39,201 nucleotides of DNA, from positions 1 through 39,201 of the forward strand of contig JBAYJA010000003.1 of assembly GCA_041665345.1 (NCBI GenBank). The letters run 5' to 3'. Positions 1 through 39,201 of the stretch are shown piece after piece. The position numbers and the translations under genes were made by a program. The notes below the pieces were generated by a model. That model was not told the DNA's origin and made no database searches. It saw only the letters and a list, made by a program, of their open reading frames with translations. How positions within the stretch are numbered: position 1 is the first letter of the stretch; each line of letters begins with the position of its first letter. Origin of the DNA: Patescibacteria group bacterium. Lineage in GTDB: Bacteria; Patescibacteriota; Patescibacteriia; PEXW01.

Positions 1-59
1 CTTGCCCTGGAATTCATGCCATCGAAGTAGAACAAGGCTGCTAGAATAGACGCAACCCC

Positions 60-88
60 TTGACAAAAGGGGTATTTGTGCTACACTC
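60..88 (+). promoter_or_regulatory. sigma70-like promoter, TTGACA(60-65)-16 nt-TACACT(82-87)
   Basis: Near-consensus -35 and -10 hexamers with 16-nt spacing, about 35 nt upstream of an SD (AGGAGGG, 113-119) and ATG 123. Confidence 0.5.
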
Positions 89-122
89 AGCAGTTCGAAA
101 AACCCACAAACCAGGAGGGATA

Positions 123-425
123 ATGCGCATACAATGCACTATCACTCTCCGAGGTGTGTACGTCCTGGGCATTGCCAATCAGCCTCAAGTCTTTGTGAGT
201 CGGAATGGCAAGGAAGCTTGGGCAACGTACTACGCGGAGATCACCCTCCATTGGACGGAAGAGATATCAGACATCGCATTGATCGCGATGCAAAAAGTAC
301 ACTCGGACATTCTCTGTCCGCACATTGAAAAACTATTTCCCGACATTTTCTTCTGCGAAGAGATTGATGTCGCGTTTGAAAGGGAGAATATACATGAGAG
401 TAAAATTCACTCTCACCATGGATGA
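123..425 (+). CDS. hypothetical small protein (~100 aa)
   Basis: Internal ATG of ORF 60..425 preceded by strong SD AGGAGGG; no recognisable domain. N-terminus MRIQCTITL resembles that of the next small ORF (MRVKFTLTM). Confidence 0.4.
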   Translation: MRIQCTITLRGVYVLGIANQPQVFVSRNGKEAWATYYAEITLHWTEEISDIALIAMQKVHSDILCPHIEKLFPDIFFCEEIDVAFERENIHESKIHSHHG

Positions 426-630
426 CCTGACCGTCGATGACCAACACTACGACCAAGTGGAAATCGATTGGATTGCTGAGGTGGAAACGCAGGAAGTGCT
501 GGATCTATCCCAGAAGTGGATCACATCACAAAACTTCCTCACCCGCCGCATGATTGGCTTGCAACGGGTTGGTGAGTCATCGCTGACGATCGAGCCGGTG
601 GACGAAACAATTTCCTCGGACTTCGAATAA
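394..630 (+). CDS. hypothetical small protein (~78 aa)
   Basis: Internal ATG of ORF 325..630 preceded by SD AAGGGAG (380-386). Overlaps the end of the previous small ORF in another frame; acidic C-terminus; no recognisable domain. Confidence 0.4.
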   Translation: MRVKFTLTMDDLTVDDQHYDQVEIDWIAEVETQEVLDLSQKWITSQNFLTRRMIGLQRVGESSLTIEPVDETISSDFE

Positions 631-648
631 GTCGTGGGAAAATCAGCA

Positions 649-679
649 GCCCGCTTTCACCAGAGAGTGGGCTTTTTTT
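649..679 (+). terminator. rho-independent terminator-like hairpin (GCCCGCT/AGTGGGC stem, one G-U pair) plus T7 tract
   Basis: 7-bp stem 649-655/666-672, 10-nt loop, TTTTTTT 673-679. The T tract ends immediately before the ATG at 680. Confidence 0.5.
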
Positions 680-1729
680 ATGACAAAATATTGCTTTCCA
701 GGTATACTCCAAAGCACCATGCAAGCAATTGTCTACGAGGGAAAACACAAAATGACACTGCGGCACCTGCCCACGCCAGAGGTGGGACCGGATGACGTGC
801 TGCTCAAAGTCCGGGCAGTGGGCATTTGCGGTACCGACCTCCACATCTACAATGGTGGCACGGCTGTGAAACCCGGCACGGTCATTGGTCATGAGTTCAG
901 CGGTGAGATTGTGCGGGTGGGAAAGAATGTCGCCACCCACCACGTGGGCCAGCGCGCTGTGGGAGAGCATGTCATTACCTGCGGAGACTGCCTGTACTGC
1001 CGCACTGGTAGACCCACGCTCTGCAAGCGCAGCACCGTCATTGGCTTAACTCGGCCAGGCGCACTGGCGGAATACCTGGTGCTCCCAGCCCCACTGGTCT
1101 ACCCCATTGCCGATTCGCTAAATTTTGCCGATGCCGCGCTCATTGAACCCCTCTCCATTGCCGTGTACGCCGCACGGGAGGCGGGCTTCTTGCTGGAGAA
1201 ACGCGTTGGAGTTATTGGCCAGGGACCCATTGGTTTATTCCTGGATCAAGTCCTGCAGGCTGCGGGTGCGCGCGTCATTGGTTTTGACACGCTGGATCAC
1301 CGATTGCAGTTTGCGCAGAAGCAGGGGTGGATTGACCATGCAATTAATCCAAAGGTGGATGATGTTACCCGAGCTGTGGAAGCGATTACACACCATGGGT
1401 TTGAGCTGAGTTTTGAAGCAGTGGGTAATGCCGCAGCCATGCAGCTCGCCCTGGACGTCACGCGCAAGGCTGGGAAAGTGTTCCTGCTTGGGGTGTACGA
1501 GGGGACTGCGGCGCTGGATGTAATGCAAATTGTGAAGAAGGAGCTTACCGTGAGTGGTTCGTGGACCTGCGCTTTTGCGTTTCCAACCGCCATTAAGCTG
1601 GTGGAGCGAGGAAAAGTGGATGTTGCTTCACTGATCACCCATCGCTACGCACTCGCGGACGCACCACAGGCATTTGCTGATGCAGCAACGTACAGCGAAA
1701 AGCGGATTAAGACGGTTATTGAACTGTAA
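680..1729 (+). CDS. Zn-dependent alcohol/polyol dehydrogenase (MDR superfamily; threonine/sorbitol dehydrogenase-like)
   Basis: GICGTDLH and GHEFSGEIV catalytic-Zn motifs; structural-Zn Cys cluster CGDCLYCRTGRPTLC; GVIGQGPIG Rossmann motif; 349 aa. Confidence 0.85.
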   Translation: MTKYCFPGILQSTMQAIVYEGKHKMTLRHLPTPEVGPDDVLLKVRAVGICGTDLHIYNGGTAVKPGTVIGHEFSGEIVRVGKNVATHHVGQRAVGEHVITCGDCLYCRTGRPTLCKRSTVIGLTRPGALAEYLVLPAPLVYPIADSLNFADAALIEPLSIAVYAAREAGFLLEKRVGVIGQGPIGLFLDQVLQAAGARVIGFDTLDHRLQFAQKQGWIDHAINPKVDDVTRAVEAITHHGFELSFEAVGNAAAMQLALDVTRKAGKVFLLGVYEGTAALDVMQIVKKELTVSGSWTCAFAFPTAIKLVERGKVDVASLITHRYALADAPQAFADAATYSEKRIKTVIEL

Positions 1730-1775
1730 GGTAAGGCGTAAAGCCATAAAACAGTAAAGCTATAGAGGTCTTTTT

Positions 1776-1870
1776 CTTGTCATCCTGAGTCATACGAAGG
1801 ATCTTGCTTTTCGTATGAAACCAGCAGCAGGATCCTTCGTCGCAGACTCCTCAGGATGACAGAAAAGGAA
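1776..1870. repeat. imperfect palindromic ~95-bp structured element, copy 1
   Basis: Perfect 12-bp outer stem TGTCATCCTGAG(1779-1790)/CTCAGGATGACA(1850-1861) enclosing inner stems CGAAGGATC/GATCCTTCG and TCATACGA/TCGTATGA. Left arm nearly identical to the element at 16423-16520. Confidence 0.6.
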
Positions 1871-1886
1871 ACTTGGATCCCACCCT

Positions 1887-1906
1887 CCCCAATTCGTAAT
1901 TCGTAA
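1887..1906 (+). promoter_or_regulatory. ATTCGTA direct heptamer repeats (2-3 units), candidate operator upstream of galU
   Basis: AATTCGTAATTCGTAATCC about 55-70 nt upstream of the galU ATG; the same heptamer is repeated 5x at 15205-15258. Confidence 0.35.
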
Positions 1907-1960
1907 TCCTAGTCATTACATTCGCCAAAAAACCCAAAAGTTAGTATAATATCTCCGTGC

Positions 1961-2872
1961 ATGGAGGGTTTTTCTTCACGTTCACCACACGTTCCTATGC
2001 AGAAGATTCGCAAAGCAATTATCCCCGCGGCTGGCCTTGGCACGCGTTTTTTGCCGGCAACCAAAGCCATGCCCAAGGAAATGCTGCCTATTGTTGATAA
2101 ACCCATCATCCAGTACGTCGTGGAGGAAGCGGTCGCCTCTGGCATTGAAGACGTCATTATTGTTACCAGCTCAAACAAACGTTCGTTGGAAGACCATTTT
2201 GACTATCCCTACGAAATTGAAAAGAAGTTGGAAGAAGCGGGGAAAAGCGAACAAGCAGAAGAGCTCCGGCGCATTTCCCGCATGGCCAACTTCATTTACA
2301 TTCGCCAGCGTGGCGCCTACGGCAACGCCTCTCCAGTACTAACGGCAAAACACCTGGTGCGGGGTGAACCGTTTGCGGTGCTGTGGGGCGATGAATTTAT
2401 TCATGCCAATCCCCCACGCCTGAAGCAAATGGTGGACGTCTACGAGAAGTATGGCAAGTCCGTCATAAGTGCCGTCCGCATTCCCGAACCTGCGGATGTG
2501 TCGAAGTACGGCATTGCAGATGTTGAACCAGTAGAAGATGCGGTTTTTCGGATAAAGCAGATTGTCGAAAAGCCAAAACCCGAAGAAGCACCATCGAACT
2601 TAGCCGCGCATGGGGCATACATTCTCACACCCGAGATCTTCACCCACCTGGGCGCCTTGCAGCCTGGTAAGGGTGGCGAGCTGTGGCTCGTTGACGCTAT
2701 TAATGCGCTTATGGCAGTTGACGATGTCTACGCCAAAGAAATTGTGGGTGGCAACTATTACGACACGGGAAATAAGTTTGACTACCTTCGTGCGAATATT
2801 GAATTTGCCCTGGAACGCCCGGATTTAAAGGACAAACTCATGACCTACCTTCGCCTGCGCGTGCAAAAATAA
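1961..2872 (+). CDS. galU: UTP--glucose-1-phosphate uridylyltransferase
   Basis: Canonical GalU N-terminal core KAIIPAAGLGTRFLPATKAMPKEMLPIVDKP and full-length match to the GalU nucleotidyltransferase fold. A perfect TATAAT (1945-1950) lies 10 nt before ATG 1961, suggesting a leaderless start. The in-frame ATG 1997 (MQKIRKA...) matches the N-terminus of homologs better and is an alternative start. Confidence 0.9.
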   Translation: MEGFSSRSPHVPMQKIRKAIIPAAGLGTRFLPATKAMPKEMLPIVDKPIIQYVVEEAVASGIEDVIIVTSSNKRSLEDHFDYPYEIEKKLEEAGKSEQAEELRRISRMANFIYIRQRGAYGNASPVLTAKHLVRGEPFAVLWGDEFIHANPPRLKQMVDVYEKYGKSVISAVRIPEPADVSKYGIADVEPVEDAVFRIKQIVEKPKPEEAPSNLAAHGAYILTPEIFTHLGALQPGKGGELWLVDAINALMAVDDVYAKEIVGGNYYDTGNKFDYLRANIEFALERPDLKDKLMTYLRLRVQK

Positions 2873-2874
2873 GT

Positions 2875-4278
2875 ATGGATGATTTCAAAAAACGCATGGT
2901 ATTGCTTGGCGGTCTCCTAGGCCTTGTCATCGTGCTCATTATTGGCTACCAAATCTTTCAACGCTCACGAACCGGGGCAGTAGATTGCTCTTCGTCACCG
3001 GTGAAGCGAGTGGAGCTTTCCTGGTGGGGACACCTGGGTGAGGATCAAGCTCAAGCGTTCATTAACGCATACACCAGCCGCCGGCCCTACGTTACCATTA
3101 CCTACCGCAAATTGAGCGAGACGGACAGTGACCAGCAACTCATTGAGGCCTGGGCACGCGGAACCGGTCCGGACATCTACAGCGTGAAGAATGAGCAACT
3201 ACGGTACTTCACCGCATCAGGTTTGGTGACTCCCATGCCTGCCACCACCACCAGCTACACGTACACGGTGAAAAAAGTCTGGGGCATTAAAGAGGAGTTG
3301 AGCGTGTGCAAGCAAACCAAACCTCTGCCAACGTTAGAGTCATTGAAGAGCACCTTCGTTGCTGGAGCCGTGGAAGATATGGCGAAGAACGGGCAAATTG
3401 TTGGCTACCCGCTGAACTTCGACAGCGTGGCTATGTTCTACAACCAGAAGATGCTTGATGATGCGGGCATCCTCACCCCGCCCAGAACGTGGGTAGACTT
3501 TGCGGAGAAGGTGGTACCCAAGCTCACCCTGGAAGATGCGAGCGGCAATCTCACTCGTTCCGGTGCGGCCATGGGTCGGGGGACGAACGTGCTTCGGAAC
3601 CCGGAAATCGTCGCTGGGCTGCTCCAGCAGTACAATGTGCCACTGACTGATGCAACGGGCACGCAAGTGGCCTTTGGCAGCGGTACCAATGCACAAGCCG
3701 TCCTCACCTTGGCAGCAAGCTTCGGTATGCCCACCAAACGAAATTACAGCTGGAACGCCACTTTCCCTGAATCACTTGAGGCTCTGGCACAGGGCAAAGC
3801 CGCCGTGGCCTTTGGCACGCGTGAAGACTACCAAAAAGTGGTAAACCAAACCACCGGCACGGATATCCGCGTGGCTCCCTTCCCCCAAGCTGCTGCCAAC
3901 GGCACCACGTACGTGGCCAACTACTGGCTGGAAACAGTTGCCCGCGCTGCCAAAGACCCAAATGTGGCCTGGGACTTCCTCCGCACGATCGCTGACCCAA
4001 CGCAAGCAAAAATCATCACCGATACGGACACTCCGGCTGCCCGAACTTTAGTGCAGACTGCACGAGGCACAGAAGAGGAGAATCTCTCCATTGCCCAGGT
4101 CTTCGCGCGCCAAGCTGCAACTGCAAAGCCGTGGTACACGGGTGTCAATGCAACCAAGGGCCGCGAGGCGCTGAACACGCTCATTGACACTATTGGCGAT
4201 CAGAAGGAACCAATTGCCCAAGCAATTGAACGCGCCCAAGCACTCTTCCAAATCTCGCTGCGTATACCTGGCCGATGA
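2875..4278 (+). CDS. extracellular solute-binding protein (ABC transporter SBP family 1-like) with N-terminal membrane anchor
   Basis: N-terminal hydrophobic helix LLGGLLGLVIVLIIGY followed by a ~430-aa soluble domain with sugar-SBP-like composition (many aromatic/Gly/Thr residues, GYPLNFDSVAMFYNQKML). No permease or ATPase gene is adjacent. Confidence 0.65.
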   Translation: MDDFKKRMVLLGGLLGLVIVLIIGYQIFQRSRTGAVDCSSSPVKRVELSWWGHLGEDQAQAFINAYTSRRPYVTITYRKLSETDSDQQLIEAWARGTGPDIYSVKNEQLRYFTASGLVTPMPATTTSYTYTVKKVWGIKEELSVCKQTKPLPTLESLKSTFVAGAVEDMAKNGQIVGYPLNFDSVAMFYNQKMLDDAGILTPPRTWVDFAEKVVPKLTLEDASGNLTRSGAAMGRGTNVLRNPEIVAGLLQQYNVPLTDATGTQVAFGSGTNAQAVLTLAASFGMPTKRNYSWNATFPESLEALAQGKAAVAFGTREDYQKVVNQTTGTDIRVAPFPQAAANGTTYVANYWLETVARAAKDPNVAWDFLRTIADPTQAKIITDTDTPAARTLVQTARGTEEENLSIAQVFARQAATAKPWYTGVNATKGREALNTLIDTIGDQKEPIAQAIERAQALFQISLRIPGR

Positions 4279-5072
4279 AACGTTTTCTTCTCACTCTTAC
4301 AATTGCACTGAGCGCACTGCTTGTCTTTCCGGCTACAAGCAATGCGGCCAACCTCCCCCCAATTATTCCTGGGTGTGACCAAACCCAGTACACCGTATCA
4401 GGCACCAATGGAAATAAGGAAACGATCCCCCCTGGAACAATCATCGATTCGTCGCTGTACGGCACGGACGCATTCCCCTTAACGACCGTAACGGTTACTG
4501 GCTACTCGCTGAGTCGTGACTGCCAACTCACAGACTTCTTACAAGTGTTCATCAACCTCTACTCCTGGGGCTTGTACATCATCTCGGTTCTGGCACTGGT
4601 CTTCATGTTCGTGGGCGGTGGGACGTTGCTCTTTGCCGCTGGCAGTGAAGAGCGAGTACGCACAGGGAAAACAGTGCTAAAAAATACCATACTTGGTCTC
4701 CTGATTGCCCTGAGTAGTTGGATCATTGTGAACTTGGCGCTCGTCGCTATTCTCCCGGACACGGAAGAAAATCGCAAAGACGGCGTTGCGCATATCATTA
4801 AGAACCAACCATGGTTCAAGGTGGAAAATGATGCGCCCGCGTGTCAACCGAATGTTTCTCCAACCTATGGTTGCAAAAGCCAAACGGTGCGCGACTACCA
4901 AACAAAGCTTTCCAGCAAGCGTTGCTTCCCAAGTCCAAATGGAGAAAATATCACCAGTATTTTTGACAACAACACCATGGCTGCGTGGCTGAATTTACAA
5001 GGGGTAAACAAGGTGGTTCCGCCAACCAACCGATTAGAAGATCCGGATAATTACTCCGTCTCCTGCTTGTAA
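4275..5072 (+). CDS. pilin-like membrane protein (TrbC/VirB2-type T4SS pilin-like core) with signal peptide and Cys-containing C-terminal extension
   Basis: Signal peptide (...PATSNA); core of two TM helices flanking GGGTLLFAAGSEERVRTGKTVLKN, resembling the two downstream small pilin-like ORFs; start overlaps the SBP stop by 4 nt (ATGA). Confidence 0.55.
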   Translation: MKRFLLTLTIALSALLVFPATSNAANLPPIIPGCDQTQYTVSGTNGNKETIPPGTIIDSSLYGTDAFPLTTVTVTGYSLSRDCQLTDFLQVFINLYSWGLYIISVLALVFMFVGGGTLLFAAGSEERVRTGKTVLKNTILGLLIALSSWIIVNLALVAILPDTEENRKDGVAHIIKNQPWFKVENDAPACQPNVSPTYGCKSQTVRDYQTKLSSKRCFPSPNGENITSIFDNNTMAAWLNLQGVNKVVPPTNRLEDPDNYSVSCL

Positions 5073-5094
5073 TTTTTTTAACTACCTTCAGCGT

Positions 5095-5427
5095 ATGCGC
5101 ATCCTACAATCTCTTAAACTCAGTCTCATCGCCTTCGCCCTGCCCCTCACCACACGCGCGGCAGAATTGACCAATCCCTTAGGCGTGGATGACGCCAAGG
5201 AGTTCGTGGTTCGCGTGCTCCGCTACTCCTTGGGCCTTTTGGGTGTGGTCGCGCTCATTATGATCCTCTACGGTGGTTTCCTCATGCTCACGTCCGCGGG
5301 GAGCGCAGACCAAATTAAGAAAGCGAAAGGAACCATCATCTGGGCTGCAGTTGGCATTGCGGTCATTCTGCTCAGCTGGACTATCCTCCAGTATATTTTC
5401 CAAACTTTGAACGAGGTGGCAAGCTAA
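5095..5427 (+). CDS. TrbC/VirB2-like (T4SS-type) pilin-like protein, paralog 2
   Basis: 110 aa. Signal peptide, then motif LLGVVALIMILYGGFLMLTSAGSADQIKKAKGTIIWAAVGIAVILLSW (two TM helices with a short basic loop), typical of VirB2/TrbC-family pilins abundant in CPR genomes. Confidence 0.65.
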   Translation: MRILQSLKLSLIAFALPLTTRAAELTNPLGVDDAKEFVVRVLRYSLGLLGVVALIMILYGGFLMLTSAGSADQIKKAKGTIIWAAVGIAVILLSWTILQYIFQTLNEVAS

Positions 5428-5537
5428 ATTCCTGGACGAAAGAGCTTGTAAAGTGGTATAGTAGCGCTGCTCTCGTCAATGTGCTGACCAAAGGAACATT
5501 CAAGTACCTGTATTAATCGAAAGGGGGTGCAAGTAAA

Positions 5538-5894
5538 ATGAAACTCAACCGCAAACTTTTGGCAGGCGCCATCTCCGTCGGCGTCCTCGCCCTTCCCTTC
5601 GCTGCTTCAGCTATAACGATTGAAAACGTCGGTGGCACGCTGACCCTCGGTTCCGCTGATTTGAAGCAGACTGTCCTGAACATTATTACCTTTGTCTTGG
5701 GCCTCCTCGGGCTCATCGCCGTCATCATGATTCTCTACGGCGGCTTCATCTGGCTCACGGCCGGTGGCAACGAAGACAAAGTGTCTTCTGCAAAACGGAT
5801 TATCTCCTCAGCCATCGTTGGCTTGGTAGTCATCCTGATCTCCTGGGCAATCGTGAACTTCGTCGTGAAGAGCACGGTCAACGTTACCGCCTAG
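5538..5894 (+). CDS. TrbC/VirB2-like (T4SS-type) pilin-like protein, paralog 3
   Basis: 118 aa. Signal peptide; LLGLIAVIMILYGGFIWLTAGGNEDKVSSAKRIISSAIVGLVVILISW is clearly paralogous to 5095..5427. SD AAGGGGGTG precedes the ATG. Confidence 0.65.
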   Translation: MKLNRKLLAGAISVGVLALPFAASAITIENVGGTLTLGSADLKQTVLNIITFVLGLLGLIAVIMILYGGFIWLTAGGNEDKVSSAKRIISSAIVGLVVILISWAIVNFVVKSTVNVTA

Positions 5895-5923
5895 TAATCA
5901 ACATTCGTGAACAAACAAACCAG

Positions 5924-5950
5924 CCGTTCCACACCCGTGGGACGGTTTTG
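5924..5950 (+). terminator. rho-independent terminator after the pilin-like gene triplet
   Basis: Stem CCGTTCC(5924-5930)/GGGACGG(5939-5945) with one G-U pair, 8-nt loop, TTTT 5946-5949. Confidence 0.45.
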
Positions 5951-6030
5951 GGATAAAGGAAAAAATAGGGTTTTGGTGTAGCGGCGAGTGGAGTTCATGG
6001 GTGGGGGTGGGGAAGTGTTTTATTAGTCAG

Positions 6031-6114
6031 CCATACCCTCTACCCATACCTTCCTACTATACTCGCTGCCACACCCAAACCTTCTACCTCTCCAATACGG
6101 TATACTACCCGCAT
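6031..6114 (+). promoter_or_regulatory. conserved C-rich upstream element, copy A (shared promoter/leader module abutting an ATG with no SD)
   Basis: ...CCTCTACCCATACC...ATACTCGCTGCCACACCCAAACCTTCTACCTCTCCAATACGGTATACTACCCGCAT|ATG. Near-identical element in inverted orientation at 14943-15035 and a shorter copy at 31035-31097. Contains TATACT (-10-like) 8 nt before the ATG. Confidence 0.6.
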
Positions 6115-8019
6115 ATGCGCACCCGTATCGCTCTCTCCTTCCTTGGTCTTATTGGACTTGCTGTGCTTTGCTGGACGCTCCTGTTAGCAAACGCAAAACT
6201 CCACGCTGGCGTAACGAATGCACTGGATCTTGGTATTTACACCCAGGTGGCATGGCTATCTGGACATGGACATATTTTTGGTTTTACCATCCACCCCCAC
6301 CTCTACCTGGGTGACCATGTTGAATTTTTGTTCGTACTTGCTGCTCTCCCCTTCCGGCTGTTCCCCTGGCCTCTGACACTCGTTGCGCTGCAAGGATTGG
6401 CAGTCGTGGGTGCAGCATTTGCGCTCTACACCTTCTGCTTGCGTGTGGGATTAGCTACCAAGAGTAGCTTGGTTTGGGCAAGCATTTTCCTTCTCAACCC
6501 CTTCACGCTCAACGCGCTTGTTTTCGAGTTCCACGCATTGCTCTTTGCATTACCGTTCGTCTTTCTCGCAGCAATTGCCTACCAGAAAAAAACCTACAAT
6601 ACTTTTTGGCTATGGTTAATCGTCGTCCTCCTTGCGCGGGAAGATGCCAGCATTTTTGTGGCTAGCTTTGCCGTGCTGGGTCTGCTGGAGCGTCGCTCAC
6701 TCCGCTGGTGGCTGTGGCCAGGAATCGTTGCGGTCCTTTGGTTCTTTGGTACCTCACTACTCGCCGGGGCAATCAACGGTGAAGGGTACAAATTCCTGAG
6801 CCTGCTTTCGGGCGAGAGCAGCGCTGGTGGGTCACTTCGTAATATTCTGTTAGTGTTCAACCTTGGCAATGTCCTAGTGCTCATTGCGCTCCTCATAGGA
6901 ATGGTTGGCCTGCCTCTGCTCGCCTGGCGCTGGGCAGTGACGCTGCTCGTACCGTTCTTCGCCCTTGGTTTGGCTGGGTTGCAGGGAGGAGACCTGATTC
7001 TCCAAACCCACTACGCCGTGTTCTTCTTACCTATGCTGTTCTGCAGTGCGGTACTTGGGTGGCACTCCTTCACCTCCCGCCCTCCAAGCTGGGCACATAC
7101 CCTGGGTGAACACCTGCGTCCACTCAGTTGGATAACGCTCGGCGTCGTTTCGGTGTACGGTCTACTAACCTTCGGCCCAACCATTGGGGCAATCCAAGCC
7201 TGGCGAGCTATCACCCCGGCGCAGCAGGCCAAAGGCGCGGCAATGCAAAGTTTGCGCAATGCAACTGCCCCATCCGCGAGCGTCCTGGCTGGCTATGGCA
7301 CGCTGCCGCTGTTCAGCGCAAGGGCGAATATCTACGCCAGCCACTACGCTTTCCTGGGCAAACGGCAGTACAGTGATCAAGACTATCCCCTACCCAGCAA
7401 ACTTGACCTGGCTGTGCTGGATGCTGAAGACTTTGTCACCTACCAAGTCCAGTTTGCAAAAAAACCTTCCCGTGCCACTGACTACCTGACTGGCGTCAAA
7501 CGCTTTACCGACCTGCTTGCCGCACACCAGCTCCGGCTCACCAGCATTGATGACACGCTGCTGACGTTTACCACCCAGGGAACTGACCTCTTCCCACAGG
7601 TGGTAACGCAACGCACACGCGAGCCACTCAGCGGGGTGGAATTCCTCATCCAAACGCCCGCGCCTGCAATCCAAATCGCGGATGGCAAAACAACCCTACC
7701 CATCATCGCCCAAGTTGGAAACCCCTCACTAGCAAATCTCCAACTTGAACTTCGCTGGTTCAATGCTTCTCACCAGCTGCTGGAAACCCGCTACCTGCCG
7801 CTCGGGTACGGATTGTACCCAACTTCTGCCTGGAAAAATACTGACGAAATAACCACCAACTTCACACTCGTGGTCCCAGATGAAGCCGCCTCTGGCGAAC
7901 TGCGGGCGATCATCCCCAGCGGCCACCTGGCTCTCAATGGTTGGCGTGCAGCTGAAGTCAAACTCGACAAAGATACCCAGCAGATTGGTTTGCCAGTAAC
8001 GGTGGAGGTAGAACGTTAA
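6115..8019 (+). CDS. polytopic membrane protein, DUF2079-like (putative membrane glycosyltransferase) with C-terminal extracytoplasmic domain
   Basis: About 10 predicted TM helices in the first ~330 aa; ALDLGIYTQVAW...HPHLYLGDHVEF loop motif reminiscent of DUF2079; C-terminal ~300 aa soluble. The 5' part of the ORF-track call (6001-6114) is the noncoding conserved element. Confidence 0.55.
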   Translation: MRTRIALSFLGLIGLAVLCWTLLLANAKLHAGVTNALDLGIYTQVAWLSGHGHIFGFTIHPHLYLGDHVEFLFVLAALPFRLFPWPLTLVALQGLAVVGAAFALYTFCLRVGLATKSSLVWASIFLLNPFTLNALVFEFHALLFALPFVFLAAIAYQKKTYNTFWLWLIVVLLAREDASIFVASFAVLGLLERRSLRWWLWPGIVAVLWFFGTSLLAGAINGEGYKFLSLLSGESSAGGSLRNILLVFNLGNVLVLIALLIGMVGLPLLAWRWAVTLLVPFFALGLAGLQGGDLILQTHYAVFFLPMLFCSAVLGWHSFTSRPPSWAHTLGEHLRPLSWITLGVVSVYGLLTFGPTIGAIQAWRAITPAQQAKGAAMQSLRNATAPSASVLAGYGTLPLFSARANIYASHYAFLGKRQYSDQDYPLPSKLDLAVLDAEDFVTYQVQFAKKPSRATDYLTGVKRFTDLLAAHQLRLTSIDDTLLTFTTQGTDLFPQVVTQRTREPLSGVEFLIQTPAPAIQIADGKTTLPIIAQVGNPSLANLQLELRWFNASHQLLETRYLPLGYGLYPTSAWKNTDEITTNFTLVVPDEAASGELRAIIPSGHLALNGWRAAEVKLDKDTQQIGLPVTVEVER

Positions 8020-9680
8020 GCCGGGGGCAGCACTTCGTACACCTTCGCGCTCGGCGTATCGTGGATCAATTTGAGGTAGGACTTACCCTCTGGGCTAAAT
8101 GGTTCAAACTGTTCTTTTTCTAATTCGGTCCAGAAAAAGTATCGAATTCCTTCTTGCCGAAGAAATGCCTCAGGATTTCCTTCTGGGGTTGTAAAAGTTT
8201 CATACACACCCTTCTGCTTTTCAAAATACCCAAGTGTTTGGTGCCCATGCGCAAAGTATGTGGGCAGCAGAGTTCGTCCACTGAGAATGTACGACGTCGT
8301 TGATACGGAAAGGGTAATGCCAGGCGGCTGCGTCTTCAGCCAATCCATGGTTTCCAGGGTGGTTTTTGGTTGCATGTAGAGCGACCATTCCCCGGGTGTG
8401 TATACATACGAACGACTTATATCCCGCGCCATGAGGTAAAGCGGCGAGTAGCACAGCAAGAGAATGGCAAGCCATACTGTACCCGAACGCCACACAATTT
8501 TCAGTGGACTGTTCTGTGTGCGCGCAATAATTTGCTCCCATAGAAAAACGAGCGCGAAACTTGCCAAAATTGCAAAAACGATATGGAGACCATTGGTAAA
8601 CCGGCGCTGGATTTGCACAGGCACGTAGAGGAGGAACGCGTGCATGGGTGCCCAGGCGAGCAGAAAGAGCATGGGCAAAGAGCGGGGTAACCGAACAACC
8701 CGTAGCCAACCCCAAACCGCAAAAACCAGGAGGAAGCCATAGCCAATGCAGTAGTTCCAAATGGGTGGCGAAGTGGTGATATTTTGCTTTGCCCAACCAC
8801 CTAAAGCTGGCTCTATCTGGTAAACGGCAATGAAGTACGCGCCAATCCCTGCGGTAACAAGCCCCATGATTGCCAAACGGACAATGGAACGTTTGGCTTT
8901 GGCAATGGAAAATGCTCGATCATAGAGAATGCGAACAAACGGCAAAATAATCAAGACGCAAAAAATGACTGGTAAGTCATACGGGTGGAGAATTCCCAGG
9001 AGTGCCGTGAGGCCAGCAAAAATGAAGTGTGGCACCGTGCCTGGACTTTGCTCATCCCGCACGGCGAAGAGGAAAGTGAGTAAGAGCAGTATTTGAGATA
9101 TGATGAACAGGGGTGAGTGCAGGAGCGTGGTAAAAGTAAAGGCTTCCGAAACCCACATATCCACAGGATTCTTTGTGAGCAATTCTTGCAAACTCGTGAG
9201 GTGCAAAAAGGGAGAAACGTACCCACCCAGCCCCATACCAAAAGCTAAAGCAACAAAAGCAATCCGACGTTGCAGGGATTTCTCAATGAACAAGAGTAAG
9301 GCTTTATACGCAATCCATAGAAAAATACCCGCTAGAAAAATTTTCACGAGGTGAAAAAGTATTGCATTGGGTAGGTGAAAAACACCTGCCAGGAAACCCA
9401 AAATTGCCCAAAGTGGTTGGAAAAAAGCATACCTTTGCGCCTCAGGTGTAAAAACGTTCGTAAAGAACACATGCCCCGTGGTTCGCGCCTGCTCCATCAT
9501 GGAAAAGTAGACGTTCGTGTCCGAGGGAGCCAAAGTGCTGAAACCCATGAAGACATCTCCCTTCCGTAGCCAAAGAGCACCGAGCACAAGCGGCAAGACG
9601 CCTAGGATAATTGCAGCCGTTGCTATCCAAAAAGCAAATGGACGCTCAGCTTTTGGAATCGAGGGGAGAATAGGGTGCAT
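8016..9680 (-). CDS. large polytopic membrane protein, GT-C-fold-like (paralog of 11058..12716)
   Basis: 554 aa, >10 TM helices, C-terminal soluble domain. Strong paralogy to 11058..12716, e.g. FSMMEQARTTGHVFFTNVF..FFQPLWAILG vs LSYIEQARTSGHVFFANVF..FFQPLWAVIG, and C-terminal IRYFFWTELEKEQF vs IRYLFWTEQEKQFF. Confidence 0.6.
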   Translation of the reverse strand: MHPILPSIPKAERPFAFWIATAAIILGVLPLVLGALWLRKGDVFMGFSTLAPSDTNVYFSMMEQARTTGHVFFTNVFTPEAQRYAFFQPLWAILGFLAGVFHLPNAILFHLVKIFLAGIFLWIAYKALLLFIEKSLQRRIAFVALAFGMGLGGYVSPFLHLTSLQELLTKNPVDMWVSEAFTFTTLLHSPLFIISQILLLLTFLFAVRDEQSPGTVPHFIFAGLTALLGILHPYDLPVIFCVLIILPFVRILYDRAFSIAKAKRSIVRLAIMGLVTAGIGAYFIAVYQIEPALGGWAKQNITTSPPIWNYCIGYGFLLVFAVWGWLRVVRLPRSLPMLFLLAWAPMHAFLLYVPVQIQRRFTNGLHIVFAILASFALVFLWEQIIARTQNSPLKIVWRSGTVWLAILLLCYSPLYLMARDISRSYVYTPGEWSLYMQPKTTLETMDWLKTQPPGITLSVSTTSYILSGRTLLPTYFAHGHQTLGYFEKQKGVYETFTTPEGNPEAFLRQEGIRYFFWTELEKEQFEPFSPEGKSYLKLIHDTPSAKVYEVLPPA

Positions 9681-9684
9681 GGGC

Positions 9685-10941
9685 TTAGTACACTGTATAA
9701 ATCATAATGAACCAGCCAACAGTCAGAGCGAATACTGCTCGGTATGCATGTTTCGTCTTCATGAACGGGGTGAGCACAAGCGGCCACGTGAGATACCAAG
9801 GCTGTACCCACTGCAAAGCAAAGCAGATAACGGCGCAGAAAACGTAGAATGCGGCTACGGGTAACTCTAGCCGCCCCTTCCACACCAACCACGTGAGCCA
9901 GCCAATGCACACAATCGCAATGCTCGTCCCAATGACGACAGCGAGCTGCAGCGCTGCATGCAACGGCATATCAGGCTGCACAGTGCGAATAATACCCAAA
10001 AATAGTTTTTGTGGGAAAAAAATCGGATTGACATAAAATTGTCGCCCCATAACCAGGAGACCTTCAAACATCCTTGGTCCAACCCATAGGAGCGCATACA
10101 TCAAAACCAATGCCACGAGGGCAGACCCGCTTGCAAAGAGCAGCTCACGAAATTTCTTTTCACGCGCGTACACTGCAAGAAAGAGTGGACTTAGCACAAC
10201 GGAGATGTGCTTCGTGGCAATGCTTAAACCAAAACTAAGTCCGGAAAAAGCAGAGTTCCCAAATGGTATGAGCGCTAAGAGGATAAGCACGACGAACAGG
10301 CCGTCATTATGCGCATCGCCAATGAGCTCAATGATCAAAATGGGATTAAGGATGACTAGGAGTGCAAGCGTCCGAGGTCGCCATCGTCCTAACAAGGCTG
10401 CGACACTTGCAAACATTGCAACGCCCAGAAATTTGAAAATGAAGAACTGCGTTACTAGTCCAGCGTGCAGTTTTCCAATGAGCACAACAATGCCCATCCA
10501 AAGTGGGCCATATGGCGAAGGGTATGGGCGCCATTGATCCCATACACCGTGCCAAATTGGATTCCCGGGGCCTAAACTTGCTGGGCCTTGGAGGTACGGG
10601 CTGGCATGCTGACTAATTTCAGCATACGCCATGTAGTTGTAGACATCACTTGATTTGGTAAGAAAATTAAGGAAGTACGGAGCAACGGAGAGTGCGAGGA
10701 CGAGAATAACCTGCTGTATGGATGGCGTATACCCGTGCTGCATCCTGTACACTGCCAAAAGGTATGCGCCGACGAGTAGAAGGAGAAAAAAAGCATGCAG
10801 TCCCTCCTGAAGATTCACTGAAAAACCATACCAGATACCCGTCTGTTCAGCAGTAAGGGCAATGCCAGCATGCAAGGCGACGGCAAGAGCAAGCCCAGTG
10901 GGCGTGTATGGAAACAGCGATCCCTTCTTTTGCGTCACCAT
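9685..10941 (-). CDS. polytopic membrane protein, DUF2029/GT87-like (putative polyprenol-P-sugar-dependent glycosyltransferase)
   Basis: 418 aa, about 10 TM helices; first extracytoplasmic loop SDVYNYMAYAEI...GNPIW resembles the D..Y...A...NPY signature of the GT87/DUF2029 family. Confidence 0.45.
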   Translation of the reverse strand: MVTQKKGSLFPYTPTGLALAVALHAGIALTAEQTGIWYGFSVNLQEGLHAFFLLLLVGAYLLAVYRMQHGYTPSIQQVILVLALSVAPYFLNFLTKSSDVYNYMAYAEISQHASPYLQGPASLGPGNPIWHGVWDQWRPYPSPYGPLWMGIVVLIGKLHAGLVTQFFIFKFLGVAMFASVAALLGRWRPRTLALLVILNPILIIELIGDAHNDGLFVVLILLALIPFGNSAFSGLSFGLSIATKHISVVLSPLFLAVYAREKKFRELLFASGSALVALVLMYALLWVGPRMFEGLLVMGRQFYVNPIFFPQKLFLGIIRTVQPDMPLHAALQLAVVIGTSIAIVCIGWLTWLVWKGRLELPVAAFYVFCAVICFALQWVQPWYLTWPLVLTPFMKTKHAYRAVFALTVGWFIMIYTVY

Positions 10942-11057
10942 GGCGATTACAAATATGCAGGTGCAAAAAAATGTAGCAAATACATCATCGTATGATTATG
11001 CAGCTACGACAATGATACCACGCAAAGAATGTAGCGCCCAAAGGAGCGATCACGCCT

Positions 11058-12716
11058 TTACAGGGCATAAATTTCAGTTGTTTGATTTTGAAAAATGAGG
11101 TGCAACCATGGGTAGTCTTGCGGGGAAAATGCTGCAAAAAATTGCTTCTCCTGTTCAGTCCAAAAGAGGTACCGAATGTGGTTTTCCTGAAAAAAAGCTT
11201 TGGCCGTATTCGCGCTTCGGGATCCTGGAAAAGCTACACGTAGTGCTTGGAACTTCTCAGCGTGATTCGGCGTTTGACTTCCATCCGAAATATACGTGGA
11301 TCGCAAGGTTTGGCTCGACAGGACAAAGCTTGTGGTGTCTGCGCTGAGGGTCAGGCCGGGTGCTTGCTGGCGAAGCCAGTGCATAGCATCAAGTGTTGCT
11401 CGGTCAAACTGGTATACCTCCCGTAGTGTCCCTGGCACCGAACCACCCACGAGCGGCTCCACAACAGTAAACCAGGTTGAAGGACACAGCACCCCTGCAA
11501 ACACCATGCCGCCAGTGGTAAGCCACAACGCCAATGGCACGCGCTGCCGCTGTGCCCATTGCCACACTGGCTCCACCGCAAGCCCTACGACGACAGCCAG
11601 CACGATGCTCAGACCATTGAGAAAACGACTTTGTACTTGCGTGGGTGAGTAGCTGAGGACCAGTGCAATGGCCGGCCAAAGCAAAAAAATGGCTTTGGCT
11701 TTTTGAAAAATGTCCCGATGCTTCCACCCTTGCCAGAGCCATAGCGGAATGTACACGCCATAGCTTATGCACACCACAAGGAGTGATGGACTTGGGGTTA
11801 CATTTTGCTGCGCCCAACCCAGAATACTGTGGTCAAGAAGCAGGGCGCTCACAAAGTAAGCTAACGCTGCCGTAGCTGCTAAACAGAGCATCTCCAGCCG
11901 AACGATGCTCTGCTTCCAGCCGGATGTTCGATACACCGGTTCACGGAAGAACCGAAGCAGGCTAACACCACACACGCAGGCAATGAGAATGACGGCATCG
12001 TATGGATGGAGTAACGCAAGCAGCAACGTACCGGCAAAGAAAACTGACCGGGGGACTTGGCCAGGCGATTCTTCGTCGCGCATTGCGAGCGTTACTAAAA
12101 AAACGAGTAGAGCTAACGTGAGAATGAAAAGTGGTGAATGGGCGATGGACTGAAAGACAGTAAACTGCGGCATAGTAATATCCGCCGGCATAAGATTGGC
12201 ACCTGGTGAAAAAATTGTTGGGAGTTGCTGTACAAATGGCAAAAAATAGAGGCCTACTCCTGAGCCAAAAACGCCGAGCGTCGTTGCTACTATCCGACCC
12301 CGGACGGTTGGTAGAAGCAAACCCGTAAATCGGTAAATGGCGAGTACCAACAGTGGGATGGATGCCAGTCGTACGATGTGAAAGACAAGCGCTGGGGCAA
12401 GGTGGAATACCCATGAAAGAAGCCCAATGACCGCCCACAAAGGCTGGAAGAAGCTCTGCGTATGCGGCTCTGCCGCAAAAACGTTTGCAAAAAAGACGTG
12501 GCCGCTGGTTCGCGCCTGCTCAATGTACGAGAGGTAAATACCATTGTCATTGCGTGCGGTTTCACCAAAACCAATGAACACTTTCTCCGGTGGTAACCGG
12601 AGCACACCTACGAGCAATGGAATCCCGGCACAGAGGATTGCTACCAGGCTCAGCGCCCATAAAAACTGCCGCTCCCTTTTTGCAAACGGGGGAAAAAGGC
12701 GTTCCATACAATGCAA
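11058..12716 (-). CDS. large polytopic membrane protein, GT-C-fold-like (paralog of 8016..9680)
   Basis: 552 aa; same architecture and conserved blocks as 8016..9680 (see that entry). Confidence 0.6.
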   Translation of the reverse strand: MHCMERLFPPFAKRERQFLWALSLVAILCAGIPLLVGVLRLPPEKVFIGFGETARNDNGIYLSYIEQARTSGHVFFANVFAAEPHTQSFFQPLWAVIGLLSWVFHLAPALVFHIVRLASIPLLVLAIYRFTGLLLPTVRGRIVATTLGVFGSGVGLYFLPFVQQLPTIFSPGANLMPADITMPQFTVFQSIAHSPLFILTLALLVFLVTLAMRDEESPGQVPRSVFFAGTLLLALLHPYDAVILIACVCGVSLLRFFREPVYRTSGWKQSIVRLEMLCLAATAALAYFVSALLLDHSILGWAQQNVTPSPSLLVVCISYGVYIPLWLWQGWKHRDIFQKAKAIFLLWPAIALVLSYSPTQVQSRFLNGLSIVLAVVVGLAVEPVWQWAQRQRVPLALWLTTGGMVFAGVLCPSTWFTVVEPLVGGSVPGTLREVYQFDRATLDAMHWLRQQAPGLTLSADTTSFVLSSQTLRSTYISDGSQTPNHAEKFQALRVAFPGSRSANTAKAFFQENHIRYLFWTEQEKQFFAAFSPQDYPWLHLIFQNQTTEIYAL

Positions 12717-12731
12717 TGTGTGCTACGAAGC

Positions 12732-13343
12732 CTACCGCTTCTCCAGCAGCAACATGGTCCACGGGATGGGCTGCTTGCCCCGGCGAACAACGAATGATTG
12801 CCCAACGAATCGTCGGAAACCCCACGGGGTCCAGTGGTTGATGTGCCCGGGGGTGTTCCCCCACCCTTTGAGGTACGTTCCCCGTGCCATGTTCATCACT
12901 CGCCACAGCGGCTCATGGGGTACGCTGATGATCGCCCACTTCTTGGTGACTCTAGCGAGTTCAGCCAAGGCTTTTTCTGGCTGCTCCAGGTGCTCCAGTA
13001 CTTCCAGCGCAAAAACCAAATCCACTGAGGCGTCAGGCCGGTTGAGAGCAAAAATGGATTCCACGCTGCAGGTTGCGCTGGGTACCCGCGCTTGGGTTGC
13101 TGTCACCAATTCTGGGGTGATGTCCGATGCTTGCAAGTCAACGTCAGGCAAGAAATGCCGAATGTGCTCGGTGGAAAAGCCTTCACCGCAGCCGACCTCC
13201 AACACACTCTTTAGATCGTTTGGTAATAGTCCCTGCAAAGTTTTGAAAAACCCGCGGAGGAAGTGCCGCATGATTGGGTTCTTAGATTCGTACTTCCCGC
13301 GGAAATCATCCTCCGGCCGATTGATGGGTGGTTGGTATGGCAT
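12732..13343 (-). CDS. class I SAM-dependent methyltransferase
   Basis: Motif I VLEVGCGEGFST, acidic residue after beta-2 (ASDIT), motif IV-like LVFALEVLEHL; 203 aa. Confidence 0.8.
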   Translation of the reverse strand: MPYQPPINRPEDDFRGKYESKNPIMRHFLRGFFKTLQGLLPNDLKSVLEVGCGEGFSTEHIRHFLPDVDLQASDITPELVTATQARVPSATCSVESIFALNRPDASVDLVFALEVLEHLEQPEKALAELARVTKKWAIISVPHEPLWRVMNMARGTYLKGWGNTPGHINHWTPWGFRRFVGQSFVVRRGKQPIPWTMLLLEKR

Positions 13344-13352
13344 ATCCGTACC

Positions 13353-14942
13353 TTACTCTGGATTCTGCCAAGAGTAAATCCACACCTCAGCATCTTCGTA
13401 CGCCAGTTCCACACCCGGCGTCACGCGAACATTCTCGTACATCTCCCGATGATCTTTTTCCACAAAAATCCACTTCGTATTAAAGAGGTCAAAGGCTTCA
13501 GCCAGGTTGTCCTTTTTCTGGCCCAGGGTGGTCTGCGCCCAGGCCCAGTAGCGGGTGACATCTTGGCGGTAGAGGAAGGTTGGATCCAGACCGGCGATGT
13601 ACGCGTTTACCGTGTTGTAGTAGAACAGCACGGGAAAATCATCCCAGTCACTGTGGAAGACCACGTCGCCAGGTTTGGAATGCTCTGCCATCCAGGTGGC
13701 CGAGGCTTGAAAGTGAGTAGCATTTACTCCCGAAGAAAGGTTCTGCACATTGGTGCGCTGATCCCGCGCAACCACGTATGGCACGCTGACCACAATGTAC
13801 AGCGCGAGTAGCCCCACCACAATTTTTCGACGCTGCCACTGCTGCCACACGCTCTCCCAGATGTGTCGCCAATCGCTGGTTTTCAGCACATCACCCAGCG
13901 TCACTGCTGCAGCCAAAGCAATGAACGGCACGGCATACTCCACGTACCGCCTAGACTTTAAGGTGACAACGCTGAAGAGCAGTGCGAGGAGCACCAGGGT
14001 CCACCCTTTGGCCGTCGTTCGTCGCAGGTGCACAATGGCCAGCACCAGCGCCAGTAGGAACGGAATGATGACCACCACATTATTCCCAATGAACTCGGTG
14101 AAGCCGTACGGATACCACTCCCCGCCCACGCCAATGACATTTCGGTAGTTCACCACGCCAATTTGGATAACCTGCTCCCACAGAAAATGAAAAGTGTTTG
14201 GGAAAAAAGGGTTTGCCACCATGCCCACCCCGGCGCCAGCCAAAACGCAGCCAAAGACCTGCAGCGGTCGGTAGTGCAGAAATCCCTGCCAGGTCCACCA
14301 GGGTTTCCTCCCCGCTTCCGCTGCTTCCCGTGCCCAATGCCGTACCAGGTCAACGACTGCGTACGCAAGCAATGACAGCCCGGCTGCCGCAATGAGCACC
14401 AGAAAACCGCCGTAGAGCAAGACGAAGAACCACGCCAGAAAAAATGTCAGCCACCGCTTCCCCCGGAAGATGCACCACAGACCAATGAGGAGTGTGGCCA
14501 GAGACAAGCTGGGCGCTTTGGCCAAACTCATCCGAAAGGTGAACGGCGTTGCGGCCAATAGCACTGCTGCCCAAATCCAGGCGTGGCGTACCCCAAAACT
14601 GCGAACAAACCACACCGCAACTGTCAGTAAGAGCGATGCAAAAACTACGGTCGCCAGTTTGATACCAGCCAGTGGATCCATGAGCCGCACAAAGGGAACC
14701 AGCGCAACATGATACAACCAGTGCTGGTCAATGTAGTGCTCGCCCAGCGTGGTGAAGGGCAACCAGGGCAATTCTCGCACCGCACCCTGCTGGCTGGTCA
14801 GCACCGCGATCCGCGCATGGTAGAAGGAGTCAGGATCGGCAAAGACCGCGCTCCGTTGCATCAGGAAAAAAGCAACGAAGCTCACCACAAACGTACCTAG
14901 GAGCATGAGGAGCGTCGTGTGGCTCCGCCAGTGAATAGTCAT
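13353..14942 (-). CDS. polytopic membrane protein, ArnT/PMT-like GT-C glycosyltransferase candidate
   Basis: 530 aa from ATG 14942 (the ORF-track start 15122 includes the noncoding conserved element). First loop FADPDSFYHARIA resembles the PDE.RYAEI loop motif of ArnT/PMT_2-type GT-C enzymes. About 12 TM helices, C-terminal soluble domain. Confidence 0.5.
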   Translation of the reverse strand: MTIHWRSHTTLLMLLGTFVVSFVAFFLMQRSAVFADPDSFYHARIAVLTSQQGAVRELPWLPFTTLGEHYIDQHWLYHVALVPFVRLMDPLAGIKLATVVFASLLLTVAVWFVRSFGVRHAWIWAAVLLAATPFTFRMSLAKAPSLSLATLLIGLWCIFRGKRWLTFFLAWFFVLLYGGFLVLIAAAGLSLLAYAVVDLVRHWAREAAEAGRKPWWTWQGFLHYRPLQVFGCVLAGAGVGMVANPFFPNTFHFLWEQVIQIGVVNYRNVIGVGGEWYPYGFTEFIGNNVVVIIPFLLALVLAIVHLRRTTAKGWTLVLLALLFSVVTLKSRRYVEYAVPFIALAAAVTLGDVLKTSDWRHIWESVWQQWQRRKIVVGLLALYIVVSVPYVVARDQRTNVQNLSSGVNATHFQASATWMAEHSKPGDVVFHSDWDDFPVLFYYNTVNAYIAGLDPTFLYRQDVTRYWAWAQTTLGQKKDNLAEAFDLFNTKWIFVEKDHREMYENVRVTPGVELAYEDAEVWIYSWQNPE

Positions 14943-15035
14943 GTAGGAAGTATACCGTATTGGAGGGGTGGAGGGTTTGGGTGTGGCAGCGAGTATGGTT
15001 AGAGGGTGGCGGTTTAGGATGGGTAGAGGTACGAG
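14943..15035 (-). promoter_or_regulatory. conserved C-rich upstream element, copy B (inverted relative to copy A)
   Basis: Minus-strand reading: ...CCTCTACCCATCC...CCATACTCGCTGCCACACCCAAACCCTCCACCCCTCCAATACGGTATACTTCCTAC|ATG. About 85% identical to copy A over about 70 nt; abuts ATG 14942 with no SD. Confidence 0.6.
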
Positions 15036-15204
15036 TGAAATACAATACTCCTCCCCTCCTTTCGAAGGAGCCGTCTGCGGCGGGTGCGAGCGAGCACAGC
15101 ACCTTAGGTAGGGGGAGGTCACCCTTACCGAGAAAACAAAATCACGCAGAATAAAAGTCTGGAAAAAACAAAAACATATTCTACTTCCTTCTTCTCAATC
15201 CCCT

Positions 15205-15258
15205 CTCCATTCGTAATTCGTATATTCGTAGCATCTTTTCGTAATTCGTAACCGTATA
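15205..15258. repeat. five direct ATTCGTA(A/T/G) heptamer repeats
   Basis: CCATTCGTAATTCGTATATTCGTAGCATCTTTTCGTAATTCGTAACC; same heptamer as at 1887-1906. Lies between the PGI terminator and the element upstream of the membrane gene. Confidence 0.4.
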
Positions 15259-15261
15259 AGA

Positions 15262-15290
15262 AACCTCCCCACCAAGCATGGATGTGGGGA
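15262..15290 (-). terminator. hairpin terminator for the PGI/PMI gene (minus strand)
   Basis: Perfect 9-bp stem CCTCCCCAC(15262-15270)/GTGGGGAGG(15282-15290), 11-nt loop. On the minus strand it is followed by TTTCTTATAC, T-rich. Confidence 0.5.
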
Positions 15291-15321
15291 GGTATGCAAG
15301 ATCTGTATTTCGAAAATATAA

Positions 15322-16380
15322 TTACCCGAGCTTTTTCTTAAAGTAATGCACCCAGTTAATTGTGGCAGGGTTAATATGATTGCGCAAGCCCAAGGCCAAG
15401 GTCAACGCTCCACCAAATGCCACTGCCGCAACTGCTTGCGAAAACCGTGTCTGCCCCGGCACTCGGAAGCTGGCAACTTTCGCAGCGTTTTTCAGCACAA
15501 CCTCGCTCGTCAACCGGAAACGCTTCTGAATGCGAGGATGGTACAGCCCTGAAGTGAGGAAGAGAAACGTCGTTTTCCGGGTATTCACCTTGGGATTGGC
15601 CAGGCCTTCCATGAGGTGGTGATTCAATTCCGGAATGGCAAAGTAGGTAGCCAGAGCTTTAGCGGTTTCATTCAGTTGATTCGCCAGGACATGCGCCGAA
15701 CCAAGAGTGTGCTCTGCACCTATCACAAAGATTTGCCGGTTGAGCAACGTGGCGGTTAAGGTAGCCACAGGATTGCCTAGCTTCCGCAAATCAAGCTGCT
15801 TTGCATACCGTTCAAGGTCACGAATGGCTTGTTCAACTACGGGTAAAGGCAAAGTGATGAGCCCGGATTTGGAAAGCAGACCCAGCAAACCAAATATCCC
15901 ATACCCTAAGCCAAGCCTGGGTTGATCAGACGGGTTTTCTCTGGGGGTAAAGATGTACGCTGGGATATTCCCACGCTTTGCCGCGCGTCCCAACGCCCCG
16001 CCCGTGGCTTGAATTAGGATCTTCGCACCTCGCTGCTGGGCGACCTTCAGTGCGGCCAGGGTTTCTTCCGTCGTACCAGAGTAGCTGGAGAGGACAACCA
16101 ACGTCCGCTTCCCTACCCAAGCAGGCAAATGGTAATCATTCACAATCACAATTGGCACGCGCAAATACTCAGCGCAAGCTGTCTGCAGCATGTGCGCGCC
16201 CAAAGCGCTGCCACCCATGGCGGCAACCACAATCGCATCAACTTTTCCCTTCAATGAGGAGATTTTCAAGCGACGTACTTCTATCCACGCCTGCCTTGCT
16301 TGTGCGCCAAAACGCAGTACTGACCCATGGACATCCTGGGGATCGTACTGCTGCAGCAGTCGAGTGAAAGAGACTGGCAT
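15322..16380 (-). CDS. SIS-domain phosphoglucose/phosphomannose isomerase (bifunctional PGI/PMI-like)
   Basis: 352 aa; two SIS-like Rossmann segments (VVAAMGGSALGAHML and LVVLSSYSGTTEET), size and layout typical of archaeal/bacterial bifunctional PGI/PMI. Confidence 0.6.
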   Translation of the reverse strand: MPVSFTRLLQQYDPQDVHGSVLRFGAQARQAWIEVRRLKISSLKGKVDAIVVAAMGGSALGAHMLQTACAEYLRVPIVIVNDYHLPAWVGKRTLVVLSSYSGTTEETLAALKVAQQRGAKILIQATGGALGRAAKRGNIPAYIFTPRENPSDQPRLGLGYGIFGLLGLLSKSGLITLPLPVVEQAIRDLERYAKQLDLRKLGNPVATLTATLLNRQIFVIGAEHTLGSAHVLANQLNETAKALATYFAIPELNHHLMEGLANPKVNTRKTTFLFLTSGLYHPRIQKRFRLTSEVVLKNAAKVASFRVPGQTRFSQAVAAVAFGGALTLALGLRNHINPATINWVHYFKKKLG

Positions 16381-16422
16381 ATCCGTACCCTAGCGCGTGG
16401 CGGAGAAGCTGTAAAGTCGCGA

Positions 16423-16520
16423 AGGCCTTTTTCTGTCATCCTGAATCAGATGAAGGATCCCCAGACTATGGATAAACTTCGGAGATTCTTCGTTAGACTC
16501 AGAATGACAATGAGGAGGAG
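16423..16520. repeat. imperfect palindromic ~95-bp structured element, copy 2
   Basis: GGCCTTTTTCTGTCATCCTGAATCAGATGAAGGATCC...CTTCGTTAGACTCAGAATGACAATGAGGAGG. Left arm is about 85-90% identical to 1771-1804; outer stem TGTCATCCTGAATC/GACTCAGAATGACA (12/14 paired). Confidence 0.6.
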
Positions 16521-16647
16521 TTAGGTAGAAGAGGGCGGGATCCCGCCTCAGTGACGGGACGTAACTATCCCCTTCACATAATGGTGTAAAACGGACAACT
16601 ACGTTAAAATAAAGCCGTCATTCATTAGCTAAAGCACGCTTGCATCT

Positions 16648-19600
16648 ATGGAAATCAAGTCAAAATTTCACTTTTTTCGTCAGAACAACTTCACCTACCT
16701 GGACAGCGCCGCCACAACCCAAGTACCGGATGCGGTGACGCGTGTGGTGGAGCAGTCTTTGCAGTACAAAGGCAACCCGAATCGTAGTGCGCACGCCGTA
16801 GCGGAAAAAAATGAACAGGCGTTGCAAGCCGCCCGGGAGAATATTGCCGGCTTCATTGGCGCCACGGCAGAGGAACTCATCTTCACAAATAACACTACGG
16901 ACAGTATCAACCTTGCGGTGGATGGTATTGCCGACCATGTAAAGCCTGGTGACGAAATTGTCATCGCCGTGTCTGAACATCACTCCAACATGCTGCCCTA
17001 CACCAAGCTGGTAAAGCGTGGGGCGAAAATCCGCATCGTAGGCATCAAAGACGGCGTGGTCAATCCAAACGATGTGCAGAAAGCGCTTACGCCCAAAACC
17101 CGTATCGTGGCCGTGGGACACTGCTCCAATGTCCTCGGGAACATCAACGACGTGGTAGCTATTGGCAAACTCGTTAAAAACCACGACAAGAAAATCTTCT
17201 TCATTGTGGATGGCGCGCAAGCCGTGGCGCACATCCCAGTAGACGTCCAGGCAATGCAGGCGGACTTCTACGCGTTCTCGGGCCACAAAATGTACGGGCC
17301 AGATGGCGTAGGTGGATTGTACATTGCCCGAAAAATCCACCACCTGCTCACTCCGACACGTATGGGTGGCGGCACCGTGCAGAATGTGGCCATCACCTTT
17401 GATAAAACTGGTGATATCATCTCCCCTGACTACTTCCCGTCGCTCATCACGTTGGAAGGTGGCACGCCAAACCTGTCCAACATTCTCGGCCTTTCTCGCG
17501 CCGTCAACTTCATTCGTTCTATTGGCTTCCCAGATATTCAGGCACACGAACGCGGGCTGCTAAAACGTTTGCTGGATGGGTTGGCGACAATTCCTGGGGT
17601 GCAGGTCTTTGGTCCCACCGACCTCCAACAAAAAATTGGCGTCCTCTCTTTTGGTTTGCAAGACACGAACACCAAAGAACTCGGCGAACACCTTGGTCGC
17701 CAAAAGATCTGCATTCGCTACGGCGCACATTGTGCCTTCCCGCTAGCGGAAAAGCTGGGCCAAGAAACCCTGCGCATTAGTCTGGGCGTGTACAACACCG
17801 AAGAAGACATTGACCACGTGCTCAACGAAATGCGATTCTTCTTCGATAAGAAACAAGGGCGCATTACCAACCCCAACCTGGAGCCCCTGCGCAACAAGCT
17901 CTACTACCGCAGCACCCATGTGGTGAATTCCTATGCTGCCCTGGCCGAAAAGCTGCAGCAATCCCTCTACGGCCCACAGGATACGGAAATTATTGTCATG
18001 GGTGGCCACTTCTTGGGCATACCAGACATGCAGGAAAACCGCTTCTGGCCCAGCATTGCAACCATGGTACCCGAGCGCCTGCACGGCCTCATGGATGAGT
18101 TTGGCATGACGAGCTTTCCGCTTTTCACGTGGCGCTTGGCTTGTCGGACGGTTGCGGATTTGAAAGCGCACGGATACCAAGCAAAACTGGCAATTATTGC
18201 CAATGACACAACGGGAATGAATGAACTTCGTAACTCTGAAGCCAACACAACAAAGAAAACCGCTGAGCAATACCGAACTGAGTTACTAGATACTTTTCAA
18301 GAAGACGGTCATTTACCAAATCGCTATAGTGAAATTCTCAAAGAGCACGGATTGCATAAGCGAGATATTCTCAAGAATGGTGACAAATTCGTATTTCAAG
18401 AAACCTTACTCCGAGCCAACTTCAAAAAATTTGTTGATGGTAATAAAAATTTCTTTGATGGCATCATTGCCTACACAAAAAAGGCAGAGGAGAATATCGA
18501 CTTATCAATTAAACTCCTCGATAATCAGGAAATTGCTTCCTGCACGTTTAATACATTTCAATCAAAAACTGGTGGGAAGTTTTGCATTGTTGAATTGTGT
18601 CAATTTATTGCCGAACTCTTTGGTAAACCAGAACTGATTACATTCCCCTATGTATCACAGCGCGTACTGAAACCAAAGGTGACAGCAAATCACAAGATTC
18701 TTTTTGCAATCACGCCCGCGATGTGCGACAACGCTGTGACGCGATCCGCGGAACTCTACACCAAGCTTTTCCTCCAGGAGCAGAGTAAAGGATCATTTAA
18801 ATTCTTCAACTTGCCCCTAGGCCCAAATGCTGAGCGCAGCTTAGCTATGGGCGCAGAACTCAAGTATGTCTCAGACAAAGACAATCTTGAGGTACTTGAT
18901 ATTGAGCATGAGCCCGCATTTCCAGATCTCTGGCGCTTGGCTGAGTACAAGCTCATCTACAATGCTCCTGCCTATGTAACTGAAATGACCGCGCTTTTTG
19001 CGAAGCTGGGCCTCACCAAGAAATCCGCACTGCTGGATACCTGTGTGGGTCCAGGCTTCTTTGCCACTGAGCTGTTGCGGCAAGGTTACAATCTGCATAC
19101 CGCAGACAAGAGTGAAACCATGATGGCACCATTCCGCGCAACCCTGAAAGAGCTTGGTATCAACCACCAGCCCACAGTGAGCACGTGGCTTGATTTGCCA
19201 AAACACTTCGAGGCAAATTCCATGGATATGCTCTTCAACCGTGGGAACACCTTCATCTACGCGGCAGGCGGCTGGCATGAGCGAATCACCGTGGACCGAG
19301 AAAAATCTTTGGCGAAATATTTAGAGACGTTACGCGTCTACTACAGCCTTCTCAAGCCAGGTGGCTACCTCTACGTAGATAAATTCCGTGATGCAGAAAT
19401 CCCAGATAAAAAAGTTGTTGCTCGGCTGTACATTCAGGAGCCTGCGCAGCAAAAAGACGTAGTCTTCTACGTCGAACGCAAACCAGAAGATCACATTCGC
19501 TTTGCGCAAATGCTCTTGCGCGACACCCAAGGCAAAGAGACTGGATTACCAAACATGGCCTATGACTTGAGCGTAGAAGAAATGGAAATGTTGCTACAGA

Positions 19601-19677
19601 AAGCTGGGTTCAAGAACGTCCAACAACTCAAGCTCGCACAAGAAAAACACTTCGTCGTCTGGCTAGCCCAGAAATAG
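16648..19677 (+). CDS. 1009-aa multidomain protein: N-terminal SufS-like cysteine desulfurase (class V PLP fold), unknown central module, C-terminal GNMT-like class I SAM methyltransferase
   Basis: aa 1-~400: YLDSAATTQ, PLP-Lys motif FSGHKMYGPDGVGGLY, catalytic-Cys loop RYGAHCAFPL (cf. SufS RTGHHCAQP). aa ~730-1009: LLDTCVGPGFFA (motif I), GNTFIYAAGGW, LLKPGGYLYVDKFRD, resembling glycine/sarcosine N-methyltransferases (NSFxH, LLVIDHRNYD). aa ~400-730 unrecognised. 18230-18660 is an A/T-rich in-frame segment. Confidence 0.8.
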   Translation: MEIKSKFHFFRQNNFTYLDSAATTQVPDAVTRVVEQSLQYKGNPNRSAHAVAEKNEQALQAARENIAGFIGATAEELIFTNNTTDSINLAVDGIADHVKPGDEIVIAVSEHHSNMLPYTKLVKRGAKIRIVGIKDGVVNPNDVQKALTPKTRIVAVGHCSNVLGNINDVVAIGKLVKNHDKKIFFIVDGAQAVAHIPVDVQAMQADFYAFSGHKMYGPDGVGGLYIARKIHHLLTPTRMGGGTVQNVAITFDKTGDIISPDYFPSLITLEGGTPNLSNILGLSRAVNFIRSIGFPDIQAHERGLLKRLLDGLATIPGVQVFGPTDLQQKIGVLSFGLQDTNTKELGEHLGRQKICIRYGAHCAFPLAEKLGQETLRISLGVYNTEEDIDHVLNEMRFFFDKKQGRITNPNLEPLRNKLYYRSTHVVNSYAALAEKLQQSLYGPQDTEIIVMGGHFLGIPDMQENRFWPSIATMVPERLHGLMDEFGMTSFPLFTWRLACRTVADLKAHGYQAKLAIIANDTTGMNELRNSEANTTKKTAEQYRTELLDTFQEDGHLPNRYSEILKEHGLHKRDILKNGDKFVFQETLLRANFKKFVDGNKNFFDGIIAYTKKAEENIDLSIKLLDNQEIASCTFNTFQSKTGGKFCIVELCQFIAELFGKPELITFPYVSQRVLKPKVTANHKILFAITPAMCDNAVTRSAELYTKLFLQEQSKGSFKFFNLPLGPNAERSLAMGAELKYVSDKDNLEVLDIEHEPAFPDLWRLAEYKLIYNAPAYVTEMTALFAKLGLTKKSALLDTCVGPGFFATELLRQGYNLHTADKSETMMAPFRATLKELGINHQPTVSTWLDLPKHFEANSMDMLFNRGNTFIYAAGGWHERITVDREKSLAKYLETLRVYYSLLKPGGYLYVDKFRDAEIPDKKVVARLYIQEPAQQKDVVFYVERKPEDHIRFAQMLLRDTQGKETGLPNMAYDLSVEEMEMLLQKAGFKNVQQLKLAQEKHFVVWLAQK

Positions 19678-19685
19678 ACCCAACC

Positions 19686-20531
19686 ATGATGTCTGAAAAA
19701 AATCACGCGCCAAATCAGGACGCGGATAAGGAAAAAACCGAATACAAGACATTCCGCCTAGATCACGAGCCCACGTTTGCGGAGCTGTGGGAGCTGTGCG
19801 TGAATGAGCTGCTCTATAATGCGCCAAAGCATTACGATGAAATTGAGGCACTTTGGGAGCGACAAGGAATAACCAAAGAATCCAAAATTATTGATGTTGC
19901 TGCTGGGAGTGGCTTCCCCGCACTTGGTTTGCTGCAACGAGGGTGGAACATAGACTCCGCTGATGGCTTTACGGATGAGGTGGAACTCTTCAACAAACGT
20001 GCGGAAGAGGCGGGGTTGCCCGAACGCTGCGCCCAAGTGCTATGGGCGGATTTGCTCAAACAGTACCCAAAAGAAGCCTACGACTTCTTACTATGCAGAG
20101 GTAATTCATTCATATACGCGCCGGGGGGTTGGAATGCTGAAGCGCCGATAACCCCGCAGGCTGCACTGGAAGCCTACACCAACACAGCAAAAAACTTCTA
20201 CGATTTGCTCAAACCCGGTGGGCAGATGTACATCGATAAATTCAAAGATACCGAAATCTCGCATAAAGAAACCGTTGCGCGCTTGCAAATTGGTAACGCG
20301 ACCCCAGAAGACCTCATTTTCTGGACCCAACGCTTTTCGGAGCAGCACATTCGCCGTGCGTCCATGATTCGCCGCAAACAGGATGGTACCGAAACTGGCA
20401 CACCGAACATTTCGTATGACCTTACCTTTCCAGAAATGGAAAAGGCATTAACGACGGCTGGTTTTTCCAAGATTGAACAGCAGCAGCTTGAAACAGAAAA
20501 AGTTTTCAACACCTGGATTGCAACAAAGTAA
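19686..20531 (+). CDS. GNMT-like class I SAM-dependent methyltransferase, standalone paralog of the C-terminal domain of the upstream 1009-aa protein
   Basis: 281 aa, co-linear with aa ~730-1009 of the upstream protein: DHEPTFAELWEL/EHEPAFPDLWRL, IDVAAGSGFPA/LDTCVGPGFFA, CRGNSFIYAPGGW/NRGNTFIYAAGGW, LLKPGGQMYIDKFKDTEI/LLKPGGYLYVDKFRDAEI, C-terminal ETEKVFNTWIATK/AQEKHFVVWLAQK. Confidence 0.75.
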   Translation: MMSEKNHAPNQDADKEKTEYKTFRLDHEPTFAELWELCVNELLYNAPKHYDEIEALWERQGITKESKIIDVAAGSGFPALGLLQRGWNIDSADGFTDEVELFNKRAEEAGLPERCAQVLWADLLKQYPKEAYDFLLCRGNSFIYAPGGWNAEAPITPQAALEAYTNTAKNFYDLLKPGGQMYIDKFKDTEISHKETVARLQIGNATPEDLIFWTQRFSEQHIRRASMIRRKQDGTETGTPNISYDLTFPEMEKALTTAGFSKIEQQQLETEKVFNTWIATK

Positions 20532-20565
20532 GTTCGCGGATTGAACGCAGGACGCACTTTTTCAC

Positions 20566-20594
20566 TTGACCTTCACATATTTTTTTAGTATAGT
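20566..20594 (+). promoter_or_regulatory. sigma70-like promoter TTGACC-17 nt-TATAGT upstream of yebC
   Basis: Hexamers at 20566-20571 and 20589-20594 with 17-nt spacer; ATG 20627. Confidence 0.45.
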
Positions 20595-20626
20595 CATCAT
20601 ACTTCCAGGGGGATTTTTTCTGTTGT

Positions 20627-21343
20627 ATGTCTGGACATTCCAAGTGGTCTACTATTAAACGGCAAAAGGGTGTTGCGGATGCCAAGCGCAGCTCAGTCTT
20701 TACCAAACTTGGCAAAGCAATTGTGGTGGCTGCCCGGCTGGGCGGAGCTGACCCGGCTATGAACTTCCGTCTTCGGCTGGCTGTGGAAAAAGCACGCGAG
20801 GCCAGCATGCCCAAAGACAACATTGAGCGAGCCATTGCCAAGGGTAGTGGTACGGCCGAGGGTCAGCAGTTGGAAGAGGTAACCTACGAAGGTTTTGGAC
20901 CTGGTGGCACCGCCATCATCGTGGAAGCGGTGACCGATAACCGCAACCGCACTGTGCATGAGGTAAAAACCTTATTTAGCAAGCACGGCGGTACCATGGG
21001 GAATGAGAATAGTGTACGGTGGCAATTTGACCGACGGGGGGTGCTTCGTATTGCCGCAGAACACCTACCCAAGGATCACGACACCTTTGCACTGCAGATG
21101 ATTGAAGAAGGCGCCGAAGATGTGAAAGATGATCCAGAAGGAATCACTTTGCTGACGCAACCCGAGGCATTGGAAAAAGTGAAAGTCGCGCTTGGGACCA
21201 CCCCTGTGGCATCTGCGGACATTGAATTCGTGCCCAAAACTCCCCTCCCTCTTTCTCCGGCGGACGCGGAGAAGCTGCACACGCTCACCGGCATTCTTGA
21301 AGACCACGCTGATGTCACCAACGTCTGGACGAACGGTGCGTAG
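20627..21343 (+). CDS. yebC: YebC/PmpR-family transcriptional regulatory protein
   Basis: MSGHSKWSTIKRQKG...FTKLGKAI...AR.GGADP..N..LR.A...A...MPKDNIERAI...G, full-length 238 aa. Confidence 0.9.
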   Translation: MSGHSKWSTIKRQKGVADAKRSSVFTKLGKAIVVAARLGGADPAMNFRLRLAVEKAREASMPKDNIERAIAKGSGTAEGQQLEEVTYEGFGPGGTAIIVEAVTDNRNRTVHEVKTLFSKHGGTMGNENSVRWQFDRRGVLRIAAEHLPKDHDTFALQMIEEGAEDVKDDPEGITLLTQPEALEKVKVALGTTPVASADIEFVPKTPLPLSPADAEKLHTLTGILEDHADVTNVWTNGA

Positions 21344-21374
21344 CCCCCATCGTAGCTCGAAGAGCGAAGGTGGG

Positions 21375-21842
21375 CGCGTTATCCTTGGCATTGACCCGGG
21401 GTTTGGGCGCGTGGGCTGGGGCGTCATCCAGCAAACTGCCAACAAACTAACGGCTATTGACTACGGGGTGATTGAAACCCCAGCGGGCACCCCTTTTGCC
21501 AAGCGCTTGCAGCTCATCTACAGCAAATTAACTGAGCTGATCCATTCCTACAAACCGCAAGTCGGTGGGGTTGAACGCCTCTTCTTCTCGCAGAACACCA
21601 CAACCGCCATGCAGGTGAGTGAGGCGCGCGGGGTGATCCTGCTCACGCTGGCGCAAGCCAAGATTCCCGTGCACGAGTGTACGCCGCAAGCCGTGAAGCA
21701 GACGCTCTCCAGCTACGGCCGCGCGGACAAAGCCCAGGTCCAGCGCATGGTCGCTACACTCCTTCATCTCCCTTCCATTCCCAAGCCTGACGATATCGCG
21801 GATGCCTTGGCCATTGCCATCACCGCCGCAACTTCCACATGA
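21375..21842 (+). CDS. ruvC: crossover junction endodeoxyribonuclease RuvC (5' end/start codon uncertain)
   Basis: RVILGIDPGFGRVGWGV... catalytic N-terminus and ...DIADALAIAIT C-terminus. There is no in-frame ATG/GTG/TTG between the yebC stop (21343) and the conserved ILGIDPG block, so the exact start is unresolved (nonstandard initiator or sequence error). The ORF-track start at 21192 overlaps yebC and is not credible. Confidence 0.75.
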   Translation, partial: RVILGIDPGFGRVGWGVIQQTANKLTAIDYGVIETPAGTPFAKRLQLIYSKLTELIHSYKPQVGGVERLFFSQNTTTAMQVSEARGVILLTLAQAKIPVHECTPQAVKQTLSSYGRADKAQVQRMVATLLHLPSIPKPDDIADALAIAITAATST

Positions 21843-23098
21843 AACGCATCGCCCTCATCAACGTGCACTGCGATCCACTCGAAAGCCTTGGATCCGCAGA
21901 AGCCGGCGGTCAAAATGTCTACGTCCAGCACCTTGCTAAGGCACTTGGCAAACGCGGTTACTATGTGGATGTCTTTTCCCGGCTCAACTCTCGCTCCAAA
22001 AAGGAACGCGTCCGGGTTTCCAAGCACGTGCAATTCATCCGCCTCGTCGCTGGCCACCGGCAGTTCATCCCCAAGAATAAACTGGGGCCACTGCTGCCTG
22101 AATTCATTAGCAACTTCCTGGCCTGGCAGAAACGTGAGGGTGTGCGGTACGACCTGCTGCACTCACACTACTGGGAGGCGGGCTGGGTAACCATGCAGCT
22201 GAAGTACATACTCAAAGTCCCACAGGTCCACACCTTCCACAGCTTGGGCATCATGCGCTACAACGCGCTGAAAGGATTTCGGGAGCAGAGCCTGGATACC
22301 ACGGAAATGAAGAAGCGTATTGCCATTGAAAAAGAAATTACGGAAAAAGCTGAGTGCATTCTGAGCACTAGCCCGTACGAACGTGAGTACCTGGAGAAGC
22401 ACTATGCTGCAAAATCTGAGAACATTCGCGTTGTCCCTTGTGGCGTGGATTTGCAACGCTTCCGACCCATTGACCGAAATGAGGCACGAAAAAAAATTAA
22501 TGCGCCAAACGGCGACAACCTTATTCTCTACACTGGTCGCATTGAGTGGCGCAAGGGCATTGGCACCCTGGCCATTGGCGTCGCTAAACTCTTCAAGCAC
22601 CACCCAGAGCTGCGAGGAAAAACCTGGCTGTACATTGTCGGCGGCAACCTGGGCCGCCGGGCAGAGCCCGAAGTCCGGGAGGAAATCAAACGACTGAAAG
22701 ATGTGTGCCGAGAGTATGGGATACGTGATCGCACCGTATTTACCGGCGCCGTGCAGCAAGAAAAACTCCACTTCTACTACTCAGCGGCAAACGTCTGCGT
22801 CATCCCCTCCTACTACGAGCCTTTTGGCATGGTGCCGTTGGAAGCCATGGCCTGCAAAGTGCCGGTGATCGCCTCTGATACCGGTGGCCTGCCGTACACG
22901 GTTCGGAATATGAAGAGCGGGATTTTAGTCCCCGTTCGCAACCCGGGTGCCATCGCCCATCGCTTAGCCGACGTCCTGACCAAGCGCGAGCTGGCAGAGA
23001 AACTGGTGCGAGGAGGCCGGGAACTTGCAAAGACCACCTTTAGCTGGCGGCTGATTGCGAAGGGCGTCGCCGAGGTGTACGAACGGCTGGTGAAGTAA
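21839..23098 (+). CDS. GT4 glycosyltransferase, sucrose-phosphate-synthase-like (SPS/MshA-type GGQNVYV family)
   Basis: N-terminal MKRIALINVHCDPLESLGSAEAGGQNVYVQHLAKALGKRGYYVDVFSR (SPS/MshA-type signature); C-terminal GT-B E-x7-E region YEPFGMVPLEAMA; 419 aa, like minimal cyanobacterial SPS. Start overlaps the ruvC stop (ATGA). Confidence 0.7.
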   Translation: MKRIALINVHCDPLESLGSAEAGGQNVYVQHLAKALGKRGYYVDVFSRLNSRSKKERVRVSKHVQFIRLVAGHRQFIPKNKLGPLLPEFISNFLAWQKREGVRYDLLHSHYWEAGWVTMQLKYILKVPQVHTFHSLGIMRYNALKGFREQSLDTTEMKKRIAIEKEITEKAECILSTSPYEREYLEKHYAAKSENIRVVPCGVDLQRFRPIDRNEARKKINAPNGDNLILYTGRIEWRKGIGTLAIGVAKLFKHHPELRGKTWLYIVGGNLGRRAEPEVREEIKRLKDVCREYGIRDRTVFTGAVQQEKLHFYYSAANVCVIPSYYEPFGMVPLEAMACKVPVIASDTGGLPYTVRNMKSGILVPVRNPGAIAHRLADVLTKRELAEKLVRGGRELAKTTFSWRLIAKGVAEVYERLVK

Positions 23099-23175
23099 GA
23101 GTTTCAACTATACGAATCGACTCTACTGCGATTTTTTGTAGCCTAAAATGGGACTTATAGTGTAAACTGGAAACC

Positions 23176-23943
23176 ATGGATGACCATCCAACTCCTTCAA
23201 CGATTAATTTTTCCCTTACTCTTCCGCTCTATAACGAGGGGAGTATTCTGCAAAAAAATTTAACTTCTATCCACACAATTTTATCTGGGAAAGGGTCATT
23301 TTCCTTCGAAGTTATCGTTATTGATGATGCTAGTAAAGACGACACAGCTCGCAGCGCAAAACAGTTTTGTGACCATCTACCAAATTGGCATTTCCTGCAA
23401 AATGAAAAAAATCTTGGCCGGGGTGGTACGGTAATGCGGGGTTTTCGTGAATCACGGGGAACGATCGTTGGCTTTATTGACGTCGACTGCGAAGCTTCGC
23501 CAATGTACCTGTTGGATTTCATTCCGGATTTACTCGCACATAAAGTTGATGGGATTACCGGCATGCGCATATACCCATTTTCATTTTCAACATTCCTTCG
23601 CGCTGGGACAAGCTACCTCTATCGCCAACTTGTGCAACTATTTTTACGCGTAGCGTACAAGGACAGGCAATCTGGGTATAAAACATTTCGTCGGGAAGCA
23701 ATTTTACCACTCCTAGCGTACACAAAAAATCAGCATTGGTTTTGGGACACGGAGATTATGGTCATTGCACACCTGGCTGGTTTACGTATTGAGGAAAGGC
23801 CCATTTTGTTCTACCGTGACACTGCAAAAAAATCTACGGTGAAACTCTTTCGAGACAGTATGCTGATGGTGAGGGAACTCTTTCGCTTTCGAGCACGTAT
23901 GCCGCAACTTGCGGCTGACTTAGCCGAACGCACGAACCGCTAA
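23176..23943 (+). CDS. GT2 glycosyltransferase (polyprenyl-phosphate sugar transferase, DPM1/GtrB-like)
   Basis: LTLPLYNEGSIL, VIVIDDASKDDT (DxD-type nucleotide-sugar-binding acidic motif), second acidic motif IDVDCE; 255 aa. Visibly more A/T-rich than the flanking genes. Confidence 0.8.
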   Translation: MDDHPTPSTINFSLTLPLYNEGSILQKNLTSIHTILSGKGSFSFEVIVIDDASKDDTARSAKQFCDHLPNWHFLQNEKNLGRGGTVMRGFRESRGTIVGFIDVDCEASPMYLLDFIPDLLAHKVDGITGMRIYPFSFSTFLRAGTSYLYRQLVQLFLRVAYKDRQSGYKTFRREAILPLLAYTKNQHWFWDTEIMVIAHLAGLRIEERPILFYRDTAKKSTVKLFRDSMLMVRELFRFRARMPQLAADLAERTNR

Positions 23944-23945
23944 GC

Positions 23946-24686
23946 ATGGAGTCGCAGCTGTACCACACTTTTGCGCAAAATGAGATGACTCATTGGTGGT
24001 TTGTGGGTCGGCGGGAAATTTTTTCCGCGGTCTTCAAGAAATTACTGCAAAAAAAAGAATTACAAATCTTAGACGTAGGGTGCGGAACAGGGGGCAACCT
24101 ACCACTCCTCGCTGGCTATGGAAACGTCGTTGGGATTGATAATAGCCCCACGGCCGTGGCGTACGCAAAAACCCAAGGATACACATCCGTAATTTGTGCC
24201 GATGCATCCAAGCTCCCATTTGCAGACAACTCCTTTGACTGTGTCGTGGCAATTGACATTATCGAGCACATGCAAGACGATTCCGCATTCGTCAAAGAGC
24301 TCCACCGGGTACTCACACCCGAGGGATTTGCGGTACTTTCAACGGCCGCTTTTTCTTTTTTGTGGAGCTCACACGACACTCGAAACCAACATTGGCGACG
24401 GTACACCAAAAAGCAGCTTACTGCGTGCTTTCCAAAGAATCTCTGGCTTTCGAAGATCGTGCGATACTACAACTTCATTTTTTTTCCAGTGATTGCAGTC
24501 ATTCGCCTGTGCCAAAAGTTGATACCGGAAAGGACCCCAAAAGAGGGGGCGGCGTGGGAACTTGCAACCCCACCCACCCTATTCAATGCTGTACTTCACA
24601 GTGTCCTTGCCGCCGAAAGATTCTTTTTGCGATTTCCAATACCCTGGGGGGTTTCTCTACTAGCGGTATACCAAAAAAGGAAGTGA
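23946..24686 (+). CDS. class I SAM-dependent methyltransferase
   Basis: Motif I ILDVGCGTGGNL, GIDNSP, FDCVVAIDIIEHMQD; 246 aa; part of the A/T-rich cassette. Confidence 0.8.
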   Translation: MESQLYHTFAQNEMTHWWFVGRREIFSAVFKKLLQKKELQILDVGCGTGGNLPLLAGYGNVVGIDNSPTAVAYAKTQGYTSVICADASKLPFADNSFDCVVAIDIIEHMQDDSAFVKELHRVLTPEGFAVLSTAAFSFLWSSHDTRNQHWRRYTKKQLTACFPKNLWLSKIVRYYNFIFFPVIAVIRLCQKLIPERTPKEGAAWELATPPTLFNAVLHSVLAAERFFLRFPIPWGVSLLAVYQKRK

Positions 24687-24691
24687 GGCAG

Positions 24692-25585
24692 ATGCATATC
24701 GCCATGTTTGGGGGGACAGGATACGTTGGGAGTGCTTTGCGCGCACATTTGGCTAGCCAACGTATTCGAGTGAGTGTTTTTTCACCCCACTCCCCTAGCC
24801 CACTCTACCCTCTGGAAACCCACGTGGTTGCCGACCCATGGTCTGCCAGAATTGAACCCGGGGTATTTACGCATATCCTTGACTTCTACGGCGTATCTGG
24901 AGATGCGGCCTGTGCTCGGAATCCGCAGGAGGCAGCGTATAGAAACGTAGACTCGGTTCGTGCGCTCATGCATGCAGCGGCGGGTACAGGCATTGATAGA
25001 TTCGTCTATGTCTCTACTGCTTCAGTGTTTGATGATGGTGTCCAGAAAACGGGGAATGAATTTTTTGAAAACGATGTGCCTCGTCCTGCAACAGTGTACG
25101 GCGATACAAAGCGAATTGCGGAAAATCTACTCCTATCACAAGAAAAGGTACCCTGCACAATTATTCGCCATCCAACAATCTATGGCCTATCGCCGTGCAT
25201 GCGATGGGACACATTGATGCAATTTTGCGTTCAGCAAGCAAAAAAAGAGGGGGTGGTGCGCATGTTTGGGGATGGGAGTGCGTTTCGCCCCCTCGCCGCG
25301 TTGTCACACGTTGTTGCTGGATACGCACATGTGCTACATTCTCCCCCACCTTCACAGTCTTGCTTCCACATTGTTTCTGAGAATGAGCCAATTCGTAACT
25401 ACCTAGAGAGAATCCAGCAGGTTGCCAAGGAATGTGGGCAGCGTATTAGCGTGGAAACGGTAGAGCAGTCCTACGTCCCAAGCTATCGGGTGCACAGTTC
25501 TTTCCCCTATACCAACCGACCAGAGTATTCTTTCGAGCTCCTTCAAGCTATTTGGAAAGCGGCGGTCGGTCGCAATCACCTGTAG
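24692..25585 (+). CDS. NAD-dependent epimerase/dehydratase (SDR family)
   Basis: Start at ATG 24692 with SD AAGGAAGTGAGG. N-terminal GGTGYVGS Rossmann motif, catalytic YGDTK (YxxxK). The ORF-track 5' extension to 24362 overlaps the methyltransferase and is rejected. Confidence 0.8.
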   Translation: MHIAMFGGTGYVGSALRAHLASQRIRVSVFSPHSPSPLYPLETHVVADPWSARIEPGVFTHILDFYGVSGDAACARNPQEAAYRNVDSVRALMHAAAGTGIDRFVYVSTASVFDDGVQKTGNEFFENDVPRPATVYGDTKRIAENLLLSQEKVPCTIIRHPTIYGLSPCMRWDTLMQFCVQQAKKEGVVRMFGDGSAFRPLAALSHVVAGYAHVLHSPPPSQSCFHIVSENEPIRNYLERIQQVAKECGQRISVETVEQSYVPSYRVHSSFPYTNRPEYSFELLQAIWKAAVGRNHL

Positions 25586-25646
25586 CTGGCGCTTGATTGC
25601 CAAAGGCGTGGCCGAAGTGTACGAACGAATGGTGGAGAAAAAATAA
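25576..25646 (+). pseudogene. relic 3'-end fragment of an SPS-like GT4 gene (duplicate of 23034-23098)
   Basis: CACCTGTAGCTGGCGCTTGATTGCCAAAGGCGTGGCCGAAGTGTACGAACGAATGGTGGAG...TAA is about 80% identical to the last about 65 nt of the GT4 at 21839..23098 (..SWRLIAKGVAEVYERLVK*). It would encode SWRLIAKGVAEVYERMVEKK*. The epimerase stop TAG lies inside it. Confidence 0.6.
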
Positions 25647-25657
25647 CTTTACCGGCG

Positions 25658-26731
25658 CTAGGTCTCCGTACGATCGGTTCGGATTTTTTGTATTCGCTCC
25701 GCCCGCTGCAGCACTTCCGCAGCGTAGCTAATACTCTCAGGACCAAGCCGATCACCTTTTTCAACGTAGATTGCTTTCAGGGCTCCATCTTCTCCCATGA
25801 CCCTACGGAAGCTACTCTTCCCAGGTTTTTCCGGGGCTGACGCATCAACCGCGGAAACAAGTTCTGACTTTGCGCCACCAACCACCACAGCTTGCAACTT
25901 CCCTGACCGCATGAGCATGTCGGTGTCATTCCCGCTGTCACCCGCCACCAAACCTTTTTCCACATTCGTAAGCTTCGCTACGTAGTCAACGGCTCCGGCT
26001 TTGGTTATGGGCAGAACGTCCAGGCAGTACTTTTTTCGTGGTTCACCCTCGTGCTCACGGTTGTAGCCAATTTCCTCGCAGGCCACCAGCTCCTGACCGG
26101 GAAAGGCTGTGGCCGCCTCTTGCATCACTCCCTCCACTCCTGCCGGTGCGTCAGCGAAAAAGTAAAAGCTGAGCTTGAATTCCTGCACCGCCTGGTTCAC
26201 CGCTTCGGGCTCCGGGTTAGCGAGGTACCGCCTTTCTGCCTCGGGTTTCTGGTATACGACCTCAGCAGCTTGGGCAGGTTGACTGACGAGAAAGGCACTG
26301 GCGGCAGCGGCAATTTCTGGCCGGTTGAAGTGCTTTTCTTCCAGCAGCATCTTCCGATACGCTTCATCTCTTCGGTACGTACCGTCGGGCTGCAGGACGT
26401 GGATTTCCGTTCCCACAGAACCAATGAGCACTGGGAATTTTGGCAACTCCCCAGCTGCCTGCCGCTTCTGAATACCAGCTAGGTCATTCCCGGTCACGGC
26501 AACCAGTGGATACTCCAGCTCCTCCGCCTTCGCAAAAAGCACTTCCGATTCCTGCTGCCGGTCTTTGCGGTGGAAGGTGTTATCAATGTCCGTAAACCCA
26601 ACAGTAAAGCCCTCACCCCGTTCAGCTTGCTTGGCTTTCATTGCTAGATACGGTGAATCTCGGTAAACCGCCAAAGCCTGCTCGAGTTCTGCATCTGGGT
26701 TGTACTGCTCTCTACCTTCAAATGACATCAC
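25658..26731 (-). CDS. HAD-IIB phosphatase, sucrose-phosphate-phosphatase (SPP)-like
   Basis: HAD motif I FTDIDNTF (DxDxT), motif II VAVTGN, motifs III/IV K...GDSGNDTDML characteristic of the SPP/S6PP family; 357 aa. Confidence 0.7.
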   Translation of the reverse strand: MMSFEGREQYNPDAELEQALAVYRDSPYLAMKAKQAERGEGFTVGFTDIDNTFHRKDRQQESEVLFAKAEELEYPLVAVTGNDLAGIQKRQAAGELPKFPVLIGSVGTEIHVLQPDGTYRRDEAYRKMLLEEKHFNRPEIAAAASAFLVSQPAQAAEVVYQKPEAERRYLANPEPEAVNQAVQEFKLSFYFFADAPAGVEGVMQEAATAFPGQELVACEEIGYNREHEGEPRKKYCLDVLPITKAGAVDYVAKLTNVEKGLVAGDSGNDTDMLMRSGKLQAVVVGGAKSELVSAVDASAPEKPGKSSFRRVMGEDGALKAIYVEKGDRLGPESISYAAEVLQRAERIQKIRTDRTET

Positions 26732-26785
26732 GATATGGTGTAAGTAAGGTATACTACCAGTACTCTACCACTTACCTTTGCCCGT

Positions 26786-27835
26786 ATGAAGAAGCTCCGG
26801 ATTGCGCAGCTGGTTCCGTTTGAAGAAACTGTCCCTCCCACCAAGTACGGCGGCACAGAGCTCGTCGCAGCAAACCTCTGCGATGGGTTGGTGAAACAAG
26901 GACATGACGTCACCCTCTTCTCCGTGGGCGGTTCCAAGACCAAGGCCAAGTTGGTGAAGATTTTTCCCGGCTCACTTCGCGCCATGACTGGCACCGACGT
27001 GAAGCAACGAGAATCTTTGAAGTACATGGGCGTGGGCAAGGTGCTCACCGCGGTGGCGGCTGGAAAATTCGACATTGTCCACAACCACATTGGCTGGCGC
27101 GTGCTGCCCTTCACCGGCATGATCCCCCACCCTGTGGTCACCACGCTCCACGGACCCTTGGACATTGGCTACCAGCAAATGGTGTACAAGCCCTACAGCC
27201 ACACCCCGTTCGTTTCCATATCCAACAACCAGCGCAAACCCCTGAAGCTCAACTACGCGGCCACCGTGTACAACGGTATTCATGTGGAAAAGTTTGCCTA
27301 CCTGGAGAAGAAGGATGACTACCTGGCGTTTTTGGGCCGCATGAGCCCAGAGAAAGGTCCGGTGCAGGCCATCCAGGTGGCAAGGAAAACTAAACGTCGT
27401 TTGATAATGGCCGCGAAAGTGGATGCGGTGGATGTGAAGTTCTTCACCGAGAAGGTGAAACCGCTCATTGACGGCAAGCAAATCAAATTCTTGGGTGAAG
27501 TGGATCACGTTGGAAAATCCAAACTCCTGTCCCGCGCTGCAGGCTTGCTGGCGCTCATCCAGTGGGAAGAGCCCTTTGGCCTCTTCATGGCAGAGGCTAA
27601 TGCCTGCGGCACGCCGGTCATTGCCATGGCACGGGGAGCCGCGCCTGAGGTGATTGCCCACAAGCAGACTGGCTTCCTGGTGCACTCCAATGACGAAGCG
27701 GCGCGCATGGTGAGCAAGCTGGGAACAATTAGACCCGCGGCCTGCCGAAAACGAGCGGAGCAGTACTTTTCCGTGGAAGCAATGGTCGCTGGGTACCTGG
27801 CGGTGTACCAAAAGCTCATCCGGCAGTGGCGGTAA
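26786..27835 (+). CDS. GT4 glycosyltransferase (small, ~350 aa), paralog a
   Basis: N-terminal KKLRIAQLVPFEETVPPTKYGGTELVAANL..GH.VTLF; C-terminal GT-B motif WEEPFGLFMAEANACGTPVIA (E-x7-E). Paralogous to 28827..29885 and 29882..30922. Confidence 0.8.
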   Translation: MKKLRIAQLVPFEETVPPTKYGGTELVAANLCDGLVKQGHDVTLFSVGGSKTKAKLVKIFPGSLRAMTGTDVKQRESLKYMGVGKVLTAVAAGKFDIVHNHIGWRVLPFTGMIPHPVVTTLHGPLDIGYQQMVYKPYSHTPFVSISNNQRKPLKLNYAATVYNGIHVEKFAYLEKKDDYLAFLGRMSPEKGPVQAIQVARKTKRRLIMAAKVDAVDVKFFTEKVKPLIDGKQIKFLGEVDHVGKSKLLSRAAGLLALIQWEEPFGLFMAEANACGTPVIAMARGAAPEVIAHKQTGFLVHSNDEAARMVSKLGTIRPAACRKRAEQYFSVEAMVAGYLAVYQKLIRQWR

Positions 27836-28830
27836 ATCCACATATGACTCGGACCGCCCTCCTGAAGCACGTTCGCGGCCTCCTGCAGAAACGCGGGTTA
27901 ACCCCAGATGCCGATGTGAAAGAAATGCTCAACCACCAGCGACGGTTTTTTCGTACGCGCTGCGTGGATGCAAAGGGCCGGGCCTACACCTTCAAGGTGT
28001 ACCTCATGCGCGTGCCAACCACGCGGCACGACTTCCAGCACGAAATTGCTTTCTACCACTTCACGGCCAAAGCGCGGCTGAACCAATTTCCTCGCTGGGT
28101 GGAAGGAAATCGAACCGGAGCACACCCCTGGATTCTCTACCACTACATACCCGGCGAGCTCTTCACGGCGTACCTCCGCAAACATCGGAACCACGTTCCA
28201 CCAAAGCTCATCGCCAACCTCAGCCACATGCTGGCACACTACGGCCAGCTGCCCATTCCTCTGGCTACACGCCGGCTCCTCCACCTCCAAGCACACCGCG
28301 CCAGTGACTTTACTGCCCGCTTTCGAACCTACGCTCGGGGGAAAAACGGCCAGACACTTCGGACGTACCTCAGTGATGCTGAGCTTGAAGTTGCTGCACG
28401 CATTGTGGCGTTCCACCAGCTCGAACGGCATACCCGGCACCAATTAGGCATTAGCCACGGCGACTTAAGTACAAATAACCTCCTCGTGGATCAGGGACGC
28501 TTTGCGGTACTAGACTGGGAGCATATTCAAATTGCCTCCCCGGCGTACGACGTGGCGGAACTCTGGGTCAAAGAATTCAGCCGCGCACCCTGGCGGAACC
28601 GGCTGGTAAAAAAAGTTGCTGACCTGCAGCCAGACCACGCTGCCTTTAGCGCGCTCTTCGCCATTGAGGTACTACTTTTCTGCCTCCGGGATATTCTCCT
28701 CCACCACCGCATCCTCTCGGAGCTGCACCACACCAAGAATAAAGTGATTGTCCGTAAACTCTTACGCTACTACGTTCGCACATTCCGCGCCGGGCTGCAT
28801 GGCTTTTCCTCGCTTATGAAAAATGCATGA
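27826..28830 (+). CDS. APH/choline-kinase-family phosphotransferase (putative sugar or small-molecule kinase)
   Basis: Brenner catalytic motif ISHGDLSTNNLLVD and downstream LDWEH (DxE metal-binding). 334 aa; overlaps the upstream GT4 stop by 10 nt and the downstream GT4 start by 4 nt. Confidence 0.65.
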   Translation: MAVNPHMTRTALLKHVRGLLQKRGLTPDADVKEMLNHQRRFFRTRCVDAKGRAYTFKVYLMRVPTTRHDFQHEIAFYHFTAKARLNQFPRWVEGNRTGAHPWILYHYIPGELFTAYLRKHRNHVPPKLIANLSHMLAHYGQLPIPLATRRLLHLQAHRASDFTARFRTYARGKNGQTLRTYLSDAELEVAARIVAFHQLERHTRHQLGISHGDLSTNNLLVDQGRFAVLDWEHIQIASPAYDVAELWVKEFSRAPWRNRLVKKVADLQPDHAAFSALFAIEVLLFCLRDILLHHRILSELHHTKNKVIVRKLLRYYVRTFRAGLHGFSSLMKNA

Positions 28831-29885
28831 ACAAATCTCGCAGACTCCGCATTGCCCAAGTTGCTCCCCTGGCTGAACGCGTTCCACCCCGCAAGTACGG
28901 CGGTACCGAATTGGTCATTGCAAATTTGGTGCAAGGCTTGGTCAAGCGCGGACACAGCGTGACACTCTTCGCGCGGTCCGATTCCGACACGCCTGCAAAG
29001 CTGGTTCCCGCCTACCACCCTGACCCGCGCGCGACCAACCGCAGCCGTATTCGGGGCTACAGCGTACCAGCCTTTTGGCAAATGCTGCAGTACGGCCATG
29101 TCTTTGAGCACGCCAACGATTTTGACATCATCCACATGCACGTGGGATCGAGTAGCTTCCCTTACACCCGGCTGGTACAAACGCCGTGCGTGCTCACGCT
29201 GCATGGCCGTTTGAACACGAGTGAAGCGAAAATTGTGCACCAAGCCTACCCAGAAATTCCCCTGGTCTCCATTTCTAACAACCAGCGTGAACCGCTCCCC
29301 AAACTGAACTTCATTCGCACCGTGTACAATGGCATTGACGTTGCCAAATTCCGCTACAACGACCGCCCCAAAAAGTACCTAGCATTCCTGGGTCGGATGA
29401 GCCCAGAGAAGGGCCCAGTAGAAGCAATGCAGGCGGCAAAGAAAGCGGGCTTACCTTTGGTCATGGCCGCAAAAGTGGACACCGTGGATGAAGCGTACTT
29501 CATGAAGAAAGTCCGACCGTTCATTGATGGGAAGCGGGTGATCTTCCTTGGTGAAGTAAACCATGCAAAAAAGGTGGATCTCCTCCGTAATGCCTTGGGT
29601 TTGCTGGCGCTCATCCAGTGGGAAGAACCTTTTGGCTTGTTCATGACCGAAGCCATGGCCTGCGGCACACCAGTGATTGCCACCCGCCGGGGCGCCGTGC
29701 CAGAAATTGTGGTGGATGGGAAAACGGGGTTCATTGTTGCCTCCGTTGCCGGGGCAGCTAAGGCAATTGCCAAGCTGCAGACCATTGATCGTGCGGCCTG
29801 CCGGGCACGAGTGGAAAAAGGCTTCTCCCTTGATACAATGGTAGATGGGTACCTCGCGGCCTATGCCAAACTCCTGAAAAAATGA
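28827..29885 (+). CDS. GT4 glycosyltransferase (small), paralog b
   Basis: RLRIAQVAPLAERVPPRKYGGTELVIANL...GHSVTLF; WEEPFGLFMTEAMACGTPVIA; closely related to 26786..27835 (same blocks throughout). Confidence 0.8.
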   Translation: MNKSRRLRIAQVAPLAERVPPRKYGGTELVIANLVQGLVKRGHSVTLFARSDSDTPAKLVPAYHPDPRATNRSRIRGYSVPAFWQMLQYGHVFEHANDFDIIHMHVGSSSFPYTRLVQTPCVLTLHGRLNTSEAKIVHQAYPEIPLVSISNNQREPLPKLNFIRTVYNGIDVAKFRYNDRPKKYLAFLGRMSPEKGPVEAMQAAKKAGLPLVMAAKVDTVDEAYFMKKVRPFIDGKRVIFLGEVNHAKKVDLLRNALGLLALIQWEEPFGLFMTEAMACGTPVIATRRGAVPEIVVDGKTGFIVASVAGAAKAIAKLQTIDRAACRARVEKGFSLDTMVDGYLAAYAKLLKK

Positions 29886-30922
29886 AGAAACCAAAGATAG
29901 CTATCCTCGCCTCCAACCTCTTCCCCATTCCGCCGCAGCGTACGGCCGCGGCTGAGCTTATTGTCTCCCAAATTACCGAAGGGCTTGTGAAACGTGGCTT
30001 TCCGGTGACGCTCTACGCTGCCGGTGATACCAAAACCAAAGCGCGCTTGGTTGCCGCCACCCCCCGCGCCTCCATCCGTGAGCCCAAGATTGGCATGGAA
30101 AACCACAAGGCCTACGAGCTCATCCAAACCAGCAATGCCTACCGAGATGCCACGCGCTGGGGCGCCAACGTCCTGCTCTCCCACGTGCCCATGATGAGCG
30201 CGCACTTCTCCCCGTTCGCCCCTTTTCCATCCACTGCGCTCCTGCACAGTCCGCCAACTTTCACGGACCAAGCGGTCATGCGAACCTACAGCAAGACGCA
30301 GAGCTACATTGCCATTTCCAAAGCGCAGCGCAACTTGGCGCCTGGCGCACGTTTCATTCAGACCATTCAGCACGGCGTGGATCTACACAAACTCCCCTTC
30401 CACCCCAAGCCCGGCACGTACCTGGCCTTCCTGGGTCGCATCCGCAACTACAAAGGCGTACATGAGGCTATTACCGTGGCGCATCGGCTCAACCTACCTT
30501 TACGCATTGCCGGCCCCATTGGCGACCCCGTGTACTTTGCCCAACAAGTGAAGCCCTACCTCAACAGCCGCATCCGGTACATTGGTGAAATTACCCACCG
30601 AGAGAAAGGCGCCTTCTTGGGCAATGCCCTGGCCACACTCTTCCCCATTTCGTGGGATGAACCCTTTGGCTTGGTGCTCATTGAATCATTGGCCGTGGGC
30701 ACACCCGTGGTGGCATTCAAGCGTGGCTCGGTCCCAGAAATTCTCAAGGATGGGAAAACTGGTTTCATTGTCAAAAATACTGCAGCCATGGCGCAAGCAG
30801 TCCGGCACATCGACGCAATTGACCGAGCGGTCTGCCGCAAAGACATGGAAAAACGTTTCAGCCTTGACCGCATGGTGGATGACTATGCTGCTTTACTTAC
30901 ACGTCTAGCCGCCGGTAAGTAG
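29882..30922 (+). CDS. GT4 glycosyltransferase (small), paralog c (more divergent)
   Basis: KIAILASNLFPIPPQRTAAAELIVSQITEGLVKRGFPVTLYA; WDEPFGLVLIESLAVGTPVVA; start overlaps the upstream stop (ATGA). Confidence 0.75.
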   Translation: MKKPKIAILASNLFPIPPQRTAAAELIVSQITEGLVKRGFPVTLYAAGDTKTKARLVAATPRASIREPKIGMENHKAYELIQTSNAYRDATRWGANVLLSHVPMMSAHFSPFAPFPSTALLHSPPTFTDQAVMRTYSKTQSYIAISKAQRNLAPGARFIQTIQHGVDLHKLPFHPKPGTYLAFLGRIRNYKGVHEAITVAHRLNLPLRIAGPIGDPVYFAQQVKPYLNSRIRYIGEITHREKGAFLGNALATLFPISWDEPFGLVLIESLAVGTPVVAFKRGSVPEILKDGKTGFIVKNTAAMAQAVRHIDAIDRAVCRKDMEKRFSLDRMVDDYAALLTRLAAGK

Positions 30923-31034
30923 AACAAGGAACTCGGAACCGAGAACAGAGAACCAGAATGGGAAAAAGCAGGAGTGAACCTCCCCTCTGGTTCCAAGTTC
31001 ATTGTTCTCAGTTCAAAGTTCCCTTCCAAAGTAG

Positions 31035-31097
31035 CCATCCAACCATACCTTTCAACGATACTCGCTGCCACAACCAAACCCTCACCCCTTTGCAACT
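31035..31097 (+). promoter_or_regulatory. conserved C-rich upstream element, copy C (core only)
   Basis: CCATCCAACCATACCTTTCAACGATACTCGCTGCCACAACCAAACCCTCACCCCTTTGCAACT|ATG. Shares the ATACTCGCTGCCACA(C/A)CCAAACC(C/T)TC(T/C/A)ACC core with copies A and B but lacks the CCAATACGGTATACT proximal module; no SD. Confidence 0.5.
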
Positions 31098-32030
31098 ATG
31101 CCTGTCCGCTCACCTGAACTTCGGCTTGACCCCATCCACGATCGGGCAGTGGTCATTGCGCCAAAGCGGAACATCCGTCCGCACGATATTCCAGACCCCT
31201 ACGTCCGAACGGTTCGGCCGCAGCAGTGCCCATTTTGCCCAGAAAGCATTAAGGGGAAACACCCCACAGCGCACCTTGGCCGGGGAAAAAATCTGATTCG
31301 CGCCATTGCCAATGACTACCCAGCCGTGAGTTTGAAGACTCCCAAAGCCTACGGCTACCAGGAAGTCATCATTGACACCCCGGATCATGACGCGGACTTG
31401 GGCGAGCTGAGCGTGACGCAGCTTGATCACTTACTGAGTTTCTACCAGCTACGAACAAAAGCAATTGCCCGGATTCCCAACATTGAGTACATTCTCATTT
31501 TCAAAAATCACGGAGGCAAATCCGGCGCCAGCTTGGTGCACGCCCACTCGCAGGTGTTTGCCACGGGCTTTGTGCCGCCGCACATTGTGCTCAAACTCCA
31601 GAACGTTCGGCAATACAAGCTGGAGCACGGCCACTGCTACTACTGCAAGCTTCTGGCTGATGAGAAGAAGGGTCCCCGCCGCATTCTCAGCAACAAGTAC
31701 GTTACGGCGTTCGCGCCCTACGCCTCAGCCTACCCGTACGAAGTCTGGCTCTTCCCCAACCGGCACCTGGATAACTGTACTCGCCTGAGCTTGGTGGAGC
31801 GTCGGGCGTTTGCCGCTGCACTCCAATCGATCCTCAAGAAGCTCAACCTCATCCGCGCGTCGTACAACTACTACCTCCACCAGACCCTTACTGACCAGGA
31901 CGAACACTTCTACCTGCGCATCGCCCCGCGCGAGCAAACCTGGGGCGGGGTAGAAGTCGGCTCCCGTCTGGTCATCAACGGCGTGGCCCCTGAGGACGCG
32001 GCGAAGTTTTTCCGGAAAGGAATCCGCTAG
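31098..32030 (+). CDS. GalT-branch HIT-superfamily nucleotidyltransferase (galactose-1-phosphate uridylyltransferase / NDP-sugar phosphorylase-like)
   Basis: Zn-knuckle CPFCPE near the N-terminus and active-site HxHxQ (LVHAHSQVFA), typical of GalT (HPHGQ) and ADP-glucose phosphorylase relatives; 310 aa. Confidence 0.7.
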   Translation: MPVRSPELRLDPIHDRAVVIAPKRNIRPHDIPDPYVRTVRPQQCPFCPESIKGKHPTAHLGRGKNLIRAIANDYPAVSLKTPKAYGYQEVIIDTPDHDADLGELSVTQLDHLLSFYQLRTKAIARIPNIEYILIFKNHGGKSGASLVHAHSQVFATGFVPPHIVLKLQNVRQYKLEHGHCYYCKLLADEKKGPRRILSNKYVTAFAPYASAYPYEVWLFPNRHLDNCTRLSLVERRAFAAALQSILKKLNLIRASYNYYLHQTLTDQDEHFYLRIAPREQTWGGVEVGSRLVINGVAPEDAAKFFRKGIR

Positions 32031-33949
32031 CTGTTCCAGACGATACGATACTCACCAAACGTGTGTACGTTTTTGTACTTGATATCGGGAGTTGGCGGGG
32101 CATCATCACGGAAAATCACGTAGTACCCTTGGGTCAAAAGGTCATTGAGAAATGCTGCGGTTTGTGATTGGAAAAGCCACGTCTCAAATGGCTGACGATA
32201 GCCAACGGGTGTGTACCCGCCAAAGTAGTACAGGTAAAAATCAATGTCGGGGACGGCAAAGTACACCTTGGTACTCATTTGCGTTACCGCTTGAATCGTT
32301 TGGAGGGTGTCAGCGTACGTCTTTGGGTCAGCAAAACTACTTGGCTGATGTATTTGCCCAGTGCGAAGACGCTGTACTTGCATGCCAAGAGTACTCACCA
32401 CCCTGTTTGAGTAAGAAACAAAGAACAGGCAAACGATAGTAGCCAGACCGGCGAGCGCAAACTTTCGGAATGAGTGACCCGCCCGCCCTGCTTTCAGCTG
32501 GTACATCAAATCTATGAAATAGAAGAGCCCAAAAAGAAAAATGGTCGAAATGCTAATGATGCTATTTTCGTGACTCCGACCAAAGAAGTACATTGAGTTA
32601 CCAATGGAGAACACAAGGAGAAAAACACCTAGGGTATACGCACGTGAACTGAAGCGGTGACGATATTTGAGCAGGAAGATCCAGGCAAGGCTGAGGCAAA
32701 TGATGACGAACCAATAGAATGACTGGCGTGAAATTGGCATAAAACCAATCCCATAGCGTGAAAAATTTGTTTCAGGCCCATCTTTCGGAACCCGGAGAGC
32801 AAAGAAGCTTATAGCGGTTCCCATTCCAATAATGGTTACGTTAACCCAGATTGAACGGATAAATGTACGTGCTGCAAAAAGTATTTTTTTGGGCGATCGA
32901 ATGATCCCCTGATCAACGACCTGAAGTGCAAAGAGAATGAAAGCCAGCTCAAAAAATGAAATGGCATAAATGAGGCCAAAATGTCTGTGGAGAAATACCA
33001 GGACGACTACGGTGAGGCCAAAAAGCCAATGACGTAGGCCCTTAAAGTACAAAATGATCAACAGTACAAACCACAAGTCCAAGCGCAAGGGGGTTGTCTG
33101 TAGCCACTGCACTGGATCAACCATTGAAGCGTACACGCGAATAATAATGTAAGAAAAAAAGAATCCATAGGCTAAACTCTTTTCTCGGAATACTTTTTTC
33201 CCAAAGATGAGCAGGCCAACTGCAAAGAAAAAGTAGGAGGCCTGCACTACCCAAGCAAAGGCATTGATATCCCAGTGGAATTGTAGCCAAATTGCAGGAA
33301 GGAATGACGAGAGAATATCGTACTGAAAGTAAATTTGTGACCAAGGAATGCTGTGCAAAATCTTCAAGGCTGGATGAAAAAAATAGGCGTAATCGTAAAA
33401 TGAAATTGGGGCGGTGGCAACAAAAAAGAGTGGCGCACTCGCAAGCACAACCAACCAGAAAAACCAACGCGCGCTAGCATATCGCCAAGCGGCAGCAGCA
33501 GCTCCAGCCACAAGGCTTAGGTGGAAGAGCAGCTGCCACGAGTATCGAAAATCGACATTGACGTTTGGCACGAGTGGATTGATTCGAAAAAGTGCAACGA
33601 ATGCAGCACAAAGAAGTAGCCATGCAGACCATGGGCGGCGCTGCCAACCCAGCCCACTGAAAAAACGCGTGTACAGGACGCCACACAAGAAAACAATCAA
33701 CCATACAAGGGCGTAAAGGACGAATGGCTCATAGCCATCATGCTGCGTCGAGCGAGTCCAGAGTTTCATCCAGAGCGTGACATCCGCTACCTGGGAGAGA
33801 TCATGGAACTGCCAGATGAACGGAGCAAAAGAAAAAAACACTTGGTGAGCACCGAAAACAATGAGCGTAGAGAGGACAAAATATTGTACAAATCGATTCT
33901 GCGGAACACGGGTGTATACATCCGTCAAAACTTCCTTCCAGGTTTTCAT
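32027..33949 (-). CDS. large polytopic membrane protein (640 aa) with C-terminal soluble domain; function unknown (GT-C-like architecture)
   Basis: About 14 hydrophobic helices and a ~150-aa soluble C-terminal domain. Markedly A/T-rich coding sequence relative to neighbours; convergent 4-nt overlap with the GalT-like gene. Confidence 0.55.
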   Translation of the reverse strand: MKTWKEVLTDVYTRVPQNRFVQYFVLSTLIVFGAHQVFFSFAPFIWQFHDLSQVADVTLWMKLWTRSTQHDGYEPFVLYALVWLIVFLCGVLYTRFFSGLGWQRRPWSAWLLLCAAFVALFRINPLVPNVNVDFRYSWQLLFHLSLVAGAAAAAWRYASARWFFWLVVLASAPLFFVATAPISFYDYAYFFHPALKILHSIPWSQIYFQYDILSSFLPAIWLQFHWDINAFAWVVQASYFFFAVGLLIFGKKVFREKSLAYGFFFSYIIIRVYASMVDPVQWLQTTPLRLDLWFVLLIILYFKGLRHWLFGLTVVVLVFLHRHFGLIYAISFFELAFILFALQVVDQGIIRSPKKILFAARTFIRSIWVNVTIIGMGTAISFFALRVPKDGPETNFSRYGIGFMPISRQSFYWFVIICLSLAWIFLLKYRHRFSSRAYTLGVFLLVFSIGNSMYFFGRSHENSIISISTIFLFGLFYFIDLMYQLKAGRAGHSFRKFALAGLATIVCLFFVSYSNRVVSTLGMQVQRLRTGQIHQPSSFADPKTYADTLQTIQAVTQMSTKVYFAVPDIDFYLYYFGGYTPVGYRQPFETWLFQSQTAAFLNDLLTQGYYVIFRDDAPPTPDIKYKNVHTFGEYRIVWNS

Positions 33950-34183
33950 AAAATTTACTTATTGAGTACATCATGATACTACCTACTGATAGTTTACACT
34001 AAGTTCATACTTGCTAAATTGGAGCCGCCCACCAACAAGGGCAGATGTATACCATTGAATCGTTACCAGAAAAGCAAATGTTAGCCAAAAAGCATCCTAC
34101 TCAATCAGGGCTACAAAATTTAGTGGGTATTTGCCTACAGCTTTACGGCTTATAGCCTTTGGCGTCCTTGCTATACTACCCCC

Positions 34184-36046
34184 ATGCCCCAGTTAGACCC
34201 AAACCTCTGGATCGAAGGCGGATACTACGTGGATTTTGACTTGCTGGACCAGTTCCGCATTCTGGGTCCCAACAACCACGTCTACTGTGGGTTCATTGAT
34301 ATTCCCCGCCACCGCCTGCGCATTGATTCGGTGGAAGCCACACCCCAGGGCACGTGCATCATCAAAGGTCATTTCCAGAAATCGACGATCAATCTCTACT
34401 ATCCAGTGATGGGCGACATGCGCACCATGCGCGGACTGGTCGTTGACCCCAAAACCGGCGAGCTAATCACTTTCCTGGAACTCCGGCGCCGGGAAACCAG
34501 CCAGAGCGTGCCCATGTGGATTCATAAGAGTGTAGGCGCGGAAGGGAAGGCTTTGGTCTTCCGCCGCTCCTATGGCGAGCACTGGTACGGCACCACCTTC
34601 ACGTTTCCTAAGGGCGTGTCAGTGAAGCAAATCCAACGACCGTTTGGTGGGTTTCAGCTCACCACCAAGGCGCGGGAACTGCCGTTCACCATCACGGCGG
34701 AAACCAATGACATTGCCACCAAGACAACGACCTGCAGCGTCCTCCCAACGGAAGCGCTGGAGTGGTCCGTCTTTGGGAAGGACGCAAAAAACATCAAACG
34801 ATTTTGGCAACGCTCAAAAATTGAAGCTGACCACCTGATCACCTGGGGCAAAACCTCGGGCGACCGATTTGGGACGGTCTTCCCGCGCGACTGGATGGAG
34901 AGCGTCCTGCTGGGTGCTGGTGACATTCCGGCTGCGGTGGTGGACGAAATGATTGTGCGCTGCTTGGCGAATGTGGATAGCCGCGGACGCGCCTGGCACG
35001 AAGACGTGGTGGGTGAGTACCGCTACCGCCACGAACTTGCAGGCCGGGATTTGTTTGACCGGAAAATGATTGACATTGAACCATTGACGCTCTTGGCACT
35101 ACGATACGCCTCGCCCTACTTCTGGACACGGAAAGAGGCGGTGAAGAAGCTGCGGCGGATGGCCGGGTACGTCATTAGCCGCGCACAAGCGAAGCACTTC
35201 GTAGCGTTCAAAAAACGACCGGGGGCAAAGGCAATCAAAGATGAGCCGTACTACCTGGTGGGCAACTGGCGAGACAGCACCTGGGCCTTCAAAAAAGTGC
35301 ACCCCCACATTGCACCGTTTGACGTAAACGCAACGCTCTACCCCCTTGCCCTAAAGGAAATTCAGCTGCTGCAGCAGAAACTTGGGCTTCGGGTTCCCAA
35401 ACTGGACCAGCTGGTGAAGCGCTGGAGCGGGAAGCACCAGGCATTTGCATTCACCAATCCAGATAAACTTTCAGCCTTCGCCCTGGCGGTCTACGGTTTT
35501 TCGGCCAACCGCACCACAGCTCGGCAAAAAATTCACTTTAGCCAGCTGAAGGTGAACCACCTGGACGAGTGCACGCGGTACGCCTTGGGCGAGGGCGCAG
35601 AAATAGACTTGGTGAGCTTTGCAAAACGCTTAGCAGATCCCACGTACTTCTCTACCCCATCTGGCCCCACACTCGTTGCGGCAAATAACGGTATGGGCTA
35701 CACCTCACAGGAGTACCACGGCCTGGTGGTGTGGACGAAGCAAACCGCATTTACCGTGATGGGGCTCACCCGGCACCTCCAGCTGGGGAAGAAGCTCGGG
35801 TGGAAGCCCGCCAGTCTCACATTGCTCCGGCGAACGGCGTTGACGATTTGCCAGAGCATGCTCCACGTCTTCCAAACCCTGGATGCCGTACCCGAACTCC
35901 ACTACGATAACCATGGCACCCCACACTTCTTCACTGACCAGCAGGCTGTGGGCGAGCACATGAGCAAAGTGCAGCTCTGGTCGGCCTTGGGCGCCCGCCG
36001 GATATTCCGCGAATACTACAAACTCCTGCGGAAGAAAACCGCGTAG
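34184..36046 (+). CDS. hypothetical soluble protein (620 aa), no confidently recognisable domain
   Basis: Long uninterrupted ORF with host-like codon usage between the membrane gene and the PBP; no signal peptide or TM helix. Confidence 0.5.
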   Translation: MPQLDPNLWIEGGYYVDFDLLDQFRILGPNNHVYCGFIDIPRHRLRIDSVEATPQGTCIIKGHFQKSTINLYYPVMGDMRTMRGLVVDPKTGELITFLELRRRETSQSVPMWIHKSVGAEGKALVFRRSYGEHWYGTTFTFPKGVSVKQIQRPFGGFQLTTKARELPFTITAETNDIATKTTTCSVLPTEALEWSVFGKDAKNIKRFWQRSKIEADHLITWGKTSGDRFGTVFPRDWMESVLLGAGDIPAAVVDEMIVRCLANVDSRGRAWHEDVVGEYRYRHELAGRDLFDRKMIDIEPLTLLALRYASPYFWTRKEAVKKLRRMAGYVISRAQAKHFVAFKKRPGAKAIKDEPYYLVGNWRDSTWAFKKVHPHIAPFDVNATLYPLALKEIQLLQQKLGLRVPKLDQLVKRWSGKHQAFAFTNPDKLSAFALAVYGFSANRTTARQKIHFSQLKVNHLDECTRYALGEGAEIDLVSFAKRLADPTYFSTPSGPTLVAANNGMGYTSQEYHGLVVWTKQTAFTVMGLTRHLQLGKKLGWKPASLTLLRRTALTICQSMLHVFQTLDAVPELHYDNHGTPHFFTDQQAVGEHMSKVQLWSALGARRIFREYYKLLRKKTA

Positions 36047-36118
36047 CCCAGCTCTAGACATTCGCAGAAAAATCTTGTAGAGTAAGTTCTTGCCGAAACG
36101 TTAAACCGACGCCCAACC

Positions 36119-38665
36119 ATGCCCCTCCCCCAGCTTCGCCGGGTGTACCGGCCACAACATCAATCCGAAAACCGATCGCCCGACGGGAAACCAAAACGTC
36201 GCTGGAATCGCCGCCGCATCCTGAAAGTTGCGGGCATTGTGGTTGGCGTGGGTTTCCTGTGCGGTGTCATTGTGGTGGTTGCGGCGTTTGCCTGGTTCAG
36301 CCGTGAGCTGCCAGACCCAAACCGCATCAAAGACCGCGCGGTGGCCATCAGCACGAAAATCTATGCCCGGGATGGCTCCACGTTGCTCTACGACGTGCAC
36401 GGTGATCAAAAACGTTCACTGGTTAAGCTACAAGACATCCCCGAGCACGTACGCCAAGCGACCATTGCCTTGGAGGACAAAGAATTCTACACCCACGGGG
36501 GTGTGAGCATCCGTGGGCTTATCCGCGGGGTCATTTTGGACACGTTCCGTGGCCACGCTACGGGTGGGTCAACCATCACCCAGCAGTTCATCAAGAATGC
36601 GGTGCTCACCTCGGAACGGAAAATCTCCCGCAAGCTCAAGGAGATTATTCTGGCGTACGAACTGGAGCGGAAATTTAGCAAAGACGAAATTCTGCAACTG
36701 TACTTCAACGAAATTCCGTACGGCAGCACGGTCTACGGCATTGAAGCAGCCAGCCAAACCTTCTTCCGCAAACCCGTGCAGAAGCTCTCTATTGCTGAGG
36801 GTGCGCTGCTGGCCGCTATCCCCCAAAGACCAACCTACCTCTCGCCCTACGGCAATCACATTGAGGATCTCATTGGCCGGCAGCAGTACGCCTTGCAGCA
36901 AATGAAAGACCAGGGGTACATCACCCAGGAAGAGTTGGACACCGCGCTTAAGGTGGATATGAAGAAAGCGATTCAACCCAAGTCTGAACAAATTCTGGCT
37001 CCGCACTTTGTGCTGATGGTGAAGGAGGAACTGGCTGACCGGTACGGTGAAAACCTGCTGGAGCGCGGCGGCTTACGGGTGACAACAACCCTGGATTGGA
37101 AAATGCAGCAGGCAGCAGAAAAAGCCATTACGGATATTGGGAACAAGAACGTGAAGCGATATGGCGCAAATAACGCCGCGCTTGTGGCAATTGACCCGAA
37201 AACCGGCCAGGTGAAGAGCTTGGTTGGCTCCCGCGACTACTTTGACACGAAGAATGACGGGAATGTGAATGTGGCAACCCGTGAACGCAACCCAGGCTCT
37301 TCCTTCAAACCCATTATCTACACCAGCGCATTCTTAAAAGGCTACGGCCCAGATACGCTGCTCTTCGACCTGAAAACCAACTTTGGTGGCAACCCGGCCT
37401 ACGTCCCCAATAACTACGACGGCGGGGAACGCGGCCCGGTGACCATGCGCAAGGCGTTGGCCGGCTCCCTGAACATTCCCGCGGTGAAAACCCTGTACCT
37501 GGCTGGGATTCCTGACACGCTCACCCTGGCGCGGAAGCTGGGGTACACCACTCTCACCGACCCCGACCGCTACGGTCTGGCGCTCGCACTGGGCGCCGGT
37601 GGCGTGAAGCTCATTGAGCACACGAATGCGTTTGCCACCTTTGCTGCGAACGGTACGCACCGACCCATTGCAACTATTTTGAAGGTGGAGGATAAGAACG
37701 GAAAAGTCCTGGAGCAATTCAAAGACCGGCCCACGGAAGCAGTGGACAAAGATGTGGTTGCCAAACTCCTCAGCGTCCTCACGGACAATGAGGCACGTAG
37801 CTTCATCTTCGGCTCACGCTCGCAGTTGATTCTGCCAGACCGTACGGTGTTTGCGAAGACTGGCACCACGAACGATTGGCGTGATGGCTGGACCATGGGT
37901 GGTACACCGTCCCTGGTGGCTGGGGTGTGGGTGGGGAATAATGACAATTCGAAAATGGCCAAGGGTGCAGATGGGTCTTTTGTGGCGGCGCCGGCGTGGA
38001 ATGCCTTTTTACGAGCAGCGCTGAAGGGCACGAAGGCAGAAGGCTACCCCAAACCGCCTGAGAATAAAGCCACCAAACCCGTGCTCCAAGGGAAACTCAC
38101 CGCGGATGTGCCAATTGCCATTGACCGCGTTACGGGCCTCCGGATTCCAGATGCTTGCCTCACTACCTACCCCGCGGATTTTCAAACCACAACCACAGTG
38201 AAAGAGGTGCACGAAATTCTCTACTACGTGCAGAAGAGCGACCCGCAAGGTGCTGTGCCAACGAATGCTGCGGCTGATCCGCAGTTCACCCGCTGGGAAG
38301 AGCCCGTGCAGCGCTGGGCGAAGACCAAAGGGTACGTCGCAACGGCACCTGGGCTGGGTGATTGCAGCCTGCGTGACCCCGGCGCCGCACCCACGGTTAC
38401 CATCAACACCCCCACGCTCAATCAAACCGTTACCACATCACCCCTGCCGGTGAGCGTCAGTACGGGTGGACCTCGGCCGGCCACAAAAGTCACGTACACA
38501 GTTGACGGGAAAGTCTTGGGTGAAGTTGCAGTTGGGCCAGACTTCGCCGCGAGTTTGGATCTTACGGGTTTTGAGAGTGGCTTCCACACGTTGGCCGCAA
38601 TCGTCACTGACAACGTTGAAAATACTGGCACGAGCAGTATTACCTTCAATTACCTTTTGCCCTAA
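36119..38665 (+). CDS. class A penicillin-binding protein (bifunctional GT51 transglycosylase/transpeptidase, PBP1A-type)
   Basis: N-terminal TM anchor. GT51 motifs EDKEFYTHGGVS, GGSTITQQ, RKLKEIILAYELERKFSKDEILQLYFNEIPYGSTVYG. Transpeptidase SSFKP (SxxK), SLN, KTGTT (KTG). C-terminal ~150-aa extension. Confidence 0.9.
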   Translation: MPLPQLRRVYRPQHQSENRSPDGKPKRRWNRRRILKVAGIVVGVGFLCGVIVVVAAFAWFSRELPDPNRIKDRAVAISTKIYARDGSTLLYDVHGDQKRSLVKLQDIPEHVRQATIALEDKEFYTHGGVSIRGLIRGVILDTFRGHATGGSTITQQFIKNAVLTSERKISRKLKEIILAYELERKFSKDEILQLYFNEIPYGSTVYGIEAASQTFFRKPVQKLSIAEGALLAAIPQRPTYLSPYGNHIEDLIGRQQYALQQMKDQGYITQEELDTALKVDMKKAIQPKSEQILAPHFVLMVKEELADRYGENLLERGGLRVTTTLDWKMQQAAEKAITDIGNKNVKRYGANNAALVAIDPKTGQVKSLVGSRDYFDTKNDGNVNVATRERNPGSSFKPIIYTSAFLKGYGPDTLLFDLKTNFGGNPAYVPNNYDGGERGPVTMRKALAGSLNIPAVKTLYLAGIPDTLTLARKLGYTTLTDPDRYGLALALGAGGVKLIEHTNAFATFAANGTHRPIATILKVEDKNGKVLEQFKDRPTEAVDKDVVAKLLSVLTDNEARSFIFGSRSQLILPDRTVFAKTGTTNDWRDGWTMGGTPSLVAGVWVGNNDNSKMAKGADGSFVAAPAWNAFLRAALKGTKAEGYPKPPENKATKPVLQGKLTADVPIAIDRVTGLRIPDACLTTYPADFQTTTTVKEVHEILYYVQKSDPQGAVPTNAAADPQFTRWEEPVQRWAKTKGYVATAPGLGDCSLRDPGAAPTVTINTPTLNQTVTTSPLPVSVSTGGPRPATKVTYTVDGKVLGEVAVGPDFAASLDLTGFESGFHTLAAIVTDNVENTGTSSITFNYLLP

Positions 38666-38840
38666 CTCAAGCACACGATCTTCGAGCCTTTTACTGGAAT
38701 CATCACTTGGAGTTGGATGCACTTGAGATGCCTGATGTGCTGAAAAGTGTCATTGAGTCAGCTTGAGTGAATGGGGAAGACAAAGATGTGTCGGAAACTG
38801 GTACAAACTATTGCTTGAGGAATGTAAGCGAGTGTTTGTA

Positions 38841-38878
38841 AATTAAATCACCCCGTACCAACTTCTGTTGATACGGGG
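38841..38878 (-). terminator. hairpin terminator for the minus-strand gene entering from the window's 3' edge
   Basis: Stem CCCCGTA(38851-38857)/TACGGGG(38872-38878), 14-nt loop. On the minus strand it is followed by TGATTTAATTTACAAA (A/T-rich). Confidence 0.4.
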
Positions 38879-38908
38879 GAAAAGACCAATGCATAGAAGA
38901 TACTAAGA

Positions 38909-39201
38909 CTATTCGTTGCAGACGACTACGAAGCAACACCGCTGAGCCCAAGGAACGTCAGCCGAGGAACAGCGCAACTTCACGCCGTCCTCGTTAGCAT
39001 AAACATAGACCCGAGACGGGTTGCCGAAACGCCTCACAACAGGACCGATAAGACCGACACGGGGGTTCTTTGCCAACTGTTCGGACGTATACCACTTGCG
39101 GATATAGGTCTCCACTTCGGCTCTGGAGGGCTGGCGGCACTTCATCTCGGTAGCCTTTGTGAGAACCTCGTCGTCTATCGGACCATGGTCGAACTCCAGC
39201 T
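38909..39201 (-). CDS. hypothetical protein, 5'-truncated by the window edge
   Basis: Open frame from the window end to the stop at 38909 (...LEFDHGPIDDEVLTKATEMKCRQPS...VYVYANEDGVKLRCSSADVPWAQRCCFVVVCNE*); no recognisable domain. Confidence 0.35.
   Translation of the reverse strand, partial: LEFDHGPIDDEVLTKATEMKCRQPSRAEVETYIRKWYTSEQLAKNPRVGLIGPVVRRFGNPSRVYVYANEDGVKLRCSSADVPWAQRCCFVVVCNE

Follow-up and report, generated by a model that had tools for sequence, protein, structure and literature searches.

The DNA analysed here, called the window, is a stretch of 39,201 nucleotides from a Patescibacteria group bacterium (contig JBAYJA010000003.1). Two of its intergenic regions carry copies of a palindromic element, and the gene contexts named in a preliminary description of the sequence are correct. 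Copy 1 (1765..1870) lies between a zinc ADH gene (680-1729) and an NTP-transferase/GalU gene. Copy 2 (16421..16520) lies at the left edge of a 4.16-kb segment specific to this lineage, in a divergent region that has a divergent bacterial PGI/SIS gene on the minus strand (15322-16380) on one side and, on the other, the gene (16648-19677) of an aminotransferase-methyltransferase fusion of 1009 aa. The closest relatives of the GalU and PGI proteins carry the names Patescibacteria or Parcubacteria. Three T4SS-pilin genes are also present at the locus.

Anatomy of the two elements

The duplication reported in the preliminary description is real for both copies, with copy 1 beginning ~11 nt before position 1776, the start given there. 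The core quoted at the time, TGTCATCCTGA(G/A)TCA.A.GAAGGATC, occupies 1778-1803 and 16434-16459. Allowing up to three mismatches, this 26-nt core has 3 matches in the window, against 0.00 expected from 100 shuffles. The shorter motif GTCATYCTGA gives 5 matches against 0.16 expected, the fifth of which (at 5829) is a chance match within a pilin gene. A chance origin of the window repeats is excluded. The copies share a lead-in, GAGGTCTTTTTCT / GAAGGCCTTTTTCT, which starts at 1765 and 16421 and contains a 1-nt indel between them. The left flank common to both (1750..1777 in copy 1 and 16407-16433 in copy 2, plus strand) can be written as ..GTAAAG..AGG.CTTTTTCT, the duplicated sequence extending ~25-30 nt leftward from the tag described below.

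The internal anatomy of the elements was missed in the preliminary description. When both strands of both copies are aligned, each element is seen to consist of two inverted ~28-nt units with their TGTC tags pointing outward (an 'HH' dimer). The window thus holds four units, each of which is a hairpin by itself. They follow the pattern T-GTC-AT(Y)CT-GA-(mini-hairpin)-GA-AG(R)AT-C, or TGTCAT(C/T)CTGA-loop-GAAG(G/A)ATC in alignment form. The TGTC tag is present in 4/4 window arms, and all four arms have a stem ATYCT/AGRAT with 5/5 positions paired, both G·A pairs and a C directly 3' of the stem.

In copy 1, the dimer is prolonged by an outer extension made of a T-run and an A-run. Its left unit (1778..1805, plus strand, TGTCATCCTGAGTCATACGAAGGATCTT) is composed of the TGTC tag, the 5-bp stem ATCCT/AGGAT, a tandem GA/GA, the mini-hairpin GTCATAC and a C right after the stem. 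A 23-nt spacer (1806..1828) separates it from the right unit (1829..1861, minus-strand reading TGTCATCCTGAGGAGTCTGCGACGAAGGATCCT), a long-loop variant of the form GGAG-N-GCGAC that recurs in other genomes. In copy 2, the left unit (16434..16461, plus strand, TGTCATCCTGAATCAGATGAAGGATCCC) has a mini-hairpin closed by A-T in place of the G-C of the copy 1 left unit, which is a compensatory change. The spacer is 20 nt long (16462..16481). The right unit (16482..16509, minus-strand reading TGTCATTCTGAGTCTAACGAAGAATCTC) has the stem ATTCT/AGAAT, a compensatory exchange of C-G for T-A relative to the ATCCT/AGGAT of the other three arms.

The two arms of an element can also pair with each other. The perfect 12-bp outer stem noted earlier for copy 1 was recovered, with TGTCATCCTGAG (1778-1789) paired with 1850-1861. 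As RNA, copy 1 has a predicted fold of -52.6 kcal/mol (z = -8.3 against shuffles), and copy 2 a weaker one of -33.5 kcal/mol (z = -2.8). The stems of copy 2, ATTCT..AGAAT in the right arm and ATCCT..AGGAT in the left, keep 5/5 pairs within each arm and mismatch between arms. Since these changes preserve pairing within the arms and break it between the arms of copy 2, the conserved unit appears to be the arm, not the 100-nt hairpin. The compensatory evolution suspected in the preliminary description is real, but it maintains the small hairpin of each arm rather than the long inter-arm hairpin. Nearest-neighbour DNA folding gives single window arms only ~-2 kcal/mol, against -8.9 for the NTS hairpin discussed below; as such models give no credit to sheared G·A pairs or GNA loops, the stability of a single arm may be understated.

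The region searched for further copies, ~58 kb in total, was made up of the window, 8 kb upstream and 10 kb downstream, and is part of a 176-kb ENA contig. No further unit was found in the flanks, leaving two elements only in these ~58 kb. The unit is also absent from 91 kb of related CPR genomes, in which the covariance model described below finds nothing. In the closest relative (L246, GalU 97% identical), the ADH-galU spacer measures 98 nt and is devoid of copy 1, and the galU promoter downstream is conserved. Another relative (L333, PGI 90% identical) has no copy 2: there, PGI adjoins yebC, and 197 nt take the place of 4162 nt of the window (16404-20565). At ~170 nt for copy 1 and 4.16 kb for copy 2, these differences exceed the size of the elements, and neither coincides exactly with the palindrome. 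Contigs from the runs SRR6484324 and SRR18595301 begin exactly at position 1779. The 4.16-kb segment beside copy 2 has a lower GC content, and the only candidate for a second repeat at its right edge is a 10-nt chance match. The window copies are lineage-specific, both being missing from close relatives.

The target-site duplications that the preliminary description had proposed to look for were not found: neither window copy, nor any of the dimers in other genomes, is bordered by such a duplication or by a flanking direct repeat. A classical MITE derived from a DDE transposon was considered on account of the inverted ends, but it was rejected for the lack of a target-site duplication.

A hairpin family of many phyla and phages

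The unit, 25-28 nt long, abounds in genomes and in metagenome-assembled genomes. In viral contigs (IMG/VR), the pattern GTCATYCTGA-N(4-14)-GAAGRATC occurs at no fewer than 120 loci. Among the matches listed, GTCATTCTGAGCGAAGCGAAGAATC and GTCATCCTGAGCGCAGCGAAGGATC are the commonest forms, and conservation outside the unit is limited to a T before GTCAT and a TC after ATC. A scan of GTDB, with one genome per species, the unit centre fixed and three stem positions left free, likewise returned at least 120 loci. The phyla represented among the GTDB matches listed are Acidobacteriota, Chloroflexota, Bacteroidota, Planctomycetota, Nitrospirota, Gemmatimonadota, Verrucomicrobiota, Omnitrophota, Bacillota and Pseudomonadota; the same matches include the CPR lineages Saccharibacteria, Gracilibacteria and Uhrbacteria, as well as cultured Hymenobacter and Mucilaginibacter isolates. 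The further copies for which the preliminary description proposed a search exist in many phyla and in phages, but not in the rest of the ~58 kb or in the 91 kb of relatives.

Base pairing is maintained across this family. At the three free stem positions, 146/160 instances among the GTDB matches listed are fully Watson-Crick, in 8 stem variants, whereas simple arithmetic gives ~3% by chance. This count is an unbiased test of covariation; pair counts on the hairpins that flank nuclease genes (see below) are inflated, because the regular expression used to collect them already required most pairs. G-U/G-T pairs are found at some stem positions. The inner part covaries too (GCGNAGC, ACGNAGT, CCGNAGG) and may lengthen into longer hairpins, and the two G-A steps beside the mini-hairpin are invariant. 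The covariation that had been proposed as a check was found in the stem of the unit, and not between the arms of the dimer.

The unit is 5'-T-GTC, AT-Y-C-T, G-A, a variable mini-hairpin, G-A, A-G-R-A-T, C-3'. On its own strand it consists of a 5-bp stem that starts with A-T, two G·A pairs and a mini-hairpin of 2 bp with a 3-nt loop. In the folded unit, the GTC tag is unpaired 5' of the stem and the C lies 3' of it. Units also stand in-frame within phage terminase and portal genes, whose homologues have no insertion at that place. The unit probably gives rise to recurrent spurious peptides such as ..LRFAQHD.. and ..SLRSE.

Pairs of units are mostly arranged as in the window. In ~2 Mb of loci, 77 pairs are tag-outward, 17 tag-inward and 33 in tandem. 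The spacers of tag-outward dimers range from 4 to 95 nt, and their ends are often complementary. Dimers from distant phyla resemble the window copies, and those of one genome have a common spacer sequence and occur in both orientations. Single units are located between convergent genes in 35 cases and between divergent genes in 9; between co-directional genes, their orientation bias is weak (45 vs 28). These gene-context statistics are based on crude longest-ORF calls.

When the 1103 ORFs found up to 2.5 kb away from units at ~240 loci were clustered, no recurrent transposase emerged, neither a RAYT nor a DDE enzyme, and the recurring families were phage structural genes and housekeeping genes. 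The ORF cut-off in this analysis was 90 aa, close to the length of the ~95-aa gene described in the next section.

Ssn-type nucleases and related repeat classes

A gene for a ~95-aa single-domain GIY-YIG protein adjoins units at L157, L243 and L160, the carriers being a Gracilibacteria MAG, Hymenobacter glaciei and an alphaproteobacterial MAG. In H. glaciei JCM 17225, the gene occupies L243 4146-4421. A metagenome scan with three to four of the GIY-YIG proteins as queries yielded 80 loci encoding relatives. A unit lies no more than 400 nt from the GIY-YIG gene in 51/80 of these loci, and on both sides of it in 28/80. The density of units is 2.13/kb near the gene and 0.13/kb further out, a 16-fold difference, and reversed sequences gave 0 matches. 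The usual order is unit(+), GIY-YIG gene, unit(-), sometimes within ~350 nt overall.

The L160 protein is 49% identical (E 5e-14) to a GIY-YIG ORF of N. gonorrhoeae that has 8 canonical NTS copies around it and whose homologue in N. meningitidis is SsnA. The protein of the CPR locus L157 is 40% identical to the same ORF (E 2e-20), with a probability of 99.5% in the profile comparison. Judged by sequence, the unit-linked GIY-YIG proteins are true relatives of SsnA (Ssn family).

A covariance model, CM R1, was built from 58 gene-flanking hairpins only, a set in which the T is conserved at 97% and the GTC at ~100%. In the window, CM R1 finds exactly the four arms, with 28.6-37.1 bits and E-values of 8e-7 to 8e-5, the next match having an E-value of 1.4. 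The right unit of copy 2 is the best of the four (37.1 bits, E 8e-7), followed by the left (34.0 bits, E 4e-6) and right (30.6 bits, E 3e-5) units of copy 1 and the left unit of copy 2 (28.6 bits, E 8e-5). The four window arms belong to the Ssn-linked hairpin family. The idea that short-loop and long-loop arms might correspond to the left and right ends of a gene-carrying element was rejected, both ends being mostly short-loop.

The characterised member of the nuclease family is the meningococcal SsnA, a 94-aa GIY-YIG nuclease that binds and cuts the NTS, CGTCATTCCCGCGMAVGCGGGAATCYRG (Chenal et al., Nat Commun 2025, PMC11893778). According to the text of that study, the enzyme cuts single-stranded DNA only, and one strand only, and ignores RNA; binding depends above all on the C that follows the palindrome, and cutting on the three bases that precede it. 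The same text describes ssnA genes as typically bracketed by NTS-like motifs. The unit, TGTCATYCTGAGCGNAGCGAAGRATCTC, resembles the NTS in its unpaired (C/T)GTC tag, its palindrome beginning with AT and the C that follows. The arrangement of hairpin, small GIY-YIG gene and hairpin is also alike, the proteins being homologous at 40-49% identity, and the positions that matter to SsnA for binding (C) and cutting (the three preceding nucleotides) are kept in all four window arms.

The two hairpins differ in the middle of the stem, which is an unbroken series of G-C pairs in the NTS and two G·A mismatches plus a variable mini-hairpin in the unit. The published pattern for 'Ssn-related motifs' (SRM), HGTCWYN(0-2)YYVSBRHN(0-5)WNVSBRGN(0-2)RNCYNB, matches the canonical NTS but 0/4 window arms and 0/436 instances of the unit, because G·A pairs and the mini-hairpin replace the G-C-rich stem centre. 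Conversely, true NTS copies reach only ~14-15 bits with CM R1. The window copies also depart from the NTS arrangement in having no adjacent nuclease gene.

Another related class is formed by the CGTC-tagged REPs (Di Nocera, De Gregorio & Rocco, BMC Genomics 2013, PMC3733652). Their tag is CGTC, 'changed to TGTC in many repeats', the stem nearly always starts with complementary A-T, most dimers are of the HH type, and heterodimers are frequent. Spacers of 20-100 bp, often with complementary ends, intragenic copies and the absence of a linked transposase are further traits given in that paper, which includes Neisseria dRS3 and Rickettsia RPE-4 and RPE-6 in the class. The present unit has in common with them the CGTC/TGTC tag, the complementary A-T start of the stem and the excess of tag-outward pairs (77 vs 17 here). 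The published repeats have an 8-9-bp stem, a 4-5-nt loop and a CCA tail, whereas the unit has nine stem positions counting the two G·A, a loop of 3 nt or a longer hairpin, and a C-T-(C/T) tail; the comparison is with the class description, not with the sequences of the families CGTC-1 to CGTC-4. The Rickettsia repeats RPE-4 and RPE-6 have their counterpart in the present units that stand in-frame in phage genes, but both window copies are intergenic, and this likeness is one of class assignment (PMC3733652) and not of RPE sequences. The window lineage and its sequence variant are not described in the text of PMC3733652 or PMC11893778, and may appear in a figure or supplement of either.

REPINs and their RAYT enzyme (Bertels & Rainey 2011, PMC3116915) offer a parallel in architecture. 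One long hairpin arises from two inverted hairpins of ~25 nt with a spacer between them, it is the doublet that replicates, and the repeats bracket a single nuclease-type gene. The differences are that the window tag is TGTC rather than GTAG, and that the linked protein is a GIY-YIG nuclease instead of an HUH/Y1 transposase. In addition, REPIN sequences are lineage-specific and vertically inherited, whereas the unit is nearly identical across phyla and present in phages.

Comparisons with known RNAs were negative. Rfam gave no match at gathering thresholds, and permissive E-values brought up generic miRNA-hairpin matches far below threshold. Reasoning from the sequence, a hammerhead was considered for CUGA...GAA and dismissed since no GA follows CUGAN, as was a k-turn for the tandem G·A pairs since there is no 3-nt bulge. 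A literature search by unit sequence returned unrelated primers only, and one on MITEs and Patescibacteria nothing relevant.

Interpretation of the window copies

We assign a probability of roughly 0.75 to the reading that the two elements are non-coding, gene-less inverted pairs of the Ssn-class tagged DNA hairpin, the class of NTS/dRS3 and the 'CGTC/TGTC-tagged REPs'. The window copies correspond to the hairpin bracket without the Ssn gene, which makes them a MITE- or REPIN-like form. As gene-less inverted pairs of a widespread tagged hairpin, they would be ordinary REP/MITE-like repeats, with no new RNA to be invoked. The preliminary description had left the choice between a MITE/REP-like repeat and a structured RNA. 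The former is supported: the family spans many phyla and typically forms HH dimers, and the window copies are absent in close relatives. The latter, as a discrete RNA, finds no support: Rfam has no match, single units show only a weak orientation bias, and the one characterised partner targets single-stranded DNA rather than RNA.

On the model of SsnA in N. meningitidis (PMC11893778), the elements may act when the DNA is single-stranded, for instance during replication or DNA uptake. The top strand would then fold at the left arm and the bottom strand at the right arm. The hairpin could be bound in trans by an Ssn nuclease from another locus, which would read the C after the stem and nick a few nucleotides 5' of the hairpin, just 5' of the tag, the GTC tag being needed for cutting. 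The likely consequence would be that the repeat spreads or persists, possibly with local effects on recombination or on incoming DNA. How such a repeat is copied is hypothetical in the text of PMC11893778 too, GIY-YIG enzymes being hydrolytic nucleases.

If this Patescibacteria genome has no such nuclease, both copies would be inert relics. We consider this outcome possible but distinctly less than probable: the repeat family would be the same, and the copies would be decaying hitch-hikers, perhaps horizontally acquired, in a reduced genome without Ssn. A tblastn search of the window together with L001 and L004 (~58 kb) found no GIY-YIG/Ssn gene, and the same ~58 kb hold the two copies only. 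Copy 2 is also degraded as a long hairpin, as its z-score indicates, its mini-hairpins differ from the common GCGNAGC form, and the lower-GC segment that it abuts is absent from a relative. Decay is harder to reconcile with four arms that all retain the tag, the complete stem, both G·A pairs and the 3' C, and whose differences from one another are compensatory and not random. Moreover, an Ssn gene may be present in another part of the genome, of which the search covered ~58 kb.

An action at the RNA level appears improbable. In such a scheme, the elements would be cis-acting structures within neighbouring mRNAs, whose hairpins stabilise, process or insulate transcripts as proposed for REPs; Di Nocera et al. 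(PMC3733652) indeed argue that many tagged REPs act as RNA. The strong RNA fold of copy 1, the preference of single units for the 3' sides of genes and the G-U/G-T pairs in the stem are in line with it. The Rfam search and the slight co-directional preference are not, nor are the position of copy 2 in a divergent promoter region and the presence of units within phage coding genes; the nuclease to which the unit is tightly linked ignores RNA in Neisseria. That the elements are intrinsic terminators, possibly bidirectional, is hardly credible, even though copy 1 is a long GC-containing hairpin downstream of ADH. On both strands a T-run precedes the hairpin and an A-run follows it, so neither element has a T tail on either strand; a terminator scan found no such site at either of them, and copy 2 stands between divergent gene starts. 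The view in the preliminary description that a simple terminator is inadequate is borne out. We give next to no weight to a double-stranded operator, at which a dimeric transcription factor would control galU and the fusion gene. The elements are palindromic and lie upstream of two genes of sugar or cell-envelope metabolism, but the unit adjoins unrelated genes in many phyla and phages, its stem covaries freely, as fits base pairing rather than readout of bases by a protein, and the galU promoter is conserved in relatives that do not have the element.

Within the preferred reading of Ssn-class DNA repeats, a broader idea can be put forward. We suggest, tentatively and as something we rather doubt, that the unit with its tandem G·A pairs and mini-hairpin represents a separate branch of the Ssn/hairpin partnership, far more widespread than NTS-type motifs. 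That speculative branch would be distinguished by its reach into CPR and phages, by its spread as gene-less inverted dimers and by its being missed by the SRM pattern. Its dimers might also mark the sites at which gene cassettes have recently been acquired, the position of copy 2 being an example.

Two intergenic palindromes that resemble candidate RNAs would, on the preferred reading, be REP-like DNA repeats and not sRNAs, terminators or small ORFs. The tie to Ssn-type single-strand nucleases provides a testable partner for the unit. As the SRM pattern misses the G·A variant wholly, surveys that use it under-count Ssn/hairpin pairs. The variant also offers more enzyme-and-site pairs for the single-stranded DNA tools proposed in the text of PMC11893778. 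If the separate branch is true, a hydrolytic GIY-YIG nuclease would drive a REPIN-like mobile repeat.

Boundaries of the two copies

A 4.16-kb segment of the window (16404-20565), whose left edge is the location of copy 2, has no counterpart in the close relative L333. In that genome, yebC directly adjoins the phosphoglucose isomerase gene (PGI). The segment encodes a 1009-aa fusion of a class-V aminotransferase and a methyltransferase, together with a 281-aa ORF. At 0.49, its GC content is lower than that of the flanking DNA (0.52-0.54). The segment probably represents genes gained recently.

Two Logan contigs (L002 and L003, from runs SRR6484324 and SRR18595301) are identical in sequence to the window, and position 1 of each corresponds to window position 1779, the G of GTCAT in the left arm of copy 1. 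The fact that both start exactly at this nucleotide suggests a branch of the assembly graph at the copy 1 boundary, resulting from a presence/absence allele or from other copies.

Hairpin units in other genomes

The ~28-nt TGTC-tagged hairpin unit is also found in-frame within the terminase and portal ORFs of two phage contigs (L033, 12102-13742, minus strand; L052, 7918-9504, minus strand), where it forms insertions of ~35-60 aa compared to close homologues. In this respect, the units resemble the Rickettsia palindromic elements. Tandem arrays carrying one hairpin per repeat, in a single orientation throughout, are present in a Bacteroidaceae MAG (L140, 3500-4300; repeat length of 105 nt) and in a viral contig (L087, 1741-2476; ~153 nt). 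One further contig with a hairpin (L209) is labelled as a Nanoarchaeota MAG; the unit may truly occur in archaea, or the contig may have been misbinned.

Other repeats and structures in the window

Downstream of the conserved galU promoter (TATAAT, 1945-1950), and ahead of what is probably the true galU start at about 1997, there is a small hairpin, TCTCCGTGCATGGAGG, with GTTTTTCTTC after it (1952-1997). GalU is 291 aa long in relatives, versus 303 aa for the window ORF read from 1961. Because GGAGG is paired with TCTCC and the hairpin is conserved in L246, the closest relative by GalU, it is possibly a leader structure.

Three paralogous glycosyltransferase genes (27300-30800) have stretches in common that are 68-77% identical, spaced by 2056 and 1034 nt; these repeats are an ordinary gene duplication.

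A second repeat of ~50-78 nt, with the pattern ..ATACTCGCTGCCACACCCAAACC.TC..CTCCAATACGGTATACT, occurs at 6036-6114 (plus strand), 14941-15018 (minus strand) and 31035-31088 (plus strand). All three instances are located immediately 5' of a likely ATG, in the same orientation as the downstream gene (a DUF2079 membrane protein, a 589-aa ORF and a GalT-like gene). One possibility is that the repeat serves all three genes as a promoter, leader or regulator site.

Follow-up and report, generated by a model that had tools for sequence, protein, structure and literature searches.

VirB2-like pilin genes of a patescibacterial chromosome follow galU and a solute-binding protein gene in a conserved operon

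What role do three tandem pilin-like genes play when they directly follow an orphan solute-binding protein (SBP) on a patescibacterial chromosome? The question is raised by a 39,201-nucleotide stretch of a 176-kb contig (hereafter the window) from a Patescibacteria MAG. An initial annotation of this DNA had pointed to a CPR/Saccharibacteria-type origin; the Patescibacteria/CPR part of this attribution stands, but among named organisms the source is closest to Kerfeldbacteria/Parcubacteria-type MAGs and not to Saccharibacteria. Arrays of VirB2-like pilins have been described in Patescibacteria (Quinonero-Coronel et al. 2025, PMC12102498). In Southlakia, the only species in which this was examined, epibiotic growth depends on PF18895 arrays (PMC10633639, PMC12857230); the essential array of Southlakia epibionticum is SEML1_0014-0019 (Wang et al. 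2023, PMC10633639). In enriched Patescibacteria, T4SS pilins are among the top-expressed genes whose function is unknown (PMC10936435). Because tandem VirB2-like arrays of the phylum were published in 2023 and 2025, the array alone is of an already known kind, while its SBP and GalU context looks new and is apparently undescribed. Here we report that the three pilin genes lie at the downstream end of an operon conserved in Patescibacteria, with the order galU, SBP, long pilin, short pilins (Table 1), and we infer, with a probability of about 0.5, that its products form a surface filament or adhesion module of VirB2-like pilins with a dedicated, non-transport, glycan-binding SBP.

Table 1. Features of the operon and of its downstream neighbourhood (positions within the window)
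Feature	Position	Strand	Basis or remark
galU (UTP-glucose-1-phosphate uridylyltransferase), first cassette gene	1961..2872	+	TIGR01099, 329.4 vs cut-off 326.8 bits
SBP ORF	2875..4278	+	467 aa
Pilin 1 (long form), 265 aa	4275..5072	+	PF18895, 32.5 bits
Pilin 2, 110 aa; signal peptide and helical hairpin, without Cys	5095..5427	+	PF18895, 45.4 bits
Promoter-like site TGGACG-18-TATAGT, extended -10 TG (putative)	5433..5462	+	consensus scan; match only
Pilin 3, 118 aa; most conserved paralogue, putative major subunit	5538..5894	+	PF18895, 45.9 bits
Terminator-like hairpin GCCGUUCCAC/GUGGGACGGU, then UUUUGGG, closing the pilin operon	5920..5951	+	RNAfold
DUF2079 polytopic membrane protein, directly after the array	6001..8019	+	PF09852, E 2.1e-31
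Divergent block: four polytopic proteins (554, 418, 552, 589 aa) and a SAM methyltransferase	8016..15122	-	orthologue tags

Three consecutive pilin-like paralogues had been called at 4275-5894 in the initial annotation, and these coordinates proved exact. The family assignment is not due to chance, since all three ORFs exceed the curated gathering threshold of PF18895 (T4SS_pilin, 26.6 bits); the NCBI annotation of gene 1 is "pilin". The proposed TrbC/VirB2-type match holds for PF18895 in all three but does not extend to PF04956 (TrbC/VirB2, cut-off 27.9 bits), which is matched by pilin 2 only, below the threshold (18.1 bits, E 0.0031). The two-helix core that the paralogues had been said to share does align across them (..MILYGGF..LT.AG......AK..I..A.VG..VIL.SW), with identities of 25% (P1 vs P2), 29% (P1 vs P3) and ~40% (P2 vs P3). 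Each protein has the PF18895-type layout, being small and secreted, with a predicted signal peptide (A-x-A-type sites SNA/A, TRA/A and ASA/I, as judged from sequence) and two hydrophobic helices with a short, polar, K/R-containing loop between them (hydropathy segments). Taking an array as at least two PF18895/PF04956 genes in a patescibacterial genome, in tandem or with one gene between, the three consecutive genes form one. Published patescibacterial arrays hold 2-11 genes with a mean paralogue identity of 25% and a maximum of 54% (PMC12102498), and the window array is like them in consisting of tandem divergent PF18895 paralogues on a patescibacterial chromosome without a relaxase, in its paralogue identity (25-41%) and in its size of three, which lies within the published range. 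It differs in that its leading pilin carries a predicted PG-binding domain and, unlike the Southlakia array, which lies directly after VirB6 in a T4SS cluster, it follows galU and an orphan SBP. No mention of a link to an SBP, GalU or PG binding was found in PMC12102498 or PMC10633639, and literature searches outside subscription journals found none between a pilin array and an SBP or GalU.

In known VirB2/TraA pilins both termini face outward. The window pilins resemble VirB2, TrbC and TraA (T-pilus, RP4 pilus, F-pilus) in their signal peptide, two hydrophobic helices and short basic loop, and their two termini are likewise predicted to lie outside the cell; they differ in scoring below the PF04956 threshold, in lying in no T4SS operon (-10/+33 kb), in their type occurring in multi-paralogue arrays that include long forms with extra domains, and in their monoderm host. 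A pilin-core profile found no solved pilin among PDB sequences, and Foldseek gave no significant PDB match to the P1 model, the sole pilin among its matches being 8dfu at E 2. To our knowledge, a pilus of the PF18895 family has never been seen.

The initial annotation had singled out the first pilin for its long N- and C-terminal extensions and Cys-containing tail, a description that our analysis bears out. A signal peptide (aa 1-24) is followed by a beta-rich N-domain (aa 25-88, Cys34/Cys83), a VirB2-like helical hairpin (aa 89-160; helices 85-120 and 125-159 in the AF2 model), a disordered linker (aa 161-185) and a diverged PG_binding_1-like C-domain (aa 186-265, four Cys). The two extensions (aa 25-88 and aa 161-265) together hold six Cys (34, 83, 190, 200, 217, 264), all predicted to lie on the extracytoplasmic side. 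PG_binding_1 (PF01471) finds no match in the window copy of the C-domain at E<=0.05 and matches 7/10 of the orthologues tested (40-80% identical, best E 5.5e-5), and the C-domain is predicted to have the small helical fold of PG-binding domains. The product of gene 1 is predicted to have an N-domain rich in disulfides and a diverged C-domain that binds peptidoglycan, and both would be displayed at the surface because both pilin termini are predicted to be outside the cell. Orthologue identity is 65-91% for P3, 61-66% for P2, 50-61% for the SBP and 42-50% for P1, and relative to the closest relative (locus L008) P1 has a dN of 0.145 and the SBP one of 0.022. Only dN was compared with this locus because synonymous sites are saturated; a dN/dS test of diversifying selection was accordingly rejected (dS 1.2-2.4, undefined for P1). 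By these sequence comparisons, gene 1 is the fastest-evolving member of the operon and gene 3, the most conserved, is probably the major subunit.

The gene ahead of the array had been identified as a solute-binding protein, and its AF2 model (pLDDT 88.5, pTM 0.83) agrees, with a predicted two-lobe class II SBP fold of the ABC sugar-binding type whose best Foldseek PDB matches are oligosaccharide SBPs (2zyo, E 2.7e-22, TMt 0.82; also 5f7v). At the sequence level it lies below the Pfam SBP_bac_1 and SBP_bac_8 thresholds and shows only a weak NMT1 match (16.7 vs 20.5 bits); PF13416/PF01547 are present in its homologues, and an origin of the family from CUT1 SBPs is clear. With MalE and other CUT1 (cluster B) SBPs (2zyo, 5f7v, 4qsd) it shares the two-lobe fold (TM 0.65-0.82, E 1e-22), but identity to these proteins is 12-19% and an N-terminal transmembrane anchor (aa 4-30) replaces the lipobox; an N-terminal hydrophobic segment is present in 77/80 of its homologues, and a lipobox-like motif in only 7. 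A further difference is a beta-hairpin insertion specific to the window's clade (aa 124-150), with a probable Cys38/Cys145 disulfide, both Cys being missing in the homologue P0025. Finally, unlike in CUT1 systems, pilin genes stand in every locus where permease and ATPase genes would.

That the coupling between SBP and pilins is meaningful had been suggested from the overlap of the SBP stop with the first pilin start, which is confirmed here as a 4-bp ATGA shared by the TGA at 4276-4278 and the ATG at 4275-4277. Conservation across distant lineages strongly supports this view. All 78 non-redundant loci with an SBP homologue (26-96% identical, from at least 11 named CPR lineages) have a same-strand array of 1-16 pilin genes within 3 kb downstream, which starts no more than 500 bp after the SBP in 70/78 and with the exact 4-bp overlap in 13. 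Pilin density is 0.68/kb downstream of the SBP vs 0.021/kb in the upstream flank, which serves as an internal control, and the order of SBP and array is kept at 27-31% SBP identity despite different other neighbours. Every SBP homologue down to E ~1e-25 leads a pilin array; the first with permeases appears at E 4e-12 (P0041), where two BPD_transp_1 genes, and not pilins, lie downstream, providing a negative control. The first pilin of an array is generally the longer (in 56/65 loci; median 234 aa vs 138 aa for the others), and 128 of the 132 array ORFs found by a local HMM were confirmed as PF18895, with 19 also matching TrbC (E<=1e-3). GalU, whose product also matches Pfam NTP_transferase (E 2.7e-35) and whose gene ends 2 nt ahead of the SBP start in the window, is encoded immediately before the SBP homologue in 51/78 loci. 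GalU and the peptidoglycan-binding domain had not featured as parts of the module in the initial annotation. A reverse test from the pilins, a metagenome scan with 14 closer pilin sequences that is biased toward P3-like arrays, found an SBP in 16/31 related arrays. Because only about half of the related arrays have an SBP, it is not needed for arrays in general, and arrays occur in at least two genomic contexts, one led by VirB6 and the other by the SBP.

Within the operon, pilin 3 is preceded by a 110-bp gap that contains the promoter-like site, and by a strong Shine-Dalgarno sequence (GGGGGTG, 5526-5532). The hairpin behind it (-19.9 kcal/mol for RNAfold of 5895-5960) was missed by a simple terminator scan. 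The DUF2079 gene that follows is equally placed in loci L001, L002, L005, L009, L011 and L013, and 9 forward and 9 reverse loci contain a homologue of it, the linkage to the array being limited to the window's lineage. The four polytopic proteins of the divergent block, each with 10-18 hydrophobic windows above threshold (many overlapping), have no Pfam match in their window copies, and six large window ORFs have none even at E<=1; orthologues of the block proteins are tagged PMT_2, GT87/ALG3 and MptA_B_family. The four are probably of GT-C type, and the block possibly represents a set of glycosylation partners. It recurs beside pilin arrays elsewhere in different arrangements: homologues of the 589-aa protein and GT2 flank arrays lacking an SBP, GT2, methyltransferase and polytopic genes lie between the SBP with the first pilin and the remaining array in L141 and L142, and a similar block flanks seven arrays without a directly adjacent SBP. 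Wzx and Wzy_C are also recurrent neighbours of arrays. In the pilin glycosylation loci of Pseudomonas aeruginosa type IV pili, pilA is followed by tfpO/pilO or by the GT-C-type tfpW. The window locus is similar in having a polytopic glycosyltransferase, putative here and using a lipid-linked sugar there, right after a pilin gene, but its pilins are VirB2-like and belong to an unrelated pilin class.

Does the locus include a secretion machinery or a transporter? No VirB4, VirD4, VirB6 or ABC permease/ATPase family was found in sizeable ORFs of the window, its unannotated large ORFs contain no Walker A motif, and the 5.7 kb to its left, which widen the search to a range of -10 to +33 kb around the array, hold no T4SS or ABC-importer partner. 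The earlier statements that the window lacks VirB4/VirD4 and that the SBP lacks a cognate permease or ATPase therefore hold, and the adjacent complete conjugative T4SS that would have made this an ordinary conjugation locus is absent from the same region. Around ~160 array loci, jackhmmer queries with PrgJ, PcfC, PrgH, PrgI, PrgK, PrgL and an uncharacterised 299-aa ORF, all of pCF10, also found no T4SS gene, a weak negative of limited sensitivity and without a positive control, as the queries failed to recover even an FtsK that the set contained. The Pfam census of large flanking ORFs covers the 25 top families listed, and weak VirB4 matches could hide. Because no T4SS gene was found near these loci, dependence of the arrays on a T4SS is an assumption.

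How do other explanations fare against this evidence? The Pfam name of the family, T4SS pilins, would suit genes left behind or carried by a conjugative or mobile element, but such an origin is highly improbable: relaxase, integrase, VirB4 and VirD4 are all absent from the window, the surrounding genes have housekeeping and envelope functions, and the position beside galU is syntenic across lineages. We rejected this reading because integrase, relaxase and a GC break are all absent at the array, where GC is 50-57% over 1-12 kb without a break relative to the flanks. The SBP could instead serve a sugar ABC transporter encoded elsewhere and merely share the pilin promoter, and permeases shared by several SBPs do occur in Gram-positive bacteria. 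Descent from CUT1 SBPs and a fold nearest to MalE and cyclodextrin-binding proteins agree with this, but coincidence is improbable given 78/78 conservation at 26-55% identity with changing flanks, the 13 exact overlaps, and the array-leading position of all homologues to E ~1e-25, with permeases first at E 4e-12.

LpqW, a protein with an SBP fold, offers another model. This orphan lipoprotein of Mycobacterium/Corynebacterium controls the GT-C mannosyltransferase MptB (PMC7261415), and the window SBP is like it in having no transporter and in lying near polytopic GT-C-type genes, one of them tagged MptA_B_family. An LpqW-like SBP might present lipid-linked or oligosaccharide substrates to GT-C enzymes for envelope-glycan biogenesis, with GalU and GT2 supplying polyprenyl-phosphate-glucose and the pilins as glycosylated products or scaffolds. 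The frequent GalU upstream (51/78 loci), DUF2079 and the proteins with PMT_2- or MptA_B-tagged orthologues directly downstream, the GT2/methyltransferase/polytopic genes inside the L141 and L142 arrays and beside seven others, and the recurrence of Wzx and Wzy_C all speak for such a role. We nevertheless hold it to be no more probable than chance linkage to an importer, as LpqW belongs to a different, peptide-type SBP family with no pilin partner whereas the window SBP is of the sugar type, the invariant partner of the SBP is a pilin array and no glycosyltransferase, glycosyltransferase genes are variable or missing in many loci, and PF18895 pilins have no known glycosylation sites or glycans. 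Somewhat less improbable, but still unlikely, is a device independent of any T4SS, in which the two-helix proteins oligomerise in the membrane and form with the SBP a complex for capture, uptake or sensing of host saccharides, the sugar being handled inside by GalU. The strict, translationally coupled adjacency, the oligosaccharide-binding fold with GalU co-located, the lack of permease, ABC ATPase or T4SS genes in the loci searched, and pilins that match no solved pilin in structure or sequence are in its favour. It is weakened by the absence of an energy-coupling component, by an SBP missing from half of the arrays, by up to 16 divergent paralogues, which resemble variable surface subunits and not a transporter, and by the same family following VirB6 inside the essential Southlakia T4SS cluster.

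We return to a surface filament or adhesion module. In this monoderm cell, the SBP and three pilins would be exported by Sec and remain embedded in or attached to the cytoplasmic membrane. Pilin 3, with its own strong ribosome-binding site and promoter-like site, would polymerise into a VirB2-type filament or sheath as its major subunit, pilin 2 would be a second structural subunit, and pilin 1 may be a low-copy specialised subunit with both termini outward. These termini would display the disulfide-stabilised beta domain and the peptidoglycan-binding domain and may tether the structure to the cell wall, its own or that of the host. Translational coupling would fix the ratio of SBP to pilin 1, with the SBP as a glycan-binding partner (receptor, adhesin or assembly factor) and not an importer component. 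For assembly, the cell would presumably rely on VirB4/VirB6 machinery with genes at another site of the genome. In the weakest step, GalU and the neighbouring GT2 and GT-C-like genes may supply sugars and attach them to the pilins or to the surrounding envelope.

T4SSs of monoderm bacteria normally have no VirB2-like pilins, which makes such pilins the oddest feature of patescibacterial T4SSs. A bolder and doubtful idea is that the SBP-led arrays represent a patescibacterial surface organelle in its own right, apart from the VirB6-linked arrays and possibly independent of a T4SS, with the SBP and the peptidoglycan-binding 'pilin' as the working parts of a VirB2-type filament by which host cell-wall glycans are recognised or harvested, and with GalU and GT-C proteins coupling it to UDP-glucose metabolism or filament glycosylation. 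The two contexts of pilin arrays, led by VirB6 or by the SBP, should change how arrays are catalogued, and 'orphan' SBPs in CPR metabolic reconstructions are probably not evidence of sugar import. Overall, the SBP, the putative peptidoglycan-binding pilin and GalU provide three concrete, clonable handles on a possible recognition of the host wall by the filament.

The three tandem pilin-like genes that the initial annotation had placed behind a solute-binding protein (SBP) gene are present as described in every detail of open reading frames, topology and order; the finding is real and the earlier reading is supported. Together with galU they form a tightly packed set on one strand, with 2 nt between galU and the SBP gene, and the sequence bears out the proposed ATGA overlap of the SBP stop with the start of P1, the first pilin. 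In each of the pilins, P1, P2 and P3, a short K/R-containing loop connects two long hydrophobic helices, and the signal peptide has a cleavage site of the A-x-A type. Among them, only P2 matched the classical TrbC/VirB2 model, and this below threshold. Pairwise identity is 25% for P1 and P2, 29% for P1 and P3 and ~40% for P2 and P3. A promoter-like site lies in the 110-bp gap 5' of P3, as does a strong Shine-Dalgarno sequence, and the 3' side of this gene has a hairpin (-19.9 kcal/mol) followed by a U-run. The NCBI record of the P1 protein, from a Patescibacteria group bacterium MAG, already bears the name "pilin". In that MAG (locus tags WCV85_), the window corresponds to positions 129,164-168,364 of contig k141_524871, which is 176,635 bp long.

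Table. Positions of the genes and loci discussed in the text.
Feature	Location	Positions	Strand	Length
galU	window	1961-2872	+	
SBP	window	2875-4278	+	467 aa
P1	window	4275-5072	+	265 aa
P2	window	5095-5427	+	110 aa
P3	window	5538-5894	+	118 aa
Polytopic paralogue A	window	8016-9680	-	
Polytopic paralogue B	window	11058-12716	-	
Class-V aminotransferase fusion	window	16648-19677	+	1009 aa
Glycosyltransferase and kinase run	window	26786-32030	+	
Polytopic protein, then soluble protein	window	32027-36046		640 aa, 620 aa
SBP + one pilin, divergently transcribed block, 6-pilin array	L141	1933-12782		
SBP + one pilin, divergently transcribed block, 6-pilin array	L142	3648-12677		
Split gyrA	L171	2236-4699		
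Split gyrA	L172	3263-5455		

PF18895 (T4SS_pilin) arrays follow SBP homologues at 61%, 55%, 49%, 31% and 27% identity, and the order of SBP and array persists even where all other neighbours differ. We drew 80 loci with an SBP alignment from a one-genome-per-species collection (SBPs 26-96% identical; named lineages include Kerfeld-, Kuenen-, Uhr-, Magasanik-, Falkow-, Komeili-, Moran-, Yanofsky-, Harrison- and Doudnabacteria) and sought pilins in the ORFs of all six frames with an HMM iterated locally; of 132 sampled matches, 128 were PF18895 by Pfam. Of the non-redundant loci, 78 extend 600 bp or more downstream; a same-strand array lies within 3 kb downstream of the SBP gene in all 78 and within 500 bp in 70, with a median gap of ~21 bp and an exact 4-bp overlap in 13 loci. 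These arrays hold 1-16 genes (median 6), and pilin density around the same SBPs is 0.68 per kb downstream versus 0.021 per kb upstream. GalU is encoded immediately upstream in 51/78 loci. Two more distant SBP homologues (27-29% identity) also lead arrays; the next homologue out (P0041, E 4e-12) has two BPD_transp_1 permeases downstream and is a clean negative control; it delimits a subfamily of SBPs that is linked to pilins and descends from the CUT1 sugar SBPs. The link between SBP and pilins is no accident, and the coupling in which the initial annotation saw a hint of function is conserved across this range of SBP identity.

Several features of individual loci were also observed. Six Magasanikbacteria-like loci (L038, L039, L042, L045, L047 and L048) have an additional long pilin (231-263 aa) immediately upstream of the SBP and a ~10-gene array downstream as well. 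The patescibacterial SBP-pilin cassette occurs in many TPA_asm MAG records under the title 'uncultured Gammaproteobacteria bacterium', L008 (SBP 96% identical to that of the window), L012, L016 and L019 among them, and in one titled 'Pseudobdellovibrionaceae'; these titles are probably taxonomic mislabels. Large contigs or chromosomes also bear the cassette: OZ246411.1 (843,892 bp), JBLYPX010000001.1 (860,445 bp) and FLOH01000012.1 (976,412 bp). In L171 and L172, which come from the same ENA sample, gyrA is broken into three or four consecutive ORFs, probably through frameshift errors of assembly.

Tandem pilin arrays in Patescibacteria have been published, so the array as such is of a known kind. 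With PF18895 and PF04956 as queries, a search of 3,035 patescibacterial genomes found 441 arrays of 2-11 pilin genes each (mean identity 25%); of 1,948 assemblies, only 1,135 had pilin genes close to virB4 (Quinonero-Coronel et al. 2025, PMC12102498). In Southlakia epibionticum, a six-gene array within a T4SS cluster is essential (Wang et al. 2023, PMC10633639); this array, SEML1_0014-0019, is preceded by a VirB6 gene (supplementary table of the same study), whereas the array in the window is preceded by an SBP. No SBP, GalU or peptidoglycan-binding pilin is mentioned with such arrays in PMC12102498, PMC10633639 or other searchable literature, and the conserved operon of the form galU-SBP-(PG-binding pilin)-pilin seems to be a variant not yet described. 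S. epibionticum also encodes SEML1_0634, a family-5 peptide SBP adjoining secG that is scored essential by Tn-seq; none of the immediate neighbours shown is an ABC transporter gene (PMC10633639 supplement). This is apparently a further orphan SBP that is important to a patescibacterium.

When 80 metagenome loci were instead picked by a P3-like pilin, 16 of the 31 arrays with enough upstream sequence were led by an SBP. In L141 and L142, an SBP and one pilin lie ~5-6 kb upstream of the array, with a divergent gene block between; in L141 this block encodes GT2, a methyltransferase and two large proteins that lack annotation. The window's components recur here in another arrangement, which hints at a functional link. 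The remaining arrays in this set adjoin GT2 genes and homologues of the 589-aa polytopic protein of the window. There are thus at least two and perhaps three contexts for such arrays: SBP-led, VirB6-led and glycosyltransferase-flanked.

The SBP model is confident (AF2, pLDDT 88.5), and the structures it matches best in the PDB are ABC-importer proteins that bind oligosaccharides (E ~1e-22, TM up to 0.82, 12-19% identity), with cyclo/maltodextrin, sucrose, arabino-oligosaccharides or maltose as ligands. This protein and 77/80 homologues have a transmembrane helix at the N-terminus in place of a lipobox. Cys38 and a beta-hairpin insertion (aa 124-150) with Cys145 are restricted to the window's SBP clade, and the joint loss of both cysteines in one clade member suggests that they may form a disulfide. 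The P1 model (pLDDT 78) comprises a small beta domain (aa 37-79, Cys34/Cys83), a helical hairpin, a disordered linker and a confident C-terminal domain. PF01471 is matched in the latter by 7/10 P1 orthologues (best E 5.5e-5), the window's own copy being too degenerate for an HMM match, and profile comparison with the PDB gave weak matches to L,D-transpeptidase, SleB and muramoyl-pentapeptide carboxypeptidase; it is probably a diverged peptidoglycan-binding domain. In other lineages, too, the long pilin comes first (median 234 aa versus 138 aa); it sometimes bears a PG_binding_1 or SLT lytic transglycosylase domain, and these are fusions of pilin cores to cell-wall-acting modules. At E<=1e-3, the first pilins of the 80 SBP loci include two long pilins with SLT and four with PG_binding_1.

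The components evolve at different rates. Identity to the window among orthologous cassettes is 81-90% for GalU, 65-91% for P3, 61-66% for P2, 50-61% for the SBP and 42-50% for P1. In the closest relative, the SBP is 96% identical versus only 80% for P1; dN is 0.145 for P1 and 0.022 for the SBP, dS is saturated and the rate contrast rests on dN. Changes in P1 are concentrated in its exposed domains.

The remaining genes of the window have envelope and housekeeping functions, and include DUF2079, several polytopic proteins, GT2 and GT4 glycosyltransferases, methyltransferases, PBP1, RuvC, YebC and a NifS-like fusion. That neither a T4SS ATPase nor a cognate SBP transporter is encoded in the window had been noted at the outset and is upheld: no ORF matched the VirB4, VirD4, VirB6 or ABC permease/ATPase families, and a Walker A motif is absent from all unannotated large ORFs. 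T4SS and ABC-transporter genes are likewise lacking in the 5.7 kb left of the window, and a search of limited power detected no T4SS genes near the array loci examined. In the NifS-like fusion, a class-V aminotransferase (NifS/IscS-like, PF00266, E 1e-105) is followed by a SAM-methyltransferase domain at the C-terminus, which is an unusual architecture. Two polytopic paralogues (mutual phmmer E ~1e-101) have no Pfam match at E<=1 and are likely divergent GT-C glycosyltransferases; proteins at syntenic positions in related loci carry a PMT_2 tag. Three GT4 glycosyltransferases interspersed with an APH-type kinase and ending in a GalT-like uridylyltransferase look like a sugar-activation and glycan-assembly cluster. 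GC falls to ~46% at 32-34 kb, and the 640-aa polytopic and 620-aa soluble proteins show no family match and no Walker A motif; a VirB6-like role of the former is conceivable.

Starting from the established family membership, topology, operon structure, deeply conserved galU-SBP-pilin order, P1 domain content and rate gradient, we propose that the products would be Sec-exported and form a membrane-based assembly. P3, which is conserved and has its own expression signals, would be the major VirB2-type subunit, and P2 a second subunit. P1 would be a specialised subunit with its termini facing outward, presenting the variable beta domain and the cell-wall-binding domain. Made in step with P1, the SBP would bind glycans as a dedicated partner of the assembly, be it as receptor, adhesin or assembly factor, and would not be an importer component. 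LpqW has an SBP fold. With LpqW and MptB of Corynebacterineae there is a precedent for a GT-C enzyme served by a lipoprotein that lacks a transporter (PMC7261415). That a T4SS encoded elsewhere carries out the assembly is assumed by analogy with Southlakia and from the family name. The recurrent GalU, GT2 and DUF2079 neighbours, and those with PMT_2- or MptA_B-tagged orthologues, suggest that the pilins or the surrounding envelope are glycosylated, which is the least secure part of our interpretation. The galU-SBP-(PG-binding pilin)-pilin operon provides direct experimental handles on the role of these enigmatic pilins.

What the first reader, a model, noticed from the sequence alone, without database searches (positions are those of the whole stretch)
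6031..6114. Conserved ~60-90-nt C-rich element sitting directly on the start codons of three glycan-related genes that lack a Shine-Dalgarno (putative shared leaderless promoter/regulon motif)
The same element occurs immediately upstream of ATG 6115 (DUF2079-like membrane protein, + strand), ATG 14942 (ArnT/PMT-like membrane protein, - strand) and ATG 31098 (GalT-like nucleotidyltransferase). The shared core is ATACTCGCTGCCACA(C/A)CCAAACC(C/T)TC(T/C/A)ACC. Copies A and B add CTCCAATACGGTATACT ending 8 nt before the ATG, which is a TATACT -10-like hexamer positioned for a leaderless transcript. None of the three genes has an SD, whereas most other genes in the window do (AGGAGGG, AAGGAAGTGAGG, AAGGGGGTG). 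Copies A and B are inverted relative to one another and drive convergent transcription into the 6.1-14.9 kb block of membrane-protein genes. The ORF track translated all three copies into the same spurious peptide (TRCHTQT...).
Basis: seen in the sequence. Interest (0 to 1): 0.8.

Follow-up and report, generated by a model that had tools for sequence, protein, structure and literature searches.

The report
Copied G-poor promoter-upstream module in Patescibacteria
A roughly 95-base, G-poor non-coding stretch has been copied in front of three unrelated sugar-coat genes in one small lineage of Patescibacteria; selection keeps it intact and it most likely acts as the upstream control region of leaderless promoters, an ordinary kind of element seen here partway through spreading.

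Summary
The repeat is real. Three sense copies end at start codons: A 6020-6114 (+), B 14943-15038 (-), C 31024-31094 (+). A fourth, inverted partial copy A' (5967-6008) forms a long palindrome with A. The element lies in three different reading frames relative to the three ATGs, so it is not coding, and it matches no Rfam family.

Only 1 of 30 window genes has a Shine-Dalgarno core, and 9 of 30 have a TAnnnT hexamer 6-8 nt before the ATG. Leaderless starts are the norm in this genome.

Comparative data:
- A sister genome R (81-94% protein identity) keeps A, A' and B.
- More distant syntenic relatives have only TA(T/C)ACT plus 6-7 nt plus ATG, without the C-rich element.
- Copy C is an insertion specific to the window genome. 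It sits in a GT4-GalT junction that is 2-5 nt long in three relatives.
- A and B are 82-88% identical between the two genomes, while four-fold sites are 36-57% identical. This indicates purifying selection.
- The four A/B copies share invariant CACACCCAAACC, an 11-nt variable spacer of fixed length, then invariant CAATACGGTATACT.

Best reading: a lineage-specific, propagated upstream regulatory module of leaderless promoters. The regulator, the transcription starts and the genome-wide distribution remain untested.

The parts
6020..6114 (+). Copy A of the G-poor module, ending at ATG 6115 of the DUF2079 gene
   Evidence: nhmmer E=1.3e-20. 7% G on the sense strand. 85% identical to the orthologous copy in sister genome R.
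6070..6081 (+). Invariant block CACACCCAAACC in copy A. It is followed by an 11-nt variable spacer of fixed length (6082-6092).
   Evidence: Identical in wA, rA, wB and rB; one mismatch in wC. The distance to TATACT is 19 nt in all four A/B copies.
6093..6106 (+). Invariant block CAATACGGTATACT in copy A. The -10-like TATACT is at 6101-6106, 8 nt before the ATG. The heptamer TATACTA also reads TAGTAT on the minus strand.
   Evidence: The symmetric -10 logic comes from PMC10268837.
5967..6008 (-). A': an inverted, partial, G-rich copy of the module
   Evidence: nhmmer E=0.005 in the window and 0.001 at the same place in R. Inverted repeat 5969-5994 / 6056-6081, 81% complementary. The A' side is 87% identical between W and R.
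5968..6082 (.). Long palindrome formed by A' and A. Either strand can fold into a stem of about 45 bp.
   Evidence: MFE -71 kcal/mol, z=-2.9. Both strands fold about equally well, in W and in R.
5960..5965 (-). A6 tract on the plus strand, which is a U-tract after the hairpin on the minus strand. Possible terminator for a divergent antisense transcript.
   Evidence: Read directly from the sequence. Conserved in R. The function is inferred only.
14943..15038 (-). Copy B, ending at ATG 14942 of the 529-aa membrane-protein gene that heads a five-gene minus-strand operon
   Evidence: nhmmer E=7.8e-22. 82% identical to the orthologous copy in R.
14974..14985 (-). Invariant block CACACCCAAACC in copy B
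14949..14954 (-). -10-like TATACT of copy B, 6 nt before the ATG. The predicted +1 is the A of the ATG.
   Evidence: The same TATACT plus 6 nt plus ATG is found in distant relative L015, which has no C-rich element.
31024..31094 (+). Copy C: truncated, lacking the CAATACGGTATACT block. Its core is 31058-31087 and its block CACAACCAAACC is 31069-31080.
   Evidence: nhmmer E=6.7e-12. It shares the 11-nt shorter form with copy A.
30923..31092 (+). About 170-nt insertion specific to the window genome, between the GT4 stop (30920-30922) and the ancestral CAACT-ATG of the GalT-like gene. It consists of a roughly 100-nt hairpin (30921-31022) followed by copy C.
   Evidence: The junction is TAA-CAACT-ATG in R (L017), 2 nt in L018 and 3 nt in L020/L021. 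Hairpin.
6115..8019 (+). Gene A, DUF2079 membrane protein. The true start is ATG 6115, not GTG 6001.
   Evidence: Pfam PF09852. NCBI aa, and most orthologues (30-57% identical) are about 630-640 aa long.
13353..14942 (-). Gene B, a 529-aa polytopic membrane protein with no assignable family
31098..32030 (+). Gene C, GalT-like / DUF4931 nucleotidyltransferase
   Evidence: Pfam PF01087 and PF16285.

Best explanation
The element is a non-coding, G-poor DNA module of about 95 nt, found only in the window genome (W) and one sister genome (R). It works at the DNA level as the upstream part of promoters, roughly -13 to -100 relative to the transcription start.

In copies A and B it sits directly upstream of, and includes, a TATACT -10 box that lies 6-8 nt from the ATG. 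These genes are therefore transcribed as leaderless mRNAs, as many genes in this genome appear to be. The module adds three things to that promoter: phased ACCCA(T/A)ACC-like repeats, an invariant CACACCCAAACC at about -43 to -32, and an invariant CAATACGG next to the -10. Together these most likely form the binding platform for a transcription regulator, or an unusual -35-region contact. That would couple expression of the DUF2079 gene with the convergent five-gene membrane glycosyltransferase-like operon.

The module has been propagated by copying promoter DNA. It was added to pre-existing leaderless promoters in the common ancestor of W and R. Later, in W only, a truncated A-type copy without the -10 was inserted into the 5-nt junction between a GT4 gene and the GalT-like gene.

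Shown here: repetition, orientation, non-coding status, lineage restriction, purifying selection, block-spacer-block architecture, and the insertion at C.

Inferred: promoter activity, leaderless starts, protein binding, co-regulation, and what copy C does. C could be an operator or roadblock, or a new internal start region using GATACT plus a G-free leader.
For: 1. Repeat and position.
- Three sense copies, each ending at a start codon and pointing into the gene, with 0 expected by chance.

2. Not coding.
- The element is in a different reading frame relative to each of the three ATGs, and C has an in-frame stop.

3. Leaderless context.
- 9 of 30 genes have TAnnnT ending 6-8 nt before the ATG, against 0.8 expected (P=5e-8).
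- Only 1 of 30 genes has an SD core.
- The distance matches the 6-8 nt reported for leaderless group C genomes (PMC6028130).
- Orthologues in distant relatives keep TACACT or TATACT plus 6-7 nt plus ATG without the element.

4. Selection.
- W versus R four-fold sites are 36-57% identical in 10 genes.
- Non-promoter intergenic DNA is 56-59% identical.
- The A region is 88% identical (145/164) and B is 82%. Two other promoter regions in these genomes (upstream of GT4 26786 and of YebC) are 80-91% identical.
- Paralogous copies are as similar to each other as orthologous ones (0.80-0.86), as expected if all are held to one functional consensus.

5. Architecture.
- CACACCCAAACC and CAATACGGTATACT are invariant in all four A/B copies. 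The 11 nt between them vary at 7 positions but never in length.
- The only large indel between copies is 11 nt, about one helical turn.
- ACCCAWACC-type repeats recur at 31 nt in A and C. By my count, the equivalent spacing in B is 42 nt.

6. Propagation.
- C is absent from R and from two outgroups, whose GT4-GalT junctions are 5, 2 and 3 nt.
- C shares the A-specific 11-nt deletion.

7. A-B meets the operational definition of a propagated promoter: more than 50 nt at 80% identity or higher, with non-homologous flanking CDSs (PMC3488235).
Against: - There are no transcription-start or expression data, and no regulator has been identified.
- No sigma-70-type -35/-10 pair is detectable in any copy.
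- Copy C has no -10 at the right distance from the invariant block, so it cannot work the same way as A and B.
- The strong depletion of G on the sense strand (6-8% against 25% overall) is more naturally an RNA-level property. Other leadered genes in the window also have G-poor, C-rich leaders.
- The inverted copy A' and its conserved A-tract are not explained by a simple one-directional promoter.
- Only about 57 kb of W and about 30 kb of R could be searched, so a regulon cannot be shown or excluded.
Confidence: 0.5

Rival explanations
1. RNA-level leader. The module is transcribed from a start inside or upstream of it, for example the (T/C/G)ATACT at the 5' end of the core. It then serves as a G-free, unstructured 5' region that allows SD-independent ribosome loading, or as a target for a C-rich-RNA-binding factor or a small RNA.
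For: - The sense strand is 6-8% G and cannot fold on its own.
- The genome almost lacks SDs, and other leadered genes have G-poor, C-rich leaders.
- Reduced structure around start codons is reported as the general feature of non-SD initiation (PMC5397173).
- Copy C must lie within a transcript, or contain its start, because the GalT-like gene has no other start signal. C keeps 29 of 30 core bases while its flanks have diverged.
Against: - A and B keep a -10 box at exact leaderless distance that is older than the element, so the element lies upstream of the likely start.
- Sequence-specific conservation of two blocks with a fixed-length variable spacer is not what a purely compositional leader predicts.
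- The internal (T/C/G)ATACT is lost in the R copy of B, where it reads TCCACT.
- No Rfam family matches.
Confidence: 0.17
2. Selfish or neutral small dispersed repeat (MITE-, REP- or REPIN-like) with no host function. It simply tends to land next to gene starts, and the A'/A pair is a REPIN-like doublet.
For: - C is a fresh insertion.
- A' and A form a long hairpin like a REP doublet.
- The same genome carries another palindromic intergenic repeat of about 95 nt in two copies, within 1765-1875 and 16421-16520.
- Nothing similar is found in the viral collection or the other collections searched.
Against: - There are no terminal inverted repeats and no target-site duplication at the C insertion.
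- There is no transposase or RAYT gene in the 57 kb examined.
- Copy number is very low, and there are no extra copies in 30 kb of R.
- A and B are conserved far above the neutral level across a divergence at which four-fold sites are near saturation.
- All three full copies have the same orientation and abut the ATG.
Confidence: 0.15
3. Antisense or small-RNA unit at A. The symmetric -10 (TATACTA / TAGTATA) also fires leftwards and produces a G-rich RNA of about 140 nt. This RNA folds into the A/A' hairpin and ends at the U-tract (5960-5965 on the minus strand). The hairpin either merely terminates divergent transcription before the pilin genes, or the RNA acts in trans on C-rich copies.
For: - The heptamer TATACTA gives reciprocal -11A and -7T on both strands, which is the configuration described for bidirectional promoters (PMC10268837).
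- The same heptamer is the only -10 candidate in the 57-nt spacer between divergent genes 25658-26728 (-) and 26786 (+).
- The hairpin plus A/T-tract is conserved at 87% in R.
- The minus strand folds as well as the plus strand.
Against: - It applies only to copy A. B and C have no inverted partner.
- There are no compensatory changes that favour one strand. Only two informative differences exist between W and R.
- There are no expression data.
- A stem of about 45 bp is far longer than a terminator needs.
Confidence: 0.1
4. Protein-coding N-terminal extension of the downstream genes, as one gene caller assumed for gene A (GTG 6001, 672 aa).
For: All three forward frames of the element are open. 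Prodigal-type calls in ENA and Logan use GTG 6001.
Against: - The element is in three different frames relative to the three ATGs, and C has an in-frame stop.
- Most orthologues of gene A (30-57% identical) are about 630-640 aa long, like the 634-aa product from ATG 6115. NCBI annotates 634 aa.
- A search with the peptide found nothing.
Confidence: 0.01

Closest known systems
Putative mobile promoters / promoter propagation (Matus-Garcia, Nijveen & van Passel 2012, PMC3488235)
   Same: Homologous non-coding DNA of 50-100 nt at 80% identity or more, lying immediately upstream of non-homologous genes with non-homologous upstream neighbours. Conservation runs up to a few nt before the start codon. 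There is no associated transposase. One copy (C) is seen as a recent gain relative to a sister genome.
   Different: That class is purely operational and says nothing about mechanism. Here there is additional evidence for purifying selection across species and for a block-spacer-block architecture. The A-C match is 49 nt, just under the 50-nt cut-off.
Leaderless promoters of GeneMarkS-2 'group C' genomes (Actinobacteria, Deinococcus; PMC6028130)
   Same: A Pribnow-type box 6-8 nt before the ATG of operon-first genes, with no SD. This applies to A, B and at least seven other genes in the window.
   Different: The organism is a Patescibacterium, not an actinobacterium. The C-rich upstream module is not part of that signature, and relatives with the same -10/ATG layout lack it. 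Copy C does not have the layout.
Activator-dependent promoters with a site overlapping the -35 region (class II type, e.g. CRP at -41.5; my own knowledge, not tested here)
   Same: There is no recognisable -35 hexamer. A conserved block is centred around -37 to -43 at a fixed distance from the -10.
   Different: The site is not palindromic, no regulator is known, and binding was not tested. This is a 'works like' analogy only.
REP / REPIN / BIME elements and promoter-carrying MITEs such as Neisseria Correia elements (my own knowledge; REPINs not looked up here)
   Same: Small intergenic repeats. The A'/A doublet forms a long hairpin. Insertion next to genes can change their expression.
   Different: There are no terminal inverted repeats or target duplication, only a handful of copies, and no RAYT or transposase in view. 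The copies are conserved between species at orthologous sites and always sense to the downstream gene.
Bidirectional promoters arising from -10 symmetry (PMC10268837; PMC12825309)
   Same: The TATACTA heptamer in A (and rA, rB) gives a TAnnnT on both strands.
   Different: Divergent transcription here is only predicted. Copy B in the window has TATACTT.

Membership tests
Putative mobile promoter (PMC3488235) | Two upstream regions align over more than 50 nt at 80% identity or higher, within about 150 nt of the start codon | tested here: met
   A-B: 78 nt at 81%. A-C: 49 nt at 84%, which is borderline.
Putative mobile promoter (PMC3488235) | Downstream CDSs are not homologous | tested here: met
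   DUF2079, an unassigned membrane protein and a GalT-like protein. A versus B by BLASTP: best E=0.07.
Putative mobile promoter (PMC3488235) | Upstream CDSs are not homologous | tested here: met
   T4SS_pilin-like, PGI/SIS and GT4.
Putative mobile promoter (PMC3488235) | Actual promoter activity | not testable with these tools
   Needs TSS mapping or reporter assays.
Leaderless promoter (GeneMarkS-2 group C type) | [quoted passage not shown] | tested here: met
   A: TATACT plus 8 nt. B: TATACT plus 6 nt. The same holds in R and in distant relatives. This applies to A and B only.
Leaderless promoter (GeneMarkS-2 group C type) | The same layout in copy C | tested here: not met
   No TAnnnT within 40 nt of ATG 31098. 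The CAATACGGTATACT block is missing.
Sigma-70 consensus promoter | TTGACA-like hexamer 16-18 nt upstream of the -10 | tested here: not met
   0 sites in all three regions. The genome does use such promoters elsewhere: TTGACC-17-TATAGT upstream of YebC.
MITE | Terminal inverted repeats and a target-site duplication flanking the insertion | tested here: not met
   The ends of the C insertion are not inverted repeats, and no duplication of the CAACT target is seen.
REP / REPIN | Inverted doublet forming a hairpin | tested here: inconclusive
   Present at A only. B and C are singlets.
REP / REPIN | Many copies per genome and a cognate RAYT gene | not testable with these tools
   Only about 57 kb of the genome was reachable. 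It holds 4 copies and no Y1-transposase domain.
Known cis-regulatory RNA (Rfam) | A match to a curated covariance model | tested here: not met
   No hit at gathering score. At E<=5 there are only far sub-threshold miRNA-precursor models, which reflect generic long hairpins. Nothing in the R locus either.
Structured RNA leader / riboswitch | A conserved secondary structure shared by the copies | tested here: not met
   The shared part is G-depleted and unpaired in the B and C folds. Only A pairs, and with the extra A' arm.
Coding sequence | A constant reading frame with the downstream gene | tested here: not met
   Three different frames, and an in-frame stop in C.

The most novel reading that the evidence does not exclude
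The A'/A palindrome is a gene for a G-rich antisense RNA of about 140 nt. It would start at the symmetric TATACTA -10 and end at the conserved U-tract. One of its arms is complementary to the C-rich module carried by other transcripts, for example the GalT leader created by insertion C. The module family would then be a small trans-acting RNA regulon for cell-surface glycan genes in a Patescibacterium, spreading by copying its target site.
Probability: 0.06. Interest if true: 0.7.

Novelty: new member of a known kind. Interest (0 to 1): 0.35.

Why it matters
Almost nothing is known experimentally about promoters and gene regulation in Patescibacteria (CPR). This locus offers three things.

1. 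Sequence evidence that leaderless, SD-free expression is the norm in one such lineage.
2. A concrete cis-element under selection in front of cell-envelope glycan genes. It could be used to find its regulator, for example by DNA pull-down or DAP-seq.
3. A dated example of regulatory DNA being copied. The element was gained at two promoters in the ancestor of two sister species, and later inserted into a tight operon junction in one of them.

It is useful as a handle for CPR transcription studies, but it is not a new kind of system.

Tried and rejected
Collection scans that found nothing useful:
- Core 21-mer against genome contigs: one hit in a Symploca MAG, in an unrelated phylum, which I take to be chance. 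The profile matches it only over the core, E=0.007.
- Two patterns against metagenome contigs: nothing.
- One pattern against viral contigs: nothing.
The source genome and its sister are evidently not in those collections, so genome-wide distribution could not be obtained.

Other attempts:
- I searched the protein database with the three-frame translations of the element, hoping to find copies swallowed by gene calls. 436 candidates were collected and none scored, so the search was wasted.
- Walking along the 176.6-kb contig was not possible, because only window proteins or search hits can be looked up. I gained 8.3 kb on the left and 9.4 kb on the right, with no further copies.
- Rfam at gathering and at permissive thresholds gave only noise.
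- Tandem Repeats Finder did not detect the internal repeats. They show only in the seed-6 repeat search.
- Sigma-70 consensus scans found nothing.
- Pfam at E<=1 and PDB sequence searches on gene B and the other unassigned membrane proteins found nothing.

Ideas considered by eye and dropped:
- A sigma-54 -24/-12 promoter on the opposite strand: TGGCAG is present but the GC at +10 is not.
- An ECF-type AAAC-N17-CG(G)T promoter: a suggestive resemblance only, with no way to test it.
- A G-quadruplex on the G-rich strand: the G-runs are not conserved between copies.

Covariation in the A'/A stem: there are only two informative differences between W and R, and they are symmetric between strands.

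Full report

Yes. The 30-nt core ATACTCGCTGCCACA(C/A)CCAAACC... occurs three times in 39 kb: at 6059-6088 (+), 14967-14996 (-) and 31058-31087 (+). None is expected in 100 dinucleotide-preserving shuffles. Ungapped extension gives 78 nt at 81% between A (6037-6114) and B (14941-15018), and 49 nt at 84% between A and C.

A profile built from the copies finds A, B and C at E = 1e-20, 8e-22 and 7e-12. It also finds a fourth, inverted partial copy, A', at 5967-6008 with E = 0.005. Nothing else turns up in the window, nor in 8.3 kb to its left or 9.4 kb to its right. The same copies appear in independent ENA, JGI and Logan assemblies.

Each full copy points into, and ends at, the start codon of a gene:
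- A: a DUF2079 membrane protein.
- B: a 529-aa polytopic membrane protein that heads a five-gene minus-strand operon.
- C: a GalT-like / DUF4931 nucleotidyltransferase.

I could not confirm that gene B is ArnT/PMT-like. It has no Pfam hit at E<=1 and no PDB sequence hit.

**2.

TATACT ends 8 nt before the ATG in A but 6 nt before it in B.

More importantly, lack of a Shine-Dalgarno sequence is not special to these genes. Only 1 of 30 window genes has GGAG, GAGG or AGGA at -18 to -4. In contrast, 9 of 30 genes have a TAnnnT hexamer ending 6-8 nt before the ATG, against 0.8 expected (binomial P = 5e-8). That is the signature of leaderless transcription described for GeneMarkS-2 'group C' genomes, where the Pribnow box lies 6-8 nt from gene starts (PMC6028130).

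The organism is a Patescibacterium. NCBI names the identical DUF2079 protein 'MAG: Patescibacteria group bacterium', and three T4SS_pilin-type genes lie next door.

**3. It is not coding and not a known RNA.**

All three forward frames of the element are open, which is why ORF tracks translate it. One gene caller even starts gene A at GTG 6001. However, the frame that runs into the ATG differs in A, B and C, and C has an in-frame stop.

Most orthologues of gene A (30-57% identical) are about 630-640 aa long, like the 634-aa product from ATG 6115, and NCBI annotates 634 aa.

Rfam gives nothing at gathering score. At E<=5 it gives only far sub-threshold miRNA-precursor models, which pick up generic long hairpins. 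The shared part has 6-8% G on the sense strand, against 25% in the window. It is unpaired in the folds of B and C.

**4. Comparative evidence.**

The window is part of ENA contig ERZ27249449:k141_524871, which is 176.6 kb long. Call the window genome W. A sister genome R (Logan SRR28495930_12487) has 81-95% protein identity in eight of ten orthologous pairs compared (57% and 64% in the other two), while four-fold degenerate sites are only 36-57% identical.

*Copies A and B are shared with R.* R carries the element at the orthologous A position, including the inverted A' arm, and at the B position.

*Distant relatives lack the element.* More distant but syntenic relatives (about 55% identity for DUF2079, 67-69% for the GalT-like protein) have no C-rich element. 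Upstream of the gene A orthologue there is just a terminator followed by TACACT, 6-7 nt and ATG (L013, L015). Upstream of the gene B orthologue there is TATACT, 6 nt and ATG (L015). So the leaderless -10/ATG layout is ancestral, and the C-rich module was added in the common ancestor of W and R.

*Copy C is younger still.* In R the GT4 stop codon and the GalT ATG are separated by CAACT only. In two outgroups the gap is 2 and 3 nt. W has about 170 extra nt there (30923-31092), made of a roughly 100-nt hairpin followed by copy C, then the ancestral CAACT-ATG. C shares with W's copy A an 11-nt shorter form that R's A copy and both B copies lack. C was therefore most likely derived from an A-type copy within the W lineage. 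No terminal inverted repeats or target duplication flank the insertion.

**5. Selection.**

Between W and R:

| Region | Identity |
|---|---|
| A region, A-tract to ATG, 165 nt including A' | 88% of aligned positions (145/164) |
| C-rich part of B | 82% |
| Non-promoter intergenic stretches | 56-59% |
| Four-fold degenerate sites | 36-57% |
| First 100 nt of gene A | 65% |
| Other promoter regions (TATACT upstream of 26786; TTGACC-17-TATAGT upstream of YebC) | 91% and 80% |

The element is thus conserved about as well as other promoter regions in these genomes, and far better than neutral DNA. Paralogous copies (A versus B, within or between genomes) are as similar to each other as orthologous ones, at 0.80-0.86. 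This is what one expects if all four are held to one functional consensus while free positions have saturated.

**6. Architecture.**

In the four A/B copies two blocks are invariant: CACACCCAAACC and CAATACGGTATACT. The 11 nt between them differ at 7 positions but never in length, so TATACT always begins 19 nt after the first block.

If the transcript starts at the ATG (B) or 2 nt before it (A), the first block lies at about -43 to -32. That is over and just upstream of where a -35 would be, yet no TTGACA-like hexamer is present.

Upstream, ACCCA(T/A)ACC-type motifs recur at 13- and 31-nt spacings in A and at a 31-nt spacing in C. By my count, the equivalent spacing in B is 42 nt. The one large indel among copies is 11 nt. 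These are near-integral numbers of helical turns.

Invariant blocks, fixed-length variable spacers and helical phasing are what a protein-bound promoter region shows. They are not what a compositional RNA leader or a decaying selfish repeat shows.

**7. The inverted copy at A.**

A' (5967-6008) pairs with A to give a long palindrome spanning 5968-6082 (MFE -71 kcal/mol, z = -2.9). It is retained in R. Either strand folds about equally well. The only two informative substitutions in the stem do not favour one strand.

On the minus strand the hairpin is followed by a conserved U-tract (5965-5960). The -10 heptamer TATACTA reads TAGTAT on the minus strand. This is the reciprocal -11A/-7T arrangement reported for bidirectional promoters (PMC10268837). 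The same heptamer is the only -10 candidate in the 57-nt spacer between the divergent genes at 25658-26728 (-) and 26786 (+).

It is therefore possible that a divergent transcript starts near 6095 and is stopped by the palindrome, or that the palindrome supplies a second, inverted set of binding sites. I cannot decide between these. B and C have no such partner.

**8. Most likely mechanism and its rivals.**

*Best explanation (about 0.5).* The element is a DNA-level, lineage-specific upstream regulatory module of leaderless promoters. It is most likely the binding platform of an unidentified regulator. It has been propagated from promoter to promoter, and in W a truncated copy landed in an operon junction. 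The A-B pair satisfies the operational definition of 'putative mobile promoters': more than 50 nt at 80% identity or higher, with non-homologous upstream and downstream CDSs (PMC3488235).

What copy C does is inferred only. It keeps 29 of 30 core bases while its flanks have diverged, but it lacks the -10 block. It could act as an operator or roadblock on read-through from the GT4 genes. Alternatively it could supply a new internal start (GATACT at 31057-31062) with a G-free, SD-less leader.

*Rivals.*
- An RNA-level G-free leader (about 0.17). This is favoured by the composition and by the fact that other leaders here are also G-poor. It is disfavoured by the ancestral leaderless layout and by the block-spacer-block conservation.
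- A selfish REP/MITE-like repeat (about 0.15). This is favoured by the insertion at C, by the hairpin at A, and by a second palindromic repeat family in this genome. It is disfavoured by cross-species conservation, low copy number, uniform orientation, and the absence of terminal inverted repeats, target duplication or a transposase.
- An antisense RNA or divergent-transcript terminator at A (about 0.1).
- Coding sequence: refuted.

**9. Limits.**

Only about 57 kb of W and about 30 kb of R could be examined. There are no transcription-start, expression or binding data. There are only two genomes with the element, which gives little power for covariation analysis.

**10. Verdict.**

This is a real, selected, non-coding element whose closest described kind is the propagated ('mobile') promoter region. 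Here it is attached to leaderless promoters in a Patescibacterium, and one propagation step can be dated between sister genomes. It is a new member of a known kind. It is moderately interesting as a handle on CPR transcription, but not a new type of system.

Noticed in passing
whole window; e.g. 1961, 12732-13343(-), 15322-16380(-), 34184: The genome almost lacks Shine-Dalgarno sequences: 1 of 30 genes has a core. 9 of 30 genes have TAnnnT ending 6-8 nt before the ATG (P=5e-8). This points to widespread leaderless transcription in this Patescibacteria lineage. TATACT-ACC recurs as the -10 and discriminator sequence (6101, 26757-region, 34172-region).
   Followed up: partly
window 26729-26785: A 57-nt spacer lies between divergent genes 25658-26728 (-, S6PP-like) and 26786 (+, GT4). 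It has a single symmetric GGTATACTACC, which reads TATACT on the top strand and TAGTAT on the bottom strand. It is 91% identical in the sister genome, and looks like a bidirectional promoter with G-poor, SD-less leaders.
   Followed up: partly
window 1765-1875 and 16421-16520: A second dispersed intergenic repeat, in two copies. It is a palindromic hairpin element of about 95 nt (TGTCATCCTGAGTCATACGAAGGATC ... GATCCTTCGT ... CTCAGGATGACAG). The copy at 16.4 kb has no counterpart in the sister genome's PGI-YebC spacer, so it looks like a lineage-specific REP/MITE-like element.
   Followed up: partly
window 16648-20531, 23176-26731, 32027-33949: Gene blocks present in the window genome but absent from the syntenic locus of the sister genome R:
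- a 1009-aa class-V aminotransferase / methyltransferase fusion plus a 281-aa ORF;
- GT2, methyltransferase, epimerase and S6PP-like genes;
- a 640-aa ORF with no family and low GC (about 46%, against about 55% in its neighbours).
The glycan locus is a hotspot of gene gain and loss.
   Followed up: no
window 15035-15205 and 15209-15230: The region upstream of copy B holds about 170 nt that the sister genome lacks. It includes a GGAGGGG/CCTCCCC hairpin and sits next to a short TACGAAT tandem repeat (period 7, 2.9 copies). The origin is unknown, and there is no other copy in the DNA examined.
   Followed up: partly
window 5928-5949: The intrinsic terminator of the third pilin-like gene (CCGTTCCAC...GTGGGACGG-TTTT) shows two compensatory stem changes relative to the sister genome (CCGTCCCGC...GCGGGGCGG). 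This serves as a positive control showing that real RNA stems do covary at this divergence.
   Followed up: partly
window 4275-5894: Three tandem genes with the T4SS_pilin domain (PF18895), preceded by a 467-aa ORF with no family. This is a typical Patescibacteria surface-appendage cluster immediately upstream of copy A.
   Followed up: no
L006 1589-2434 (about 6.6 kb left of window position 1); also L020 1887-2636: TrmB-family HTH regulator genes lie near or inside the glycan locus in this genome and in a relative. They are candidate regulators of the module but were not tested.
   Followed up: no
window 20560-20626: A canonical sigma-70-type promoter, TTGACC-17 nt-TATAGT, with a leader containing GGGGGA, lies upstream of the YebC/TACO1 gene. 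It is about 80% identical overall in the sister genome, with the core promoter nearly identical, so classical promoters coexist with the -35-less leaderless ones.
   Followed up: partly

Follow-up and report, generated by a model that had tools for sequence, protein, structure and literature searches.

The two inverted copies of a C-rich sequence that bracket a block of glycan-related genes in a Patescibacterium are a by-product of gene orientation. A conserved non-coding module heads two convergent units, and the two copies are neither the ends of a transposon nor the arms of an inversion switch; both conclusions are well supported. The module belongs to a repeat family of narrow distribution. 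According to the reading that we favour, to which as a whole we give about an even chance, this genus-restricted repeat forms the upstream part of a leaderless-type promoter, and provides at the DNA level a putative binding site giving glycan units a common input. The sequence analysed is a stretch of 39,201 nt (positions 1 to 39,201 of contig JBAYJA010000003.1, assembly GCA_041665345.1), referred to here as the window.

The window had been described, in a sequence-only reading, as carrying a large inverted-repeat pair and a third copy of the same element in front of an unrelated gene, each copy ending exactly at an ATG, and all of this is borne out (Table 1). An inverted-repeat search of the window returned two arms of 78 nt (6037-6114 and 14941-15018), 81% complementary and 8826 nt apart, which constitute the longest inverted repeat by far. 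All others measure at most 42 nt, and the next longest, of 42 nt, is formed by copies B and C. In a gapped global alignment A and B are identical at 78 of 106 columns, with a single 11-nt indel. Identity is ~87% over the 67 promoter-proximal nucleotides, and the longest exact run is the 23-mer ATACTCGCTGCCACACCCAAACC, found at 6059 (+) and 14974 (-), and with one mismatch at 31058 (+); none is expected by chance (100 shuffles). ATG codons directly follow each full copy, at 6115 (A), 14942 (B) and 31098 (C). The composition of A and B is markedly asymmetric between strands (5-6 G versus 37-45 C per 84-93 nt), and G-poor tracts of 93-102 nt occur at the repeat.

Table 1. Coordinates of the repeat copies, their parts and the associated features in the window
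Feature	Position	Strand	Description
Terminator-like hairpin	5924..5949	+	3' of pilin gene, upstream of A'-A; read from the sequence
Copy A'	5968..6017	-	degenerate inverted partner of A; nhmmer E 0.003-0.008
Copy A	6031..6114	+	C-rich, G-poor arm; 37 C and 5 G in 84 nt
Copy A, parts	core 6059-6081; TATACT box 6101-6106; ATG 6115	+	exact 23-nt core
DUF2079 polytopic membrane protein gene	6115..8019	+	634 aa from ATG; headed by copy A
Five-gene unit	8016..14942	-	headed by copy B; converges on the DUF2079 gene
Copy B	14943..15035	-	C-rich, G-poor arm; 45 C and 6 G in 93 nt
Copy B, parts	core 14974-14996; TATACT box 14949-14954; ATG 14942-14940	-
A'-type arm inner end and loop	15036..15060	-	possible remnant, upstream of B; from alignment
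170-nt insertion	30923..31092	+	hairpin, then copy C; lineage-specific
Copy C	31035..31097	+	shorter member, devoid of the CAATACGGTATACT block
Copy C, parts	core 31058-31080; ATG 31098	+	core with one mismatch

Copy A is accompanied by a degenerate partner, A', which lies downstream of the terminator of a pilin gene and has its G-rich strand on the plus strand. A' and A make up an imperfect palindrome of ~115-150 nt, able to form a long hairpin (RNA fold -62.9 kcal/mol, z -4.5). The terminator-like hairpin which precedes them has a stem formed by 5924-5932 and 5937-5945, and is followed by TTTT. Upstream of copy B, AGGAGGGGAGGAGTATTGTATTTCA resembles GGGGAAGTGTTTTATTAGTCA of locus A, and could conceivably represent what is left of an A'-type arm. 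Copy C is part of a 170-nt insertion, which separates a GalT-like gene from the stop codon of the glycosyltransferase gene before it.

Genes headed by all three full copies are related to glycans, and encode a DUF2079 protein (A), GT-C-like proteins (B) and a GalT-like protein (C, start at 31098). The unit downstream of B includes, in order, genes for a 529-aa membrane protein, a methyltransferase, a 549-aa membrane protein, a GT-C protein of the MptA_B family (418 aa) and a 554-aa membrane protein; this unit and the DUF2079 gene are convergent, and overlap by 4 nt. The bracketed block thus hosts five proteins with ~8-11 hydrophobic segments each and a 203-aa methyltransferase, and gene and hydrophobicity analyses agree on this point with the five polytopic membrane proteins and one methyltransferase initially listed. 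Since one and the same upstream sequence heads two convergent units, A and B are necessarily inverted relative to each other. Each full copy is also preceded by a co-directional gene, encoding a pilin (A), PGI (B) and a glycosyltransferase (C). Genes of the T4SS_pilin type are typical of Patescibacteria, and are present in the window; the MAG is listed at NCBI as "Patescibacteria group bacterium", with locus tag WCV85_. The unrelated PGI and methyltransferase genes (15322-16380 and 12732-13343, both on the minus strand) are identical over the 15 nt surrounding their start codons, GGTACGGATATGCCA.

The arrangement had been likened to a composite transposon, and inversion or excision of the block, in the manner of a phase-variation switch, had been envisaged. 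Neither suggestion survives comparison with other assemblies and genomes, and the outcome for the original idea is mostly negative, the large inverted repeat being no sign of a glycan island that moves or inverts. Three assemblies of this species, from ENA, Logan (SRR6484324) and JGI (3300037810), yielded contigs which follow the window collinearly, at 99.96-100% identity; assemblies show the majority arrangement only. The ENA contig (ERZ27249449:k141_524871), nearly identical to the window, is 176,635 nt long, and a Logan contig spans 5849-15254, running through both copies and both outer flanks in the orientation of the window. The JGI contig ending near copy B has three mismatches at its start; they fall in a B-type and not in an A-type flank, so that the contig end is not an inverted junction. 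Contig breaks were also considered as signs of inversion and discarded, as the Logan contig ends away from the edges of the repeat, in a pilin paralogue (5849) and among TTCGTAA repeats (15254).

Gene order tells the same story. In the sister species (L055) A, A' and B occur at the same positions, with the same gene order and orientation. Relatives lacking the repeat (L026-L028 and L031) exhibit the same succession of PGI, B operon, convergent DUF2079 gene and pilins; this comparison concerns relatives with a DUF2079 gene nearby, in which the B protein is 69-73% identical. The block is consequently not an insertion relative to these genomes, as a composite transposon would be, and its arms are 84-93 nt of non-coding, promoter-proximal DNA. 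Over the 57 kb of this genome for which gene tables were examined, no called gene carries a Pfam domain of a recombinase, an integrase or a transposase; the sole DNA-junction enzyme encoded there is RuvC, a housekeeping enzyme. Moreover, the -10 boxes (6101-6106 and 14949-14954) and the ATGs are located on the inner side of the shared core, hence inside the putative invertible segment. Flipping would not turn either unit on or off, and upon inversion both promoters would stay attached to their genes.

Some features are nonetheless those of a recombination substrate. The copies are inverted, and their exact 23-nt run is about as short as RecA-dependent exchange allows, the minimum being ~23-27 bp in E. 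coli. At two or three sites A and B agree within a genome and differ between genomes, CCAATACGG being found in both copies of the window and GCAATACGG in those of the sister species. Such homogenisation hints, faintly, that gene conversion may occasionally take place between A and B. When the sister species are compared, the block is also hypervariable in its interior. Yet three collinear assemblies, one with a contig through both copies and flanks, an order and orientation unchanged with or without the repeat, the lack of invertase and integrase genes nearby, and promoter-gene links that inversion leaves unaltered, make programmed or frequent inversion (or excision) of the 9-kb block extremely improbable. 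Rare inversion, or gene conversion, is possible. The notion of A and B as the template and variable repeats of a diversity-generating retroelement (DGR) was rejected, given that a reverse transcriptase gene is missing nearby, the copies are outside coding sequence, and their differences are not adenine-specific.

The variability of the block is worth describing in its own right. Comparing 8016-12707 of the window with 12236-18556 of the sister species, amino acid identity is 64% for the 549-aa protein and 57% for the MptA_B protein. The last gene of the B unit encodes 554 and 508 aa, respectively, and the sister species carries two extra genes, for a methyltransferase and a GT2 protein. The outer genes are conserved, at 93% for the B protein, 95% for the methyltransferase and 81% for the DUF2079 protein. 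The bracketed block resembles in this respect a surface-glycan diversification locus with conserved flanks.

Conservation of the repeat itself argues for a function. Compared to its orthologue in the sister species, copy A is 86% identical (102/118), A' ~92% and B 77.5%. Third codon positions are identical at 55% in the DUF2079 gene, 61% in the B gene, whose protein is 93% identical, and 55% in the PGI gene, and range from 38 to 66% over the genes compared. The difference between 77-92% in the copies and 55-61% at third codon positions denotes purifying selection, and is not what neutral repeat debris would exhibit. The A'-A pair has kept its hairpin potential in the sister species (z -5.7), and the terminator-like stem (5924-5945) has been kept through a compensatory change of an A-T into a G-C pair. 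As far as sequence conservation can tell, a functional repeat is a well-supported reading of these comparisons.

The function does not reside in a coding sequence, nor in a conserved RNA fold. The shared sequence falls in different reading frames at A and B, and orthologous copies in the two sister species differ by indels of 11, 4, 3 and 2 nt. An N-terminal coding extension of the DUF2079 gene was discarded on these grounds, as frames differ and orthologue indels are not all multiples of 3. Gene callers do place the start of this gene at an upstream GTG, giving proteins of 672 or 677 aa in which the repeat is translated (6001-6114 in the window, 20464-20592 in the sister species); such calls most likely run through the repeat because the G-poor tract has no stop codons, and the likely start of the gene is the ATG at 6115.

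RNA folding gave equally negative results. RNAalifold found 0 conserved pairs over seven copies, B and C, folded as single sequences, do not outscore shuffled ones (z -0.6 and 0.0), and Rfam returned no match at the gathering threshold, and at E<=1 only generic hairpin matches for A'-A. A riboswitch, or a structured leader located in the 5' UTR of the three genes, could be imagined, since copies are directly upstream of start codons, and copy C must be transcribed at least in part, its gene having no -10 box near the ATG. These folding data, the virtual absence of G residues available for pairing, and the fact that half of the family is antisense at the 3' ends of genes render such a cis-regulatory RNA most implausible, and it was rejected. 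A G-quadruplex on the G-rich strand was discarded as well, as the pattern of G-tracts differs between copies.

The layout at A and B is that of a promoter. A Shine-Dalgarno sequence is present in few of the genes of the window, and several exhibit a TAnnnT box, with 6-8 nt left between it and the ATG, as exemplified by GCTATACTACCCCCATG at 34184. Such a box, GGTATACT, is separated from the ATG by 8 nt at copy A and by 6 nt at copy B. The block CAATACGGTATACT is found without any change in A and B, and in the orthologue of each in the sister species (4/4). Orthologues of both genes in relatives devoid of the repeat keep the layout, with boxes GCTATACTACACCCATG and ACGGTACACTACCGGTATG, respectively. 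Transcripts of the genes at 6115 and 14942 would thus be leaderless, or nearly so. Were transcription to begin at the start codon, or beside it, the repeat would function as DNA and not as a 5' UTR. At both loci it would correspond to the upstream part (approximately from -17 to -95) of a leaderless-type promoter. A simple consensus promoter scan found no sigma-70 -35/-10 pair at A or B. Sigma-54 and ECF-type promoters were also considered for the core and rejected, as resemblance is partial, and is conserved neither in copy C nor in the more distant members of the family.

The promoter interpretation put forward at the outset holds only in part. It fits the full copies, as A, B and C all abut an ATG, and A and B have the invariant CAATACGGTATACT box at a position of the leaderless type. 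It does not fit copy A', nor the four copies identified in a related genome (CAZBMC01, see below), which point into the 3' ends of convergent genes and have nothing to drive. Loci which are not promoter-proximal outnumber those that are, and the repeat family as a whole is therefore not a promoter.

The family is small, and its restriction to one genus of Patescibacteria is well supported. A degenerate version of the core was used to scan 185,579 species-representative genomes, and true relatives were found in one metagenome-assembled genome (MAG) only, CAZBMC01; 11 further matches are consistent with chance. This genome (contigs CAZBMC010000065, 54, 3 and 4; L009-L014) is titled "uncultured Gammaproteobacteria bacterium", a label that looks wrong. 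Its EF-P is 98% identical to an EF-P (MFA6043284.1) assigned to the MAG of the window on account of an accession number neighbouring that of the B protein (MFA6043093.1), and the other EF-P relatives are Patescibacteria. CAZBMC01 is probably a congener of the organism analysed. Its four copies share ~60 nt of similarity with those of the window, and in all four, 11-21 nt separate the C-rich 3' end, or core, from the stop codon of the gene converging on it (rpsR, parB, translin and rnc). The context of A', behind the 3' end of the pilin gene, is the same, and every copy of the family resides between the end of a gene and the next gene. The contig with the rpsR gene (L009) has a scaffold gap (~100 N) inside this gene, with duplicated sequence on either side.

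Core scans of metagenome, viral, plasmid and phage collections detected no copy, and none was found at 19 distant JGI loci (205 kb), nor in the four relatives with a B protein 69-73% identical. Two relatives, with EF-P identities to CAZBMC01 of 89% and 77%, are missing the copy between rpsR and efp. In the sister species the insertion hosting copy C is absent, the distance from the glycosyltransferase stop codon to the GalT ATG being 5 nt, and outgroups lack copy C as well. The number of copies amounts to 3.5 in the 57 kb read of this genome, and to at least 4 in the congener. On this sequence comparison the family has gained copies after the split of the sister species, and copy C is a recent 170-nt insertion.

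A distribution of this kind is what one may expect of a selfish, MITE-like element, devoid of any role for the host and scattered by a transposase encoded elsewhere. Presence and absence vary among close relatives, as illustrated by copy C, by the rpsR-efp copy, lacking in a relative with an EF-P 89% identical, and by the four relatives without any copy, and the A'-A pair resembles terminal inverted repeats. Neutrality is at odds, however, with the conservation of orthologous copies, far higher than that of synonymous sites. Target-site duplications do not flank the 170-nt insertion, no transposase is encoded in the 57 kb read, and plasmid and phage collections gave no match. Furthermore, only locus A has an inverted partner, B, C and all four CAZBMC01 copies consisting of a single arm. 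A purely selfish element is on balance unlikely.

Other site-specific systems did not fit either. Integron attC sites, parS, Ter and DnaA-box motifs were examined and discarded, either because the motifs are unfit, or because copies are mixed in orientation with respect to the inferred direction of replication. The dnaN and dnaA genes are located just to the right of the window (14796-17347 of L024, equivalent to ~40.9-43.5 kb of the window), and between them G-poor tracts of 113 and 68 nt are found on the minus strand. GC skew suggests that replication proceeds leftward through the window, and relative to replication the repeat copies are in either orientation.

The main rival to a DNA-level binding site is that the repeat is a general intergenic repeat similar to REP/ERIC, or insulates transcription in an orientation-dependent manner, and that adjacency to promoters in the window is incidental. 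In the insulator version the C-rich strand, once transcribed, would be a Rho-loading (rut-like) tract, blocking read-through into the A, B and C genes, or antisense transcription into 3' ends, as for A' and the CAZBMC01 copies. The strong strand asymmetry and the long G-poor tracts are in line with this hypothesis, as is the location of every copy between a gene end and the next gene, with A' and the four CAZBMC01 copies abutting 3' ends. In all three cases in the window a co-directional upstream gene (pilin, PGI and glycosyltransferase) could be read through, and the arms of locus A form a conserved palindrome of ERIC-like size. In contrast, a 23-nt core conserved at 100% is more than a rut tract requires, and, if A and B are leaderless, the tract would be transcribed by read-through only; partners suitable for hairpin formation are missing at B, C and the CAZBMC01 copies. 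We regard this explanation as possible, and look upon it with some doubt.

Returning to the binding-site reading that we prefer, A and B would be members of a small dispersed family of non-coding repeats, made of a C-rich arm of ~60-95 nt with a conserved core of 23-35 nt. At both loci the repeat would be promoter-upstream DNA, transcription probably starting at or next to the start codon. A segment of ~110 nt, including loop, arm and -10 box, may have been copied from the head of one GT-C glycosyltransferase unit to that of the other, convergent one, plausibly before the two sister species split, and the 9-kb inverted geometry would simply follow from the orientation of the genes. The core may be bound by a trans-acting protein, either a regulator or a nucleoid-type protein, which would provide the envelope-glycan units A and B with a shared input, extended to C by the later insertion. 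Besides the copies at 3' ends, the missing -10 box of copy C and the negative sigma-70 scan at A and B, the base composition counts against this explanation. The C-rich, G-poor stretch continues beyond the core, as one would sooner expect of an RNA-level or strand-specific feature than of a site bound by a protein.

Alternatively, the core could be the recognition site of a system as yet undescribed in Patescibacteria, functioning as a polar insulator or terminator which does without hairpins, or as a site of recombination at which flanks are exchanged. The idea of flank exchange stems from the mosaic character of the sequences on the 5' and 3' sides of the core, and from the two or three sites apparently homogenised between A and B. 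If true, the hypervariable interior of the glycan block could occasionally be inverted or swapped. We consider any such system very unlikely.

Gene regulation is almost unstudied in Patescibacteria. A short non-coding element, far better conserved than nearby synonymous sites, heads three envelope-glycan units, and one of its insertions is recent. The repeat provides a handle on the promoter architecture of these bacteria, with apparent leaderless starts, and on the rewiring of their regulation.

Additional repeats were noticed in the same sequences. The motif TTCGTAATTCGTA, often doubled as TTCGTAATTCGTATATTCGTA..TTTTCGTAATTCGTAAC, occurs in the window at 1893-1905 and 15210-15262 (+), at 2435-2447 in one CAZBMC01 contig (L009), and at ~212-260 and 3863-3910 (-) in a relative (L026). 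In the window one instance is upstream of an NTP-transferase gene, and another faces the 3' end of the PGI gene, with no gene to serve. In relatives the motif immediately precedes ATGs, of efp in CAZBMC01, and of GalT-like and APH genes in a Hainich MAG. REP-like hairpin repeats with GTCATCCTGAG...GAAGGATC are present in the window (1765-1803 and 16421-16459) and at ~2570-2650 in the congeneric MAG (L011); common to both genomes, they probably form hairpins of the terminator type. In a relative from Hainich groundwater an RVT_1 reverse-transcriptase gene (331 aa; L032, 10572-11567, -) resides directly downstream of efp, and has no counterpart in the sequence read from the genome of the window. 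A retron, a group II intron or a DGR could account for this gene.

Among known systems, invertible switches such as fimS, hin, the polysaccharide promoters of Bacteroides and shufflons come to mind, as inverted repeats flank a segment related to surface glycans. Those switches combine short repeats, placed around a promoter or an alternative gene end, with a dedicated recombinase. Here the segment is 8.8 kb long, promoters would move with their genes, no recombinase is encoded in 57 kb, and the alternative orientation is found in none of the assemblies and relatives examined.

The ERIC/IRU and REP/BIME sequences of enterobacteria are likewise short, non-coding and intergenic, are often found after stop codons in either orientation, and vary in presence between close relatives. 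ERIC palindromes measure ~125 nt, and the palindrome at locus A is of similar size. The repeat described here differs in being mostly made of single, strand-asymmetric C-rich arms and not of palindromes, in its apparently low copy number, and in its Patescibacterium host, and its sequence does not resemble theirs.

Of published concepts, the one that comes nearest is the putative mobile promoter, a sequence of more than 50 nt, at least 80% identical between copies and found within ~150 nt upstream of the start codon of genes which are non-homologous downstream and upstream (Matus-Garcia, Nijveen and van Passel 2012, Nucleic Acids Res 40:10032, PMC3488235). Such families have mostly 2 members, some are shared by related species, and conservation starts a few nucleotides before the start codon (PMC3488235). 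The likeness lies in repeats of 50-100 nt with at least 80% identity, placed directly upstream of non-homologous genes and forming small families. A and B share 78 ungapped nt at 81% identity; the A/C pair is borderline, with 49 nt at 84%, just short of the length threshold. Downstream genes encode a DUF2079 protein, a 529-aa membrane protein and a GalT-like protein, upstream genes a pilin, PGI and a GT4 glycosyltransferase, and the genes of neither set are homologous or joined by a repeat family. Putative mobile promoters are an operational class and not a mechanism, and half of the family described here is upstream of no gene; judged by sequence, the A/B pair may nonetheless be placed within that class.

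What the first reader, a model, noticed from the sequence alone, without database searches (positions are those of the whole stretch)
16648..20531. Unusual 1009-aa fusion of a SufS-like cysteine desulfurase, an unknown ~330-aa module and a GNMT-like methyltransferase, followed by a standalone paralog of the methyltransferase domain
The N-terminal ~400 aa carry the SufS hallmarks: the PLP-lysine motif FSGHKMYGPDGVGG and the catalytic-cysteine loop RYGAHCAFPL (cf. SufS RTGHHCAQP). The C-terminal ~280 aa are a class I methyltransferase (LLDTCVGPGFFA, NRGNTFIYAAGGW, LLKPGGYLYVDKFRD). These blocks parallel the glycine/sarcosine N-methyltransferase family. The next gene (19686..20531, 9-nt gap) is a co-linear paralog of that methyltransferase domain. 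So the locus pairs one sulfur-mobilising PLP enzyme with two paralogous small-molecule methyltransferase units, as in the GSMT/SDMT betaine pathway. No suf scaffold genes (sufBCD/sufE) are nearby. That makes this more likely a dedicated pathway, for example a methylated S- or N-containing osmolyte or a thio-cofactor, than housekeeping Fe-S assembly. The central ~330 aa (aa ~400-730) match nothing I recognise.
Basis: partly seen in the sequence, partly recalled or inferred. Interest (0 to 1): 0.85.

Follow-up and report, generated by a model that had tools for sequence, protein, structure and literature searches.

The report
Sulfur-inserting, methylating three-domain fusion enzyme
A rare 1009-residue enzyme of ultra-small bacteria and archaea joins a domain that strips sulfur from cysteine, a previously unrecognised tRNA-synthetase-like domain and a methyltransferase; together they most likely build an unknown sulfur-containing, methylated small molecule rather than serve routine iron-sulfur assembly.

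Summary
ORF 16648..19677 (1009 aa) is a SufS-type cysteine desulfurase (aa 1-398), with every catalytic residue intact, fused to an unannotated module (aa 401-745) and a class I methyltransferase (aa 746-1009). A 41%-identical standalone paralogue (19686..20531) follows after 9 nt.

The desulfurase-central fusion recurs in 44 related loci. By record titles and gene context these include Patescibacteria and DPANN archaea, plus MAGs labelled Proteobacteria. The only conserved neighbour is the second methyltransferase, and no suf genes occur.

The methyltransferases are nearest to GSMT/GNMT, but they lack the glycine-carboxylate arginine.

Best reading (about 0.45): a self-contained, horizontally mobile enzyme in which cysteine gives a persulfide, ATP activates a substrate that is then thiolated, and SAM methylates the product. 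The product is unknown and I found no literature on it.

The parts
16648..19677 (+). Three-domain fusion gene (1009 aa)
   Evidence: ORF list. The same architecture, about 1005-1027 aa, is found in most of 44 related loci.
16648..17841 (+). Domain 1: SufS-type (type II) PLP cysteine desulfurase, aa 1-398
   Evidence: Pfam Aminotran_5 E 1.2e-105 and NCBIfam SufS subfamily 343 bits. Solved SufS structures match at E 6e-76 over aa 14-396.
17287..17289 (+). PLP-binding Lys214 (SGHK motif)
   Evidence: Aligns with the SufS PLP lysine. Invariant in 18 of 18 family members. Coordinates.
17731..17733 (+). Catalytic (persulfide-forming) Cys362 in RYGAHCAFP
   Evidence: Aligns with the SufS R-x-G-H-H-C loop. 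R357, H361 and C362 are invariant in 18 of 18.
17848..18882 (+). Domain 2: new class-I-aaRS-like (Rossmann/HUP) module, aa 401-745
18004..18009 (+). Invariant Gly453-His454 directly after the first core strand, where a HIGH-type nucleotide motif would sit
   Evidence: Invariant in 29 sequences that include distant standalone homologues and in 18 of 18 fusions. Strand E46-51 of the model ends just before it. The assignment as HIGH equivalent is inference.
18202..18207 (+). Invariant Asn519-Asp520 (IANDTTG) at the end of a core strand
18541..18543 (+). Conserved Cys632 (first of three conserved cysteines)
   Evidence: Nearly invariant in alignment A4. Invariant in 18 of 18 fusions.
18565..18585 (+). 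KTGGKFC loop with invariant Gly642 and Cys646 at a helix N-terminus
18715..18726 (+). PAMC motif: invariant Pro690 and Cys693 at a strand-to-helix junction
18883..19677 (+). Domain 3 (MT1): class I SAM methyltransferase of the GNMT/GSMT superfamily, aa 746-1009
   Evidence: Pfam methyltransferase hits. Motif I LLDTCVGPGF lies at 19030-19059. Family profile against PDB: GSMT E 1.4e-14, GNMT 4e-8.
19686..20531 (+). MT2: standalone paralogue of domain 3 (281 aa), probably co-transcribed (9-nt gap)
   Evidence: 41% identity to MT1, E 9e-75. GSMT 5h02 matches at E 1.8e-8. All 31 family-invariant residues are shared by MT1 and MT2. A separate MT gene follows the fusion in 18 of 44 loci.

Best explanation
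The locus encodes a self-contained sulfur-insertion and methylation enzyme that works on a small molecule.

Step 1 is supported by sequence. The SufS-type PLP domain converts L-cysteine to alanine and leaves a persulfide on Cys362.

Step 2 is inferred from fold and conservation. The central class-I-aaRS-like domain binds ATP at its Gly-His site and adenylates a substrate, most simply a carboxylate as in aaRS chemistry. Its three conserved cysteines (C632, C646, C693) receive or relay the persulfide sulfur, either directly or through a bound metal or Fe-S centre. The sulfur then displaces AMP and gives a thiolated product, for example a thiocarboxylate.

Step 3 is inferred. The fused GNMT/GSMT-superfamily methyltransferase and its paralogue MT2 add one or more methyl groups from SAM, to the new sulfur or to an amine of the same molecule.

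The unit carries everything it needs. It travels between genomes as one or two genes and is not part of Fe-S cluster assembly. The product is unknown.
For: All SufS catalytic residues are present and invariant in 18 family members. The central module has the class I aaRS catalytic fold with high model confidence, by two independent structure-comparison methods. It has an invariant GH after strand 1, ND after a core strand, and three conserved Cys that persist even in 25%-identical standalone homologues. Desulfurase and central module are always contiguous in one frame in 44 loci. The methyltransferase is fused in most loci and a second one follows in 18. There is no conserved neighbour and no suf/SufE/SufU gene in the window or in the loci. 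A short central-module homologue sits 1 nt upstream of a standalone MT2-like gene in L060 (hhalign probability 95.7%), which links these two modules independently of the fusion. Both MT paralogues keep SAM motif I and the acidic ribose-binding residue. Two precedents fit this logic. YcfA/YcfC in 6-thioguanine biosynthesis combines adenylation with a PLP enzyme to install sulfur (PMC12494993). Hydrazine synthetases carry MetRS-like domains fused to another catalytic domain (PMC12376268 abstract).
Against: No substrate, product or activity is known. ATP binding is inferred only from the fold and a two-residue motif. There is no conserved KMSKS-like motif after the last strand, and no sequence-level similarity to any aaRS. 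I could not check whether the three cysteines cluster in space, because no model coordinates were available. The methyltransferase is absent from some family members, so methylation is not obligatory. Nothing excludes a macromolecular substrate.
Confidence: 0.45

Rival explanations
1. Same product class by a YcfA/YcfC-type route. The central domain adenylates the substrate and adds free L-cysteine through its thiol. The SufS-like PLP domain then acts as a C-S lyase on that S-adduct and leaves the sulfur behind. No enzyme persulfide is involved.
For: The YcfA-YcfC system works exactly this way, with adenylation, L-Cys addition and a PLP C-S lyase (PMC12494993). A standalone central-module homologue (P0032) lies about 700 nt from a 614-aa protein with a cystathionine-beta-lyase-like PLP domain.
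Against: The persulfide-forming Cys362 and its RxGxHC loop are invariant in all 18 fusions examined, and a pure C-S lyase would not need them. The domain scores far higher with SufS models than with lyase models such as EgtE (343 against 54 bits).
Confidence: 0.15
2. An RNA-modifying enzyme. The aaRS-like domain binds tRNA (for instance the acceptor end). The fusion thiolates a nucleoside, or an aminoacyl moiety as SepCysS does, and then methylates it.
For: The class I aaRS fold. Desulfurase plus an ATP-dependent enzyme is the standard logic of tRNA thiolation (reviews listed). The central module is basic in many members, with pI 8.5-9.4. Standalone homologues sit among translation genes (S6, S18, EF-P) in Paceibacteria.
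Against: There is no anticodon-binding, THUMP, PUA or other RNA-binding domain, since the module runs straight into the methyltransferase. The pI is acidic or neutral in several members, 5.0-7.0. The methyltransferases are nearest to small-molecule N-methyltransferases. The distribution is sporadic and island-like, and integrase or recombinase genes lie near the gene in the two loci (L059, L061) where that context was examined, which is unusual for a core tRNA-modification enzyme.
Confidence: 0.15
3. The central module does not use ATP. It is a cysteine-rich sulfur acceptor or carrier (a functional analogue of SufE/SufU) or a metal-binding scaffold, and the methyltransferases methylate the mobilised sulfur (or selenium) itself. 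The products would be methanethiol- or dimethyl(di)sulfide-type compounds, or methylated selenium from selenocysteine.
For: Three conserved Cys. Type II desulfurases normally need a dedicated acceptor (established knowledge). No KMSKS motif. Weak TehB-like hits for the methyltransferases. SufS/CsdB enzymes also act as selenocysteine lyases (names of PDB entries 1jf9 and 1i29).
Against: The invariant Gly-His (where HIGH would sit) and ND motifs, and a 345-aa Rossmann domain with a CP1-like insertion, are more than a sulfur carrier needs. Standalone homologues exist with no desulfurase fused to them.
Confidence: 0.12
4. This would be a GSMT/SDMT-like betaine-type osmolyte pathway in which the two methyltransferases successively N-methylate a glycine-like amine, and the desulfurase supplies sulfur for a sulfur-containing osmolyte.
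For: GSMT is the best solved relative and the best-scoring methyltransferase family in NCBIfam. Two paralogous units recall GSMT plus SDMT. A remote relative (P0064) is a natural fusion of a true GSMT-like domain (230 bits) with a domain of this family.
Against: Scores are 28-37 bits against a family cut-off of 350. The glycine-carboxylate arginine is replaced. Part of the family has no methyltransferase. The analogy gives no role to the aaRS-like domain, and no transporter or osmoregulatory neighbour is conserved.
Confidence: 0.08
5. Ordinary housekeeping Fe-S cluster or thio-cofactor sulfur supply by a SufS that happens to carry extra domains.
For: The SufS domain is fully intact. Many small genomes have few desulfurases (general knowledge).
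Against: No sufBCD, sufE, sufU or iscU gene is next to the gene in the window or in any of 44 loci. The gene is rare, with 16 loci in 185,579 species genomes. Integrase or recombinase genes lie 4-6 kb from it in L059 and L061. L060, a related organism's contig, carries a separate IscS/NifU pair.
Confidence: 0.05

Closest known systems
SufS / CsdA type II cysteine desulfurases (Pfam PF00266; PDB 8d8s, 5j8q, 1jf9)
   Same: Domain 1 aligns over its whole length (E 6e-76). It keeps the PLP lysine, the EHH(S/A)N histidines, the RxGxHC catalytic cysteine loop and the substrate-carboxylate arginine.
   Different: It scores below the SufS subfamily cut-off (343 against 475 bits). It has no SufE/SufU/SufBCD partner genes. 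It is covalently fused to two further catalytic domains.
Class I aminoacyl-tRNA synthetase catalytic domains and their non-canonical relatives (ArgRS, MetRS, CysRS, MshC, BshC, cyclodipeptide synthases, MetRS-like domains of hydrazine synthetases)
   Different: Sequence identity is 8-12% and no aaRS Pfam or PDB sequence hit is found. There is no KMSKS motif and no anticodon-binding domain. It has three conserved cysteines in positions that do not match the CysRS/MshC zinc ligands as I recall them (own knowledge, not tested).
Desulfurase plus PP-loop ATP-pyrophosphatase sulfur-insertion systems (IscS with ThiI/MnmA/TtuA, DndA-DndC, SspA-SspD, LarE, YcfA-YcfC)
   Same: The overall logic is the same: cysteine-derived sulfur is delivered to a substrate activated by adenylation. 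The PADLOC hits to DndA/SspA reflect the shared desulfurase. YcfA/YcfC is the nearest small-molecule precedent.
Glycine/sarcosine N-methyltransferase (GSMT, PDB 5h02) and glycine N-methyltransferase (GNMT, PDB 1d2g)
   Same: These are the best solved relatives of both methyltransferase units. They share the N-terminal W/Y region, motif I (D-x-[AC]-x-G-x-G-F), the acidic ribose ligand, W before strand 4 and the [RL]GN[ST]F motif.
   Different: The match reaches only 28-37 bits against the curated GSMT model, whose cut-off is 350. The carboxylate-binding arginine is not conserved. The family has its own motifs, A-x-GGW and Y-x-DK-x-x-D-x-E.

Membership tests
SufS-type (type II) cysteine desulfurase | Fold-type I PLP enzyme with the PLP lysine in an S-x-H-K motif | tested here: met
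   SGHK with K214 aligns with the SufS lysine. Invariant in 18 of 18.
SufS-type (type II) cysteine desulfurase | Catalytic cysteine in the short R-x-G-x-H-C loop, plus the substrate-binding His and Arg residues | tested here: met
   R357, H361, C362, H111 and R376 are aligned and invariant.
SufS-type (type II) cysteine desulfurase | Score above the curated family threshold (NCBIfam TIGR01979, 475 bits) | tested here: not met
   343 bits. This is a divergent relative, not an equivalog.
SufS-type (type II) cysteine desulfurase | Genomic association with sufBCD and a SufE/SufU acceptor | tested here: not met
   None in the window. No conserved neighbour family other than the second methyltransferase in 44 related loci.
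SufS-type (type II) cysteine desulfurase | Cysteine desulfurase activity (alanine plus persulfide) | not testable with these tools
   Needs an enzyme assay.
Class I aminoacyl-tRNA synthetase (catalytic domain) | Rossmann-type catalytic fold with a CP1-like insertion | tested here: met
Class I aminoacyl-tRNA synthetase (catalytic domain) | HIGH signature after the first strand | tested here: inconclusive
   Only G453-H454 is conserved ([M]-[GAC]-G-H-F). It sits right after strand E46-51 but is followed by a beta-hairpin, not directly by a helix.
Class I aminoacyl-tRNA synthetase (catalytic domain) | KMSKS signature after the last core strand | tested here: not met
   No conserved lysine-containing motif follows strand E316-324. 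The sequence there is PLGPN and varies in the homologues.
Class I aminoacyl-tRNA synthetase (catalytic domain) | Anticodon-binding or other tRNA-binding domain | tested here: not met
   The module ends at aa 745 and the methyltransferase starts at aa 746.
Class I aminoacyl-tRNA synthetase (catalytic domain) | Sequence-level family membership (Pfam tRNA-synt_1 families) | tested here: not met
   No Pfam or NCBIfam hit at E<=1. A family profile finds no PDB sequence.
GNMT/GSMT glycine N-methyltransferases | Class I SAM fold with motif I and the acidic ribose ligand | tested here: met
   D70, G74, G76, F77 and D93 (MT2 numbering) are invariant in 17 sequences.
GNMT/GSMT glycine N-methyltransferases | Closest solved relatives are GSMT and GNMT | tested here: met
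   5h02 at E 1.8e-8 with a single sequence and 1.4e-14 with the profile. GNMT at 5e-6 and 4e-8.
GNMT/GSMT glycine N-methyltransferases | Score above the curated threshold (NCBIfam NF051855, 350 bits) | tested here: not met
   27.9 bits (MT1) and 36.5 bits (MT2).
GNMT/GSMT glycine N-methyltransferases | Arginine that binds the glycine carboxylate (GNMT R175, GSMT R167; residue roles from my own knowledge of the published structures) | tested here: not met
   In the profile alignment, GSMT D-Q-R-N-Y-D aligns with D-K-[F/H/Y]-[K/R]-D. The Arg position holds Phe, His or Tyr.
PP-loop ATP-pyrophosphatase sulfurtransferases (ThiI, MnmA, TtuA, DndC, YcfA) | SGGxDS PP-loop after strand 1 and a PP-loop alpha/beta fold | tested here: not met
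SufE / SufU sulfur acceptors | SufE or IscU/SufU fold and family signature | tested here: not met
   No Pfam hit to SufE or NifU_N. The fold search returns aaRS, not SufE/IscU.

The most novel reading that the evidence does not exclude
The central module founds a previously unrecognised class of ATP-dependent sulfur-insertion enzymes built on the class I aminoacyl-tRNA-synthetase scaffold. It would stand beside the PP-loop and E1-like classes. Here it is fused to its own cysteine desulfurase and a tailoring methyltransferase, so a single mobile gene lets metabolically minimal CPR bacteria and DPANN archaea make an unknown thiolated, methylated metabolite such as a thioacid or methyl thioester, an antimetabolite or a cofactor. 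The standalone relatives paired with TrmB-family genes would be a second, housekeeping branch of the same enzyme class.
Probability: 0.3. Interest if true: 0.85.

Novelty: new variant of a known kind. Interest (0 to 1): 0.72.

Why it matters
CPR bacteria and DPANN archaea have very little biosynthetic capacity, so a conserved 1000-residue enzyme that carries its own sulfur source, activation module and methyltransferase points to chemistry that matters for their episymbiotic lifestyle and that current annotation misses. The central module is a new protein family: it has no Pfam or NCBIfam model, and the first word-indexed search of 5.8 billion protein clusters found only six proteins. It has the fold of class I aaRS. 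If it activates a substrate for thiolation, it adds a third structural solution to biological sulfur insertion and a new example of aaRS scaffolds recruited for metabolism. Because the unit is one or two genes with no required partners, it can be tested directly by heterologous expression.

Tried and rejected
1. Sequence searches of the central module found nothing: Pfam, NCBIfam and PDB by phmmer, then a 29-sequence profile against PDB.

2. The first AF2 model, from a 7-sequence alignment, was mediocre (pLDDT 65). I replaced it with one from a 25-sequence alignment.

3. The AFDB50 fold library was not available. No model coordinates were available, so I could not measure the spatial clustering of the three cysteines or their distance to the GH site.

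4. Riboswitch and RNA clues: Rfam found nothing in the window or in the 267-nt upstream spacer. Promoter and terminator scans were at chance level.

5. Defence-system reading: PADLOC gave only generic DndA/SspA (desulfurase) and mad2 (methyltransferase) similarity, with no partner genes. Rejected.

6. Mobile-element carriers: tblastn found no match in plasmid or phage collections.

7. Conserved-neighbour analysis across 44 loci found only the second methyltransferase. The antisense 'families' are shadows of the conserved coding frame. Mur genes adjoin the fusion in only 3-4 related CPR loci, which I judged to be synteny, not function.

8. SufE/SufU identity of the central module: rejected.

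9. Six literature searches found no description of this fusion or of the central family. The only SufS fusion met was CysH-SufS in Methanomicrobiales.

10. The N-terminus of P0069 is not homologous by BLAST to the TrmB-like neighbours of the standalone homologues.

Full report
**Observation**

The window contains the two ORFs exactly as described: 16648..19677 (+, 1009 aa) and 19686..20531 (+, 281 aa), separated by 9 nt.

Residues 16-390 of the long protein match Pfam Aminotran_5 (E 1.2e-105) and the NCBIfam SufS subfamily. The SufS score is 343 bits, below the 475-bit cut-off. The domain aligns end to end with solved SufS structures (8d8s E 6e-76, 5j8q E 5e-72). The alignment covers the EHHSN histidines, the PLP lysine (SGHK, K214), the persulfide-forming cysteine loop (RYGAHC, C362) and the carboxylate-binding arginine R376.

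Residues ~785-994 are a class I SAM methyltransferase. The downstream gene is a full-length paralogue of that domain (41% identity, E 9e-75).

**The central module**

Residues ~401-745 have no Pfam, NCBIfam or PDB sequence match, even with a 29-sequence family profile. The family is rare. A word-indexed search of 5.8 billion protein clusters returned six proteins. An exhaustive HMMER search of 1.84 billion cluster representatives added only a handful of full or partial fusions, plus about ten distant standalone homologues of 300-390 aa.

A first AlphaFold2 model from seven sequences was mediocre (pLDDT 65). A 25-sequence alignment that included the distant homologues gave pLDDT 92.9 and pTM 0.93.

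- Foldseek independently put ArgRS first (E 2.8e-4, probability 1.0), followed by cyclodipeptide synthases and CysRS.

The module is therefore a deeply divergent class-I-aaRS-like Rossmann domain with an inserted subdomain and no anticodon-binding domain.

**Conserved residues of the central module**

Across the fusions and the standalone homologues (down to 20-31% identity), these residues are invariant: G453-H454, N519, Y560, E585, G642, C646, G659, P690 and C693. D520 and C632 are nearly invariant. Within 18 fusion proteins the motifs MGGHF, IANDTTG, C632, KTGGKFC and PAMC are essentially fixed.

In the model, Gly-His follows the first core strand directly (E46-51). That is the position of the HIGH nucleotide-binding motif. 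Asn-Asp ends another core strand. C646 and C693 sit at helix N-termini at strand-to-helix junctions. These positions suggest one active-site cleft with an ATP site and a cysteine triad, but this is inference. No conserved KMSKS-like motif follows the last strand, and I could not obtain coordinates to measure distances.

**Distribution and context**

A scan of one genome per species (GTDB) found 16 loci. By record titles they are:

- Patescibacteria/CPR: Falkowbacteria, Saccharibacteria, Peregrinibacteria/Peribacteria, Paceibacterota and Vogelbacteria
- DPANN archaea: Woesearchaeota and Nanoarchaeota
- two MAGs labelled Bdellovibrionales and Gammaproteobacteria

A metagenome scan added 30 more loci. 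An archaeal context is independently visible in L061, which carries ribosomal proteins S27e and S13_N. The window itself looks CPR-like, with a T4SS-type pilin, DUF2079, glycosyltransferases, YebC, RuvC and PBP1. It lies on a 176.6-kb metagenome contig.

The desulfurase and the central module are contiguous in one frame in every locus that reaches that far. Four arrangements occur:

- Most loci carry the full three-domain protein of 1005-1027 aa.
- L009, L016, L052 and (frameshifted) L001 carry only desulfurase plus central module.
- L012 and L056 have the methyltransferase as a separate gene.
- L004/L037 carry two complete fusions in tandem.

All-against-all clustering of neighbouring ORFs in 44 loci found one conserved neighbour only: a second methyltransferase gene immediately downstream, in 18 loci. 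This is a lower bound, since many contigs end there.

No suf, isc, SufE or SufU gene occurs in the window, small ORFs included. Integrase or recombinase genes lie 4-6 kb away in L059 and L061. Fusion proteins from bacterial and archaeal contigs are 53-56% identical. Together these facts indicate horizontal spread of a self-sufficient unit. Plasmid and phage collections hold no relative.

**Independent links between the modules**

In L060 a standalone MT2-like gene (P0272) is preceded, with a 1-nt gap, by a 237-aa protein. That protein is a short homologue of the central module (hhalign probability 95.7%, E 9e-9; motifs IMGGHYW, MMND, VPGCS). So the central module and the methyltransferase are also linked where no desulfurase is fused.

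One standalone homologue (P0032) lies about 700 nt from a 614-aa protein with a cystathionine-beta-lyase-like PLP domain. This single case hints at the same PLP/sulfur theme.

Four different standalone homologues in CPR contigs are each paired with a divergently transcribed TrmB-family gene, in three different wider contexts. This pairing is unexplained.

**The methyltransferases**

MT1 and MT2 share all 31 family-invariant residues. These include motif I (D-x-x-x-G-x-G-F), the acidic ribose ligand (D93 in MT2), R-G-N-[ST]-F-I-Y-A-x-G-G-W and Y-x-D-K-x-x-D-x-E. Both therefore look catalytically competent.

Their best solved relatives are GSMT (5h02; E 1.8e-8 with one sequence, 1.4e-14 with the family profile, over most of the domain) and GNMT. 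The best NCBIfam methyltransferase model is bacterial glycine/sarcosine N-methyltransferase, but at 28-37 bits against a cut-off of 350. In the profile alignment the GSMT motif D-Q-R(167)-N-Y-D aligns with D-K-[F/H/Y]-[K/R]-D. GSMT R167 corresponds to GNMT R175 and binds the glycine carboxylate; I take those residue roles from my own knowledge of the published structures. That arginine is not conserved here.

The units belong to the GNMT/GSMT superfamily but are not glycine or sarcosine methyltransferases by these tests. Their acceptor atom (N or S) cannot be told from sequence. A remote relative, P0064, fuses a true GSMT-like domain (230 bits) to a domain of this broader family.

**Mechanism proposed**

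Shown by sequence: an intact SufS-type active site, two intact SAM-binding methyltransferase units, and a class-I-aaRS-fold module with conserved Gly-His, Asn-Asp and three cysteines.

Inferred:

1. The desulfurase forms a persulfide on C362.
2. The central module binds ATP and adenylates a substrate. A carboxylate is the simplest reading of aaRS chemistry.
3. Its cysteines take over the sulfur, either as a persulfide relay or as ligands of a metal or Fe-S centre. Type II desulfurases normally need such an acceptor.
4. The sulfur displaces AMP.
5. The methyltransferase(s) methylate the product.

Two precedents support the logic. The YcfA-YcfC system couples adenylation and a PLP enzyme to install sulfur in 6-thioguanine (PMC12494993). 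Hydrazine synthetases use a MetRS-like domain fused to another catalytic domain (PMC12376268 abstract). I give this general scheme about 0.45. The specific thiocarboxylate version deserves much less.

**Rival readings**

- A YcfA/YcfC-type route in which the PLP domain is a C-S lyase. The invariant C362 loop argues against it.
- A tRNA-modifying enzyme. There is no RNA-binding domain, the methyltransferases are of small-molecule type, and the distribution is sporadic with mobile-element genes near the gene in two loci.
- A non-ATP sulfur carrier feeding direct methylation of sulfur or selenium.
- Housekeeping Fe-S supply, which is the least likely.

**Comparison with known systems and novelty**

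It is a SufS relative but not a Suf-system member. It has an aaRS fold but fails the KMSKS, anticodon-domain and sequence-family tests. It is a GNMT/GSMT-superfamily methyltransferase but fails the threshold and substrate-arginine tests.

Six full-text literature searches found no description of the fusion or of the central family. The only SufS fusion met was CysH-SufS in Methanomicrobiales.

I rate it a new variant of a known kind, namely sulfur insertion by a desulfurase plus an ATP-dependent activator, built around a new protein family. Interest is 0.72.

Noticed in passing
L020:4979-7083, L023:4033-6077, L025:4063-5903, L027:4036-6044: Four different standalone homologues of the central module each sit next to a divergently transcribed TrmB-family HTH gene of 261-274 aa, with a 140-200 nt spacer. 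This holds in three different wider contexts. In Paceibacteria the pair lies between rpsR and efp. A conserved regulator or partner relationship looks likely.
   Followed up: partly
L060:7286-8789: A 237-aa short homologue of the central module (hhalign probability 95.7%) lies 1 nt upstream of a standalone MT2-like methyltransferase. An AsnC/Lrp-type double-HTH gene is divergent upstream, and an IscS-NifU pair lies 5-7 kb away. A similar AsnC/Lrp-type gene sits between the fusion and the MT2-like gene in L045 and L046.
   Followed up: partly
L004:8393-14561 and L037:5393-11561: Two complete three-domain fusion genes sit in tandem, about 50-60% identical to the window protein. No standalone MT2 is present here.
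   Followed up: no
L001:8650-10957: On a 241-kb contig the desulfurase and the central module lie in different frames, which suggests a frameshift or pseudogene. No methyltransferase follows. The next ~2 kb had no called genes.
   Followed up: no
L018:3450-5294: A 614-aa protein with a weak cystathionine-beta-lyase-like PLP domain (Pfam 28.4 bits) lies ~700 nt upstream of the standalone central-module homologue P0032.
   Followed up: partly
P0064, P0069, P0097 (proteins): Other architectures exist in the wider methyltransferase family. P0064 is a GSMT-like domain (230 bits) fused to a domain of this family. P0069 and P0097 have a winged-helix N-terminus, then ~250 aa of unknown sequence, then a domain of this family.
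   Followed up: partly
L006:5915-8366, L015:4966-7745, L017:12300-15791: In three or four CPR loci the fusion gene directly adjoins peptidoglycan genes on the same strand (MurB and Mur ligases). I judged this to be synteny of related genomes, but did not test it.
   Followed up: partly
L059:14050-15708 and L061:9471-10640: A serine recombinase (L059) and a phage-type integrase plus a reverse transcriptase (L061) lie 4-6 kb downstream of the fusion+MT2 pair. This suggests a location on genomic islands.
   Followed up: no
window 4275-5894: A gene with a T4SS-pilin domain (4275-5072) is followed by two small paralogous membrane ORFs (5095-5427, 5538-5894). These share an ILYGGF motif and look like tandem pilin-like genes typical of CPR.
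   Followed up: no
window 21839-32030: A long sugar-metabolism cluster on the + strand holds four GT4 glycosyltransferases, one GT2 glycosyltransferase, a methyltransferase, an epimerase/dehydratase, an APH-type kinase and a GalT-like gene. A sucrose-phosphate-phosphatase-like HAD gene lies on the - strand (25658-26731).
   Followed up: no
window 2875-4278, 8016-12716, 13353-15122, 32027-36046: Seven large ORFs (418-640 aa) have no Pfam match at E<=0.001. Several look like membrane or surface proteins.
   Followed up: no
window 21192-21842: The mechanical RuvC ORF starts at a TTG 150 nt inside the YebC gene. The RuvC Pfam domain begins at residue 64, and the public gene call is 168 aa, so the true start is probably near 21336.
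   Followed up: partly

Follow-up and report, generated by a model that had tools for sequence, protein, structure and literature searches.

Enzymes of sulfur-relay thiolation pair a cysteine desulfurase with an ATP-using enzyme of the HUP fold, as IscS or YrvO does with MnmA, ThiI or TtuA. For the central part of the gene described here, the closest systems that can be named are the class I aminoacyl-tRNA synthetase (aaRS) catalytic domain and its relatives that do not charge tRNA, namely MshC, BshC and the cyclodipeptide synthases. With respect to the history of the gene, the closest described cases are mosaic genes that arose by recombination between species, such as penA in Neisseria and the pbp genes of Streptococcus pneumoniae (PMC10926701, PMC3241670). 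In genes of this kind the corresponding block of a diverged allele has taken the place of an internal block, with the reading frame kept, so that an otherwise native gene carries a sharply bounded stretch that differs in composition and divergence; in the classic cases the donors are identified, the selective agent is known and the nucleotide difference is ~5-25%. Recombination in Patescibacteria is hard to study because almost no members are cultivated. For cultivated Saccharibacteria, which belong to the Patescibacteria, natural competence and integration of DNA by homologous recombination have been reported (PMC10633639).

The DNA analysed here, referred to as the window, is a 39,201-nucleotide stretch whose host is labelled at NCBI as "Patescibacteria group bacterium". 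It contains a fusion gene followed by a methyltransferase gene, with the following features:

16648-19677, + strand: fusion gene of 1009 aa, with a SufS-like PLP domain, a class I aaRS-like central module and a SAM methyltransferase domain
16693-17817, + strand: SufS-like cysteine desulfurase domain (aa 16-390), assigned by Pfam, TIGR01979 and motifs in the translation
17833-18987, + strand: central module (aa 396-780), modelled as a class I aminoacyl-tRNA-synthetase-like Rossmann (HUP) fold
18988-19677, + strand: C-terminal class I SAM methyltransferase domain (aa ~781-1009), assigned by domain profile matches
19686-20531, + strand: downstream paralogous methyltransferase gene, assigned by domain matches and by tblastn against related loci

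The protein is recorded at NCBI as MFA6474182.1, 'aminotransferase class V-fold PLP-dependent enzyme [Patescibacteria group bacterium]'. Pfam assigned Aminotran_5 (PF00266) to aa 16-390 with an E value of 1e-105, and methyltransferase profiles matched aa 782-993. The N-terminal domain scored 343 bits against TIGR01979 (SufS), under the cut-off of 475, and its translation carries both the PLP-lysine motif SGHK and the catalytic-cysteine motif GAHCA.

The central module (~385 aa) and its standalone homologues had no sequence match in Pfam, NCBIfam or the PDB. A preliminary description of this DNA had called the module unknown, which still holds for sequence profiles but no longer for the fold: the top structural matches were aminoacyl-tRNA synthetases and not PP-loop ATPases, and the model identifies the module as a remote class I aaRS-like (HUP Rossmann) domain. 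Alignment revealed 13 invariant residues in the module (full-protein numbering), namely G453, H454, P690 and C693 together with nine that lie inside the A/T-rich segment discussed below (N519, Y560, E585, N599, C632, G642, G643, C646 and G659). The sole resemblances to the HIGH and KMSKS signatures were GHF (G453, H454) after the first strand and SKTGGK (aa 639-644). The latter is part of a loop that tentatively resembles a KMSKS-type loop, as judged from its letters:

18562-18585, + strand: SKTGGKFC loop, nearly invariant in the alignments, inside the low-GC island

The arrangement of the protein is like that of the sulfur-relay enzymes in that a SufS-like persulfide donor stands beside a Rossmann (HUP) domain with invariant cysteines. 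Unlike the PP-loop enzymes of those relays, the central module has no SGGxDS motif, and its nearest structures are aminoacyl-tRNA synthetases. From domain logic, the putative role of the fusion protein would be ATP-dependent activation of a substrate that receives sulfur from the SufS-like domain and is then methylated. The aaRS-like fold provides a structural lead on the family that is open to biochemical testing.

Relatives of the fusion gene were few. A word index of 5.8 billion proteins yielded only 7 homologues, and 26 loci were found in species genomes (185,579 genomes) and 46 in JGI metagenomes; no copy of the fusion gene and no phage-borne donor was present in viral contigs. The species-genome and JGI loci gave 59 non-redundant orthologues with enough coverage, which are the orthologue set used throughout. 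Record titles name CPR/Patescibacteria (Paceibacterota, Saccharibacteria, Andersenbacteria, Falkowbacteria, Vogelbacteria, Peregrinibacteria, Peribacteria) and DPANN archaea (Nanoarchaeota, Woesearchaeota), a few of these bin labels being doubtful, and the family was seen only in CPR and DPANN metagenome-assembled genomes, nearly all of 27-47% GC. Most relatives encode the same three-domain fusion of ~1010 aa; the closest, orthologue L010, is 70% identical to the window protein. By tblastn, a separate paralogous methyltransferase gene lies downstream in ~20 related loci, mostly immediately adjacent, as it does in the window. Phosphoglucose isomerase, the 589-aa ORF (13353-15122), YebC and GT4 were not found beside the fusion in related loci. 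The family is compact and uncharacterised: a SufS-like domain is joined to an aaRS-like module and a methyltransferase domain, and a second, paralogous methyltransferase gene often comes next. Our literature search found no description of such a fusion. This CPR- and DPANN-limited family with its newly recognised aaRS-like module is an incidental result, and the one of larger value.

Within the central module the gene changes composition. The preliminary description had noted an A/T-rich, in-frame segment at 18230-18660 in an otherwise host-like gene, and both its reading frame and the peptide quoted for it are correct. This interval has a GC content of 0.367, compared with a window mean of 0.527 (SD 0.044, 430-bp windows), and is the global minimum at that size across the 39 kb. 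The sliding profile of GC at third codon positions (GC3) falls from 0.63-0.75 upstream to 0.30-0.40 within the segment. The low GC is real, but the bounds had been drawn too narrowly: a two-breakpoint likelihood fit on third positions places the edges further out and makes the island ~100 bp wider:

18178-18708, + strand: low-GC island (codons 511-687), ~530 bp, GC 0.37 and GC3 0.345, from the change-point fit, a shuffle null and codon usage

The fit gave a GC3 of 0.345 inside and 0.624 outside, with 2×dLL = 46.2, far beyond a codon-shuffle null (12.6 ± 3.6, maximum 28.6, n=200). The 2-lnL support intervals span codons 496-516 (18133-18195) on the left and codons 665-690 (18640-18717) on the right; breakpoint resolution is ~10-13 codons, and both edges are sharp, within ~20 codons. 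The rest of the gene is indeed host-like, with a GC3 of 0.62 compared with 0.61 ± 0.08 for the 27 other ORFs of the window taken as genes, in which the lowest stretch of 177 codons has a GC3 of 0.39.

The change extends to codon choice. The ratio of TTT to TTC is 10/4 in the island and 13/29 in the rest of the gene, and the same pattern was seen for AAT/AAC (10/3 and 13/27), ACA/ACC (7/2 and 5/23) and GGC/GGT (1/5 and 32/14). The pooled usage of nine low-GC orthologues describes the island codons better than host usage does, with a log-likelihood ratio of -0.063 per codon; 177-codon windows of the window's other genes gave +0.273 ± 0.127, with a minimum of +0.009. The segment had been described as Lys/Asn/Phe-rich, and throughout the family F, Y, M, I, N and K are somewhat more frequent in it than in its flanks. 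This richness does not by itself account for the island: when only positions conserved in 90% or more of the orthologues are counted, GC3 is 0.30 within the island and 0.66 beyond it (Fisher p = 6e-6). A shift that remains where the amino acid is conserved is synonymous, which rules out amino-acid composition as the sole cause of the GC drop.

Comparison with the orthologues shows what kind of segment this is. It is colinear, with no indel, in 59 of the 59 non-redundant orthologues. In the structure model it belongs to the central fold, most of it at a pLDDT above 90, and is not separable as a discrete inserted domain; flanking repeats were not found around it. The preliminary description had suggested a recently inserted foreign domain or, alternatively, a rapidly evolving linker; under the latter, the Lys/Asn/Phe-rich composition would explain the A/T richness. 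That family-wide enrichment in F, Y, M, I, N and K is what can be said for either idea, and both are exceedingly improbable given a segment that is shared by all orthologues, confidently folded, free of flanking repeats and furnished with invariant, catalytic-looking residues, and given a GC3 shift that persists at conserved positions. An inserted domain is accordingly rejected, and the linker is refuted on the same grounds. Foreign origin, the other half of the first suggestion, remains the best-supported reading, with a like-for-like replacement of the resident segment taking the place of an insertion because the island is colinear, keeps its invariant residues, is folded into the module and has no repeats.

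The orthologues share the segment but not its relative composition, so that it is not an indel and the compositional anomaly stands. The difference in GC3 between segment and flanks ranges from -0.14 to +0.11 across the 59 orthologues and is -0.30 in the window. The GC3 anomaly is therefore peculiar to the window's lineage. Two orthologues from high-GC loci, L007 (locus GC 0.57) and L073 (0.54), have a segment GC3 of 0.70, showing that nothing in the protein demands A/T-rich codons. Family-wide, the total GC of the segment is ~0.03-0.06 below that of the flanks, because of its many F, Y, M, I, N and K residues. The island's GC of 0.37 and GC3 of 0.345 fall within the range of low-GC orthologues; the same segment of L010 has values of 0.37 and 0.41-0.42.

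We consider it moderately probable that the island came from an unsampled Patescibacteria relative of low GC and took the place of the resident segment by homologous replacement, which would make the fusion gene a mosaic formed by partial horizontal transfer. This reading draws on the break in composition and codon usage, its uniqueness to one lineage, the colinearity of the segment, its excess divergence and its reproducibility across assemblies. The excess divergence is seen at the protein level. For orthologue pairs with a flank identity of 0.70-0.75, segment identity is 0.692 ± 0.038, and for pairs that include the window it is 0.617 (~2 SD). In the island, the distance from the window to the nearest clade (0.363) exceeds that from this clade to the next (0.309), which is not so in most flanking regions. 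A sliding-window profile shows the distance from the window to both nearby clades raised by 25-40% over aa 521-640; the same distance ratio stays at ~0.8-1.2 over most of the remaining protein, apart from a smaller increase directly downstream of the island.

Phylogenetic trees, which were neighbour-joining only, gave a soft signal of incongruence between island and flanks. In 99 of 100 bootstraps of the flanks, L010/L011/L036 form the sister group of the window. With the island, this grouping was recovered in 62 of 200 replicates, compared with 145 of 200 for size-matched flank resamples, and the window was basal in 52 of the 200 replicates for the island, compared with 18 of 200 flank resamples. 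L010 was still the nearest neighbour of the island in 132 of 200 bootstraps, so the incongruence consists of lost support and a longer branch, and not of a well-supported alternative position.

Searches for the donor covered the 5.8-billion-protein index, the 185,579 species genomes, JGI metagenomes and viral contigs, and found no protein or locus more than 66% identical to the island, the best identity (66%) being that of L010. Searches with the central module found nothing above 70% identity in the protein index, species genomes or JGI metagenomes, and no orthologue was relatively closer to the window in the island than in the flanks. The close relatives that were found belong to the same population (100% protein identity, 0-3 SNPs) and the next relative is 70% identical; a relative at 80-95% identity that shows the pre-event allele was not found.

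The missing donor fits a local, in-situ cause, under which the segment would always have belonged to this lineage and a constraint at the DNA or RNA level would keep it A/T-rich or shield it from a rise in GC. Such a constraint might lie in weakly structured mRNA, in translation slowed to let the central module fold, or in a region bound by protein. That the island and the flanks have the same clade as nearest neighbour agrees with such a cause, as does the slightly lower total GC of the segment, with its F, Y, M, I, N and K residues, in most orthologues. We nevertheless regard it as unlikely. No other orthologue, the two high-GC ones included, has such a dip in GC3, and the edges of the island are sharp. 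Moreover, retention of an ancestral low-GC state predicts a segment closer to low-GC relatives, and the island is over-diverged from them, which argues against simple retention.

Specific local features likewise gave no account of the island. Promoter-like sites were not in excess (4 found, 4.0 expected), which rejects an internal promoter or terminator, and the island matched no RNA family in Rfam at E <= 1. An open +2 frame of 115 codons lies in the island, compared with a median of 41 in orthologues; its peptide is junk-like, and we attribute it to chance and not to an overlapping gene. The variable region of a diversity-generating retroelement (DGR) was rejected since no template-like copy of the island occurs elsewhere in the 39-kb window. 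A replication origin or unwinding element was rejected as well, with no DnaA-box-like site at 16475-20782 and no skew turn.

Under the replacement reading, ~530 bp of the resident fusion gene would have been swapped in frame, residue for residue, for the equivalent stretch of a diverged copy. The donor would be a low-GC relative of roughly 35-40% GC, most likely another Patescibacteria lineage; as family members reside mostly in genomes of 27-47% GC, low-GC donors are plentiful. The crossovers probably lay in or beside two locally conserved motifs, IIANDTTGxNELR and TPAMCxNAV, which occur in the window as follows:

18184-18231, + strand: conserved motif KLAIIANDTTGMNELR (codons 513-528) at the left edge, candidate crossover, from the codon alignment
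18712-18738, + strand: conserved motif TPAMCDNAV just past the right edge, candidate crossover, from the codon alignment

The left motif adjoins and partly overlaps the left support interval and lies within a top-15% conserved block; it includes a 20-nt exact match to L010 (ATTATTGCCAATGACACAAC). The right motif starts at codon 689, one codon before the end of the right support interval (codon 690). The edges are thus compatible with crossovers in locally conserved DNA, and this coincidence is suggestive rather than proven because the breakpoints are located only within ~10-13 codons. Every invariant residue is kept in the patch, so the enzyme is predicted to remain functional. As the patch has not yet drifted to the host GC3 of ~0.6, the event may have been fairly recent, or the donor may have been even lower in GC.

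Edges at conserved motifs would also be expected of an assembly chimera, in which reads of a co-occurring low-GC relative were joined into the contig at both places. The sources here are metagenome-assembled genomes, and graph-based assemblers can cross between related genomes at such motifs. A chimera is very improbable all the same, since the identical island is present in four assemblies: the window itself; L001, a 176-kb ENA MEGAHIT-style contig with 1 mismatch in 23,030 nt relative to the window; L002, a Logan contig from run SRR6484324 with 0 mismatches in 6,902 nt; and L082, from a second NCBI genome (GCA_041660445.1), with 3 mismatches in 12,574 nt. Two in-frame crossovers would be needed, and exact matches to orthologues at the junctions reach 20 nt at most, less than the k-mer lengths typical for such assemblies. 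Contigs retrieved from these assemblies included no second, low-GC copy of the gene.

A replacement of this kind would be an ordinary event, giving a mosaic gene and not an inserted domain, and in its in-frame block and sharp edges the fusion gene is like the penA and pbp mosaics. It is unlike them in that the implied nucleotide divergence is ~40%, the contrast in GC3 is 0.34 to 0.62 and the donor was not found. With a donor of ~35% GC3 and a recipient of ~62%, nucleotide identity would be only ~55-60%. This is very low for RecA-type recombination, so that the event would be rare and anchored on short conserved blocks. Uptake of the DNA by natural transformation is plausible in view of the competence of cultivated Saccharibacteria. 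The main weaknesses of the replacement reading are the donor that was not found, the soft phylogenetic signal and the low identity between donor and recipient. A true recombination product would be a record of exchange, below the level of whole genes, between Patescibacteria lineages that lie very far apart; it would also show that a GC anomaly at the level of single genes can flag mosaic alleles in metagenome-assembled genomes.

The patch might further represent the swap of a functional sub-domain in an undescribed adenylating domain of the class I aaRS-like kind, which we hold to be distinctly unlikely. If so, the enzyme may thiolate and then methylate a substrate, its specificity perhaps changed by the swap, and competent Patescibacteria would exchange sub-genic modules between alleles of such low identity. 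The exchanged unit would be the second core strand together with an excursion of helical and hairpin elements and the SKTGG loop. In the structure model, the island runs from the IIANDTT strand through this excursion to the SKTGG loop and on to the TPAMC strand.

Members of the fusion family, in which a SufS-like domain, a central module and a methyltransferase are joined in one gene (16648-19677, + strand, in the window), were found only in MAGs of CPR/Patescibacteria and of DPANN archaea. A gene for a methyltransferase paralogue often lies downstream of the fusion, both in the window (19686-20531, + strand) and at the orthologous loci L010-L081. Among the flanking genes tested, none was conserved beside the fusion across the family. 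The fusion and the methyltransferase paralogue look like a mobile two-gene cassette common to two domains of life. Three invariant cysteines lie in the central module (17833-18987 in the window, with counterparts at loci L010-L081), whose fold is of the class I aaRS-like type.

Inside the A/T-rich island of the fusion gene (18178-18708), frame +2 is open for 115 codons (18290-18637). This opening is probably due to chance, because the same alternative frame in the orthologues has a median open length of 41 codons and a maximum of 115.

Low GC was also observed outside the island. The GT2 glycosyltransferase gene at 23176-23943 has a GC of 0.45 and a GC3 of 0.43, versus a host mean of 0.61, and is low along its entire length; it is possible that it was acquired horizontally as a whole gene. 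An ORF of 640 aa on the minus strand (32027-33949; GC 0.46, GC3 0.50) likewise falls below its neighbours, and 32001-34000 is the second-lowest in GC among the 2-kb windows (0.459).

The 64-nt 3' end of an MshA-like GT4 gene, stop codon included (23035-23098), is repeated 2.5 kb downstream at 25577-25640 with 83% identity. The GT2 gene, a methyltransferase gene and an epimerase gene sit between the two copies, and the three look like a cassette that entered the GT4 gene at its 3' end and left that end duplicated. Further along, three GT4 glycosyltransferase genes stand in tandem (26786-30922) and share blocks of 60-77% identity at a spacing of 2056 nt, which indicates paralogous expansion.

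DnaA-box-like 9-mers (TTATCCACA, ≤1 mismatch) occur 15 times in the whole window, versus 6.1 ± 2.5 expected, a count reached by none of 100 shuffles. They are dispersed without clustering, and none lies inside the island.

Finally, the 5' ends of three otherwise unlike genes have in common a stretch of ~50-78 nt that is 81-84% identical, suggesting a shared N-terminal signal or membrane-anchor sequence:

6036-6114, copy 1, in the gene at 6001-8019 (+ strand)
14941-15018, copy 2, inverted, in the gene at 13353-15122 (- strand)
31035-31088, copy 3, in an ORF with its start near 30958 (+ strand)

Follow-up and report, generated by a model that had tools for sequence, protein, structure and literature searches.

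A sucrose-phosphate-synthase-like glycosyltransferase and an S6PP-family phosphatase in a gene cluster conserved in Patescibacteria

Genes of the locus and the inserted cassette

The window analysed here is a stretch of 39,201 nucleotides (contig JBAYJA010000003.1) from a Patescibacteria group bacterium. The source names of near-identical proteins likewise point to Patescibacteria. Comparison with the loci of relatives reveals that part of the window belongs to a gene cluster conserved in Patescibacteria. The features considered are:

1961-2872, plus strand: GalU, UTP--glucose-1-phosphate uridylyltransferase (NCBIfam TIGR01099 galU, 329.4 bits, cut-off 326.8; Pfam NTP_transferase)
15322-16380, minus strand: bifunctional PGI/PMI-family isomerase (Pfam bact-PGI_C, 81 bits)
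21839-23098, plus strand: GT4-A, TeSPS-type single-domain sucrose-phosphate-synthase-like glycosyltransferase, 419 aa
23035-23098, plus strand: direct-repeat copy A (64 nt, 83% identity with 25577-25640), formed by the live 3' end of GT4-A
23099-25576, plus strand: inserted cassette of 2.5 kb (from Pfam matches, relatives without it and lower GC)
23176-23943, plus strand: cassette GT2 (Pfam)
23946-24686, plus strand: cassette SAM methyltransferase (Pfam)
24692-25585, plus strand: cassette NAD epimerase/RmlD-like reductase (Pfam), last codons and stop supplied by the relic
25577-25646, plus strand: direct-repeat copy B, relic of the GT4-A 3' end, marking the ancestral gene end
25658-26731, minus strand: S6PP-family HAD-IIB phosphatase, sucrose-phosphatase-like, 357 aa
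26786-27835, plus strand: GSS_B, glucosylsucrose-synthase-like GT4 (TeGSS, PDB 7FG9/8X3Q, 310 bits; 47% identical)
27826-28830, plus strand: APH-fold small-molecule kinase between GSS genes (Pfam APH, 64.5 bits)
28827-29885, plus strand: GSS_C, glucosylsucrose-synthase-like GT4 (TeGSS, 332 bits; 51% identical)
29882-30922, plus strand: GSS_D, a more divergent GSS-like GT4 (TeGSS, 242 bits; 39% identical)
31098-32030, plus strand: GalT-like hexose-1-phosphate uridylyltransferase homologue (Pfam GalP_UDP_transf, 48 bits)

Comparison with relatives shows that GT4-A and the HAD gene were ancestrally tail-to-tail and that a foreign 2.5-kb cassette of lower GC entered later, right at the end of GT4-A. 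The initial annotation had proposed both the convergent arrangement and a relic of the GT4 3' end at 25576-25646. The relic is real, with 83% identity over 64 nt, for which the chance expectation in 5.5 kb is about 3e-13. It is still in frame, reading TCSWRLIAKGVAEVYERMVEKK compared with TFSWRLIAKGVAEVYERLVK at the live GT4-A C-terminus, and 11 nt separate its stop (25644-25646) from that of the HAD gene (25658-25660). The convergent arrangement is seen directly in the loci L006 and L001, which lack the GT2/methyltransferase/epimerase cassette and in which GT4 and HAD genes are spaced by 20 nt and 6 nt, respectively. L006, the closest relative, is collinear with the window on both flanks of the cassette; its positions 6192-6248 align to both repeat copies, and the alignment on the HAD side reaches into the relic, as far as window position 25574. 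Window positions 23089-25573 have no match in L006, and among all fetched loci the cassette has only weak GT2 matches. GC contents of the cassette genes are 44.7%, 48.7% and 51.4%, compared with 55-57% for flanking genes. The insertion is flanked by the duplication of about 64 nt and leaves GT4-A and HAD both intact, a shape that would fit single-crossover integration of a DNA circle bearing short homology to the GT4 3' end.

Both supply genes named in the initial annotation were found in the window. GalU is the probable supplier of the UDP-glucose donor. The PGI/PMI-family isomerase, whose best NCBIfam matches are bifunctional phosphoglucose/phosphomannose isomerase models, all under their cut-offs, is the probable supplier of fructose-6-phosphate. 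Its gene directly adjoins the YebC-RuvC-GT4 unit in L001, L003, L006 and L092, and in L007 the two are separated by one AIRS-domain gene.

The glycosyltransferase and the phosphatase

The closest characterised relative of GT4-A (Pfam Glycos_transf_1 and Glyco_transf_4) is the Thermosynechococcus sucrose-phosphate synthase TeSPS, which produces sucrose-6-phosphate and was co-crystallized with it (PMC7264703). A PDB sequence search gives 311 bits for TeSPS (6KIH), 210 for CgMshA and 97 for HoSPS, the SPS of H. orenii, and the BLASTP identities are 39% to TeSPS, 32% to MshA and 24% to HoSPS. GT4-A retains the catalytic residues H158 and E331, the UDP residues R249, R253 and E339, the fructose contacts A48 and Q51, and P332. 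Of the sugar phosphate residues, R178 is retained and R105 is replaced by K.

There is a slim chance that GT4-A is instead of the MshA/BshA type, making GlcNAc-inositol-phosphate or a similar thiol or cell-wall precursor, with the HAD as the missing phosphatase of that route. The MshA acceptor is phosphorylated and its product requires a phosphatase; some homologues are labelled 'D-inositol-3-phosphate glycosyltransferase' by their source, and the top NCBIfam match of GT4-A is mycothiol MshA. At 293 bits this match falls far under its cut-off of 462.5, and it is uninformative because the validated TeSPS gives the same sub-threshold pattern (MshA 288, sucr_P_syn_N 145); on TIGR02472, GT4-A reaches 157 bits against a cut-off of 576. 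GT4-A and both solved SPSs have in common Q51, P332 and a basic residue (R in GT4-A) at position 253; the MshA counterparts are M, S and F. The motif AEAGGQNVYVQ is present in GT4-A, as first noted, but the attribution of GGQNVYV to MshA does not hold, since C. glutamicum MshA reads GGMNVY. In addition, GT4-A has TeGSS-like neighbours, and the window showed no genes for mycothiol or bacillithiol. In a neighbour-joining tree with one MshA and two SPSs as references (mannosylfructose-phosphate synthase and Anabaena SPS-A/B left out), TeSPS falls in a 97%-supported clade of 22 members with all four cyanobacterium-labelled homologues. GT4-A lies in a CPR clade sister to this TeSPS clade, with MshA outside, set apart by weak backbone support of 46-50%.

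For the HAD protein, the DIDNT...GDSGND signature of the sucrose-phosphatase family was borne out by Pfam, with S6PP at 68.1 bits (cut-off 20.3) and Hydrolase_3/Cof at 27 bits. The motifs read FTDIDNTF and VAGDSGNDTDM, and four of four HAD catalytic motifs are invariant. The nearest solved structure is sucrose phosphatase, with generic Cof-type enzymes ranked lower. The protein is enlarged, at 357 aa compared with 244 aa for Synechocystis SPP, and scores below every cut-off of the NCBIfam SPP models. In profile-to-sequence comparison it scores 77 bits with NtdB, a kanosamine-6-phosphate phosphatase, and 48 bits with SPP, and so lies nearer to the former. In the alignment, Asp occupies the position of SPP Ser44, a residue whose role has been described (PMC5113954). 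In species genomes, the sequences distantly related to it are for the most part SPP-like domains at the C-terminus of two-domain SPSs. The earlier proposal of a synthase/phosphatase pair is thus supported, with GT4-A grouping with the biochemically validated unidomain TeSPS and not with MshA, and the HAD falling in the S6PP family and not among generic Cof-type phosphatases.

Neighbouring genes and conservation in relatives

Beyond the HAD gene lie three GT4 genes related to that of TeGSS (tll1591), a glucosylsucrose synthase that extends sucrose using UDP-glucose and whose gene adjoins the TeSPS gene tll1590 (PMC9909042). GSS_C is nearest to TeGSS and retains its donor and catalytic residues, GSS_B retains Y18, R179, K184, W254, E256 and E264, and in GSS_D Thr replaces Tyr18. 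Trp10, which in TeGSS stacks on the fructose of sucrose, is absent in GSS_B, GSS_C and GSS_D, and most acceptor-rim residues differ. For the APH-fold kinase only 25 homologues were found, every taxon-labelled one from Patescibacteria or a 'bacterium'. Its HGDLSTNN and DWE motifs are invariant, and the best fold matches of its AF2 model (pLDDT 89) are aminoglycoside/antibiotic kinases. The GalT-like gene, with NCBIfam galT matches under the cut-offs, is tied to the cluster in L006, L009, L092 and L093.

Adjacency of SPS-like and GSS-like genes recurs in the divergent CPR genomes of L005, L091, L092 and L093. Among fetched full-length loci with flanking DNA, every HAD of at least 40% identity has an SPS-like gene within 3.5 kb (L001-L007, L011 and L093); L009 stops right after the HAD gene, that side not being visible. 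In this lineage the two genes are convergent; in L011 and L093 they run in the same direction. No HAD gene was found within 8 kb of the cluster in L091 and L092, and in L094 a distant HAD stands alone. A gene resembling GH100 (alkaline/neutral invertase) lies beside the HAD gene in L003, L004, L007 and L009, and in a Saccharimonadales genome an SPS-like gene, an S6PP HAD gene and a GH32/GH68-like gene follow one another.

The same glycoside-phosphate synthase and phosphatase logic could serve another sugar, for example mannosylfructose-phosphate formed with GDP-mannose, or a different hexosyl-ketose or glycoside, with the GSS-like enzymes then decorating the product; we consider this unlikely. 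The residues of TeSPS that read the sugar touch glucose O3 and O6, and O2 touches the UDP phosphate only (PMC7264703), so that a C2-epimer donor is compatible with the sequence. The bifunctional PGI/PMI type of the isomerase, a ManC-like nucleotidyltransferase beside PGI in L092 and acceptor rims unlike that of TeGSS point the same way. However, for GT4-A and the GSS-like proteins alike the nearest characterised enzymes, TeSPS and TeGSS, are sucrose enzymes, the window holds a galU equivalog, and the GH100-like and GH32/68-like genes of relatives point to sucrose-type beta-fructofuranosides.

Envelope synthesis is a common role of GT4 clusters, and a kinase among glycosyltransferase genes is reminiscent of LPS-core kinases. 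The inserted cassette is itself of envelope type and sits at exactly this spot, and in L091 an MFS transporter is linked to the pair of SPS-like and GSS-like genes. It is accordingly conceivable, if slightly less probable still than a different sugar, that the GT4s, the kinase and the GalT-like enzyme build an envelope glycoconjugate (a glycolipid, teichoic-acid-like or S-layer glycan) and that the HAD, a sugar phosphatase with an unrelated housekeeping role, lies nearby by chance. Yet in the loci compared the conserved core is without a polyprenyl-phosphate transferase, flippase or polymerase, and GT4-A retains the basic residues for a soluble sugar phosphate. Linkage of HAD and SPS-like genes moreover persists down to 40% identity and across differing gene orders, and invertase-like genes occur in relatives.

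Proposed pathway and known systems

On balance, we favour with modest confidence the reading that a sucrose-6-phosphate synthase/phosphatase pair feeds sucrose-primed glucosylation. With similar caution, the region would form part of a conserved patescibacterial cluster in which a sucrose-type sugar is made and then extended. The nearest counterparts of the cluster enzymes are those by which cyanobacteria form sucrose and lengthen it into glucosylsucrose oligosaccharides. GT4-A is predicted to join glucose, taken from UDP-glucose, to fructose-6-phosphate, forming sucrose-6-phosphate, with GalU as donor source and PGI as acceptor source. The convergent S6PP-family HAD would remove the phosphate to yield sucrose, and the three TeGSS-like GT4s would add more glucose units to form glucosylsucrose/sucroglucan-type oligosaccharides. 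Turnover of the sucrose-type sugar may proceed via the invertase-like hydrolase that relatives carry. Neither the APH-fold kinase nor the GalT-like gene fits into the known cyanobacterial pathway, which counts against this reading. The two-gene module initially proposed stands as a pair but not in its extent, since the three GSS-like GT4s, the kinase and the GalT-like gene also belong to it. Because the module exceeds a pair, its end product is probably more than a mere disaccharide. From sequence, we infer the identity of the sugars and a 'compatible solute' role. A tiny-genome CPR/Patescibacteria bacterium would carry a gene cluster for a sucrose-type sugar.

As in bacterial two-domain SPSs (GT plus SPP-like domain; NCBIfam TIGR02472/TIGR02471), the same two predicted activities are associated, but here GT and phosphatase are separate genes. 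MshA (D-inositol-3-phosphate N-acetylglucosaminyltransferase, TIGR03449; PDB 3C48) is likewise a GT4 whose acceptor is phosphorylated, and GT4-A shares its phosphate-binding K/R residues. The two differ in motifs, GGQN/EPFG in GT4-A and GGMN/ESFG in MshA, and GT4-A is without mycothiol context. With SPP of Synechocystis sp. PCC 6803 (PDB 1S2O; Pfam S6PP, HAD-IIB), the HAD shares the DxDxT, TG, K and GDSGND motifs at 19-24% identity in structural alignments, and a further likeness is the linkage of its gene to an SPS-like one. It differs from that enzyme by helices at its N- and C-termini and by an enlarged cap. In T. elongatus, as here, SPS-like and GSS-like genes are linked; GT4-A is 39% identical over its full length to tll1590 (TeSPS, PDB 6KIH), and GSS_B and GSS_C retain the UDP/catalytic residues of tll1591 (TeGSS, PDB 7FG9/7FGA). 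Unlike T. elongatus with its one GSS, this non-photosynthetic CPR bacterium has three GSS paralogues with non-conserved acceptor-rim residues, an embedded APH-fold kinase and GalT-like gene, a dedicated S6PP-family HAD adjacent, and a GT4-A translationally coupled to RuvC, whose stop codon its start overlaps (ATGA).

Sucrose-phosphate synthase-like gene and its cluster

The window contains an SPS-like glycosyltransferase gene of the TeSPS type (GT4-A; TeSPS is the sucrose-phosphate synthase of Thermosynechococcus) that is convergent with a phosphatase gene of the S6PP family (HAD). The initial annotation had read sequence motifs in both proteins, which are found as listed below, and had pointed to galU and PGI/PMI genes nearby; the window does include a galU equivalog as well as a PGI/PMI-family gene. 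The proposed pair of synthase and phosphatase genes stands. The module is larger than this pair: three GT4 genes resembling the glucosylsucrose synthase of Thermosynechococcus elongatus (TeGSS), a kinase gene and a GalT-like gene follow.

Genes and gene remnant of the cluster in the window
21839–23098, + strand: GT4-A, SPS-like glycosyltransferase, 419 aa, GGQNVYV motif
23176–23943, + strand: GT2 gene of the inserted cassette, co-directional with the next two cassette genes
23946–24686, + strand: SAM methyltransferase gene of the cassette
24692–25585, + strand: NAD epimerase/RmlD-like reductase gene of the cassette
25577–25646, + strand: relic of the GT4-A 3' end, 70 nt
25658–26731, − strand: HAD-family gene, 357 aa, DIDNT and GDSGND motifs
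26786–27835, + strand: GSS_B, TeGSS-like GT4
27826–28830, + strand: APH-fold kinase, between GSS_B and GSS_C
28827–29885, + strand: GSS_C, TeGSS-like GT4
29882–30922, + strand: GSS_D, TeGSS-like GT4
31098–32030, + strand: GalT-like gene, 3' of the GSS genes

Near-identical proteins in public data carry Patescibacteria labels. Upstream of the cluster lie genes for a protein with a T4SS-pilin domain and for a membrane protein with DUF2079 (4275–5072 and 6001–8019), and several large ORFs without Pfam match occupy 8016–15122 and 32027–36046. No tRNA genes were found in the window.

The best solved-structure match of GT4-A in a PDB sequence search is 6KIH (Tll1590, TeSPS) with 311 bits; the other matches are MshA of C. 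glutamicum with 210, the H. orenii SPS (HoSPS) with 97 and GlgM with 80 bits. BLASTP identity amounts to 39% for TeSPS, 32% for MshA and 24% for HoSPS. In TeSPS, His158 and Glu331 are catalytic, Arg105 and Arg178 bind the sugar phosphate, Arg249, Arg253 and Glu339 bind UDP, and Ala48 and Gln51 contact fructose (PMC7264703). In an alignment of GT4-A with 119 homologues and three references, GT4-A keeps all of these residues except Arg105, which is replaced by Lys, as it is in HoSPS. Three positions separate GT4-A and both solved SPSs from MshA: position 51 is Q in the former and M in MshA, position 332 is P compared to S, and position 253 is R or K compared to F.

By NCBIfam ranking alone, GT4-A would be called MshA-like. 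The MshA model TIGR03449 ranks first with 292.8 bits (cut-off 462.5), and TIGR02472, the model for the SPS glycosyltransferase domain, reaches 157.4 bits (cut-off 576). We dropped this assignment because validated TeSPS shows the same sub-threshold pattern, with 287.7 and 144.9 bits, respectively. As TeSPS also misses the TIGR02472 cut-off, SPSs of the single-domain type fall outside the scope of this model; given the shared pattern, the MshA-first ranking says nothing against SPS. In a neighbour-joining tree with 100 bootstraps, TeSPS falls into a 22-sequence clade with 97% support, which includes all four cyanobacterium-labelled homologues. With a small reference set and a weak backbone support of 46–50%, its sister group is a CPR clade of 95 members, GT4-A among them, and MshA lies outside, in line with the SPS-like placement suggested by the initial annotation. 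We conclude from sequence comparison that the closest characterised homologue of GT4-A is a validated SPS and not a member of another GT4 family. Homologues that are cyanobacterium-labelled or close to TeSPS are isolated in their loci and lack contextual genes.

Insertion between the synthase and phosphatase genes

GT4-A and HAD are separated by a 2.5-kb cassette, whose genes have a GC content of 44.7–51.4% compared to 55–57% for the flanking genes. A direct repeat of 64 nt with 83% identity is found at 23035–23098 and 25577–25640, and the chance expectation for such a repeat pair in the region is ~3e-13. Copy A is the live 3' end of GT4-A, encoding the C-terminus TFSWRLIAKGVAEVYERLVK followed by a stop codon. 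Copy B still translates in frame as a GT4 C-terminus, TCSWRLIAKGVAEVYERMVEKK followed by a stop codon, and 11 nt separate its end from the stop codon of HAD; this bears out the relic proposed earlier. The closest fetched relative, L006 (GCA_964436225.1), has ~81% nucleotide identity and is collinear with the regions that flank the cassette on either side. Its GT4 3' end (6192–6248) aligns with both repeat copies, and L006 holds no sequence corresponding to 23089–25573 of the window. In the cassette-free loci L006 and L001, the GT4 and HAD genes are convergent with a spacing of 20 nt and 6 nt, respectively. The tail-to-tail ancestral arrangement that had been deduced from the window is therefore directly observed in relatives, and both the insertion and the relic are real.

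Because the insert is flanked by direct copies of the gene's end, we infer that circular DNA with short homology integrated by a single crossover, which would place the insert between these copies. Copies A and B are identical at 51/61 positions, and their identity to L006 is 46/61 and 47/61, respectively. The 10/61 positions that differ, 7/10 of them synonymous, are too few for distinguishing duplication in situ from import from a relative. An import of HAD together with the cassette was considered, as HAD has 74% amino acid identity to L006 compared to 91–95% for the neighbouring genes. We rejected it, since sliding nucleotide identity to L006 drops to 45–68% only within 26013–26438, in the middle of HAD, and is normal at both gene ends, which like the neighbours show 78–90%. 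The divergence is confined within the gene and therefore gives no clear recombination block.

Apart from weak GT2 hits, no counterpart of the cassette proteins was found in the fetched loci, and a promoter/terminator scan of 22900–27000 gave fewer hits than shuffled sequence. The last three codons and the stop of the epimerase ORF (NHL and stop, 25574–25585) are supplied by the relic. As the end of this ORF derives from GT4, the native C-terminus of the epimerase may have been lost at the junction. The same gap between SPS-like and HAD genes holds an EamA transporter in L007 (9457–10769) and a TrmB-family regulator with two unknown genes in L003 and L004 (L003 7145–9258). This difference in cargo between the window, L007 and L003/L004 suggests that the gap is an insertion hot spot. 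A second likely insertion lies between PGI and YebC at 16648–20531, with a GC content of ~49%. It encodes a 1009-aa fusion of a class-V aminotransferase with a methyltransferase-like C-terminus and a 281-aa paralogue of that C-terminus, and has no counterpart among the fetched Patescibacteria relatives. In L001, L003 and L006, PGI abuts YebC directly.

Phosphatase, glucosylsucrose synthase paralogues and kinase

HAD scores 68.1 bits against Pfam S6PP (PF05116, cut-off 20.3) and 26.7 bits against the Cof-type model Hydrolase_3. Its nearest solved fold is sucrose-phosphate phosphatase (SPP, Synechocystis). Both results favour the SPP-like family named in the initial annotation over a generic Cof-type phosphatase. 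Profile-to-sequence scores reverse the order of the solved relatives, with 77 bits for NtdB and 48 bits for SPP. Catalytic motifs I–IV (DxDxT, T-G, K, GDxxxD) are present, and all 41 homologues carry D48, D50, T80, G81, K244, G264, D265, N268 and D269; the confident AlphaFold model built from the alignment of these homologues has a mean pLDDT of 93. HAD differs from SPP in carrying Asp at the position of Ser44 and in being ~110 residues longer. As it passes S6PP but fails every NCBIfam SPP cut-off (TIGR01485, 33.2 bits with a cut-off of 183.65; TIGR01482, 38.3 bits with a cut-off of 107.15), we classify HAD by its profile scores as a divergent HAD-IIB phosphatase of the S6PP family and not an orthologue of canonical plant or cyanobacterial SPP.

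In one-genome-per-species data, the close HAD family is rare: it occurs in one genome from Chloroflexota and in three that are assigned to Patescibacteria or unclassified, and matches of 25–30% identity are mostly C-terminal SPP-like domains of two-domain SPSs. In two Chloroflexota-type loci (L095 4615–10461 and L012 7528–10930), a GSS-like GT4 and an S6PP-family HAD adjoin TreT, with OtsA nearby in L095. The distant HAD in this compatible-solute neighbourhood may act on another sugar phosphate. Another distant homologue stands alone in its locus.

The best solved relatives of GSS_B, GSS_C and GSS_D are 7FG9/7FGA with 310, 332 and 242 bits and an identity of 47%, 51% and 39%, respectively. These structures represent TeGSS (tll1591) of the TeGSS/alr1000 family of GT4 enzymes, which adds α-1,2-glucose to sucrose and whose gene adjoins that of TeSPS in T. 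elongatus (PMC9909042). GSS_B and GSS_C are homologous to TeGSS over the full length and keep its Tyr18, Arg179, Lys184, Trp254, Glu256 and Glu264, whereas GSS_D carries Thr in place of Tyr18. The fructose-stacking Trp10 of TeGSS is replaced by E, A and L in GSS_B, GSS_C and GSS_D, and most positions of the acceptor rim (Tyr70, Glu74, Tyr97, Arg117, Thr119, Asn122) differ. Given these changes, the acceptor specificity of the three paralogues may differ from that of TeGSS. The APH-fold kinase has intact kinase motifs, and its model (pLDDT 89) matches generic aminoglycoside/antibiotic kinases only. Its family is small, and every taxon-labelled member is assigned to Patescibacteria or 'bacterium'.

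Conserved gene order and proposed pathway

Close relatives share the order PGI, YebC-RuvC-SPS-like, HAD, GSS-APH-GSS-GSS-GalT, which is visible, contig ends permitting, in L001–L004, L006, L007 and L009. CPR genomes that are more distant retain the linkage in other arrangements: HAD convergent with GSS-GSS-SPS in L005, a co-directional GalT-HAD-SPS-GSS-GSS cluster flanked by RuvC and RuvA/RuvB in L093, SPS-GSS-GSS-APH-GSS-X-GalT without HAD in L092, and SPS-GSS followed by an MFS transporter in L091 (Moranbacteria). About 7 kb upstream of the latter pair, L091 carries a CBASS-type pair of CD-NTase and Cap15 effector (1–1192), which is probably unrelated. The YebC-RuvC-SPS-like order is conserved in the window, L001, L003, L006, L007, L092 and L093, and in the window the stop codon of RuvC and the start codon of GT4-A overlap (ATGA, 21839–21842), which couples the sugar genes to genes of Holliday-junction processing.

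The gene beside HAD in L003, L004, L007 and L009 has GH100 alkaline/neutral invertase as its best Pfam model (83–101 bits); among solved structures, it is closest to plant CINV1 and Anabaena InvA/InvB. It lies between HAD and the first GSS gene (L003 4075–5364, L007 11882–13147, L009 6305–7567), and the window and L006 have no such gene. In L011 (Saccharimonadales), an SPS-like gene is followed by an S6PP HAD and a GH32/GH68-like protein, then by GT4 and GH13. Two unrelated hydrolase families of sucrose-cleaving type thus accompany the synthase/phosphatase pair in two CPR lineages, which is the strongest contextual argument for sucrose or a close relative as the product.

Beyond the observed homologies, conserved residues, gene linkage and insertion history, the genes can be arranged into a candidate pathway. 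PGI would provide fructose-6-P and GalU UDP-glucose, from which GT4-A would form sucrose-6-P; HAD would release sucrose, the GSS paralogues would extend it, and the invertase-like enzyme, where present, would recycle the product. A more far-reaching reading is that Patescibacteria, which are non-photosynthetic and have small genomes, synthesise both sucrose and α-glucan oligosaccharides primed by it (sucroglucans) through a lineage-specific extended pathway. In this pathway, the three GSS paralogues would have diverged, the APH-fold kinase would phosphorylate the sugar or an intermediate, and the GalT-like protein would act as nucleotide-sugar exchanger. We put this forward tentatively and, taken as a whole, consider it rather doubtful. 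If true, Patescibacteria would have a carbohydrate for storage or osmoprotection, or one to trade with a host. Minimal, often host-dependent CPR bacteria would then devote 6–8 genes to a soluble sugar that serves as reserve or protectant, which would bear on CPR stress survival and exchange with hosts.

Sucrose synthesis is regarded as a cyanobacterial and plant trait that is otherwise scattered among bacteria. The identification of glucosylsucrose synthase reportedly dates from 2022 only, and to our knowledge the enzyme has been described in cyanobacteria only; likewise, we know of sucroglucans from cyanobacteria only. Our literature search found no paper linking Patescibacteria to SPS, none linking GSS to non-cyanobacteria, and none on a cluster in a Patescibacteria host that combines three GSS paralogues with an enlarged divergent S6PP phosphatase, has a kinase and a GalT-like gene embedded in it and is coupled to RuvC. 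The enzymes themselves belong to known kinds. Candidates for testing in the cluster are a sucrose phosphatase of divergent type, three GSS paralogues whose acceptor rims differ and an orphan kinase from a sugar cluster.
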